Shown here piece after piece: positions 1 through 64,000 of a stretch of DNA of 64,000 bases. The notes below the pieces were generated by a model. The model was not told where the DNA came from and ran no database searches. It saw nothing but the letters and a program-made list of their open reading frames with translations. This stretch comes from Antedon mediterranea. Its lineage: Eukaryota > Animalia > Echinodermata. The translations under genes and the position numbers were made by a program. How positions within the stretch are numbered: position 1 is the stretch's first letter; every line of letters begins with the position of its first letter. The stretch spans positions 16,939,237 through 17,003,236 of the forward strand of contig NC_092672.1 in assembly GCF_964355755.1 (NCBI RefSeq), written 5' to 3'.

Positions 1-1250
1 AGCCATAGTAACTAGTTATCATGTCAAAAAATGAAAGGATCGACATTTGGCCATTTTTCGAAATTTTCCTGCCGGGGACCACAGGAATTTTTTCAACAAA
101 ATAACCAAAATTTCCACCTTTTAAAATTCAATAATTAGGCTATAATATTGCCATTTATGCACATAATATTGTGTTAACATCAACTTATAGAGACATAGTA
201 ACGAGTTATGTCAAAAAAATAAAAGGGTCGAAATTTGGCCATTTTTGCGAAAATTTCCATGCGGGGGACCATAGAGATTTTTTCGAAAAATTGACAAAAT
301 TTCCAATTTCTACAATTCGAAAATTATGCTATAATATTGCAATTTATACAAATATATTGTGCTAACATCATCTTATAGAGCCATAATAACGAATTATGTC
401 AAAAAATAAAAGGGTTGAAAGTTGGCCATTTTTCGATAATTTTCCTGCGGGGGACCATAGTATTTTTTTTCGAAAAATGGACAAAATTTCCAATTTCTAA
501 AATTCGAAAATTATGCTATAATATTGCCATTTATCCAAATATATTGTGATAACATCATCTTATAGAGACATAGCAACTAGTTATGTAAAAAAAAGGGTCA
601 ACAATGGCACCATTTTCCACTTTTTAAAATAAAATAAATATGCTATAATATTTCCATTTATACAGATATATTTTGCTAACATCATCTTATAGAGTCATAG
701 TAACGAATTATATCAAATATTAAAGGGGTTGAAATTTGACAATTTTTCGAAAATTTTCCTGCGGGGGACCATAAGAATTTTTTCGAAAATGAACTAAATT
801 TCCAATTTCTAAAATTCGAAAATTATGCTATAATATTGCCATTTATGCAAATATATTGTGCTAGATCTTATAGAGCCATAGTAAAAAAAATAAAAGGGTC
901 GAAATTTTGCAATTTTTCGAAAATTTTCCTGCGGGGATCATAGGAAGTTTTTTGAAAAACAAACAAAAAATAAACTAAATTTCCACCTTTTAAAATTAAA
1001 TAATTAGGCTATAATATTGCCATTTATACAGATATATTTTGCTAACATCATCTTATAGAGCCATAGTAACTAGTTATGTCATCAAATAAAAGGGTCGAAA
1101 TTTGGCCATTTTTGGAAAATATTCCTGCGGGGGACCACAGGAATTTTTTCGAAAAATAACCAAAATTTCCACCTTTAAACTTCAATAATTAGCCTATAAT
1201 ATTGCCATTTATGCACATATATTGTGTTAACATCATCTTATAGAGCCATA
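1..1250. repeat. AT-rich satellite A array (~188-bp monomer, plus shorter ~135-140-bp deletion monomers)
   Basis: Recurring unit ATCATCTTATAGAGCCATAGTAACTAGTTATGTCAAAAAATAAAAGGGTCGAAATTTGGCC...TGCGGGGGACCATAGG...GCTATAATATTGCC; TATAATATTG recurs at ~141, ~330 and ~517. Confidence 0.95.
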
Positions 1251-2058
1251 TAGTCCAGTCAATCTATGACAAAAAAAGGCGTAACCCAAAACAAATTGCA
1301 ATAGTTTCCAAACCTTTTTTATTTGATTCTATAAGCATCTGGGAAGATCATTTCCAAAATCTACCAAAATCGGTTCAGTGGAACATACTTTTTAAGGGGT
1401 TTTAAGGTCATAGGGGTCAAATTACACATTTTTCTATTTGGAAAACTACTAGGCGTAGCATGTTAATTTTGGTGTCAAACTATTCAGAAGACCCATATTT
1501 ATATGTACTCTAATGAAACCTTTTTACCAAAAATTACAGGAAAGCATGTTTTTGACCTTTGACCTATTTTATTGTATATATTCGTATATTCGTATCTTAG
1601 TAACCAGTGGGCGTAGATGAGCGTTATTTGCGTCAAACTACTCATAAGGTCAATGTTTATATTAGTTCTAATGGAAAAGATTCGTGTAAAATGACCGGAA
1701 GTCATTATTTTGACCTTTGACACATATTCATTATTTTAGATTTCTCAGTAACTACATTTTTTATATCTCAGTAACCACTAAGCACAACTTCGTCAATTTT
1801 GTGTCAAAAGATTCAGAAGACTCATATTTATATTCACTATAGGCCTAATGAAAAAGTTTTTTTTAAAATGGATAGAAACTATGTTTTTGACCTTTGACCT
1901 ATTATACCAGTATATTTGTTTATATTTACTCTAATTAAAACAAATGCAAATGTACAATATAACCGAAAATCATTATTTTGACCGTTAACATTTTCTAGTC
2001 GTGTCATGAATAAATCTCGGGTCTCGAGTATAACATTTTAAATTTGACCAAATAATAA

Positions 2059-5000
2059 GTGCGGCGATCTGACAGACGTTGGGCTGGAATATCAACTGAT
2101 CTTGCCATAGAACAGTGTTTTATGCGTAGCATAAAAACAAGAGGAGGTCTAACAAGAGGGCGAGGATTAACAGAAATTCAACGACTTGTCTGGGTCCTTT
2201 CAACTCCAGTCTGCGCCAAGATCAATCATCCAATGCAAGAGTTCACTAACGTGTTGTATACTACCAGTGAACAACATAAAGAAACAACATATGCCAGAAA
2301 GATGAAGGACCTCAGTGATGTACAAGACATATCAAGGTATCTGACACAGCGAAATCCATTCAATACAGACAGTACAAAATCACTGACAAACATTGCAACT
2401 GGAGTGACGGCACATATCAATGTAGACTGTGACAATGCCAAGCATGTAGCAGGCCCGTAGCCAGGGGGGGGGGTTATGGTTCAGGCGAACCCCCCTTTAC
2501 AGCGACACCCCCCCCCCTTAACCGACTGCGAACCCCTATCCCCGACATCCACAATACCTCACCACACCCTCATCTCTGAAAATCCTCCAAATACAAAAGG
2601 TTGTTTGTAAATTGAAAAATTCGTGAATAACTCATACCTTATTGTTAAACAAATGAATTGGTTGCCGATTTTCACCTGAAAAATAATACGAATTTTTGGT
2701 TCCAGGATGTAACATGATATTGACGTATCATCATCATAGAGGATTATAGTGAATTTAATATACTAGATGGTACGCTCGCTTCGCTCGCGTACCATCTAGG
2801 TCGTGCCCACATATGGTTCTCGAATACATAGTAATTTCAGCGTAAAAAAACTGGCGATTTCAAAATGTAGGCCTACGTACCGCATGACTATAAAACATTT
2901 ATTTATGTATTTATGTAGTCAACCAAAATTAGCACCGTGCGAATTACTTCCAAAAGAGAAACTTCTCACAAAATGAGTCCAAATGTTTCATTTGGACTCA
3001 TTTAAACAAACCCAATTTGTATTTTGTATCTAACATTATTGAGGGTTGGGTTTTTTTTTTTAATAGGCCTATAAATAACACTAAATAGAGTAAAACATTT
3101 CCGATTTAATAACTGTTAAAATTGTCACTGTCATAGTCGATTGAAATAGTAAAGTACATGTAACGATACACCATCACGACGTTTATATTTTTTTGTAATT
3201 ATTAATTAATACAAACGTTGAGAAGCAACTATCAGTAATAAAGTATTATTATTATTATGTGTTTATAATCTAAAAGTAGGGGCTACCCACACTCACAGTA
3301 ATAAAGTTTATTAGTATATTTGTTTATATTATAATAAACAGTAGGCCTACCAACGCACACAATAAGAAATTTGCGATTCAAATGGCTATCAAAAGTGGTT
3401 AATACCTATTTACAGTATTGTATAGCTTTACAATACTATTTATGTTTATTCTCAAAGGGCCCATAAATTGACCTACTTGTGTTAAATCATGGAGGTATGC
3501 AAGCATGGTTAAACCAAATAATTTGGAATGTTCCATTCATCGCAAATCAATACATTTGTATAAACGTATATTAAATCTATCAAAATAGTATTTTTTAAAG
3601 AAAATCGGCCTGTCTTCAACATTATGATACTCTACTCGAGCTGTTCAACCGGTTTTCAGCTATTAAAAACAATTATCGTAGGAGGAGATAGGAAAATGCG
3701 AAGTATCCTCGTATTATTGTGTACAGGTATTTTTCATGAGGACATCCATTAGACAGTGTATACCACGATTGGAAAACACCCCTATTTGGGGCAAATGGTT
3801 GAACCTAAATTCGTTTTAATTGTCAATAACTAATTATCTAACTAAATTTAATTAGTAAACAGGGTTACATCAGGTGGTTAAAATCAGTACCGAGATTATA
3901 ACCAACTTTATATACCATCGAGTACACATTCTAGAAATACCGAATACCAATTGTTTATTCAAAGTCAAACTGTAACTAATCCCTCACTATTCAATCAAAA
4001 TGTTATTATACTACTATATTATTGAAAAATGGATTGCGTGACTTGAAAATAGATTGATATTAAAATGTAATAAAGACACGTTCTTGTCTGGTTATTAGGT
4101 ATGCATGCTCTGATAAAGCAGAGGATTATTTTTGTAGCGTTCCATTTAAAATAGATTTTATTACAAAGAAATATTTTGGTTGTGAAGGTCGTTTTAACAA
4201 TTAGGCTAATATCAAAACATTCAACAATGATAAAATGCCCTACAACTCTGTAACTACTTTATGACTAAGCCTATCAAGTTCCGTGTCCGGATGGTATACG
4301 ATGAAATGGAACTCAATTTCAAATTAGTGGCAGAAACAACATTTAGTATGAAATTAAGGCTGTTGCCCGGGCCACAAGGGAAACACAGTGACAGTGGGAC
4401 AGTGACCCAAATACTTAGTGTCCGAACCCCCCCCCCCTTGACAGATCCTGGCTACGGCCCTGTGTAGGTCAACAAATTGTGCAATCAATGACAAACCAAA
4501 AGGTCGCCGACTACACATTTCGGAAAAAGAGCCAATCCATTACAATGAACTCTAAAAGCGCATTGAAGATAAAAGATGATGTGGTCAATGTAGATCCTTT
4601 ACTTCTATTTCAACGACTTGTAACTGCCGGCACAAGATGCGATAATGTATCAGATATATTTAGATTGTTTGAATCACCAGATATGATGAGGTCTGCAAAT
4701 AAAGCTAGTTTAGCTGATAGTTTGTGGTCAACAGCAATCGAGGTTGCTCCAGAACCTCCTGATCAAATTCAGTACGTCTTAGATGGAGGAGCACTACTTC
4801 ATAACATTCCATGGACAAGAGGGGCTTCAGGGGTGACATTATGAGAGTATACACTAAATATGTTTCTCACAAATATGGAAAATCCATTGTTGTTTTTGAT
4901 GGGTACGATAACTCACTAAGTACAAAAGACTGTACACATACAAGGAGAAGTGGTGGTGGTGTTGTAGCTGTACACTTTGACCAATCTATGACCTTACAAA

Positions 5001-5962
5001 CCAAAAAAGAAGAATTTCTGTCAAACGTTCAAAACAAACAAAGATTCATTAAGATTTTGGGAAATAGTCTTGAAAAAGAAGGTTGTACTGTTCACCACGC
5101 AGAAGCTGACGCTGACTATCTTGTGTCGAAGATGGCTCTGTCCTACGCAGAACAAATAGGCACGGTTGTCATCGCAGATGATACAGATATCCTGGTCCTT
5201 CTTATCCACCATGGTGGTCACACCAAACATAATGTATGGTTCAAGCCAAACCAAAGGAAAGAAACTAAAAAGGTGCAACGATGTTGGAACATTGCGGCAA
5301 CAAGACTTGACCTTGGCAGCAATGTTTGTAAATATATCCTATTTTGTCACGCGTTCCTTGGATGTGACACGACATCGCGATTTTTTGGTATTGGGAAAAT
5401 CAAAGCAGTAACTAAAGTAAGAAGTGACTGTTTCTTTTCTGAACAAGCCAAAGTGTTTATGACTTGTAAGGAAAACAGACAGGAGGCAATTGCAGCGGGT
5501 AATAACGCCATTTTGTCTTTGTATGGTAGCAGCGATAATGAAAACCTAGATGAATTGAGGTTTCGTAAATTTCATGAAAAGACTACATGCAGTACTAAAG
5601 CAGTTCATCCACGTTCTTTACCCCCAACGGCATCAGCGGCAACGTATCATAGTCTAAGGGTGTACCAACAAGTTCAAGTTTGGCTTGGAAATGAAGAAAA
5701 TGTACCTCCAGATAAATATGGATGGAAGATCAGCCAAGGCAGGATGATACCATATTTGACGGACAACCCCCCAGCACCACAATTGCTCCTACAAATCATA
5801 AGATGCAAATGCAAAACAGGCTGCTAAAATATGAAATGCAGCTGTAGGAACAATGGATTAGATTGCTCCATGGCATGTAGTGAGTGTCGAGGTGTATGCG
5901 CAAACATTTCACTAGATGATAATGAATATACCGATTCTGAAGATTCAACAATGGGTTTGTAA
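2059..5962 (+). pseudogene. Academ transposase C-terminal part (TDLAIEQ..MRSIKTRGGL segment, XPG/FEN1-like PIN nuclease domain, C-terminal CXC/Cys-rich finger), disrupted
   Basis: Removing 2450-4462 plus one TSD joins ORF 2059 to ORF 4479 in frame (NAKHVGQQIVQSMT). Motifs VLDGGALLH, VVFDGY, HAEADAD, DDTDILVLL, HAFLGCDTTSRFFGIGK, LPPT, YGW. Frameshift near 4820-4840. In-frame TAA at 5825-5827 splits CKCKTGC*NMKCSCRNNGLDCSMACSECRGVC; natural stop at 5960-5962. The N-terminal transposase region is missing. Confidence 0.85.
2450..4462. mobile_element. Non-autonomous hAT-like element (5-bp TSD, hAT5-like) nested in the Academ ORF
   Basis: TIRs CAGGCCCGTAGCCAGG (2450) and CCTGGCTACGGCCCTG (ends 4462), 15/16 match; subterminal GAACCCCCC motifs; TSD TGTAG at 2445-2449 and 4463-4467; no transposase ORF inside. 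Confidence 0.8.
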
Positions 5963-7949
5963 AGTCAGACGATTGGTAAATATTCTCTACCAGGCCTATT
6001 TGGATATTTTTCTGTTTTGTGTGTTTTTAGAGTAAATATAAACAGAATAATGAATAGTTAAATGTTATCTTAGGTGCTGGTCTATGAAGAAATATAACAC
6101 CAATATATTGCCCCAATTACTAAACGTTTTCTGGATAGACATCAAAGGTAAAAATAATTACTTTCGCATTGACTATATACACAGACATTTTTTATTAGAG
6201 TGGATGTCCTTCTGAGTTGTTTGACACAAAAAATGCTCATCTAAACCCATAGTTCACAAAGATACAAATATATAAATATAATAGTTGAAAGCTTCCGGTC
6301 ATTTTCTGTAAAAATAGTTTCATTAGAGTAAATAAATATGGTTCTTCTGAATCGTTTAACACAAAAGTTACGCTTATTGGTCACCGAGATACAAAAAATA
6401 AATTTAGTGAGATATGAAATAAAGAATATATGTTAACGGTCGAAACGATGACTTTTTCATTAGAGTGAATATAAGCATAGACCTTTTGAATATTTTGACA
6501 CAAAAAATGCTCATCTACGCCCATTGGTTACAAAGATATGAATATACCAATATAATAGGTCAAAGGTCAAAAGAGTAGTTTCCGGTCATTTTTTGTAAAA
6601 AGTTTTATTATAGTGAATATAAATAAGGGTCTTCTGAATTGATTAACACAAAAATTACGAAGTTACGACTATTGGTCACCGAGATACAAAAAATTTAATT
6701 AGTAAAATAATATAAAATAATGAATATATCTCAAAGGTCAAAATGATGTCGTCTGGTCATAATACACAAAACGTTTTTATTAGAGTGAATATAAACATAG
6801 ACCTTCTGGGTATTTTGACACCAAAAACGCTTGTTTACGCCCAGTGGTTACCGAGATATGAATATGCCAAAATAATAGGTCAAAGGTCAAAAACATGGAT
6901 TCCGGTCATTTTTGATAAAAAAACTTTCATTAGAGTGAATATAAATATGGGTCTTCTGAATTGTTTGACACCAAAATTACCAAGTTCGGCCAAGCGGTTA
7001 CTGAGATATACAAATATATAATTTGACCCTCATGACCTCTTGACCCCTTAAAAAAGTATGTTCCACTGAACCGATTTTGGTAGATTTTGGAAATGTTTCT
7101 TCCAGGAACATATAGAATCAAATAAAAAAGGTTCGGAAACTATTGCAATTTGTTTTGGGTCTATCGGTAGATTGACTGGACTAATAGTAACTAGTTATCA
7201 TGTCAAAATATGAAAGGATCGACATTTGGCCATTTTTGGAAAATTTTCCTGCGGGGGACCACAGGAATTTTTTCAAAAAAATAACCAAAATGTCCACCTT
7301 TTAAAATTCAATAATTAGGCTATAATATTGCCATTTATGCACATATATTGTGTTAACATCATCTTATAGAGACATAGTAACGAGTTATGTCAAAAAATAA
7401 AAGGGTCGAAATTTGGCCATTTTTGCGAAAATTTCCCTGCGGGGGACCATAGAGATTTTTTCAAAAAATGGCGAAAATTTCAACTTTTTAAAATTCAATA
7501 ATTATTCCATTATATTGGCATATATGCAAATATATTGTGTTAGCATCATCTTATAGAGCCATCGTAACTAGTTATGTCAAAATATAAAAGGGTCAAAATT
7601 TAACAATTTATCGAAAATTTCGCTGCGGGGGACCATAAGAATTTTTCAAAAAATGGCCAAAATTTCCACTTTTTTAAATTCAGTAATTATGCTATAATAT
7701 TGCCATTTATTAACATATATTATGCTAACATCATCTTATAGAGATATCGCAACTAGTTATGTCAAAAAAATAAAAGGGTCGAAAAGTGGAAGCATTTTCC
7801 ACTTTTTAAAATTAAATAATTATGCTATAATATTGCCATTTATACAGATATATTTTGCTAGCATCATCTTATAAAACCATAGTAACGAATTATGTCCAAA
7901 AATAAAAGGGTTGAAATTTGGCCATTTTTCGAAAAATTTCTTTGCGGGG

Positions 7950-8887
7950 GGCGATTTTCTTTTTCGTACATAAGTTGGGGACCCCTCATGAAACGTCACA
8001 AAATAAACATGAATAATTCATCAGTTAAATTTGTTGTTCCGTGTGTACCCAAGCGTATAGCAACAAGTGATTACAACTGCGATACGATTCTTTCTAGTCC
8101 TAGGATTCTAGGTCAATTCATGTGATTGCCTTCGCGCACTCTTCTTCACACCATAGTCAATAGCTATTGACTATGTTCACACACACACCAACCTATGCAA
8201 AATGTGTCGAGGCTAATCGACAGCTATGCAAGACATTTAACTAAGTAGTAATTAGACATAGCCCATAGACCCACAAGAAGAATGTGTATAATTTGTGTAC
8301 TCTAATTTTTTAATTCTGCTATTTTATTATCAAACAATATGCATGTACTCAAATGAACTTTAAAAATGCCCGTTAAATTATGAACACATGAGATGGAAAG
8401 ATTAGAACCACGAGAATAAAAAATGTATTTTTGTGTAATGTAATTGTTTAATTTTGCTGACTTATTACTCGAACTGTGTCATACCAACAGTAACACACAC
8501 ACGTCACACCCACACAGACTAGGCCTACTACTAGAATAGACATGGGCTTTAGAGACTAATAATTAGGCCTAATAGTATTAATAGAAACTATAATTTTAAC
8601 ACGTAATTCTTTAGTAATACATTATATTAAAAACACTAAACTAAAGGCTGATTATTTCTACAATCCACACAAAACGCCGCTATTCTTTTATGAAATCTCA
8701 CGCCGCAACCACAGCGGAGATAGGCCTAGAATCGTATCGCAGTTGTGCACGTGTCGTGTAATCACTTCTTGTTGCTATACGCTTGGGTGGACACGGAACA
8801 AGAAAATTTAACTGATGAATTATTCATGTTTATTTTGTGACGTTTAATTAAGGGGTCCCCAACTTATGTACGAAAAAAAAAATCGCC
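7950..8887. mobile_element. MITE with ~140-bp TIRs (GGCGATTTT...AAAATCGCC); superfamily uncertain (Merlin/MuDR-like)
   Basis: Left GGCGATTTTCTTTTCGTACATAAGTTGGGGACCCC...CCCAAGCGTATAGCAAC...GCGATACGATTCT is mirrored at ~8728-8887. Duplicated target TGCGGGG (7943-7949 / 8888-8894; 7-9 bp depending on where the boundary is placed). No ORF. Confidence 0.8.
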
Positions 8888-10355
8888 TGCGGGGGAACAT
8901 AGGATTTTTTTTCAAAAATGTTAAAAAATTTCCATTGTTTAAAATTAAAAAATTATGCTATAATATTGCAATTTATGCAAATATATTGTGCTAACATCAT
9001 CTTATAGAGCCATAGTAACTAGTTATGTCAAAAAATAAAAGGTTTGAAATTTGGAAATTTTTGCAAAAATTTCCCTGCGGGGGACCATAGGAATTTTTTC
9101 GAAAAATGGCCAAAATTTCCACTTTTTAAAATTCAAAAATTATGATATAATATTGCCATTTATGCACATATATTGTGCTAACATCATCTTATAGAGCCAT
9201 AGTAACTAGTAATGTCAAAAAATAAAAGGGTCTAAATTTGGCCATTTTTCGAAAATTTCCCTGCGGGGGACCATAAGATTTTTTTTTTCGAAAAATGGCG
9301 AAAATTTACACTTTCTTAAATTCGAAAATTATGCTATAATTATTATTTACATTTTATGCAAATATATTGTGCTAACATCATCTTTTACAGCCAGAGTAAC
9401 TAGTTATGTCAAAAAATAAAACGGTCGAAATTTGGCTATTTTTCGACAATTTTCCTTTGGGGGACCATAGGAATTTAAAAAAAAAAAAAAAATATTCAAT
9501 AATTAGACTATAATATTGCCATTTATGCACATATGTTGTGTTAACATCATCTTATAGAGCCATAGTAACTAGTTATGTCAAAAATAAAAGGTTTGAAATT
9601 TCGCCGTTTTTGCGAACATTTCCCTGGGGGGACCAAAGGAATTTTTTCGAAAAATGACTAAAATTTCCACTTTTTAAAATTCAAAAATTATGCTATAATA
9701 TTGCCGTTTATGCACATATATTGTGCTGACATCATCTTATAGAGCCATAGCAACTACTTATGTCAAAATATAAAAGGGTCGAAAATAGCAAACATTTTAC
9801 ACTTTTTAAACATAAATAATTATGCTATAATTTTGCCATTTATGGACATATATTGTGTTAACATCATCTTATAGAGCCATCGTAACTAGTTATGTCAAAA
9901 AGTAAAAGGGTCAAAATGTTGCCAATTTTTGAAAATTTCCCTCTGGGGGACCATAGGATTTTTTTTCCGAAAAGGGCCAAAATTTCAAATTTTTTTAATT
10001 CTATAATTATGCTATAATATTGCCATTTATGCAAATATATTGTGTTGAAATTTCGCCATTTTTGCGACAATTTCCCTGCGGGGGACCTAACGATTTTTTT
10101 TCGAAAAATGGAAAAAATTTCCAATTTTTTAAATTCTATAATTAGGCTATAGTATTGCCATTTATGCACATATATTGTGCTAACATCATCTTATAGAGCC
10201 ACAGCAACTACTTATGTCAAAATATAAAAAGGTCGAAAACGACCAAAATATCCACCTTTTAAAATCCAATAATTAGACTATAATATTGTCATTTATGCAC
10301 ATATATTGTGTTAACATCATCTTATACAGCCATAGTAACTCGTTATGTCAAAAAA

Positions 10356-10543
10356 CAAGGCCAACAACAATAAGTTGCGTGCTCTCAGAAATAAATGAAC
10401 TTTCAAAAAGTAATGTACTTTAAAACTTTTCTGTACATCAAAACAGTTCAAAAGTACAGAAAAGCGATAAAACGCAAAGTGATACCGGACCGACAGGCAG
10501 ACCGACCGACATAGTGAACTGTAGAGTCGCGTCCACGCGACTA
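10356..10543. mobile_element. Short HINE/DINE-1-like (Helentron-associated) non-autonomous insert
   Basis: About 190 bp of non-satellite sequence inserted in the A-run of the satellite with no TSD; contains a (GACC/GACA)-type microsatellite and a terminal hairpin AGTCGCGT-CC-ACGCGACT (10525-10542). Confidence 0.6.
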
Positions 10544-11834
10544 ATAAAAGGTTTGAAGTTTGGCCATTTTTGCGAAAATTTCCCTGGGGGGGATCGGACC
10601 ATAGGAATTTTTTCGAAAAATGGCAAAAAAATCATATTTTCAAAATTCTATAATTAGGCTATAATATTGCCATTTATGCGCATATATTGTTTTAACATCA
10701 TCTTATAGAGCCATAGTAACTAGTTATGTCAAGAAATAAATAAGTCGAAATTTGGCCATTTTTGCGAAAAATTTCCCTGCGGGGAACCATAGGATTTTTT
10801 TTTCGAAAAATGGTCAAAATTTCCATTGTTTAAAATTCCAAAATTATGCTATAATATTGCCATTTATGCAAATAATTATATTGTGCTAACATCATCTTAT
10901 AGAGCTATAGTAACTAGTTATGTCAAAAAATAAAAGGATCAAAATTTGGCCATTTTTCGAAAATTTCCCTGCTGGGGACCATAGGAATTTTTTGAAAAAT
11001 GGCAAAAATTTCCACTTTTTAAAATTCAATAATTATGCTATAATATTGGCATTTATGCAAATATATTGTGTTAACATCATCTTATAGAGACATAGCAGCT
11101 AGTTATGTCAAAAAAATAAAAGGGTCGAAAAATGGCCAAAATTCCCACTTTATAAAATTCAATAATTATGCTATAATATTGCCATTTTTGCAAATATATT
11201 GTGCTAACATCATCTTATAGAGCCATAGTAACTAGTTATGTCAAAAAATAAAAGGGTTAAATTTTGGCCATTTTTGCGAAAATTTCCCTTGGGGGTGTGG
11301 GGGACCATAGGAATTTTTTCGAAAAATGAATAAAATTTCCACTTTTTAAAATTCACAAATTATGCTATAATATTGCCATTTATGCACATATATTGTACTG
11401 ACATCATCTTATAGAGCCATAGCAACTACTTATGTCAAAATATAAAAGGGTCGAAAATGGCAAAAATTTTACACTTTTTAAAATTAAATAATTATGCTAA
11501 AATTTTGCCATTTATGGACATATATTGTGTTAACATCATCTTATAGAGCCATCGTAACTAGTTATGTCAAAAAATAAGAGGGTTAAAATTTTGGAAATTT
11601 TCGAAAATTTCCCTCTTGGGGACTATAGGAATTTTTTTGTAAAAGGGCCAAAATTTCCAATTTTTTAAATTCTATAATTATGCTATAATATTGCCATTTA
11701 TGCAAATATATTGTGTTAACATCATCTTATAGAGCCATAGTAACTAGTTATGTCAAAAAATAAAAGGGTCGAAATTTAGCCATTTTTCCTGCTGAGGACC
11801 ATAAGATTTTTTTTCGAAAAATGGCGAAAATTTA

Positions 11835-13350
11835 CTCTCTCTCGCTGATCTATCTCTCTCTCTCGCTGATCTATCTCTCTCTCGCTGATCTATCTCTCTC
11901 TCGCTGATCTATCTCTCTCTCGCTGATCTATCTCTCTCTCGCTGATCTATCTCTCTCTCGCTGATCTATCTCTCTCTCTCGCTGATCTATCTCTCTCTCG
12001 CTGATCTATCTCTCTCTCGCTGATCTATCTCTCTATCGCTGATCTATCTCTCTCGCTGATCTATCACTCTCTCTCACTGATCTATATCTCTCTCTCTCGC
12101 TGATCTATCTATCTCTCTCTCGCTGATCTATCTATTTCTCTCTCGCTGATCTATCTATCTCTCTCTCTCGCTGATCTATCTATCTCTCTCTCGCTGATCT
12201 ATCTATCTCTCGCTGATCTATCTCTCTCTCGCTGATCTATCTCTCTCTCGCTGATCTATCTCTCTCTCGCTGATCTATCTCTCTCTCGCTTATCTATCTC
12301 TCTCTTGCTGATCTATCTATCTCTCGCTGATCTATCTCTCTCTCGCTGATCTATCTATCTCTCTCTCGCTGATCTATCCTGCTCTCTCTCTCGCTGATCT
12401 ATCTATCTCTCTCTGATCTATCTCTCTCTCGCTGATCTATCTATCTCTCTCTCGCTAATCTATCTATCTCTCTCTCGCTGATCTATCTATCTCTCTCGCT
12501 GATCTATCTATCTCTCTCTCTCGCTGATCTATCTATCTCTCTCTCTCTCGCTGATCTATCTCTCTCTCGCTGATCTATCTATCTCTCTCTCGCTGATCTA
12601 ACTCTCTCTCGCTGATCTATCTATCTCTCTCTCGCTGATCTATCTCTTTCTCGCTGATCTATCTATCTCTCTCTCGCTGATCTATCTATCTCTCGCTGAT
12701 ATATCTATCTCTCTCTCTCTCATCTATCTCTCTCTCGCTGATCTATCTCTCTCTCGCTGATCTATGTATCTCTCTGTCGCTGATCTATCTATCTCTCTCT
12801 CGCTGATCTATCTGTCTCTCGCTGATCTATCTGTCTCTCGCTGATCTATCTCTCTCTCGCTGATCTATCTATCTCTCTCTGGCTGATCTATCTTTCTCTC
12901 GCTGATCTATCTATCTCTCTCGCTGATCTATCTCTCTCTCGCTGATCTATCTATCTCTCTCGCTGATCTATCTATCTCTCTCTCGCTGATCTATCTCTCT
13001 CTCGATGTTCTATATATCTCTCTCTCGCTGATCTATCTCTCTCGCTGATCTATCTATCTCTCTCTCGCTGATCTATATCTCTCTCGCTGATCTATCTCTC
13101 TCGCTGATCTATTTCTCTGTCGCTGATCTCTCTATCTGTCGCTGATCTATCTCTCTCTCGCTGATCTATCTCTCTCTCGCTGATCTATCTCTCTCTCGCT
13201 GATCTATCTCTCTCTCGCTGATCTATCTCTCTCGCTGATCTATCTCTCTCTCGCTGATCTATCTCACTCTAGCTGATCTATCTCTTTCTCGCTGATCTAT
13301 CTCTCTCTCGCTGATCTATCTCTTTCTCGCTGATTTATCTCTCTCGCGCT

Positions 13351-13425
<75 letters not shown>

Positions 13426-14793
13426 ATCTCTCTCTCGCTGATCTATCTCTCTCTCGCTGATCTATCTCTTTCTCGCTGATCTATCTCTCTCTCGCTGATC
13501 TATCTCTCTCTCGCTGATCTATCTCTCTTTCGCTGATCTATCTCTCTCTCTCGTTGATCTATCTCTCTCTCGCTGATCTATCTCTCTCTCTCGCTGATCT
13601 ATCTCTCTCTCGCTGATCTATCTATCTCTCTCTCTCGCTGGTCTATCTTTCTCTCGCTGATCTATCTATCTCTCTCGCTGATCTATCTCTCTATCGCTTA
13701 TCTATCTATCTCTCTCGCTGATCTATCTATCTCTCTCTCGCTGATCTATCTATCTCTCTCTCGCTGATCTATCTCTCTCTCGATGTTCTACCTATCTCTC
13801 TCTCGCTGATCTATCTCTCTCGCTGATCTATCTATCTCTCTCTGTCGCTGATCTATATGTCTCTCGCTGATCTATCTCTCTGTCGCTGTTCTATCTCTCT
13901 ATCGCTGATCTCTCTCTCTCTCGCTGATCTATCTCTCTCTCGCTGATCTATCTCTCTCTCGCTGATCTATCTCTCTCTCGCTGATCTATCTCTCTCTCGC
14001 ATATCTATCTCTCTCTCGTTGATCTATCTCTCTCGCTGATCTATCTCTCTCTCTCTCTCGCTGATCTATCTATCTCTCGCTGATCTATCTATCTCTCTCT
14101 CGCTGATCTATCTTTCTCTCGCTGATCTATCTCTCTCTCGCTGATCTATCTCTCTCTCGCTGATCTATCTCTCTCTCGCTGATCTATCTCTCTCTCGCTG
14201 ATCTATCTCTCTCTCGCTGATCTATCTCTCTCGCTGATCTATGTATCTCTCTGTCGCTGATCTATCTATCTCTCTCTCGCTGATCTATCTCTCTCTCGCT
14301 GATCTATCTGTCTCTCGCTGATCTATCTCTCTCTCGCTGATCTATCTATCTCTCTCTCGCTGATCTATCTTTCTCTCGCTGATCTATCTATCTCTCTCGC
14401 TGATCTATCTCTCTCTCGCTGATCTATCTATCTCTCTCGCTGATCTATCTATCTCTCTCTCGCTGATCTATCTATCTCTCTCTCGCTGATCTATCTCTCT
14501 CTCGATGTTCTATATATCTCTCTCTCGCTGATCTATCTCTCTCGCTGATCTATCTATCTCTCTCTCGCTGATCTATATCTCTCTCGCTGATCTATCTCTC
14601 TCGCTGATCTATTTCTCTGTCGCTGATCTCTCTATCTGTCGCTGATCTATCTCTCTCTCGCTGATCTATCTCTCTCTCGCTGATCTATCTCTCTCTCGCT
14701 GATCTATCTCTCTCGCTGATCTATCTCACTCTAGCTGATCTATCTCTTTCTCGCTGATCTATCTCTTTCTCGCTGATTTATCTCTCTCTCGCT

Positions 14794-14851
<58 letters not shown>

Positions 14852-16113
14852 GCTGATCTATCTCTCTCTCGCTGATCTATCTCTTTCTCGCTGATCTATC
14901 TCTCTCTCGCTGATCTATCTCTCTCTCGCTGATCTATCTCTCTCTCGCTGATCTATCTATCTCTCTCGTTGATCTATCTCTCTCTCACTGATCTATCTCT
15001 CTCTCTCTCTGATCTATCTCTCTCTCGCTGATCTATCTATCTCTCTCTCGCTGGTCTATCTTTCTCTCGCTGATCTATCTATCTCTCTCGCTGATCTATC
15101 TCTCTATCGCTTATCTATCTATCTCTCTCGCTGATCTATCTATCTCTCTCTCGCTGATCTATCTATCTCTCTCTCGCTGATCTATCTCTCTCTCGATGTT
15201 CTACCTATCTCTCTCTCGCTGATCTATCTCTCTCGCTGATCTATCTATCTCTCTCTGTCGCTGATCTATATCTCTCTCGCTGATCTATCTCTCTGTCGCT
15301 GTTCTATCTCTCTATCGCTGATTTCTCTCTCTCTCGCTGATCTATCTCTCTCTCGCTGATCTATCTCTCTCTCTCTCTCGCTGATCTATCTATCTCTCGC
15401 TGATCTATCTATCTCTCTCTCGCTGATCTATCTTTCTCTCGCTGATCTATCTCTCTCTCGCTGATCTATCTCTCTCTCGCTGATCTATCTCTCTCTCGCT
15501 GATCTATCTCTCTCTCGCTGATCTATCTCTCTCTCGCTGATCTATCTCTCTCGCTGATCTATGTATCTCTCTGTCGCTGATCTATCTATCTCTCTCTCGC
15601 TGATCTATCTCTCTCTCGCTGATCTATCTGTCTCTCGCTGATCTATCTCTCTCTCGCTGATCTATCTATCTCTCTCTCGCTGATCTATCTTTCTCTCGCT
15701 GATCTATCTATCTCTCTCGCTGATCTATCTCTCTCTCGCTGATCTATCTATCTCTCTCGCTGATCTATCTATCTCTCTCTCGCTGATCTATCTATCTCTC
15801 TCTCGCTGATCTATCTCTCTCTCGATGTTCTATATATCTCTCTCTCGCTGATCTATCTCTCTCGCTGATCTATCTATCTCTCTCTCGCTGATCTATATCT
15901 CTCTCGCTGATCTATCTCTCTCGCTGATCTATTTCTCTGTCGCTGATCTCTCTATCTGTCGCTGATCTATCTCTCTCTCGCTGATCTATCTCTCTCTCGC
16001 TGATCTATCTCTCTCTCGCTGATCTATCTCTCTCGCTGATCTATCTCACTCTAGCTGATCTATCTCTTTCTCGCTGATCTATCTCTTTCTCGCTGATTTA
16101 TCTCTCTCTCGCT

Positions 16114-16167
<54 letters not shown>

Positions 16168-17863
16168 GCTGATCTATCTCTCTCTCGCTGATCTATCTCT
16201 TTCTCGCTGATCTATCTCTCTCTCGCTGATCTATCTCTCTCTCGCTGATCTATCTCTCTCTCGCTGATCTATCTATCTCTCTCGTTGATCTATCTCTCTC
16301 TCACTGATCTATCTCTCTCTCTCTCTGATCTATCTCTCTCTCGCTGATCTATCTATCTCTCTCTCGCTGGTCTATCTTTCTCTCGCTGATCTATCTATCT
16401 CTCTCGCTGATCTATCTCTCTATCGCTTATCTATCTATCTCTCTCGCTGATCTATCTATCTCTCTCTCGCTGATCTATCTATCTCTCTCTCGCTGATCTA
16501 TCTCTCTCTCGATGTTCTACCTATCTCTCTCTCGCTGATCTATCTCTCTCGCTGATCTATCTATCTCTCTCTGTCGCTGATCTATATCTCTCTCGCTGAT
16601 CTATCTCTCTGTCGCTGTTCTATCTCTCTATCGCTGATTTCTCTCTCTCTCGCTGATCTATCTCTCTCTCGCTGATCTATCTCTCTCTCGCTGATCTATC
16701 TCTCTCTCGCTGATCTATCTCTCTCTCTCTCTCTCTCGCTGATCTATCTCTCTCTCGCTGATCTATCTATCTCTCTCTCGCTGATCTATCTTTCTCTCGC
16801 TGATCTATCTTTCTCTCGGTGATCTATCTATCTCTCTCGCTGATCTATCTCTCTATCGCTGATCTATCTATCTCTCCCGCTGATCTATCTATCTCTCTCT
16901 CGCTGATCTATCTCTCTCTCGATGTTCTACCTAACTCTCTCTCGCTGATCTATCTCTCTCGCTGATCTATCTATCTCTCTCTGTCGCTGATCTATATCTC
17001 TCTCGCTGATCTATCTCTCTCGCTGATCTATCTCTCTGTCGCTGTTCTATCTCTCTGTCGCTGATCTCTCTCTCTCTCTCTCGCTGATCTACCTCTCTCT
17101 CGCTGATCTATCTCTCTCTCGCTGATCTATCTCTCTCGCTGATCTATCTCTCTCGCTGATCAATTTCTCTCTTGCTGATCTATCTCACTCTCGCTGATCT
17201 ATCTCTCTCTCGCTGATCTATCTCTCTCTCGCTGATCTATCTCTCTCTCGCGGATCTATCTCTCTCTCGTTGATCTATCTCTCTCGCTGATCTATCTATC
17301 TCTCTCTCGCTGATCTATCTCTCTCTCGCTGATCTATCTGCCTCTCGCTGATCTATCTCTCTCTCGCTGATCTATCTATCTCTCTCTCGCTGATCTATCT
17401 TTCTCTCGCTGATCTATCTATCTCTCTCGCTGATCTATCTCTCTCTCGCTGATCTATCTATCTCTCTCGCTGATCTATCTATCTCTCTCTCGCTGATCTA
17501 TCTATCTCTCTCTCGCTGATCTATCTCTCTCTCGATGTTCTATATATCTCTCTCTCGCTGATCTATCTATCTCTCTCTCGCTGATCTATATCTCTCTCGC
17601 TGATCTATCTCTCTCGCTGATCTATTTCTCTGTCGCTGATCTCTCTATCTGTCGCTGATCTATCTCTCTCTCTCGCTGATCTATCTCTCTCGCTGATCTA
17701 TCTCTCTCTCGTTGATCTATCTCTCTCTCGCTGATCTATCTCTCTCGCTGATCTATCTCTCTCTCGCTGATCTATCTCACTCTAGCTGATCTATCTCTTT
17801 CTCGCTGATCTATCTCTCTCTCGCTGATCTATCTCTTTCTCGCTGATTTATCTCTCTCTCGCT

Positions 17864-17941
<78 letters not shown>

Positions 17942-18229
17942 GCTGATCTATCTCTCTCTCGCTGATCTATCTCTTTCTCGCTGATCTATCTCTCTCTCGC
18001 TGATCTATCTCTCTCTCGCTGATCTATCTCTCTCTCGCTGATCTATCTCTCTCTCTCGTTGATCTATCTCTCTCTCGCTGATCTATCTCTCTCTCTCGCT
18101 GATCTATCTTTCTTTCGCTGATCTATCTATCTCTCTCTCTCGCTGGTCTATCTTTCTCTCGCTGATCTATCTATCTCTCTCGCTGATCTATCTCTCTATC
18201 GCTTATTTATCTATCTCTCTCGCTGATCT
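11835..18229. repeat. Minisatellite B array, unit ~17-23 bp CGCTGAT(CTAT)1-2(CT)n, with pure (CT)n tracts
   Basis: Directly visible tandem repeat; lines 14041-14760 recur at 15361-16080 (1320-bp higher-order period). Confidence 0.97.
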
Positions 18230-18266
18230 CACGGCAGTTTCAAACGCGATATCCGAGACACAAAGT
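18230..18266 (+). other. Left end: RSS-like signal, heptamer CACGGCA + 21-bp spacer + nonamer-like ACACAAAGT
   Basis: Heptamer 18230-18236, spacer 18237-18257, nonamer 18258-18266. The block CGAGACACAAAGTG matches the right-end block CGAGACAAAAAGTG but lies 9 bp further from the terminus. Confidence 0.75.
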
Positions 18267-18890
18267 GTTTACAACGCGCTTTTGATTGATACGCCTGGCG
18301 CGAGCCTTGAGCAGCTATTTATAGCCCACCAACATCGAGCGAAATGTTTACATTAGCTAGCTATAAACAGAGAGTGTATCATACGAAGTAAATACAGTCT
18401 TACAATGACAAATTAATAAAGTTTTCCTCGAATCTTACAGTGTTTGCTTTATTATTGTATTTTGTATTAGGGAAAATTGTCTAGGATTAAAAAATATTAT
18501 TAAAAAAGCGAAATTTTAACGATGTTTGCGATAGTTTCAAAAGCTGAAAATATACATAAATAGCGCCCTCACGGCGAAAGTTTATCGTCGCGGTAAGTTC
18601 AAGCTTTTGATCGTCTGATAGCAAATCTCTGCAATTTTTTCGAGCAACACCGTTAATTCCAAGAGAAAGCGGAGACTTTATTCTTTATTTAGCTCAAAAT
18701 TCAGGCTGACGTCTACTTTCAAATTGATTTGAGCTAAATTTGAAATTGACTTATTTCTGTTCAAAATTCCAGTGATTTTATAGGTAAAAATAGGCCTAGG
18801 GCAAAGTTAATTATATATTTTTTAAAGAATTGTGTATTGGTTTTGCATTGACTGTATGTGGTATGTTACTGTTATTTATTGTCTTGTGAA

Positions 18891-21800
18891 ATGGAGTACC
18901 ATACATATGCATTGAGTAATTTATGTCGTGTATGTGGTGTCAAGTTAACACGAAATCAGCGAAAATTTGACCTAACTAAAGTAAAAGATAGCGTCCTGAC
19001 ATTTTTAAATATCGATTTAACCCATGAAAACAAAGATGTACATCCACCATTCATTTGCAAGAACTGTCAATTTTCAAGCTATAACAAGGTTAGCACAACT
19101 CAAAGGTACATCTGGAGACAACACACACAACAATCATGTTTCACATGTTATTTATTATCAGAACAGTCAAAACCAGGTAAGAGACTAAAACAAGTAAAAC
19201 TCAACACATTATTTTCTGAAACAGAATGTGACGTTATTCCATCAAAATTTACAGTCAATGACAAAATCAATTCTGAACCTTTCATTTGCCAAATATGCAA
19301 CTCGATTTTGTCTTTCAACAGTCTTGAGTCAAACTGTTCACATCACTATTGTTCTAGTTGTATGTATAATTTGTTTAGTACCCTCCATGTTAACGTATGT
19401 TCATGTCTTGTGTGCGCAAAGCCAATGCACATGCTGGAATTTAAACCCGCCTCCCAAATTGTAATAGAGTCTCTAAAATCACTAGAATTACAATGCTCGT
19501 GCAATAAGTTCATAAAATACTCTCAACATCAGAGACATATTTGTGAACACCAGACAACTAAAGAAGTGGTTTATCATAATGTTTCAAAAGCTGTATCAGT
19601 GTTAGAGAAATCACTAGAAGATAGTCATGTCTCCCAAACAATACAAACGTTTGCAGAAAAAGTTGTTTACAATCAACTAAAGAAAAGTAAGGAAATGCTG
19701 ATTGCAACAAATGGTCGGGTGAGTGCTTTAAAACAAATTCTGTAATTATCATATTGCATGTTATAAAAAGTAGATTAATATTATTATAACAGAATTGTTA
19801 GCATAAAACATACAAATACAATTCTTATCTACAGCCAGCAAAGATTGCTATCATACCAAACACCAAAGTCTCAAGTGATAAGGCCAGTTCTCGAACTGTT
19901 TCAAGACGAGCAAATAGCATCAGCAGCATCATAAAATCAGTTGGCAATAGTGAGGCTGGTGATTTCCATCAAAAAGTGTACTCAGCCAAACATATGAGTC
20001 AAGCGGTCTTAAAAGCAGCCAACATAGCATCAACTTCGTCTATAGATACAGATAAGGCTCTGGCAATGGTGTCAGACTGCCATCTGGCATGGAACCAGCT
20101 ACGAAAGCTAAGAAGGTAAACAAACAATTATGTGATTAAATAAAACCATGCATGAATACAGGCATTTTAGACACAGTCAAGTATGTCTAGTAATAAAGCG
20201 AGACTACATTATTAATCCTTTTTATGTACTAGATATGTGGAGAAGGGGACAATACCATCAGAGAAAAGGATGCGGCAGCGGCAAAATGATCTCATTGGGG
20301 ATTATTTTGAATCCACAATGGAAATGCTATGTTTTAGGTCTGAGACGTCCCCAGACGGGATAGAATTAAGATCAACGCCTACTGTCAAACTGAAAAACAT
20401 TAAAAAAGTTGTATTTTCATATCTTGATGAACACTCAAGGTACGCTGAAGTTAAATTTTAATATGTGCTTACAAAGTGTAGAACTTACTTTTTAGGACTT
20501 TACTTTTGTTCCTATGGATTTGCTATGGAAATAAAAGTTAAAAGAAATTAATTAAAAACTGAATTAATATTTACTAAATTTTTTTACAGACTGAACAACC
20601 TATCTCCCAATAATAACGAGATTTGGATAAAGTTTGGCGGGGATAAGGGAGGTGGAAGTACCAAATTTGAGGTACAGATATGTAGCCTCGCCAAACCAAA
20701 TTCAATTAACAACATCATCGTCGTACTAATATTTGATGCCCCTGACATGATGTTTAATATTAACCGGACTCTTCCGGAAGTGGCCCACCAAGTTGTTGCT
20801 TTGAACGGGGAAAAATGGCGGTAAGAATACAACTAGTATATCAACTTAATTATGTGGATGCGTATACAAGTAATAAAATAAAAATATATGTATAATTTCT
20901 TTCAGCAATTACACACTGAGAGTTTTCTGTTTTGGGGACTATGAGTATCTAACAAAACTCTATGGATTAAATGGACCAAATGGTAAACTATTAAATTATT
21001 TTATCATCATTTAATTTATACAAAATCTTTCTAAGCCAATTTTATTTATACTGTATTACTGCATATTTTAGCATTTTTAAACATTGTGAAAAAATTGGAA
21101 TACTTTTAGCTCGATACTGCTGTCTCTTTTGTGAAAAACCAAAAGCAGAAATGCAATTAAAGGCACCACCCGCCAAACAGCGATCATTGGCTTCAATCAG
21201 AGCCAACTATAGAATGTTTATGGAAGATGGCGGAATTGAAAGCCGATCTAAGGATGTTTCCATGAGCGTTGTTAATAATCCCTTAGTATCAATTGAGGTA
21301 GATCATGTAAGTACATCAGTTTTGTTTTTAATTATCTTTATATTAGAGAAACAAATGTACTTACTTCATTATATGGCACTGTTGGTATTAAAATTTATAT
21401 CTTTTAGGTGTCTGTTCCTAGCCTGCACTTGTCATTGGGCATATTCAAGAAGCTCTTTGATATGCTTGAGACGGAGGCGCACAGCATAGATTGCCTCATA
21501 TATTCCCTAAGGAAAAATGGAGAACTTGATGACACTTCTGAATCAAAGTTTGATAAAATAATTCAACATCAGATCCAAACACAAATTGATATCAAAGAAA
21601 AGATTGAAGAAAAGAAATTAAAGTTGACTGAGATGGAGGATGCAATGCCATTAATCTATCTTAAAGGAAGTGTTGATGGTAGCATCATTACCAATGTGGG
21701 AAAGATAGTCAGATTGAGAGAAGAGATTGAGTCACTGGTAAGTTACTCAAACAATAAATGACATAGATGCGTCTTGCCAGACACATACTCTAAAGACAAA

Positions 21801-22771
21801 ACTTGTATTATATTTTATTTTACAGACAAAATGCATGGAAAATGGGCTTCCATTTGGAACGGGTCCAATTGTCACATCACTGGAGCGTGTGCTACAAAAA
21901 AATCGCATCCAACGGCAAGCCTATCATGGTAAATCATTTATTGGTAACCATGTTCATAAATGTTGTCAGGTAAATTAACTATTCTTTTAATTGATATTGT
22001 TTCAACTGTTAATTATTAAAATTGTAGTTTTTAAAATGTATATTTGTTTTTAATAGGACCATGTTAGGAATGAACTAGTGAATGCTCCACTACATGAAAT
22101 GAAAATTCAAGAAGCTGAGATTCCTATCGGAAAAATTCAGCTAATTGACAAAAGAGTAAAAGAATTGGTCACCAAGTACGATGCACTCCTTTCAAAATTT
22201 TCTAGGGTTCACAATAACTTGAATCATTCAAAACCTGTCACAGATGTTGATATTCAAGGAAATGGTAATGTAATTATGCTTACCTTTCAAGGTATTCCTT
22301 AGACATGCCATTGTTTCTTTTCCTACAACACACTGCAACTGTTTCTTTTCTCTTCTACAAAAAAAATTCAGATAAAGCCATAAAAGACTTTATGGAGGAA
22401 TATCGAAAAACCAACAAAAGTATATCTCCAAAATTACATATGCTCGAGGAACATGTCATTCCCCAATTAAAGGCTTGGAGATTTGGTCTGGGACTGGTTA
22501 GCGAGCAAGGTGGGGAGTCTATTCACGCCGCGCTTAATAAAAGGAAAAGAACAGTTGCTGGGATGCATGACAGACTTGGACAGTTAACATCCATGATGCG
22601 GTCACATGCAATTACCACTCAGCCATGCATAATAGAAGAAATAGTTGAACCCAAAAGAAGAAAAATTGGTAACAATTTACACTTTATTGATTACACTATT
22701 TGTGCTTTTTAGCTCCCTGCTCACCAAAAATTAAATAAACCTGTTTATATTTTTCAGAAAAAGAAGAATAA
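18891..22771 (+). CDS. RAG1-like DDE transposase (Chapaev-type), 11 exons, ~937 aa, no frameshift or premature stop in the manual splice model
   Basis: Exons, all with GT-AG introns and consistent phases: 18891-19718, 19835-20115, 20233-20439, 20590-20820, 20906-20982, 21110-21306, 21408-21737, 21826-21969, 22057-22264, 22372-22668, 22758-22771 (2814 nt including TAA; the last micro-exon is least certain, alternative stop at 22712). Motifs: H-x7-CRVCG...HPPFICKNC...W..H....CFTC (Chapa finger), RING CQIC..CSHHYCSSC..CLVC, ZFA-like CSC..HQRH, NGRP, ALAMVSDCHLAWNQLRKLRR, WIKFGGDKGGG (first D), FGDYEYLTKLYGL (second D), YCCLFC, PSLHLSLG, FIGNH, KLHMLEEH, GLVSEQGGESIH (E), basic tail PKRRK. Confidence 0.88.
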
Positions 22772-23917
22772 AGTACACGACAATGAATACGAAATAAAAG
22801 AAAATATAGGCTTACTGATAAATCTGACGGAGTGCCATCTTCTTCTTTATTATGGATTCTCTTATGAACCACACTTGCATCAATAAAGTAGTCGTACTTG
22901 TTTGTGTTGGTGGTATTTTTGGAACCTGTAGTACAATTTTTGAATTATAAATATTTATCATCATTATTTAAAAAAATGGTGGACTAGCGATTGAAATACA
23001 TGATGAAATATTATATTATAATTAGGACTATACTGTCAAAATTAAAATCAAAATTTTATTTTTTATTCTACAAATGCAATGCTGTTGCTGCCATAGTTTA
23101 GTAATATTCAAGCCATAGGAAGATAGACTATGATATTTTCACATTTTCTACTGTAGAATAAATTAGGCCCTCATGAAAGCTAGTTAGTAAGTATACCTAT
23201 CCTCCTAGGCCTACCTATGTCTTGATGGTACCATATTAAAAAATTAGGCCTAGCCTAGCTAGATAGAGCTGTTACTAAAGCCTGGCCCTGCTGATTTCCC
23301 CTCTTAACGACATATACTTGGGCTAGGCCTACTAAGAGTATATTATTCTAGGCCTAGGCCTATACAGTATTTATTTTTCGTGGCTTAAACCTAGTACTAG
23401 GTGACAAACCTTTGTTAGGCCTAGGCCTTTAGCAGCACACCCACGTGTGCAAAACAGGCAAATGGGCCCCGACTTTCTGTGTATATAATTATTAAACTGG
23501 ATTAGACGTCAGCGAGATTTTTTAAATATTGTTTATCAAGTTTTTGAATTTTCACATCGACTAGGCGCCGATGTTTATGTAAATTGCAAAAAAAATATAT
23601 AACCTCACCATTACCCTGTAATTAAACTGCTATTTTTTACTGTTTTTTGTCGCAAAATAGACGTAAGATTTCAATACTCATATCTCGTGAAGTCTTGAGA
23701 AACGGAGTGACCGCTGGCTTCGAATATCAATTACACGCCTTCTTCTTCGAATATAACATGAATATTCATTAAATTTTCAATTATAACACTGTCTATTGGT
23801 CAGTTTATTCCCTCTCTTTTACCAGGGTAGTAAAAATAGTCTTCCGGGTATTTAAACTAGCGCCCTCTATAACATAAAATAAGAAAAAGCGAGCATCGAA
23901 ACTATAGAGGGCTCACC

Positions 23918-23945
23918 ACTTTTTGTCTCGCTGGAAACTGCCGTG
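23918..23945 (-). other. Right end: RSS-like signal, heptamer CACGGCA + 12-bp spacer + nonamer-like ACAAAAAGT
   Basis: On the minus strand: CACGGCA (23945-23939), GTTTCCAGCGAG (12 bp, 23938-23927), ACAAAAAGT (23926-23918); 7/9 identical to the RSS nonamer ACAAAAACC. Confidence 0.8.
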
Positions 23946-35384
<11,439 letters not shown>

Positions 35385-35990
35385 TAACTAGTTATGTCAA
35401 AAATAAAAGGGTCGAAATTTGGCCATTTTCCGAAAATTTCCCTTCAGGGGACGACAGGAATTTTTTCGAAAAATAACCAAAATGTCTACCATTTAAAATT
35501 CAATAATTAGGCTATAATATATCCATTTATGCACATATATTTTGTTAACATCATCTTATAGAGCCATAGTAACTAGTTAGGTCAAAAAATAAAAGTGTCG
35601 AAATTTGGCCATTTTCCGACAATTTCCCTACGGGGGACCACAGGAATTTTTTCGAAAAATAACAAAAATTTCCACTTTTTAAAATTCGAAAATTATGCTA
35701 TAATATTGCCATTTATGCAAATATATTGTGCTAACATGATCTTATAGAGCCATAGTAACTAGTTATGTCAAAAAATAAATGGGTCGAAATTTGGCCATTT
35801 TTCGAAAAATTTTCCTGCGTGGGACCATAGTAATTTTTTTTCGAAAAATGACACAAATTTCCACCTTTCAAAATTCAATAATTAGACTATAATATTGCCA
35901 TTTATTGACATATGTTGTGTTAACATCATCTTATAGAGCCATAGTAACTAGTTATGTTAAAAATAAAAGGTTTGAAATTTTGCCGTTTTT

Positions 35991-36803
35991 GCACCCAAGC
36001 GTATAGCAACAAGAAGTGATTACACAACTGCGATACGATACTTTCTACAGTAGGCCTAGGAAAGTCAATTCACGTGATTGCCTTCGCGCACTCTTCTTCA
36101 CACAAAATGTGTCGAGTCGAGGCTAATCGACAGCTAGTAATTCATTGGACATAGCCCAAAGAAAGCTTAGACCCACAAGAATAAAGAATGTGTATAATTT
36201 GTGTACTGTATTTTTTTAATTCTGCTATTTTATTATCAAACAATAATGCATGTACTCAAAGGAACTTTAAAAATGCGCGTATATGAACACATGAGATGGG
36301 AAGATTTGACCCACGAGAATAAAAAATGTATTTTTGTGTAATGTTTATTGTTTAATTTTGCTGACTTATTACTCGGATTGTGTCATACTAAAGATAGTGT
36401 AACTATCTTTGGTCATACCTAACACACACGTCACACACACCCACACAGCTACTACTAGAATAGACATGGGTTTAGAGACTAATAATTAAGCCTAATAGTA
36501 TTAATAGAAACTATAATTTTAACACGTAATTCTATAGTAATAAATTATATTAAAAACACCATAAACTAAAGGCTGATTATTTCGACAATCCACACAAAAC
36601 GCCGCTATTCTTCTATGAAATCGCACGCCGCAACAACAGCGGAGATAGGCCTAGAATCGTACCGCACTTGTGTAATCACTTCTTGTTGCTATACGCCTGG
36701 GTGCACACGGCGGAACAAGAAAATTTAACTGATAAATTATTCATGTTTATTTTGTGACGTTTCATGAGGGGGTCCCCAACTTATGTACGAAAAAAAAATC
36801 GCC
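35991..36803. mobile_element. Second copy of the 7950-8887 MITE, left end deleted
   Basis: Starts at GCACCCAAGCGTATAGCAAC, colinear with ~8045-8887, ends AAAATCGCC followed by satellite TCCGGGGGACC. Confidence 0.85.
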
Positions 36804-38274
36804 TCCGGGGGACCATAGGAATTTTTTCGAAAAATGGCCAAAATTTTCAATTTCTAAACTTCGAAAATTATGCTATAATATTGCCATTTATGCACTTACA
36901 TCATCTGATAGAGCCATAGTTACTAGTTATGTCAAAAAATAAAAGGGTCGAAATTTGGCCATTTTTCGAAAAAAATTCCTGCGGGGACCATAGGAATTTT
37001 TTTGAAAAATGGCAAAAATTTCCACTTTTTAAAATTCGAAAATTATGCTATAATATTGCCATTTATGCAAATATATTGTGCAAACATCATCTTATAGAGC
37101 CATAGTAACTAGTTATGTCAAAAAATAAAAGCGTCGCAATTTTTACATTTTTGGAAAATATTCCTGCGTGGGACCACAGGATTTTTTTCGAAAAATAACC
37201 AAAATGTCCACCTTTAAACTTCAATAATTAGGCTATAATATTGCCATTTATGCACATATATTGTGTTAACATCATCTTATAGAGCCATAGTAACTAGTTA
37301 TCATGTCAAAAAATGAAAGGATCGACATTTGGCCATTTTTCGAAAATTTTCCTGCGGGGGACCACAGGAATTTTTTCAAAAAAAACCCCAAAATTTCCAC
37401 CTTTTAAAATTCAATAATTAGGCTATAATATTGCCATTTATGCACATATATTGAGTTAACATCAACTTATAGAGACATAGTAACGAGTTATGTCAAAAAA
37501 TAAAAGGGTCGAAATTTGGCCATTTTCGCGAAAATTTCCATGCGGGGGACCATAGAGATTTTTTCGAAAAATTGACAAAATTTCCAATTTCTACAATTCG
37601 AAAATTATGCTATAATATTGTAATTTATACAAATATATTGTGCTAACATCATCTTATAGAGCCATAGTAACGAATTATGTCAAAAAATAAAAGGGTCGAA
37701 ATTTGGCCATTTTCCGAAAATTTCCCTTCAGGGGACGACAGGAATTTTTTCGAAAAATAACCAAAATGTCTACCATTTAAAATTCAATAATTAGGCTATA
37801 ATATATCCATTTATGCACATATATTTTGTTAACATCATCTTATAGAGCCATAGTAACTAGTTATGGCAAAAAATAAAAGTGTCGAAATTTGGCCATTTTC
37901 CGACAATTTCCCTACGGGGGACCATAGGAATTTTTTCGAAAAATAACAAAAATTTCCACTTTTTAAAATTCGAAAATTATGCTATAATATTGCCATTTAT
38001 GCAAATATATTGTGCTAACATGATCTTATAGAGCCATAGTAACTAGTTATGTCAAAAAATAAATGGGTCGAAATTTGGCCATTTTTCGAAAAATTTTCCT
38101 GCGGGGGACCATAGTAATTTTTTTTCGAAAAATGACCAAAATTTCCACCTTTCAAAATTCAATAATTAGACTATAATATTGCCATTTATTGACATATGTT
38201 GTGTTAACATCATCTTATAGAGCCATAGTAACTAGTTATGTCAAAAATAAAAGGTTTGAATTTTTGCCGTTTTT

Positions 38275-38677
38275 GCACCCAAGCGTATAGCAACAACAAG
38301 TGATTACACAACTGCGATACGATACTTTCTACAGTAGGCCTAGGAAAGTCAATTCACGTGATTGCCTAATAATTAGGCCTAATAGTATTAATAGAAACTA
38401 TAATTTTAACACGTAATTCTATAGTAATTAATTATATTAAAAACACCATAAACTAAAGGCTGATTATTTCGAAAATCCACACAAAACGCCGCTATTCTTC
38501 TATGAAATCGCACGCCGCAACAACAGCGGAGATAGGCCTAGAATCGTACCGCACTTGTGTAATCACTTCTTGTTGCTATACGCTTGGGTGCACACGGCGG
38601 AACAAGAAAATTTAACTGATGAATTATTCATGTTTATTTTGTGACGTTTCATGAGGGGTCCCCAACTTATGTACGCC
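38275..38677. mobile_element. Third, further internally deleted copy of the same MITE
   Basis: Same left breakpoint and same right flank (GCC|TCCGGGGGACC) as the 35991 copy, 2284 bp downstream; internal deletion at GATTGCC|TAATAATTAGG. Confidence 0.85.
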
Positions 38678-41600
38678 TCCGGGGGACCATAGGAATTTTT
38701 TCGAAAAATGGCCAATATTTTTAAATTCTAAACTTCGAAAATTATGTTATAATATTGCCATTTATGCACTAACATCATCTGATAGAGCCATAGTTACTAG
38801 TTATGTCAAAAAATAAAAGGGTCGAAATTTGGCCATTTTTCGAAAAAATTTCCTGCGGGGACTATAGGAATTTTTTTGAAAAATGGCAAAAATTTCCACT
38901 TTTTAAAATTCGAAAATTATGCTATAATATTGCCATTTATGCAAATATATTGTGCAAACATCATCTTATAGAGCCATAGTAACTAGTTATGTCAAAAAAT
39001 AAAAGCATCGCAATTTTGACATTTTTGGAAAATATTCCTGCGTGGGACCACAGGAATTTTTTCGAAAAATAACCAAAATTTAAACCTTTAAACTTCAATA
39101 ATTAGCCTATAATTTTGCCATTTATGCACATATATTGTGTTAACATCATCTTATAGAGCCATAGTAACTAGTTATCATGTCAACAAATGAAAGGATCGAC
39201 ATTTGGCCATTTTTCGAAAATTTTCCTGCGGGGGACCACAGGAATTTTTTCAAAAAAATAACCAAAATTTCAACCTTTTAAAATTCAATAATTAGGCTAT
39301 AATATTGCCATTTATGCACATAATTATATTGAGTTAACATCAACTTATAGAGACATAGTAACGAGTTATGTCAAAAAATAAAAGGGTCGAAATTTGGCCT
39401 TTTTTGCGAAAATTTCCCTGCGGGGGACCATAGAGATTTTTTCGAAAAATTGACAAAATTTCCAATTTCTACAATTCGAAAATTATGCTATAATATTGTA
39501 ATTTATACAAATATATTGTGCTAACATCATCTTATAGAGCCATAGTAACGAATTATGTCAAAAAATAAAAGGGTTTAAAGTTGGCCATTTTTCGATAATT
39601 TTCCTGCGGGGGACCATAGTATTTTTTCGAAAAATGGACAAAATTTCCAATTTCTAAAATTCTAAAATTATGCTATAATATTGCCATTTATCCAAATATA
39701 TTGTGATAACATCATCTTATAGAAACATAGCAACTAGTTATGTCAAAAAAATAAAAGGGTCGAAAAATGGCACCATTTTCCACTTTTTAAAATAAAATAA
39801 ATATGCTATAATATTTCCATTTATACAGATATATTTTGCTAACATCATCTTATAGAGTCATAGTAACGAATTATATCAAAAATTAAAAGGGTTGAAATTT
39901 GACAATTTTTCGAAAATTTTCCTGCGGGGGACCATAAGAATTTTTTCGAAAATGAACTAAATTTCGAATTTCTAAAATTCGAAAATTATGCTATAATATT
40001 GCCATTTATGCAAATATATTGTGCTAACATCATCTTATAGAGCCATAGTAAAAAAAATAAAAGGGTCGAAATTTTGCAATCTTTCGAAAATTTTCCTGTG
40101 GGGATCATAGGAAGTTTTTTGAAAAACAAACCAAAAATAAACAAAATTTCCACCTTTTAAAATTAAATAATTAGGCTATAATATTGCCATTTATACAGAT
40201 ATATTTTGCTAACATCATCTTATAGAGCCATAGTAACTAGTTATGTCATCAAATAAAAGGGCGAACATTTCCCTGCGGGTGACAATAGGAATTTTTTTCG
40301 AAAAATGGACAAAATTTCCACTTTTTAAAATTCGAAAATTATGCTATAATATTGCCATTTATGCAAATATATTGTGCAAACATCATCTTATAGAGCCATA
40401 GTAACTAGTTATGTCAAAAAATAAAAGCGTCGCAATTTTGACATTTTTGGAAAATATTCCTGCGGGGGACCACAGGAATTTTTTCAAACAAATAACCAAC
40501 ATTTCCACCTTTAAACTTCAATAATTAGGGTATAATATTGCCATTTATGCACATATATTGTGTTAACATCATCTTATAGAGCTAGTAACTAGTTATCATG
40601 TCAAAAAATGAAAGGATCGACATTTGGCCATTTTTCGAAAATTTTCCTGCGGGGGACCACAGGAATTTTTTCAAAAAAATAACCAAAATTTCCACCTTTT
40701 AAAATTCAATAATTAGGCTATAATATTGCCATTTATGCACATATATTGTGTTAACATCAACTTATAGAGACATAGTAACGAGTTATGTCAAAAAATAAAA
40801 GGGTCGAAATTTGGCAATTTTTTGGAAAATTTCCCTGCGGGGGACCATAGAGATTTTTTCGAAAAATTGACAAAATTTCCAATTTCTACAATTCGAAAAT
40901 TATGCTATAATATTGTAATTTATACAAATATATTGTGCTAACATCATCTTATAAAGCCATAGTAACGAATTATGTCAAAAAATAAAAGGGTTGAAAGTTG
41001 GCCATTTTTCGATAATTTTCCTGCGGGGGACCATAGTATTTTTTTCGAAAAATGGACAAAATTTCCAATTTCTAAAATTCGAAAATTATGCTATAATATT
41101 GCCATTTATCCAAATATATTGTGATAACATCATCTTATAGAGACATAGCAACTAGTTATGTCAAAAAAATAAAAGGGTCGAAAAATGGCACCATTTTCCA
41201 CTTTTTAAAATAAAATAAATATGCTATAATATTTCCATTTATACAGATATATTTTGCTAACATCATCTTATAGAGTCATAGTAACGAATTATATCAAAAA
41301 TTAAAAGGGTTGAAACTTGACAATTTTTCGAAAATTTTCCTTCGGGGGACCATAAGAATTTTTTCGAAAATGAACTAAATTTCCAATTTCTAAAATTCGA
41401 AAATTATGCTATAATATTGCCATTTATGCAAATATATTGTGCTAACATCATCTTATAGAGCCATAGTAAAAAAAATAAAAGGGTCGAAATTTTTCAATTT
41501 TTCGAAAATTTTCCTGCGGGGATCATAGGAAGTTTTTTGAAAAACAAACAAAAAATAAACAAAATTTCCACCTTTTAAAATTAAATAATTAGGCTATAAT

Positions 41601-41719
41601 ATTGCCATTTATACAGATATATTTTGCTAACAACATCTTATAGAGCCATAGTAACTAGTTATGTCATCAAATAAAAGGGTCGAAATTTGGCCATTTTCCG
41701 AAAATTTCCCTGCGGGGGA

Positions 41720-43867
41720 TGTTGAACCCACAAATGTGAAAACGCCAACAAATGTGAAAACAACCACAGATGTGAAAACGCATCACCCACAAATGTGAAA
41801 ACAATCACAAATGTGAAAACGCATCACCTACCACAACCACAAATGTGAAAACGCATCAACCACAAATGTGAAAACAGCGCCCACAAATGTGAAAATGATC
41901 ATCGCCCACAAATGTGATAACGCCCACAAATGTAAAAACAAGAGAGACTTTTTCGCCCACAAATGTAAAAAAATTCAGATCAAATTTAATGCTAGATTCA
42001 GACAAACATTATATCATGATTGTATTGAGTTGTTTGTTCACGATACGTCTGTTAGGGTCGTCGTTAACACGTTGGATTATTATCATTTGCTGCTCGTGCG
42101 CGCGATTTTTGCACGTTAACTCGTTTGTTTAATGAACGTAATAGTTCAAGACGATATTTGTTATTTGCTGCGCGCGTGCACGATACTTCAAGGTCAAGGC
42201 CATGTTATATCATTGTTGCTTCTACTGTGTCGTTGTTGGCTTACTATTATGTACGTATAGTTATAAGTCGATGTTCGATATTTTTTTTTTGCGCGCACAC
42301 GATACAACAAGGTCAAGGTTAAATTGCTACTTGTATGTAGTGTGTGGTTATTAACTCGTTGGCTTACTGTTATGTACGTATAGTTCAAGTCGATGTTCGA
42401 TTCGATGTTTTTGTGCACGTACACGATACCACAAGGTCAAGGTCATATATAATATTGCTACTTGTGGTTGTTAACTCGTTGGCTTATTGTTATGTACGTA
42501 TAGTTCCAAGTCGATGGTCGATTCGATTTTTTTTTTGTGCGCGTGCACGATACTACAAGGTCATATATCATTGCTGCTTGAAGTGCAGTTGGGCTTACTA
42601 TATTAGTATTATGTACGTATTATAGCTCCAAGTCGATGCTCGGTGTACACGATACTACAAGATCAATGCTATACTCGTCGTTCAGTTATTGCAGTAGTTC
42701 CTAATGTTCAATTTTTTTACAAAACTATAACCACAAGATAATAATACAAGAGCTAGAGCAAGACCAACTAATACAAGAATATTTCTTTATTTTAGAGCGA
42801 TAAACAAATTGTAACATAGAATAATACCGTAACACCAATATCCAACCAAACATAATACACGATACGATAGCATCAAACTTGTCACGAACATGTATTCTAT
42901 AAAACATACTATGAAATCTATAACAATTATACTAATGGACAAAACTTCCTACTATACTACTATTTACATTCGTGGTTTAATCTGATGCTTATTGTTTAAT
43001 TTGTATATCTATTTTTAGCGGATAATTATAAAGATATACGGAGAATAATATTACCTATTGAATGCATTAAAATTTAACTGATTTACTATCAAACGTATAT
43101 TCGACAATTTAAAGAAATAGAATTAATTAGCAATAGTATATATGACCTTGATCTTGTGGTATCGTGTACGTGCACAAAAACATCGAATCGAACATCGACT
43201 TGAACTATACGTACATAACAGTAAGCCAACGAGTTAATAACCACACACTACATACAAGTAGCAATTTAACCTTGACCTTGTTGTATCGTGTGCACGCTCA
43301 AAAAAACATCGAACATCGACTTATAACTATACGTACATAATAGTAAGCCAACAACCACACAGTAGAAGCAACAATGATATAACATGGCCTTGACCTTTAA
43401 GTATCGTGCACGCGCGCAGCAAATAAAAAATATCGTCTTGAACTATTACGTTCATTAAACAAACGAGTTAACGTGCAAATATTGCGCGCATGAGCAGCAA
43501 ATTATAATAATCCAATGCGTTAACCACGACCCTAACAGACGTATCGTTAACAAACAATTATTGAAACAACTCAATACAATCATGATATAATGTAGTACCT
43601 CGATCAAAATTGTTTGAGTCTACCATTAAATTTGATCTGATTTTTTTTTTTACATTTGTGGCCGAAAAATTCTCATTTTTTTTTACATTTGTGGGCGTTA
43701 TCACATTTGTGGGCGATGATCGTTTTCACATTTGTGGGCGCTGTTTATTACATTTGTGGTTGATTCGTTTTCACATTTGTGGTTGTTTTCACATTTGTGG
43801 GTGATGCGTTTTCACATTTGTGGTTGTTTTCACATTTGTGGGCGTTTTTACATTTGTGGGTTCAACA
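41720..43867. mobile_element. Non-autonomous Ginger-like (Ginger2/TDD-type) foldback element
   Basis: Termini TGTTGAACCCACAAATGT / ACATTTGTGGGTTCAACA; 5-bp TSD GGGGA (41715-41719 / 43868-43872); ~730-bp TIRs (41720-~42450 vs ~43140-43867) with about ten tandem CCACAAATGTGAAAAC units at each end; no integrase ORF. Superfamily inferred from TGT..ACA ends and TSD length only. Confidence 0.7.
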
Positions 43868-46743
43868 GGGGACAATAGGAATTTTTTTCGAAAAATGGAC
43901 AAAATTTCCACTTTTTAAAATTCGAAAATTATGCTATAATATTGCCATTTATGCACATTATCATATTGTGTTAACATCATCTTATAGAGCCATAGTAACT
44001 AGTTATCATGTCAAAAAATGAAAGGATCGACATTTGGCCATTTTTCGAAAATTTTCCTGCGGGGGACCACAGGAATTTTTTCAAAAAAATAACCAAAATT
44101 TCCACCTTTTAAAATTCAATAATTAGGCTATAATATTGCCATTTATGCACATATATTGTATTAACATATTCTTATACAGACATAGTAACGAGTTATGTCA
44201 AAAAATAAAAGGGTCGAAATTTGGCAATTTTTGCGAAAATTTCCCTGAAATTCCATAGAGATTTTTTTCGAAAAATTGACAAAATTTCAAATTTCTACAA
44301 TTCGAAAATTGTGCTATAATATTGTAATTTATACAAATATATTGTGCTAACATCATCTTATAGAGCCATAGTAACGAATTATGTCAAAAAATAAAAGGGT
44401 TGAAAGTTGGCCATTTTTCGATAATTTTTCTGCGGGGGACCATAGTATTTTTTTCAAAAAATGGACAAAATTTCCAATTTTTAAAATTCGAAAATTATGC
44501 TATAATATTGCCATTTATCCAAATATATTGTGATAACATCATCTTATAGAGACATAGCCACTAGTTATGTCAAAAAAATAAAAGGGTCGAAAAATGGCAC
44601 CATTTTCCACTTTTTAAAATAAAATAAATATGCTATAATATTTCCATTTATACAGATATATTTTGCTAACATCATCTTATAGAGTCATAGTAACGAATTA
44701 TATCAAAAATTAAAAGGGTTGAAATTTGACAATTTTTCGAAAATTTTCCTACGGGGGACCATAAGATTTTTTTCGAAAATGAACTAAATTTCCAATTTCT
44801 AAAATTCGAAAATTATGCTATAATATTGCCATTTATGCAAATATATTGTGCTAACATCATCTTATAGAGCCATAGTAAAAAAAATAAAAGGGTCGAAATT
44901 TTCCAATTTTTCGAAAATTTTCCTGCGGGGATCATAGGAAGTTTTTTGAAAAACAAACAAAAAATAAACAAAATTTTCACCTTTTAAAATTAAATAATTA
45001 GGCTATAATATTGCCATTTATACAGATATATTTTGCTAACATCATCTTATAGAGCCATAGTAACTAGTTATGTCATCAAATAAAAGGGTCAAAATTTGGC
45101 CATTTTACGAAAATTTCCCTGCGGGGGACAATAGGATTTTTTTTCGAAAAATGGACAAAATTTCCACTTTTTAAAATTCGAAAATTATGCTATAATATTG
45201 CCATTTATGCAACTATATTGTGCAAACATCATCTTATAGAGCCATAGTAACTAGTTATGTCAAAAAATGAAAGCGTCGCAATTTTTACATTTTTGGAAAA
45301 TATTCCTGCGGGGGACAACAGGAATTTTTTCGAAAAATAACCAAAATTTCCACCTTTAAACTTCAATAATTAGCCTATAATATTGCCATTTATGCACATA
45401 TATTGTGTTAACATCATCTTATAGAGCTAGTAACTAGTTATCATGTCAAAAAATGAAAGGATCGACATTTGGCCATTTTTCGAAAATTTTCCTGCGGGGG
45501 ACCACAGGAATTTTTTCAAAAAAATAACCAAAATTTCCACCTTTTAAAATTCAATAATTAGGCTATAATATTGCCATTTATGCACATACATTGTGTTAAC
45601 ATCAACTTATAGAGACATAGTAACGAGTTATGTCAAAAAATAAAAGGGTCGAAATTTGGCCATTTTTGCGAAAATTTCCCTGCGGGAGACCATAGAGATT
45701 TTTTCTAAAAATTGACAAAATTTCCTAATTTCTACAATTCGAAAATTATGCTATAATATTGCAATTTATACAAATATATTGTGCTAACATCATCTTATAG
45801 AGCCATAATAACGAATTATGTCAAAAAATAAAAGGGTTGAAAGTTGGCCATTTTTCGATAATTTTCCTGCGGGGGATCATAGTATTTTTTTTCGAAAAAT
45901 GGACAAAATTTCCAATTTCTAAAATTCGAAAATTATGCTATAATATTGCCATTTATCCAAATATATTGTGATAACATCATCTTATAGAGACATAGCAACT
46001 AGTTATGTCAAAAAAATAAAAGGGTCGAAAAATGGCCAAAATTCCCACTTTATAAAATTCAATAATTATGCTATAATATTGCCATTTTTGCAAATATATT
46101 GTGCTAACATCATCTTATAGAGCCATAGTAACTAGTTATGTCAAAAAATAAAAGGGTTAAATTTTGGCCATTTTTGCGAAAATTTCCCTTGGGGGTGTGG
46201 GGGACCATAGGAATTTTTTCGAAAAATGAATAAAATTTCCATTTTTTAAAATTCACAAATTATGCTATAATTATTGCCATTTATGCAATATTGTACTGAC
46301 ATCATCTTATAGAGCCATAGCAACTACTTATGTCAAAATATAAAAGGGTCGAAAAAGGCAAAAATTTTACACTTTTTAAAATTAAATAATTATGCTAAAA
46401 TTTTGCCATTTATGGACATATATTGTGTTAACATCATCTTATAGAGCCATCGTAACTAGTTATGTCAAAAAATAAGAGGGTGAAAATTTTGCAAATTTTC
46501 GAAAATTTCCCTCTGGGGGACTATAGGAATTTTTTTGTAAAAGGGCCAAAATTTCCAATTTTTAAAATTCTATAATTATGCTATAATATTGCCATTTATG
46601 CAAATATATTGTGTTAACATCATCTTATAGAGCCATAGTAACTAGTTATGTCAAAAAATAAAAGGGTCGAAATTTAGCAATTTTTCGAAAAATTTTCCTG
46701 CTGGGGACCATAAAATTTTTTTTCGAAAAATGGCGAAAATTTA

Positions 46744-48565
46744 CTCTCTCTAGCTGATCTATCTCTCTCTCTCGCTGATCTATCTCTCTCTCTCGCTGAT
46801 CTATCTCTCTCTCGCTGATCTATCTCTCTCTCGCTGATCTATCTCTCTCTCGCTGATCTATCTCTCTCTCGCTGATCTATCTCTCTCTCGCTGATCTATC
46901 TCTCTCTCTCGCTGACCTATCTCTCTCTCGCTGATCTATCTATCTCTCGCTGATCTATCTCTCTATCGCTGATCTATCTCTCTCGCTGATCTATCTCTCT
47001 CTCTTACTGATCTATCTCTCTCTCTCTCTCTCGCTGATCTATCTATCTCTCTCTCTCTCGCTGATCTATCTATCTCTCTCTCGCTGATCTATCTATCTCT
47101 CTCTCACTGATCTATCTCTCTCTCGCTGATCTATCTCTCTCTCTCGCTGATCTATCTCTCTCTCGCTGATCTATCTCTCTCTTGCTGATCTATCTATCTC
47201 TCGCTGATCTATCTCTCTCTCGCTGATCTATCTATCTCTCTCTCGCTGATCTATCTATCTCTCTCTCTCGCTGATCTATCTATCTCTCTCTGATCTATCT
47301 CTCTCTCTCGCTGATCTATCTATCTCTCTCTCGCTGATCTATCTATCTCTCTCTCGCTGATCTATCTATCTCTCTCGCTGATCTATCTATCTCTCTCTCG
47401 CTGATCTATCTATCTCTCTCTCTCGCTGATCTATCTCTCTCTCGCTGATCTATCTCTCTCTCCCTCGCTGATCTCTCTCTCTCTCGCTGATCTATCTCTC
47501 TCTCTCGCTGATCTATCTCTCTCGCTGATCTATCTCTCTCTCGCTGATCTATCTCTCTCTCTCACTGATCTATCTCTCTCTCCTTGATCTATCTCTCTCT
47601 CGCTGATCTATCTCTCTCTCTCTCGCTGATCTATCTCTCTCTCGCTGATCTATCTATCTCTCTCTCGCTGATCTATCTTTCTCTCGCTGATCTATCTATC
47701 TCTCTCGCTGATCTATCTCTCTATCGCTGATCTATCTATCTCTCTCGCTGATCTATCTATCTCTCTCTCGCTGATCTATCTATCTCTCTCTCGCTGATCT
47801 ATCTCTCTCTCGATGTTCTACCTATCTCTCTCTCGCTGATCTATCTCTCTCGCTGATCTATCTATCTCTCTCTGTCGCTGATCTATATCTCTCTCGCTGA
47901 TCTATCTCTCTCGCTGATCTATCTCTCTGTCGCGGTTCTATCTCTCTGTCGCTGGTCTCTCTCTCTCTCGCTGATCTATCTCTCTCTCGCTGATCTATCT
48001 CTCTCTCGCTGATCTATCTTTCTCTCGCTGATCTATCTCTCTCGATGATCTATCTCTCTCTCGCTGATCTATCTCACTCTCGCTGATCTATCTCTCTCTC
48101 GCTGATCTATCTCTCTCTCGCTGATCTATCTCTCTCTCGCTGATCTATCTCTCTCGCTGATCTATCTATCTGTCGCTGATCTATCTCTCTGTCACTGATT
48201 TCTCTCTCTCTCGCTGACCTATCTCTCTCGCGCTGATCTATCTCTCTCTCGCTGATCTATCTCTCTCTCGCTTATCTATCTCTCTCTCGCTGATCTATCC
48301 CTCTCTCGCTGATCTATCTCTCTCGCTGATCTATCTTTCTCTCGCTGATCTATCTCACTCTCGTTGATCTATCTCTCTCTCGCTGATCTATCTCTCTCTC
48401 GCTGATCTATCTCTTTCTCGCTGATCTATCTCTCTCTCGCTGATCTTTCTCTCTCTCTCTCTCTCTCTGATCTATCTCTCTCTCGCCGATCTATCTCTCT
48501 CTCCCTCGCTGATCTATCTCTCTCTCGCTGATCTATCTCTCTCTCGCTGATCTATCTGTCTCTTT
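46744..48565. repeat. Minisatellite B array
   Basis: Same unit; the junction with satellite A matches that at 11834/11835. Confidence 0.97.
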
Positions 48566-50873
48566 CACACTCGATTCACCAGGGACAAAAAATAGTGAGC
48601 CCTCTATCGGCAGCGAATCGTTTTTGCACACGAGACAGCGTGGACAATTACCCGGAAGCAACTTTGTTTTGAAAAGTAAATCTTAGGTTTGTGAAAACTG
48701 GCCAATTGGAACTTTTGGTTTTATTTACTAATGAATAATTTATGAAAACCTTTGACAAGGCATCTACGAACCACGTGATATTGTTTTTTAATCGACGAAC
48801 CCATTATATTTGTGTGAAACAAGGGTGAATTACACCGATGTTTTTTAAACAATTTTAGGATATTCGAATGTTAAAATTTCGTCTAATTTGTTGAGGCTGT
48901 AATAAAACAACGCAATTTTTTGAGAAGGTGGGTTTTATAGTTTCTGAATATTTGATTTTTCAATAGTAGTTAATAAAAAATCTCGTTGGGGTTATTTTTT
49001 TTGTTTTTTAATGGCTGCTTAAACATGTGCCTTCTTGGGTATTTCACTATTGAAAATGGTTGAAATGGTTGTAGCTAAAATCATTTTTTACGCCATAAGA
49101 TAAAAAATGTGGTTTTGTAAATTAATAAGGGCAACATATACTATATAAGAAAGCTGTTTTTTATCATAAAACTCTACAAAGCCTCTTTGTTTTATTTATA
49201 AATCAATATAGTCTAGGCCTGTAGTACAGTAGGAGAGCCAGGCTTTAGCCTATAATAGTGGGGTAGTGCGTGCATTATTGGCGCGTGTTCATTGTCGGGC
49301 GCGCATTGTTTATAGGCCTAAGAAAATAAGTAAAATATACAAATATAATTAAATAATGATTATTATTAATTGAATGTTGTTTTTTTTTTACAGACCACAG
49401 AGGATTGTTCTACATACTTCAATACAAATAGCATTAAATCAACAACAATTTCTTATGAGTCATATTAATTTACCTCTGGCATATAATGTGAAAAAACACT
49501 ATTAATACTGTAATAATGGATATCTATAGATGTATTGCCAAAACGACATTTTATTTTTTAAAAACTTTAACTTATCCTAATTTACTTATTTAAAGGTTCA
49601 AGTGGGAGTTGGTTGTTGTGCAGTAGTTTAATAAAGTTTAAATGTACATTTCAAATCGGCAAATAAATAATGGTAATAGGCCTACTACAGTAATAGAAAA
49701 TCTTTTGAAGATTAGGCTTAGTACAAAAGATGTTAGCTAATTTGATGTAGAAAACTTGTTGTCTAATTTTTAAGGTGAAATTTGTGATAATATTAAAAGT
49801 TAAAATGTTAATTGGTGTGTATTTGTATTTCATTTATTGCTCCATTATTATAATAAAAAGCAGGGAATCATGAAATTTCATTTTAGCTCCGATAAAAAGT
49901 AAACATTTTCAGCATATACTGTACTTAAATCAATCATATGTTAGTGACAGGTGACATTAAAAGATTTATTATGAGATTACTTGTAAGCCTACTAGTAGGT
50001 TTAGCTCTATTCATAAAAATAATGACATTATATACTGTACATTAATTAGCCTAGCTAGGCCTAACTAATTTACTGAATTTTCAGTATTTTACCAAGTCAA
50101 CCGTTCAGGCATGCAGATACAGTCCTCACTTCACACCAATCTTCATAATTTTAAGAAAAATGAAAGTTCAGCACTTTATTTTAAAATTTATAAGCCCATT
50201 TTATAAGATTCTGCATCATCCACTTAACAAGAACTAAAATCGAGAGCCCAGTGATAGAGCGCATCTTCCGACGTTCTCGTCGCCTAAGGAAACGAGTATT
50301 CCAGCCCTGCCGCGTCTTCCTAGGCCTACGCGCACCGCACTTTCGCTCAAAATACACTATCTTCAACTCCTTATAGAATTTGTTTGAAAAATAACTCCAA
50401 GCTTATATTTGGAAATCTTTGAAAATGCATATAAGACTATATTATAGCATTTTCAGAATTTCATTTAAAAATTGCAAATTAATGTTAGCTATTTTAACAG
50501 ATTAGTTAGTTTTCACTTTTTTGTTTTCGCCGTATGACTCACTTTGTTTACGTTTGCACTTGGCTTAGACGTTTATCTTACAATTCAAATCAATTAATCC
50601 ATAATCAACTAAAATTGCTATTGTTGTGGTTTTTGTTTAATATAAATTTTCTTAATAAACAGAAATAAATCAAACAACAATATAATTTAATATAAACCCG
50701 TTAAAAGGGAAATTTAGACAGCCTATAAAACACGGAAGTCCGAACTCGCGTCGCTCGAAATGCTCGGGAACTTTCTATTTATAGCCAATCGAAAAAGGCT
50801 CCGGCTAACTTAAACAATGAAAACGGCTCTCGGAACACTTAATGTCCCATTTTCGCTGTTTGACGTGGATGTG
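48566..50873 (-). mobile_element. Non-autonomous relative of the Chapaev/RAG1-like element, opposite orientation, with 12/21 RSS-like ends
   Basis: CAC (48566) ... GTG (50873); 4-bp TSD CTTT (48562-48565 / 50874-50877). Left end CACACTC-12bp-ACAAAAAAT-AGTGAGCCCTCTAT matches the right end of 18230-23945 (ACAAAAAGT-GGTGAGCCCTCTAT). Right end (minus) CACATCC-21bp-ACATTAAGT-GTT matches its left end (ACACAAAGT-GTT). No transposase ORF seen. Confidence 0.85.
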
Positions 50874-51435
50874 CTTTCTCGCTGATATATCTCTTTCTTG
50901 CTGATCTATCTCTCTCTCTCGCCGAGCTATCTCTCTCGCCGATCTATCTCTCTCTCGCTGATCTATCTCTCTGTCGCTGATCTATCTCTCTCTCGCTGAT
51001 CTATCTCTCTCTCGCTGATCTATCTATCTCTCTGTCGCTGATCTATATATCTGTCGCTGATCTATCTATCTCTCTGTCGCTGATCTATCTATCTCTCTCT
51101 CGCTGATCTATCTATCTCTCTCTCACTTATCTATCTATCTCTCTCTCTCGCTGATCTATCTATCTCTCTCTCGCTGATCTATCTATCTCTCTCTCGCTGA
51201 TATATCTATCTCTCTCTCGCTGATCTATCTATCTCTCTCTCGCTGATCTATCTATTTCTCTCTCGCTGATCTACCTATCTCTCTCTCGCTGATCTACCTA
51301 CCTCTCTCTCGCTGATCTATCTATCTCTCTCTCGCTGATCTATCTATCTCTCTCTCGCTGATTTATCTATCTCTCTCTCGCTGATCTATCTATCTCTCTC
51401 TCGCTGATCTATCTATCTCTCTCTCGCTGATCTAT
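50874..51435. repeat. Minisatellite B array
   Basis: Same unit between the two insertions. Confidence 0.95.
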
Positions 51436-53368
51436 ATAATAACAAGCCATGGGTCACGAAAGGCGTTAAATTACTGTTGTGTGAGAAACGTAAAGCCTTT
51501 AAGATGGGCGACTCTAATCGTATGAAAATATTGACTAGAGAGATTAAATCTGAAATAATGAAACAGAAGAACATTTATAGGAAAAAAGTTGAACATAACT
51601 TCAGGTCTAATAATATGAAACAAGTTTGGCAGGGTATTAAACTTATGAGTGGTTACACAAACGGTGGTAATACACCCACCTCGATTCCGAATGTTACTGT
51701 GCAATATGTTAATGAGTTAAATGAATTTTATAACCGTTTTAATGTTCATGATTTTAAAAAAGAAAGAGAGGCTCTATTTAGCTTGTGTCGGGTGACTGAA
51801 GATGATCCCAAATTTAGTATAAGCATTTCTGATGTACATAACGAATTCATGAAACTCAATTCATCGAAGGCTGCTGGGCCGGATAGAATCCCACCACGAG
51901 TACTTAAGATCTGCTCTCCTCACCTTGATGGTATATTTACATTTATTTTCAATATGTGTCTTTCTTATCATGCGTTTCCGGATATTTGGAAACTTTCATG
52001 CATAATACCGGTACCTAAGAAACCTAAGATTAACAGCATGAATGATTTGAGACCCGTTGCACTCACGTCTGTCGCGATGAAAATATTGGAACGTATTATT
52101 TTAAAAATTATGCAACCTTATGCTGCAAAAGTGTTAGACCCGTTGCAATTTGCTTACCGATCACTCCGTCGTACCAGTGATGCGATTTATTTTAAATTAA
52201 ATAAATTGTATTAACATCTAGATAATGTAAAGAAAGGCCACTCGGCACGTATTATGTATTTTGATTTTCAGTCTGCGTTTAATACCATACAACCCCATAT
52301 CTTAGCAGACAAAATGTTGAATATGGAGTTTCCCCGTCCGATTGTTCGTTTAGTTTTAAATTTCATTTGTGATAGAAAACAATTTGTTAATATTAATGGT
52401 GTTAAGTCAGAAATCGTAACCTCTGACACCGGTGTTCCTCAGGGTACTGTCAACGCACCTAAATTATATTCCTTGTATACGGCCGATTACAGATCTTTAA
52501 ATGATGAGCTTTGCCTCGTTGTTAAATTCGCTGATGACACTAGTACTATTGGTCTCATAGTTTCAAACAATGATGAAAATTATCGTAGCGAAATACAAAG
52601 ATTTGTTAAATTTTGTGACGATAATTATCTCCAAATAAATGCATAAAAAACAAAGGAGATGATCATTGATTTTAGGACTAAACATAAATTTAATTTTCAA
52701 CCAATCACTATCAAAGGTAACGGAATTGAAATTGTTGACCAGTACAAGTATCTAGGAATTGTTTTCAATGATAAACTGAGTTGGGGAGACTATATAGACT
52801 TCATCAGCAAAAAATTAAATCCCAGAATGTATTGTATGAGAACTTTATATAAATTTAACTCCTGTGATTTGATGTTACTTTCGTTCAATAGATCCGTTAT
52901 ATGTAGTGTTTGGACGTATTGCCTCTTCTGTTGGGCTGGTAATGTTACCGGAGGGAATAAAGGACGCCTTGAAACTTTCATCCGTCGGGCTGGTAAAATG
53001 ATTGGTCTGGAACTGCCTTCCTTTACCGATGTGCACCTAGAACACCTAAAGAAAGATTTCGAACGTATTGAGTCGGATGCCTCTCATCCTCTCCACAAAG
53101 TGATCATAGACCAACTTAATCCAAGTGGTAGATTGAGGCTCCTCAGTGTGAAAACAAATCGATTTGCTAAATCCTTTATTCCCTCCGGTATCATCCAGTA
53201 CAACAGGAAGTCAAGAAGATAATTTTATCTTGTAATTTTTTAGATGTTTTTATATGAATGGTTTTATGCTATATTTGTTTTTTATTGTGTTTTCTTTGTT
53301 ATTATGACGAGCAATGAATTTCCTTTTTGAGGATCAATAAAACTTATATTATCTTATCTTATCTTATC
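51436..53368 (+). mobile_element. 5'-truncated non-LTR retrotransposon (LINE; Rex1/Babar-like, CR1/L2 group)
   Basis: Starts abruptly at NNKPWVTK; RT coding region, short T-rich 3' UTR, AATAAA and a (TTATC)4 tail at 53349-53368. Confidence 0.85.
51438..53222 (+). pseudogene. LINE ORF2 reverse transcriptase, two in-frame nonsense codons
   Basis: ORFs 51477, 52254 and 52659 are in one frame, separated by TAA at 52212-52214 and 52644-52646. Motifs KAAGPD, IIPVPKK, DLRPVALTS, LDPLQFAYR, DFQSAFNTI, GVPQG, KFADD, KTKEMIIDFR, YKYLG. Confidence 0.9.
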
Positions 53369-56300
53369 TCTCTCTCGCTGATCTATCTATCTCTCTCTCG
53401 GTGATCTATCTATCTCTCTCTCGCTGATCTATCTATCTCTCTCTCGCTGATCTATCTATCTCTCTCTCGCTGATCTATCTATCTCTCTCTCGCTGATCTA
53501 TCTCTCTCTCGCTGATCTATCTATCTCTCTGTCGCTGATCTATCTCTCTCTCGCTGATCTATCTATCTATCTCTCGCTGATCTATCTCTCTCTCGCTGAT
53601 CTATCTATCTCTCGCTGATCTATCTCTCTCTCGCTGATCTATCTCTCTCGCTGATCTATCTCTCGCTGATCTATCTCTCTGTCGCTGATCTATCTCTTTC
53701 TCGCTGATCTATCTCTCTCTCGCTGATCTATTTCTCTCTCGCTGATCTATCTCTCTCTCGCTGATCTACCTCTCTCTCGCTGATCTATCTCTCTCTCGCT
53801 GATCTATCTCTCCCCCTCTCGCTAATCTATCTCTCTCTCTCTCTCTCTCGCTGATCTATCTATCTCTCTCTCGCTGATCTATCTCCCTCTCTCTCGCTGA
53901 TCTATCTATCTCTCTCTCGCTGATCTATCTCTCTCTCTCGCTGATCTATCTATCTCTCTCTCGCTGATCTATCTCTCTCTCGCTGATCTATCTCTCTCTC
54001 TCGCTGATCTATCTCTCTCTCGCTGATCTATCTCTCTCTCGCTGATATATCTCTCTCTCCCTGATCTATATCTCTCTCGCTGATCTATCTATTTCTCTCT
54101 CGCTGATCTATCTCTCTCTCTGATCTATCTATCTCTCTCTCGCTGATCTATCTCTCTCTCGCTGATCTATCTATCTCTCTCTCTCGCTGATCTATATCTC
54201 TCTCGCTGATCTATCTATCTCTCTCTCGCTGATCTATCTCTCTCTCGCTGATCTATCTCTCTCTCGCTGATCTATCTATCTCTCTGTCGCTGATCTATCT
54301 CTCTGTCGCTGATTTATCGCTCTCTCGCTGATCTATCTCTCTCTCACTGATCTATCTATCTCTCGCTTATCTATCTCTCTCTCGCTGATCTATCTCTCTC
54401 TCGCTGATCTATCTCTCTGTCGCTGATCTATCTCTCTCTCGCTGATCTATCTCTCTCGCTGATCTATCTATCTCTCTGTCGCTGATCTATCTCTCTCTCG
54501 CTGATCTATCTATCTCTCTCGCTGATCTATCTCTCTCTCGCTGATCTATCTATCTCTCTCTCTCGCTCTCTCGCTTATCTATCTCTCTCTCGCTGATCTA
54601 TCTCTCTCTCGCTGATCTATATCTCTCTCGCTGATCTATCTCTCTCTCGCTGATCTATCTCTCTCGCTGATCTATCTCTCTCTCGCTGATCTATCTCTGT
54701 CTCGCTGATCTATCTATCTCTCGCTTATCTATCTCTCTCTCGCTGATCTATCTCTCTCTCGCTGATCTATCTATCTCTCTCTCGCTGATCTATCTCTCTC
54801 TCTCGCTGATCTATCTATCTCTCTTTCGCTGGTCTATCTCTCTCTCTCGCTGATCTATCTATCTCTCTCTCGCTGATCTATCTCTCTCTTGCTGATCTAT
54901 ATCTCTCTCTCTCTCGCTGATCTATCTCTCTCTCGCTGATATATCTCTCTCTCGCTGATATATCTCTCTCTCGCGGATCTATCTATCTCTCTCTCGCTGA
55001 TTTATCTCTCTCTCGCTGATCTATCTGTCTCTCTCTCTCGCTGATCTATCTCTCTCTCGCTGATCTATCTATCTCTCTCTCTCGCTGATCTATATCTCTC
55101 TCGCTGATCTATCTATCTCTCTCTCGCTGATCTATCTCTCTCTCGCTGATCTATCTATCTCTCTGTCGCTGATCTATCTTTTTCTCGCTGATCTATCTCT
55201 CTCTCGCTGATCTATCTCTGTCTCGCTGATCTATCTATCTCTCGCTTATCTATCTCTCTCTCTCGCTGATCTATCTCTCTCTCGCTGATCTATCTCTCTC
55301 TCTCTCGCTGATCTATCTATCTCTCTGTCGCTGTTCTATCTCTCTCTCACGCTGATCTATCTATCTCTCTCTCGCTGATCTATCTATCTCTCTCTCGCTG
55401 ATCTATCTATCTCTCGCTGATCTATCTCTCTCTCGCTGATCTATCTTTCTCTCGCTGATCTATCTCTCTCGCTGACCTATCTCTCTCTCGCTGATCTATC
55501 TCTCTCGCTGATCTATCTCTCTCTCGCTGATCAATCTATCTCTCTGTCGCTGATCTATCTCTCTGTCGCTGATCTATCTCTCTCTCGCTGATCTATCTCT
55601 CTCTCACTGATCTATCTATCTCTCGTTTATCTATCTCTCTCTCGCTGATCTATCTCTCTCTCGCTGATCTATCTCTCTGTCGCTGATCTATCTCTCTCTC
55701 GCTGATCTATCTCTCTCTCGCTGATCTATCTCTCTCTCGCTGATCTATCTATCTCTCTGTCGCTGATCTATCTCTCTCTCGCTGATCTATCTATCTCTCT
55801 CTCGCTAATCTATCTATCTCTCTCTCGCTGATCTATCTATCTCTCTCTCTCGCTCTCTCGCTGATCTATCTCTCTCTCGCTGATCTATCTCTCTCTCGCT
55901 GATCTATATCTCTCTCGCTGATCTATCTCTTTCTCGCTGATCTATCTCTCTCGCTGATCTATCTCTCTCTCGCTGATCTATATCTCTCTCGCTGATCTAT
56001 CTCTCTCTCGCTGATCTATCTCTCTCGCTGATCTATCTCTCTCTCGCTGATCTATCTCTGTCTCGCTGATCTATCTATCTCTCGCTTATCTATCTCTCTC
56101 TCGCTGATCTATCTCTCTCTCGCTGATCTATCTATCTCTCTCTCGCTGATCTATCTCTCTCTCTCGCTGATCTATCTATCTCTCTTTCGCTGGTCTATCT
56201 CTCTCTCTCGCTGATCTATCTATCTCTCTCTCGCTGATCTATCTCTCTCTTGCTGATCTATATCTCTCTCTCTCTCGCTGATCTATCTCTCTCTCGCTGA

Positions 56301-59300
56301 TATATCTCTCTCTCGCTGATATATCTCTCTCTCGCGGATCTATCTATCTCTCTCTCGCTGATTTATCTCTCTCTCGCTGATCTATCTATCTCTCTCTCTC
56401 GCTGATCTATCTCTCTCTCGCTGATCTATCTATCTCTCTCTCTCGCTGATCTATATCTCTCTCGCTGATCTATCTATCTCTCTCTCGCTGATCTATCTCT
56501 CTCTGGCTGATCTATCTATCTCTCTGTCGCTGATCTATCTTTTTCTCGCTGATCTATCTCTCTCTCGCTGATCTATCTCTGTCTCGCTGATCTATCTATC
56601 TCTCGCTTATCTATCTCTCTCTCTCGCTGATCTATCTCTCTCTCGCTGATCTATCTCTCTCTCTCTCGCTGATCTATCTATCTCTCTGTCGCTGTTCTAT
56701 CTCTCTCTCACGCTGATCTATCTATCTCTCTCTCGCTGATCTATCTATCTCTCTCTCGCTGATCTATCTATCTCTCGCTGATCTATCTCTCTCTCGCTGA
56801 TCTATCTTTCTCTCGCTGATCTATCTCTCTCGCTGACCTATCTCTCTCTCGCTGATCTATCTCTCTCGCTGATCTATCTCTCTCTCGCTGATCAATCTAT
56901 CTCTCTGTCGCTGATCTATCTCTCTGTCGCTGATCTATCTCTCTTTCGCTGATCTATCTCTCTCTCACTGATCTATCTATCTCTCGTTTATCTATCTCTC
57001 TCTCGCTGATCTATCTCTCTCTCGCTGATCTATCTCTCTGTCGCTGATCTATCTCTCTCTCGCTGATCTATCTCTCTCTCGCTGATCTATCTCTCTCTCG
57101 CTGATCTATCTATCTCTCTGTCGCTGATCTATCTCTCTCTCGCTGATCTATCTATCTCTCTCTCGCTAATCTATCTATCTCTCTCTCGCTGATCTATCTA
57201 TCTCTCTCTCTCGCTCTCTCGCTGATCTATCTCTCTCTCGCTGATCTATCTCTCTCTCGCTGATCTATATCTCTCTCGCTGATCTATCTCTTTCTCGCTG
57301 ATCTATCTCTCTCGCTGATCTATCTCTCTCTCGCTGATCTATCTCTCTCTCGCTGATCTATCTCTCTCTCTCTCTCGCTGATCTATCTCTCTCTCTCGCT
57401 GATCTATCTCTCTCTCGCTGATCTATCTATCTCTCTCTCGCTAATCTATCTCTCTCTCTCTCGCTGATCTACCTATCTCTCTCTCTCGCTGATCTATCTC
57501 TCTCTCTCGCTGATCTATCTATCTCTCTCTCGCTGATCTATCTATCTCTCTCGCTGATCTATCTATCTCTCTCTCGCTGATCTATCTCTCTCTTGCTGAT
57601 CTATCTCTCTCTCTCTCGCTGATCTATCTCTCTCTCGCTGATATATCTCTCTCTCGCTGATCTATCTCTCTCTCGCTGATCTATCTATCTCTCTGTCGCT
57701 GATCTATCTCTCTGTCGCTGATCTATCTCTCTCTCGCTGATCTATCTCTCTCTCACTGATCTATCTATCTCTCGTTTATCTATCTCTCTCTCGCTGATCT
57801 ATCTCTCTCTCGCTGATCTATCTCTCTGTCGCTGATCTATCTCTCTCTCGCTGATCTATCTCTCTCTCGCTGATCTATCTCTCTCTCGCTGATCTATCTA
57901 TCTCTCTGTCGCTGATCTATCTCTCTCTCGCTGATCTATCTATCTCTCTCTCGCTGATCTATCTATCTCTCTCTCGCTGATCTATCTATCTCTCTCTCTC
58001 GCTCTCTCGCTGATCTATCTCTCTCTCGCTGATCTATCTCTCTCTCGCTGATCTATATCTCTCTCGCTGATCTATCTCTTTCTCGCTGATCTATCTCTCT
58101 CGCTGATCTATCTCTCTCTCGCTGATCTATCTCTCTCTCGCTGATCTATCTCTCTCTCTCTCGCTGATCTATCTCTCTCTCTCGCTGATCTATCTCTCTC
58201 TCGCTGATCTATCTATCTCTCTCTCGCTAATCTATCTCTCTCTCTCTCGCTGATCTATCTATCTCTCTCTCGCTGATCTATCTCTCTCTCTCGCTGATCT
58301 ATCTATCTCTCTATTTCTGATCTATCTCTCTCTCTCGCTGATCTATCTATCTCTCTCTCGCTGATCTATCTCTCTCTTGCTGATCTAATTGTCTCTCTCG
58401 CTGATCTATCTCTCTCTCGCTGATATATCTCTCTCTCGCTGATCTATCTCTCTCTCGCTGATCTATCTATCTCTCTCTCGCTGATTTATCTCTCTCTCTC
58501 GCTGATCTATCTTTCTCTCTCTCTCTCGCTGATCTATCTCTCTCTCGCTGATCTATCTATCTCTCTCTCTCGCTGATCTATATCTCTCTCGCTGATCTAT
58601 CTATCTCTCTCTCGCTGATCTATCTCTCTCTCGCTGATCTATCTATCTCTCTGTCGCTGATCTATCTTATTCTCGCTGATCTATCTCTCTCTCGCTGATC
58701 TATCTCTCTCTCGCTGATCTATCTATCTCTCGCTTATCTATCTCTCTCTCGCTGATCTATCTCTCTCTCGCTGATCTATCTCTCTCTCTCTGTCGCTGAT
58801 CTATCTCTCTCTCTCTCTCAATGATCTATCTATCTCTCTGTCGCTGATCTATCTCTCTCTCACGCTGATCTATCTATCTCTCTCTCGCTGATCTATCTAT
58901 CTCTCTCTCGCTGATCTACCTATCTCTCGCTGATATATCTCTCTCTCGCTGATCTATCTCTCTCTCGCTGATCTATCTCTCTCGCTGACCTATCTCTCTC
59001 TCGCTGATCTATCTCTCTCTCTCGCTGATCTATCTCTCTCTCGCTGATCTATCTCTCTCTCGCTGATCTATCTCTCTCTCGCTGATCTATCTCTCTCTCG
59101 CTGATCTATCTCTCTCTCGCTGATCTATCTCTCTCGCTGATCTATCTATCTCTCTGTCGCTGATCTATCTCTCTGTCGCTGATCTATCTCTCTCTCGCTG
59201 ATCTATCTCTCTGATCTATCTCTCTCTCTCGCTTATCTATCTCTCTCGCTGATCTATCTCTCTCTCGCTGATCTATCTCTCTCTCGCTGATCTATCTCTC

Positions 59301-62300
59301 TCTCTCTCGCTGATCTATCTCTCTCTCGCTGATCTATCTCACACTCGCTGATCTATATCTCTCTCGCTGATCTATCTCTTTCTCGCTGATCTATCTCTCT
59401 CGCTGATCTATCTCTCTCTCGCTGATCTATCTCTCTCTCGCTGATCTATCTCTCTCTCGCTGATCTATCTCTCTCTCGCTGATCTATCTCTCTCTCGCTG
59501 ATCTATCTCTCTCGCTGATCTATCTATCTCTCTGTCGCTGATCTATCTCTCTGTCACTGATCTATCTCTCTCTCGCTGATCTATCTCTCTGATCTATCTC
59601 TCTCTCTCGCTTATCTATCTCTCTCGCTGATCTATCTCTCTCTCGCTGATCTATCTCTCTCTCGCTGATCTATCTCTCTCTCGCTGATCTATCTCTCTCT
59701 CGCTGATCTATCTCTCTCTCGCTGATCTATCTCTCTCTCGCTGATCTATCTCTCTCGCTGATCTATCTATCTCTCTGTCGCTGATCTATCTCTCTGTCGC
59801 TGATCTATCTCTCTCTCGCTGATCTATCTCTCTGATCTATCTCTCTCTCTCGCTTATCTATCTCTCTCGCTGATCTATCTCTCTCTCGCTGATCTATCTC
59901 TCTCTCGCTGATCTATCTCTCTCTCTCTCGCTGATCTATCTCTCTCTCGCTGATCTATCTCACACTCGCTGATCTATATCTCTCTCGCTGATCTATCTCT
60001 TTCTCGCTGATCTATCTCTCTCGCTGATCTATCTCTCTCTCGCTGATCTATCTCTCTCTCGCTGATCTATCTCTCTCTCGCTGATCTATCTCTCTCTCGC
60101 TGATCTATCTCTCTCTCGCTGATCTATCTCTCTCGCTGATCTATCTATCTCTCTGTCGCTGATCTATCTCTCTGTCACTGATCTATCTCTCTCTCGCTGA
60201 TCTATCTCTCTGATCTATCTCTCTCTCTCGCTTATCTATCTCTCTCGCTGATCTATCTCTCTCTCGCTGATCTATCTCTCTCTCGCTGATCTATCTCTCT
60301 CTCTCTCGCTGATCTATCTCTCTCTCGCTGATCTATCTCACACTCGCTGATCTATATCTCTCTCGCTGATCTATCTCTTTCTCGCTGATCTATCTCTCTC
60401 GCTGATCTATCTCTCTCTCTCGCTGATCTATCTCTCTCTCGCTGATCTATCTCTCTCTCTCTCGCTGATCTATCTCTCTCTCTCGCTGATCTATCTCTCT
60501 CTCGCTGATCTATCTATCTCTCTCGCTAATCTATCTCTCTCTCTCTCGCTGATCTATCTATCTCTCTCTCGCTGATCTATCTCTCTCTCTCGCTGATCTA
60601 TATATCTCTCTCTCGCTGATCTATCTCTCTCTCTCGCTGATCTATCTATCTCTCTCTCGCTGATCTATCTCTCTCTTGCTGATCTATCTCTCTCTCTCTC
60701 TCGCTGATCTATCTCTCTCTCGCTGATATATCTCTCTCTCGCTGATCTATCTCTCTCTCGCTGATCTATCTATCTCTCTCTCGCTGATTTATCTCTCTCT
60801 CTCGCTGATCTATCTATCTCTCTCTCTCTCGCTGATCTATCTCTCTCTCGCTGATCTATCTATCTCTCTCTCTCGCTGATCTATATCTCTCTCGCTGATC
60901 TATCTATCTCTCTCTCGCTGATCTATATCTCTCTCGCTGATCTATCTATCTCTCTGTCGCTGATCTATCTTATTCTCGCTGATCTATCTCTCTCTCGCTG
61001 ATCTATCTCTCTCTCGCTGATCTATCTATCTCTCGCTTATCTATCTCTCTCTCCCTGATCTATCTCTCTCTCGCTGATCTATCTCTCTCTCTCTCTCTCG
61101 CTGATCTATCTCTCTCTCTCTCTCGCTGATCTATCTATCTCTCTGTCGCTGATCTATCTCTCTCTCACGCTGATCTATCTATCTCTCTCTCGCTGATCTA
61201 TCTATCTCTCTCTCGCTGATCTACCTATCTCTCGCTGATCTATCTCTCTCTCGCTGATCTATCTCTCTCTCGCTGATCTATCTCTCTCGCTGACCTATCT
61301 CTCTCTCGCTGATCTATCTCTCTCTCGCTGATCTATCTCTCTCTCGCTGATCTATCTCTCTCGCTGATCTATCTCTCTCTCGCTGATCTATCTCTCTCTC
61401 GCTGATCTATCTCTCTCTCGCTGATCTATCTCTCTCGCTGATCTATCTATCTCTCTGTCGCTGATCTATCTCTCTGTCGCTGATCTATCTCTCTCTCGCT
61501 GATCTATCTCTCTGATCTATCTCTCTCTCTCGCTTATCTATCTCTCTCGCTGATCTATCTCTCTCTCGCTGATCTATCTCTCTCTCGCTGATCTATCTCT
61601 CTCTCTCTCGCTGATCTATCTCTCTCTCGCTGATCTATCTCACACTCGCTGATCTATCTCTCTCTCGCTGATCTATCTCTCTCGCTGATCTATCTCTCTG
61701 TACCTGATCTATCTCTCTCTCTCTCTCTCGCTGATCTATCTCTCTCTCTCGCTGATCTATCTCTCTCTCGCTGATCTATCTCTCTCTCTCGCTGATCTAT
61801 CTCTCTCTCGCTGATCTATCTCTCTCTCGCTGATCTATCTCTCTCTCGCTGATCTATCTCTCTCTCGCTGATCTATCTCTCCCTCGCTGATCTATCTCTC
61901 TGTAGCTGATCTATCTCTCTCTCTCGCTGATTTATCTCTCTCTCGCTGATCTATCTATCTCTCTCTCGCTGATCTATCTCTCTCTCTCGCTGATCTATCT
62001 ATCTCTCTCTCGCTGATCTATCTCTCTCTCTCTCGCTGATCTATCTCTCTCGCTGATCTATCTCTCTCTCGCTGATATATCTCTCTCTCCCTGATCTATA
62101 TCTCTCTCGCTGATCTATCTATTTCTCTCTCGCTGATCTATCTCTCTCTCTCTGATCTATCTATCTCTCTCTCTCTGATCTATCTATCTCTCTCTCGCTG
62201 ATCTATCTCTCTCGCTGATCTATCTATCTCTCTCTCTCGCTGATCTATATCTTTCTCGCTGATCTATCTATCTCTCTCTCGCTGATCTATCTCTCTCTCG

Positions 62301-64000
62301 CTGATCTATCTATCTCTCTGTCGCTGATCTATCTCTCTGTCGCTGATTTATCTCTCTCTCGCTGATCTATCTCTCTCTCACTGATCTATCTATCTCTCGC
62401 TTATCTATCTCTCTCTCGCTGATCTATCTCTCTCTCGCTGATCTATCTCTCTGTCGCTGATCTATCTCTCTCTCGCTGATCTATCTCTCTCTCGCTGATC
62501 TATCTATCTCTCTGTCGCTGATCTATCTCTCTCTCGCTGATCTATCTATCTCTCTCGCTGATCTATCTCTCTCTCGCTGATCTATCTATCTCTCTCTCTC
62601 GCTCTCTCGCTGATCTATCTCTCTCTCGCTGATCTCTCTCTCTCTCGCTGATCTATATCTCTCTCGCTGATCTATCTCTCTCTCGCTGATCTATCTCTCT
62701 CGCTGATCTATCTCTCTCTCGCTGATCTATCTCTGTCTCACTGATCTATCTATCTCTCGCTTATCTATCTCTCTCTCGCTGATCTATCTCTCTCTCGCTG
62801 ATCTATCTCTCTCTCTCTCGCTGATCTATCTCTCTCTCGCTGATCTATCTATCTCTCTCTCTCGCTGATCTATCTCTCTCTCTCTCGCTGATCTATCTAT
62901 CTCTCTTTCGCTGGTCTATCTCTCTCTCTCGCTGATCTATCTATCTCTCTCTCTCGCTGATCTATCTCTCTCTTGCTGATCTATCTCTCTCTCTCTCGCT
63001 GATCTATCTCTCTCTCGCTGATATATATCTCTCTCGCTGATCTATCTCTCTCTCGCTGATCTATCTATCTCTCTCTCGCTGATTTATCTCTCTCTCGCTG
63101 ATCTATCTATCTCTCTCTCTCGCTGATCTATCTCTCTCTCGCTGATCTATCTATCTCTCTCCCTCGCTGATCTATATCTCTCTCGCTGATCTATCTATCT
63201 CTCTCTCGCTGATCTATCTCTCTCTCGGTGATCTATCTATCTCTCTGTCGCTGATCTATCTTTTTCTCGCTGATCTATCTCTCTCTCGCTGATCTATCTC
63301 TGTCTCGCTGATCTATCTATCTCTCGCTTATCTATCTCTCTCTCTCGCTGATCTATCTCTCTCTCGCTGATCTATCTCTCTCTCTTTCTCGCTGATCTAT
63401 CTCTCTCTCGCTGATCTATCTATCTCTCTGTCGCTGATCTATCTCTCTCTCACGCTGATCTATCTATCTCTCTCTCGCTGATCTATCTATCTCTCTCTCG
63501 CTGATCTATCTATCTTTCGCTGATCTATCTCTCTCTCGCTGATCTATCTCTCTCTCGCTGATCTATCTCTCTCGCTGACCTATCTCTCTCTCGCTGATCT
63601 ATCTCTCTCGCTGATCTATCTCTCTCTCGCTGATCTTTCTATCTCTCTGTCGCTGATCTATCTCTCTGTCGCTGATCTATCTCTCTCTCGCTGATCTATC
63701 TCTCTCTCTCGCTGATCTATCTCTCTCTCACTGATCTATCTATCTCTCGTTTATCTATCTCTCTCTCGCTTATCTATCTCTCTCTCGCTGATCTATCTCT
63801 CTGTCGCTGATCTATCTCTCTCTCGCTGATCTATCTCTCTCTCGCTGATCTATCTCTCTCTCGCTGATCTATCTATCTCTCTGTCGCTGATCTATCTCTC
63901 TCTCGCTGATCTATCTATCTCTCTCTCGCTGATCTATCTATCTCTCTCTCTCGCTGATCTATCTATCTCTCTCTCTCGCTCTCTCGCTGATCTATCTCTC
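53369..64000. repeat. Minisatellite B array running off the window end
   Basis: Same unit; internal block duplications of ~1.36 kb (GATCAATCTATC at ~55530 and ~56890) and ~0.62 kb (ACACTCGCTGATCTATAT at ~59341 and ~59962). Confidence 0.97.

Follow-up and report, generated by a model that had tools for sequence, protein, structure and literature searches.

The gene at positions 18891..22771 of the 64,000-nt stretch of Antedon mediterranea DNA analysed here (the window; NC_092672.1, positions 16,939,237 to 17,003,236) encodes the transposase of an intact, spliced RING-type Chapaev transposon, which represents a new crinoid family and is neither a RAG1L nor a Transib element. The gene lies inside a 5,716-bp element bounded by 12-bp terminal inverted repeats (TIRs) and a likely target-site duplication (TSD) of 4 bp. 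We consider it probable that this intact RING-type Chapaev works with a predicted RAG1-type core and without RAG2, the core gripping the tips of the element while a module encoded by exon 2 binds the inner blocks of its ends.

An earlier sequence-only reading proposed an open frame of about 937 aa across ten introns, and this was borne out: 11 exons on the forward strand splice to 2,814 nt, giving 937 aa plus a stop codon, and the frame is free of internal stops. The 10 introns all have GT-AG boundaries, span 85-150 nt and have an AT content of 67-85%; retention of any single one of them would introduce a stop into the frame. Exon 1 (18891..19718) encodes a Chapa/NZD finger (aa ~3-86), a C3HC4 RING (133-175) and, where ZFA lies in RAG1, a small finger (202-220), followed by TNGR. 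Exon 2 (19835..20115) encodes an NBD-like arm and helices, in which R301 is conserved, as well as the first part of the DDBD-like helices. Exons 3-11 (20233..22771; 20233-20439, 20590-20820, 20906-20982, 21110-21306, 21408-21737, 21826-21969, 22057-22264, 22372-22668 and 22758-22771) encode the predicted RAG1-type catalytic core with D457/D527/E883, C546/C549, H614 and H857/H862, as well as a long helical insertion at aa ~612-722.

Support for the ten junctions comes from three sources. In contigs of run X5, introns 3, 5, 6, 8, 9 and 10 (6/10) are joined, whereas introns 1, 2, 4 and 7 appear only unspliced; this run and X10 are treated as RNA solely since their contigs skip canonical introns, none of the listed runs containing the sequence being recorded as RNA. 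The NCBI model P0001 from the same species (555 aa) matches aa 383-937 except for 3 residues and thus uses junctions 3-10; it begins at aa 383, so it covers no junction before 3. In the relative L013, introns 1, 2, 3, 5, 6, 8 and 9 occupy the same place and phase as in the Antedon gene, intron 4 lies at most 4 nt from the Antedon position, and intron 7 has the same phase within a poorly alignable helix, while no counterpart of intron 10 was found. L013 has a frame break in exon 5, and its introns were therefore matched through flanking codons. Junctions 1 and 2, which are unspliced in the X5 contigs and matched in L013, thus rest on homology rather than RNA. A word search returned no longer homologue of exon 1.

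The motifs picked out in the sequence-only reading are all present in the order given there. TNGRP (273) is created by junction 1 and is followed by SSRTVSRRAN (294), ALAM (351), LAWNQLRKLRR (360), the aspartates of GGD (D457) and GDYE (D527), CLFC (546-549), the histidine of SLH (H614), HMLEEH (857-862) and SEQGGES (878-884). The catalytic glutamate placed in SEQGGES is indeed there, and the alignment refines the counterpart of RAG1 E962 to E883, the second glutamate of the motif. Relatives were plentiful (2,012 clusters at E<=0.001), those with names coming from echinoderms, hemichordates, lancelet and cnidarians; the Atlas search returned only unnamed eukaryotic clusters below 0.9, and neither a viral scan nor a first metagenome scan with P0001 gave a match. 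Among these relatives, both catalytic aspartates (D457 in 50/50, D527 in 49/50) and E883 (40/42) are conserved, as are C546 and C549 (50/50), H614 (50/50), H857 (43/44) and H862 (42/43). Pfam places DUF1280 on the core of the Antedon transposase and of all 29 relatives scanned.

Exon 1 gives weak Pfam matches (RAG1_imp_bd, E 0.08; zf-C3HC4, E 0.013), and the RING score of 15.8 is under the cut-off of 21. Inspection of the ligands nonetheless recovers the conserved Chapa set (C12, C15, H51, C56, C59, H78, C83, C86) and a full C3HC4 RING set (C133, C136, C149, H151, C154, C157, C172, C175), and a family profile matches the RAG1 N-terminus (E 2.5e-19) and the RAG1 NZD structure 21wb (E 2.4e-11). 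Among the 29 relatives scanned, Pfam detects the RING in just 13; this domain is dispensable in many relatives, and an E3 ligase role for it is putative.

The claimed colinearity with RAG1 is upheld by this profile match together with the core model (pLDDT 94.8), which aligns to RAG1 503-1007. Foldseek matches the model to RAG1 at E 2e-13, and VIA gives Z 22.6 (rmsd 3.4, 408 aligned residues), compared with Z 21.4 for BbRAG1L, 20.5 for HzTransib and 11.2 for the P element. The core is therefore predicted to have the RAG1-type catalytic fold. The layout of Chapa, RING and C2H2-position finger is likewise present, but it is not peculiar to the Antedon element: Kapitonov and Koonin (2015) had already aligned the Chapa, RING and C2H2 fingers of Chapaevs with RAG1, such that this headline architecture is not new.

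The element ends are bipartite. On the left, a TIR beginning with CAC (18230..18241, forward strand) matches the right TIR (23934..23945, reverse strand) perfectly, and contigs start at, or pass into different flanks at, the exact TIR boundary. The 14-bp left inner block (18254..18267, forward strand) lies 12 bp inside the TIR and reads as a heptamer, 21 bp and the nonamer-like ACACAAAGT, while the right inner block (23917..23930, reverse strand) lies 3 bp inside its TIR and reads as a heptamer, 12 bp and ACAAAAAGT. The two blocks are identical at 13 of 14 positions, a level reached in none of 3,000 dinucleotide shuffles, and the left one sits 9 bp deeper than the right. This end asymmetry, proposed from the sequence, is both real and common to relatives: offsets are 9, 10 and 10 bp (about one turn of DNA) in the three complete elements, with the left always longer. 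The two further elements, L013 and L012, come from a set of 23 metagenome loci; CAC pairs were sought in 18 of these and end-to-end alignment was applied to 10, and two loci held both ends. The ends of L012 were located through the inner block and carry no TSD.

The likely TSD copies of the Antedon element (ATCT at 18226..18229 and 23946..23949) lie at its two ends, the left one within a CT-rich satellite. The flanks match at 4 bp only and differ at 5 bp. When they are rejoined on the assumption of a 4-bp TSD, the satellite unit formed has three ATCT copies, as do 288 of 1,247 units; when no TSD is assumed, it has four, as does 1 of 1,247. The TSD of L013 is 5 bp, in disagreement with the 4 bp seen here, each length coming from one insertion; a 5-bp TSD could be hidden in the Antedon element by the loss of one G at the junction.

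These features agree with the Chapaev hallmarks listed in PMC4079192 (CAC..GTG ends, a 3-4-bp TSD, and the motifs C(2)C, LH and H(4)H): the Antedon element has CAC..GTG 12-bp TIRs, a 4-bp TSD, a Chapa finger and a DDE core containing all three motifs. According to PMC4411706 and PMC4079192, the RING-type Chapaevs of the CMC or CMCT clade (Chapaev-1/2_BF, -1/2_NV, -4/6/7_HM) share with it the Chapa finger, the RING, the finger at the C2H2 position, the same core motifs, CAC..GTG termini and a 4-bp TSD. Hydra relatives such as P0018 look like Chapaev-4/6/7_HM, as judged by eye only. With RAG1 and RAG1L (ProtoRAG, RAGL-A, AanRAGL) the element shares the order NZD-RING-finger-NBD-DDBD-core, with its NBD as a candidate, a predicted core fold at Z 21-23, aligned catalytic and zinc-binding residues and bipartite ends with a 9-10-bp offset (10 bp for PflRAGL-A; spacers of 4/13 bp for AanRAGL). 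On the other hand, it differs from them in its core identity of about 15%, in having no GRPR/K motif, RAG2L gene or CCGHC tail, and in the long helical insertion that follows its LH motif, its ten introns and its 4-bp TSD. HzTransib resembles it in core fold, CAC termini and single-gene organization, and asymmetric ends are reported for Transib subgroup I, whereas Transibs show no sequence match, have 5-bp TSDs and are without a Chapa/NZD finger or RING.

Its full RAG1 domain order, predicted RAG1-type fold, RSS-like 12/21 ends and the 5-bp TSD of L013 could suggest that the element instead belongs to RAG1L or Transib proper, perhaps as the hypothetical RING-bearing RAG ancestor. This identity is largely refuted, and we regard it as very improbable. 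A phmmer search with the core against the PDB gave no match to RAG1, BbRAG1L or HzTransib at E<=10, and identity to these proteins in the structural alignment is only 13-15%; TransibSU, by contrast, is more than 30% identical to the RAG1 core. Furthermore, the element lacks a RAG2-like ORF (none longer than 82 aa between the transposase gene and the right end) and a CCGHC tail, and its TSD is 4 bp.

A further question is which part of this Chapaev transposase reads the inner blocks. The sequence-only reading put the GRP at junction 1 at the position of RAG1 GGRPR and suggested that an NBD-like module may read an A-tract nonamer and enforce the asymmetry; GRP would then be a working equivalent of GGRPR. 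Consistent with this, profile alignment places the family GGQP on RAG1 GGRP and leaves a gap of 6 residues behind it, the Antedon element combines an arginine at this site with an A-rich block at the 12-bp spacer, and RAG1 GGRPR could represent two Chapaev motifs fused by a deletion of ~10 residues. However, GRP is a weak candidate for an NBD motif, being a labile variant of the family motif T-x-G-(Q/K/R)-P that occurs in 5 of 50 relatives (arginine at that column in 10 of 49), with GRP[RK] in none of the 50. On a tree of the relatives from a quick IQ-TREE search, GRP is scattered, requiring 5 changes that cluster no more than in shuffles. For Martin et al., the motif is GRPR/K, and they are doubtful of GRPP; the Antedon context is GRPA (275-278), the GRPR/K motif of a RAG1-type NBD being absent. 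Finally, L013 and L012 have the 10-bp offset with TGGQP and without an A-tract, so that the GRP/A-tract pair is not needed to enforce asymmetry. We therefore find this role for GRP improbable.

Slightly less probable still is that the inner blocks are read elsewhere, for example by the Chapa finger together with a GGRP(K) hook, which is often found just behind that finger, with exon 2 serving only in dimerisation. A GRP directly follows Chapa in 15 of 42 relatives, mostly as GGRP and then basic residues, and the post-Chapa GGRP also occurs in published Chapaevs. This proposal would also accommodate the weak fold match of exon 2. Its model (pLDDT 90.6) has five helices, among them 19-37, 40-52 and 56-61, and VIA aligns it weakly to the RAG1 NBD 3gnb_A (Z 3.3, rmsd 4.0, 47 aligned residues, in the register of RAG1 390-438), which ranks 11 of 48,161, level with unrelated helix pairs. 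Foldseek gave nothing at E<=0.001, and neither of the 2 matches it listed was an NBD; the profile matches listed did not include the NBD-only chain, and a profile without Chapa and RING gave no separate NBD score. However, the hook is missing from the Antedon element (KPGKRLK) and from 27 of the 42 relatives, the exon-2 basic helix is much better conserved, and this helix lies at the distance of the NBD from the core (aa 383 = RAG1 503). The prediction that exon 2 carries an NBD-like fold is suggestive only. In the helix-anchored structural register, RAG1 R391-P392-R393 falls on aa 285-287, ten residues past GRP, which read NTK in the Antedon element and K-P-R in the family (K 27/70, P 28/70, R 40/70); L013 reads R-P-R here. 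The equivalent of RAG1 407, aa 301, is arginine in 68 of 71 relatives.

In the mechanism that we favour, the transposase would act as a RAG2-free cut-and-paste dimer, in which the catalytic core likely holds the 12-bp tips, while the inner blocks, 9 bp deeper on the left, are likely bound by the helical module of exon 2. DNA contacts would come more from helix 1 (R301 = RAG1 R407) and the arm at 285-287 than from GRP 275-277. By analogy with RAG, BbRAG1L and HzTransib, nicking and hairpinning would occur at CAC, a pivoting NBD-like dimer would pair one left end with one right end, and integration would produce a 4-5-bp duplication.

A spliced non-coding antisense transcript crosses the transposase gene and was seen in two organisms. 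Its exons, all on the reverse strand, comprise a first seen exon (23609..23945, in X5; without cover in X10), one downstream of the stop codon (22816..22925), one inside sense intron 9 (22284..22354), one running from sense intron 6 into exon 7 (21365..21506), a micro-exon inside sense intron 3 (20489..20522; CT..AC joints, i.e., GT-AG on the minus strand) and a last exon overlapping sense exons 1-2 (18230..20107). Rfam gave no match, and the transcript was judged not to encode a protein, such as a RAG2L placed as in ProtoRAG, since its longest ATG ORF is 64 aa. This RNA likely dampens transposase expression. It is a substantial, if lesser, possibility that host promoters in the flanks instead drive transcription into the element, with splicing at cryptic sites, and that the RNA has no role for the element. 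X10 lacks cover at the right end (23578-23945), implying a different or missing first exon, an X5 contig extends past the right end, AT-rich introns easily harbour cryptic sites, and contigs cannot reveal transcript starts or strand. Set against this, the transcript has five canonical introns on the minus strand, all with strong donors, its splice sites are shared by two organisms, its exons are mostly nested in sense introns, and cover in X10 ends at 19141, which is 10 nt beyond an AATAAA on the minus strand.

In current models, asymmetric ends and the NBD belong to the Transib/RAGL line, and Chapaev is tied to RAG1 through the N-terminal fingers only. The three Chapaevs with a 9-10-bp offset and an NBD-like module suggest that the left-right pairing rule is older, and they support a common ancestor with the full RAG1 layout. 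More tentatively, and at somewhat less than even confidence, Chapaev may hold a true homologue of the RAG1 NBD and a one-turn left-right rule; the entire RAG1 architecture, along with the 12/23 principle, would then predate the split between Chapaev and Transib/RAG, and the crinoid element would be a RAG2-independent, full-length RAG1 analogue self-restrained by multi-exon antisense RNA. The literature searched, which excluded the original Repbase Reports description, yielded no report of offset bipartite ends, an NBD-like module, a 5-bp TSD or spliced antisense RNA for Chapaev.

Recent activity of the element is plausible. Coding differences among copies, in partial lists, comprise 17 synonymous and 16 non-synonymous changes, where synonymous sites make up 21% (p=1e-4). 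The element is intact and transcribed, contains a single gene and shares 99.8% identity with other copies in one run, which makes it feasible to test directly whether a RAG2-free enzyme with an NZD and a RING enforces left-right pairing, and what these two domains do in a transposase.

CT-rich satellite surrounds a 5,716-bp island (18230-23945) that contains the gene. The 11 exons of the gene (18891-22771) splice into 937 aa without an internal stop, as the sequence-only reading had derived by hand, and every motif named in that reading was found in the same order. All ten introns are short, AT-rich and GT-AG, and retention of any one places a stop in frame. RNA confirms these junctions in part: contigs from run X5, taken as RNA since they skip canonical introns, join introns 3, 5, 6, 8, 9 and 10 (6/10) but carry introns 1, 2, 4 and 7 only unspliced. 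These sense joints were not found in contigs from three further runs (X1, X8 and X9; best 15 of 20 matches). The 555-aa NCBI Antedon mediterranea protein model P0001 equals aa 383-937 save I450V, R709K and K836E. Compared with L013, a distant complete relative among the metagenome loci, seven introns share place and phase and two more lie nearby; in both genes the G-x/P boundary is split by intron 1 and LRKLR by intron 2. The cores of loci L001 (564-3437), L012 (748-3527) and L004 (1960-3966) are free or nearly free of introns, compared with nine or ten in the window gene and L013, pointing to introns lost or gained as the family diversified.

The element is real, intact and new, belongs to the RING-type Chapaevs, and carries the Chapaev hallmarks published in PMC4079192. 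Relatives of its core form 2,012 clusters, the named ones coming from echinoderms, hemichordates, lancelet and cnidarians; among 50 long relatives, conservation is complete at D457, C546, C549 and H614 and nearly complete at D527, H857, H862 and E883. While the core alone gave no sequence match to RAG1, BbRAG1L or HzTransib, its model (pLDDT 94.8) matched RAG1 in Foldseek at E 2e-13, and the VIA structural comparison placed aa 383-929 on RAG1 503-1007 (Z 22.6, rmsd 3.4, 408 residues, 15% identity), followed by BbRAG1L (Z 21.4), HzTransib (20.5) and P transposase (11.2). Family profile alignments equate D527 with D708, CxxC with C727/C730, HxxxxH with H937/H942 and E883 with E962, and the family profile matches the RAG1 N-terminus at E 2.5e-19; from invariance and fold, we infer that D457 is RAG1 D600.

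Colinearity with RAG1, the central claim of the sequence-only reading, is thus borne out by fold and profiles, but it is the known RING-type Chapaev layout, and the headline architecture of the element is already known. In the available text, Kapitonov and Koonin report Chapa then RING in two Chapaev subgroups (PMC4411706) and align the Chapaev Chapa, RING and C2H2 with RAG1 (supplement 5), while PMC12730594 gives C(2)C and H(3-4)H as shared motifs. A Chapa-NZD link appears in the part available of bioRxiv 10.64898/2026.01.24.700457, and the portions available of PMC3014272, PMC4455052, PMC8355894 and bioRxiv 10.1101/2021.09.26.461848 cover Chapaev3 features and classification, with nothing on NBD or ends. 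The Pfam RING, a putative E3 ligase domain, was found in 13/29 relatives and is therefore not essential family-wide. After the LH motif, a long three-helix insertion (aa ~612-722, exons 7-8) has a length conserved across the family, and its profile matches are coiled coils only. The Antedon mediterranea proteins P0012 and P0032 come from further, distant genes of Chapaev type, whose identity to the core is 32-41%; this species therefore has several coexisting families.

The equation of GRP (aa 275-277), created by junction 1 within TNGRP, with the RAG1 nonamer-binding motif GGRPR looks weak. At this junction the family has T-x-G-(Q/K/R)-P with hydrophobic residues after it (G in 41, R in 10 and P in 35 of 49). 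GRP occurs in 5/50 relatives, and GRP[RK] in 0/50; Martin et al. (bioRxiv 10.1101/2023.08.20.553239) give GRPR/K as the motif in RAG. A quick tree of 51 proteins requires 5 changes for GRP, versus 5.8 in shuffles, and GRP is probably not the key motif. A separate GRP directly after Chapa is present in 15/42 relatives and absent from the window element.

The NBD-like fold proposed for exon 2, which is modeled confidently as an arm and five helices, is tentative: VIA ranked the RAG1 NBD crystal 11th of 48,161 (Z 3.3, a score shared with unrelated helix pairs), and Foldseek with the same model found no NBD. The VIA register sets model residues 8-54 on RAG1 390-438, with RAG1 numbering taken from the family profile alignment. 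Without gaps, this register gives K in 27, P in 28 and R in 40 of 70 family members at R391-P392-R393 (R-P-R in L013, N-T-K in the window), S in 38/71 at T400, R/K in 54/71 at K405 and R in 68/71 at R407. A competing register from the profile alignment sets GGQP on GGRP with a gap, and the two may differ by one indel. The family as a whole may carry an NBD-like module whose main hook would be K-P-R, ten residues after the GRP.

The 12-bp TIR is identical at both ends of the element. A 14-bp inner block, 13/14 identical between ends, lies 12 bp inside the left TIR and 3 bp inside the right (RSS-style spacers 21 and 12), with a score reached by 0/3,000 dinucleotide shuffles. A metagenome scan yielded 23 family loci, two of them with both ends. 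The best segment of L013 (35-6200) matches a Pocillopora protein at 81% identity; this locus has a TIR 11/12 identical to that of the window, inner blocks with spacers of 14 and 4, and a TSD of 5 bp, the Transib/RAG length rather than the 3-4 bp given for Chapaev. L012 (138-4366) has ends offset by 10 bp and no TSD; the inner blocks of these loci were reached by 0/1,500 shuffles each. All complete elements (3/3) are therefore offset by 9-10 bp, left longer, similar to PflRAGL-A (10 bp) and AanRAGL (spacers 4/13) in the available parts of bioRxiv 10.1101/2023.08.20.553239 and PMC9435367, respectively. Of the proposal that a GRP-bearing module reads an A-tract nonamer, the end offset is real, but both relatives are offset with TGGQP, and in neither is the inner block an A-tract. 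L013 has a frame break in exon 5, and the right ends of L008 (2141), L011 (1753) and L014 (4065) share its 12-bp TIR, with inner-block variants at the same distance.

By analogy with the established RAG/Transib route, a RAG2-free DDE dimer would most likely cut at the CAC tips, while a putative dimer of the exon-2 module would most likely bind both inner blocks and tilt, absorbing one helical turn of offset and favouring left-right pairs. The literature searched gave no description of asymmetric ends or nonamer-binding in Chapaev, and the combination of an end offset across the family with an NBD-like module looks undescribed.

The flank match of the element is limited to 4 bp, ATCT; rejoining the satellite with this TSD gives a common unit (288/1,247), while rejoining without it gives a unit seen once. 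The 19/23-bp CT-rich arrays, one of which was the insertion target, are large (~11700-35400 and 53400-64000). In other runs, contigs begin, end or pass into unrelated flanks exactly at the element termini, as expected for a multi-site mobile element. The main X1 contigs differ from the window by 10 letters over about 5.4 kb. Differences among copies fell in 17 silent and 16 non-silent codons, with silent sites at 21%, giving the proposed dN/dS test a value of about 0.25 (p = 1e-4), a crude figure from non-independent lists (the best 40 of 166 and the best 40 of 51 matches). Recent activity is plausible.

X5 contigs also contain five CT..AC joints within 18230-23945, and in run X10, likewise taken as RNA and drawn from another organism, 4/5 of these introns are spliced at identical sites; no sense joints were found in X10 contigs. 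On the minus strand, to which the transcript is assigned from splice signals (contig depth being no measure of expression), all five introns are canonical with strong donors. The antisense exons mostly sit within sense introns or beyond the gene, and the final one spans sense exons 1-2; the transcript has no ATG ORF > 64 aa, and X10 cover ends 10 nt beyond a minus-strand AATAAA. Such an RNA may dampen the element's own expression. Among the matches listed, at the level of titles and abstract beginnings, the literature searched gave nothing on an antisense transcript for Chapaev, which looks undescribed; like the end asymmetry and NBD-like module, it is directly testable. AGCGCCCTC occurs once near each end of the element (18562 and 23859), as does a CTGACGTC-type site (18705 and near 23505); from sequence, both may be promoter elements that the two ends share and that drive transcription inwards.

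Elsewhere in the window, degenerate inverted repeats of some length enclose the broken ORFs (2059-2457 and 4419-5824) of another probable DNA element (~1190-7190), whose 340-aa ORF has no Pfam match. An element of about 2.1 kb (41720-43867) has long inverted arms, 94-97% complementary, within a tandem array of ~180-bp units, and a reverse-transcriptase fragment of a LINE-like element lies at 51408-53219 (RVT_1, E 4e-6).

Follow-up and report, generated by a model that had tools for sequence, protein, structure and literature searches.

A gene-less Chapaev-type transposon of Antedon mediterranea with almost no terminal inverted repeat and internal blocks 12 and 21 bp inside its two terminal heptamers

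The window, a 64,000-nucleotide stretch of Antedon mediterranea DNA, carries two transposable elements with related ends, an autonomous Chapaev-type element with an intact transposase gene (E1) and a shorter, non-autonomous element (E2) that lies in the opposite orientation and splits a CT-rich satellite array (Table 1). The satellite type that hosts E2 also hosts E1 and a non-LTR retroelement, and two further elements with inverted repeats are present elsewhere in the window.

Table 1. Positions of the elements, their ends, and neighboring features in the window.
Feature	Position	Strand	Description
E1, autonomous Chapaev-type element	18230..23945	+	5716 bp, perfect 12-nt terminal inverted repeat (TIR)
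E1 likely target site duplication (TSD) of 4 bp, ATCT	18226..18229 and 23946..23949		inside ATCT-periodic satellite
E1 long (5′) end	18230..18266	+	heptamer, 21-nt spacer, block 18258-18266
E1 short (3′) end	23904..23945	-	heptamer, 12-nt spacer, block 23926-23918, extension as in E2
E1 transposase gene, intact	18891..22771	+	11 exons, GT-AG introns, open 937-aa frame
E2, non-autonomous element	48566..50873	opposite to E1	2308 bp, 31.5% GC, longest ORF 73 aa
E2 short end	48566..48607	+	heptamer 48566-48572, 12-nt spacer, block 48585-48593, 14-nt extension
E2 long end	50837..50873	-	heptamer 50873-50867, 21-nt spacer, block 50845-50837
E2 TSD, left copy, CTTT	48562..48565	+	
E2 TSD, right copy, CTTT	50874..50877	+	
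CT-rich satellite array	46744..51435	+	19/23-nt units, split by E2
Non-LTR retroelement-like reverse transcriptase	51435..53365		in-frame stops; third insertion in the same satellite
Element with long imperfect inverted repeats	1284..7160		340-aa stop-to-stop ORF at 4805-5827
Foldback-like element	41720..43867		arms of about 550 bp inverted at 94-97%, internal repeats of 18-41 nt; lies within a 186-bp satellite

Read inward from 48566, E2 begins with the heptamer CACACTC, followed by a spacer of 12 nt and ACAAAAAAT, and its right end, read on the minus strand from 50873, consists of CACATCC, 21 nt, and ACATTAAGT. These ends, both spacers, and a CTTT target site duplication had been proposed in the initial annotation, and a rereading of both strands, combined with a satellite junction test, bears them out. 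A perfect 4-mer is by itself weak evidence of a TSD in this setting, because 6930 of 30,810 satellite cut points (22.5%) have identical 4-mers on their left and right. The duplication is well supported because removal of one CTTT restores a 23-nt satellite unit that occurs 203 times in the window and a junction found 45 times, whereas keeping both copies gives a 27-nt unit that occurs six times and a junction found 0 times. The first 12 nt of the two ends are identical at 7 of 12 positions, and the terminal pair is absent from the 25 longest among 202 inverted pairs within E2, so a TIR finder would likely miss the element, as had been anticipated. With its TIR hardly present, E2 is placed in the clade through the homology of both its ends to those of E1. 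The interior has no coding similarity to E1 (best tblastx E 0.23), and this value and the short longest reading frame rule out E2 as the carrier of a coding remnant. E1 (18315-18326) and E2 (50775-50786) share an identical 12-mer whose core is TATA-like; it is found 86-88 nt from the long end of each element, in opposite orientations relative to the end.

Further copies of E2 are found in public sequence data. Five public runs contain E1 words, and contigs from four of these runs (X1-X4) were aligned to E2, with 226, 106, 89, and 12 aligned contigs per run and identities ranging from above 99% to under 90%. Among the rows listed, at least one contig (X3) has a loose end exactly at 48565, and at least one from X1, two from X3, and four from X4 have loose ends exactly at 50873, with differing flanks. 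Because of these exact run-off ends, the differing non-satellite flanks, and the wide span of identities, E2 can be regarded as a diversified multi-copy family, which upholds the earlier suggestion of a diversified family with non-autonomous members; E2 is a real non-autonomous, multi-copy Chapaev-type element. The four runs represent at most two samples, and X2-X4 may share their source with the window, so they show other copies of E2 and are not independent confirmation. Satellite targeting is not supported, as other E2 copies carry non-satellite flanks. One X2 contig, from a copy diverged by 8%, aligns gap-free over 50738-50873 and differs at 11 of 136 nt. The short-end block is absent in one X1 contig, and 63-66 nt that include the long-end block are skipped in single X2 and X4 contigs; these block-less copies may be decayed. 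No E2-family indel falls in a spacer among the 12 of 127 rows listed.

The autonomous element had been equated with 18891-22771, which is its coding span only; the element extends well beyond it on both sides (Table 1). The ATCT repeat is favored as the TSD of E1 by the same comparison of satellite units (23 vs. 27 nt), though the satellite itself is ATCT-periodic. The encoded transposase has a Chapa zinc finger and a C3HC4 RING, with the residues H-x7-CRVC, CxxC motifs, and C3HC4, followed by a DUF1280/RNase H core, C(2)C and HxLExH motifs, and EQGGE. A GRP motif lies at residue 275, at the junction of exons 1 and 2, ahead of a helical region resembling the nonamer-binding domain (NBD) of RAG1. 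By analogy, the core motifs would be catalytic. Pfam detected DUF1280 at E 8e-14, with RING and RAG1_imp_bd below the cut-off. The C-terminal 555 residues are identical at 552 positions to an annotated A. mediterranea protein, and relatives of the transposase occur in echinoderms, hemichordates, amphioxus, and cnidarians, with 2012 representatives reaching E 0.001. At least two other Chapaev-type transposases, P0011 and P0031, of 32-41% identity, are annotated in A. mediterranea. When E1 was searched for a RAG2-like gene, no other ORF reached 150 aa, an intron-split gene being possible in the flanks of 0.66 and 1.17 kb.

By domains, termini, TSD, and motifs, E1 appears to belong to the RING-bearing Chapaev subgroup, which the available text of PMC4411706 (Kapitonov & Koonin 2015) and PMC4079192 defines by the combination of a Chapa finger and a RING with CAC termini and a TSD of 4 bp; compared by eye, the named Chapaevs have the N-terminal motif pattern of E1. 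Chapaev-1/2_BF and Chapaev-1/2_NV, as the accessible part of PMC4411706 presents them, resemble E1 in having a Chapa finger and then a RING and CAC...GTG termini. Both E1 and E2 have the 5′-CAC ... GTG-3′ termini given as a Chapaev feature in the portions of PMC4079192 at hand. In the same partial sources, the RING subgroup has TSDs of 3-4 bp and C(2)C, LH, and H(4)H motifs, which E1 matches; the TSD of E2 is 4 bp. Departures from the described Chapaevs are the near absence of a TIR in E2 and a 5-bp TSD in one relative, L033. Assignment of E1 to Transib was ruled out by its 4-bp TSD (5 in Transib) and by the presence of Chapa and RING. Assignment to RAG or RAGL was ruled out by the lack of a RAG2-like ORF of the size searched for, the 4-bp TSD (5 in RAGL), and the lack of a RAG1 match for the core by phmmer against the PDB, RAGL cores having more than 30% identity.

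The transposase is nonetheless RAG1-like in profile and predicted structure. A profile of the transposase family matches residues 101-377 of mouse RAG1 at E 1e-27, with further collinear weak stretches at 448-490, 645-741, and 960-1004, of which 448-490 is an NBD-type match that is itself weak (best conditional E 0.019). A Foldseek search with a model of the core (pLDDT 87) returned RAG1 as the top matches, at E 1e-14 and a TM of about 0.6, followed by BbeRAG1L at 3e-11 and HzTransib at 4e-7 to 7e-5, so that by E-value HzTransib is more distant from the E1-type core than RAG1 is. In the structural alignments, the core and RAG1 are only 12-14% identical. Of 52 homologues, 31 carry a G[RKQ]P-type motif at the position that corresponds to the NBD. 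The full-length model of the homologue P0011 (pLDDT 89.5) shared about 710-745 aligned columns with RAG1 chains containing the NBD, compared with about 655-665 for chains without the domain, which fits an NBD-like region in the model and is not a domain-level match. E1 encodes an intact transposase with a RAG1-like predicted fold.

Comparison of the two elements in the window shows conserved blocks at equal distances across diverged spacers. The short ends of E1 and E2 agree at 8 of 9 block positions and at 13 of the 14 nt that follow (21/23 overall around the block), and the long ends agree at 7 of 9 block positions and 33 of 60 nt downstream, whereas the spacers are identical at only 6 of 12 (short) and 9 of 21 (long) positions. 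The earlier observation that CAC, block, and both spacer lengths are kept relative to E1 while the spacers diverge is thus confirmed. Because conservation runs beyond nine bases, the internal site is not just an RSS nonamer. Homology between the ends extends about 100 bp, and since it continues beyond the block, the equal spacers could be inherited; E2 is not the independent support for a 12/21 arrangement that it had been taken for. A search of the window with the two patterns that had been put forward recovered E1 and E2, and the short pattern also matched one unrelated site at 6615; an extended pattern had zero chance matches.

The spacing was therefore assessed in distant relatives, comprising 60 loci, 59 from a metagenome scan (of 161 candidates) and one from a genome scan (of 50). 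Termini were picked solely on their first 12 nt and had to lie outside the coding match and point inward. The 139,534 bases contained 18 of them, whereas shuffling gave a mean of 0.78; about one false terminus is expected among the 18. A block profile trained on the four window ends only was then free to choose a spacer of 6-35 nt. Spacers of 12 (six ends), 22 (two), and 23 (four) were chosen, placing 12 of 18 ends in an accepted set (12, 21-23) that was fixed after end spacings had already been seen; the published RSS classes of 12±1 and 23±1 give the same 12 matches. Permutation gave a null mean of 2.4, with 0 of 5000 permutations reaching 12, and once the DNA-related ends were reduced to a single representative for each group and side, 5 of 10 fell in the accepted set (P=0.003). 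The six misses (L001, L022, L027-7610, L060, L036 5′, and L048) had chosen spacers of 9, 28, 10, 32, 8, and 29, and two of them, L036 5′ and L048, fit 12 under a retrained profile that had included both ends. L012 (12) and L020 (23) were also gained with that profile; they belong to a set of 20 weaker rows, most of which are noise. As none of the 18 outside ends has 21, the long class there being 22-23, a fixed 12/21 rule does not hold. The argument from the E1/E2 pair is weaker than originally stated, yet a 12 / 21-23 layout across the clade is supported by these relatives, as is a constraint on the distance from the terminal CAC to the internal block.

L025 (1281) and L026 (1598), similar in other respects, have the same flank and the same terminus-like start but differ by 10 nt in the distance to an A-rich block (21 and 11 nt), and are perhaps not true ends. 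In 31 of the 60 loci, a search for the best inverted repeat gave mostly noise. A protein scan of viral contigs confirmed 0 of 40 candidates, two terminus-pattern scans of viral contigs yielded 12 loci and 1 locus, all of which lacked a transposase match and were treated as chance, and no match was found in phage records. Among prokaryote genomes, one of 50 candidates (L060) was retained; its long inverted repeats (1346/17699) enclose, at 8231-14978, a Chapa-RING transposase gene that is interrupted, together with a Gypsy-like pol, and, although filed under a Nitrospirales MAG, the contig is likely mis-binned animal DNA.

An RSS-type layout, with a heptamer, a distal block, and two spacer lengths that differ by about 10 bp, a different one at each end, is seen in all four both-ended elements, namely E1 (21/12), E2 (12/21), L033 (22/12), and L036 (12/23); L036 is the weakest, as it has no matching TSD and its two ends may stem from different copies. 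The short spacers are all 12 (7 ends), though their variable positions average only 24% identity. The side of the transposase gene that bears the short spacer varies between families, with the short end 3′ of the gene in E1, L032, L033, and relatives, and the long end 3′ in L016, L027, L036, L046, and L047. L033 (35-6200) is a complete relative with the 5-bp TSD AGTTG, compared with 4 bp in E1 and E2, and TSD length inside the clade may be variable, overlapping that of Transib and RAG. Reading the heptamer-spacer-nonamer layout as pattern-fitting on AT-rich DNA, with the TSD as a satellite artefact, would accommodate the frequency of TSD mimics in the satellite and the chance match at 6615, but it conflicts with the reconstructed satellite junction, the exact contig loose ends, the permutation tests, and the lack of chance matches to the extended pattern, and is very improbable.

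Conservation in the clade is broader than spacing. The 12-nt terminus CACRGCNGTTTC is kept, with 0 mismatches in E1 and with 3 and 4 at the two ends of E2, which makes E2 the outlier of the clade. In 15 of 15 aligned ends, CAC, TC at positions 11-12, and GA at the block start are invariant, the GA partly by construction of the alignment. Selection on CAC, spacing, and nonamer had been suggested, and the conserved CAC-to-block distance in distant relatives agrees with it; these are not the sole targets, since the 12-nt terminus and its TC are also kept. In the comparison of spacers with subterminal DNA that had been proposed, no spacer gap occurs in 17 of 17 pairwise end alignments and gaps occur in the next 60 nt in 14 of 17. 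The 17 pairs are non-independent and reflect about 10 events, of which about 2.7 would be expected in spacers (P near 0.07, a rough hand estimate), so that a depletion of indels in spacers is suggestive only.

The best explanation, to which we assign a probability of roughly two in three, is that E2 is a gene-less member of a Chapaev-type family whose ends place an A-rich block 12 vs. 21-23 bp past the heptamer and in which pairing of a short with a long end is a functional requirement or preference. The catalytic core would engage the terminal 12 nt and cut at CAC, and the internal G-A-(C/A)-A-N-N-(A/T)-A-G-T block would be a distal binding site, contacted by the helical region after the G[RKQ]P-type motif much as the RAG1 NBD binds the nonamer (10.1101/2023.08.20.553239, among the passages available). 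An offset of 9-11 bp, about one helical turn, would let the two blocks lie on the same side of the double helix, and a short end would pair with a long end as RAG pairs the 12 and 23 signals used in antibody gene assembly. In E2, positions 4-10 would have drifted while CAC, TC at 11-12, and the block distance were kept, and its mobilization would likely depend in trans on E1 or on a sister transposase.

It is also conceivable, though unlikely, that the transposase does bind the block at each end but that the length difference is merely inherited and tolerated, with no short/long requirement. The ends of E1 and E2 are homologous, long spacers vary from 21 to 23, and the strong 12-nt TIR in most of the clade could suffice. 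RAG1 without RAG2 shows no 12/23 preference in the accessible text of PMC8355894, RAG1 without RAG2 and RAGL-B are reported, in sources available in part, to rely on the terminal 15-17 bp, and E1 has no RAG2-like ORF of the size searched for. Mere inheritance fits poorly with two discrete spacer classes, with no intermediates, in confident ends of at least five DNA-unrelated groups, and with a short class that is 3′ in some families and 5′ in others, yet present once with one long end in each both-ended element.

The identity of the enzyme that moves E2 is a separate matter. It is quite possible, if somewhat short of an even chance, that E2, a member of the same clade, owes its movement not to E1 but to another transposase, one whose terminal specificity is relaxed. 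The termini of E2 differ from the one kept by E1 and most relatives, its interior has no coding similarity to E1, and P0011 and P0031 are annotated in the species; against a different mover, the two short-end blocks with their surroundings are nearly identical, and both elements have 4-bp TSDs and the 21-nt spacer that is absent from the outside loci. Because it concerns the partner only, this alternative is compatible with a functional short/long pairing.

Similar ends have been described in related systems. In the available text of PMC1131882, Transib5, Transib2_AG, and TransibN1-3_AG resemble E1 and E2 in their CAC terminus, A-rich block, and RSS12-/RSS23-like ends, and these 12/23 families, like the E1/E2 clade, include non-autonomous members and have no RAG2; Transib differs, in the partial sources, in its 5-bp TSDs and in lacking Chapa and RING. 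RAGL-A of Ptychodera flava, in the passages of Martin et al. 2023 (10.1101/2023.08.20.553239), and RAG1 with its RSSs share the heptamer, a spacer asymmetry of about 10 bp, and an AT-rich nonamer-like block. By the same excerpts, a stretch beside the heptamer is conserved (GTTTC here, TR2 in RAGL-A), and RAGL-A and RAG1 also have a GRP-type motif, an N-terminal Chapa/NZD plus RING, and the core fold. Unlike them, E1 has no visible RAG2-like gene, a 4-bp TSD, and a block ending in AGT rather than ACC. No paper was found that describes a heptamer-12/21-23-block asymmetry for Chapaev, the original 2007/2008 Repbase Reports and the Aplysia N-RAG-TP paper lying outside the coverage of the search and possibly already noting it, and none was found that treats Chapaev together with RAG1, heptamer, and nonamer; the available portion of bioRxiv 2026.01.24.700457 mentions Chapaev 19 times and TIR never.

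The origin of the 12/23 rule and the need for RAG2 are debated, and asymmetric ends have been reported for some Transib and RAGL elements; one review, as far as its accessible text goes, gives certain Transib families as the sole example of asymmetry beyond RAG, to which the available passages of a 2023 paper (10.1101/2023.08.20.553239) add RAGL transposons. A more far-reaching view, tentative and on balance doubtful, is that RING-bearing Chapaev transposases are living single-subunit counterparts of full-length RAG1, with Chapa finger, RING, nonamer-binding domain, and core, that enforce a 12/23-type rule without RAG2. If so, the rule would go back to an ancestor shared by Chapaev, Transib, and RAG, while E2 would show that it can outlast the TIR itself. 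Were this end geometry present in a third lineage, one that has the N-terminal RAG1 domains missing from Transib, the architecture would be pushed back. E1 would supply an intact single-protein enzyme, and the clade natural 12/21, 12/22, and 12/23 substrates, for a direct test, and elements such as E2, which would likely evade TIR finders, could be annotated by spacing.
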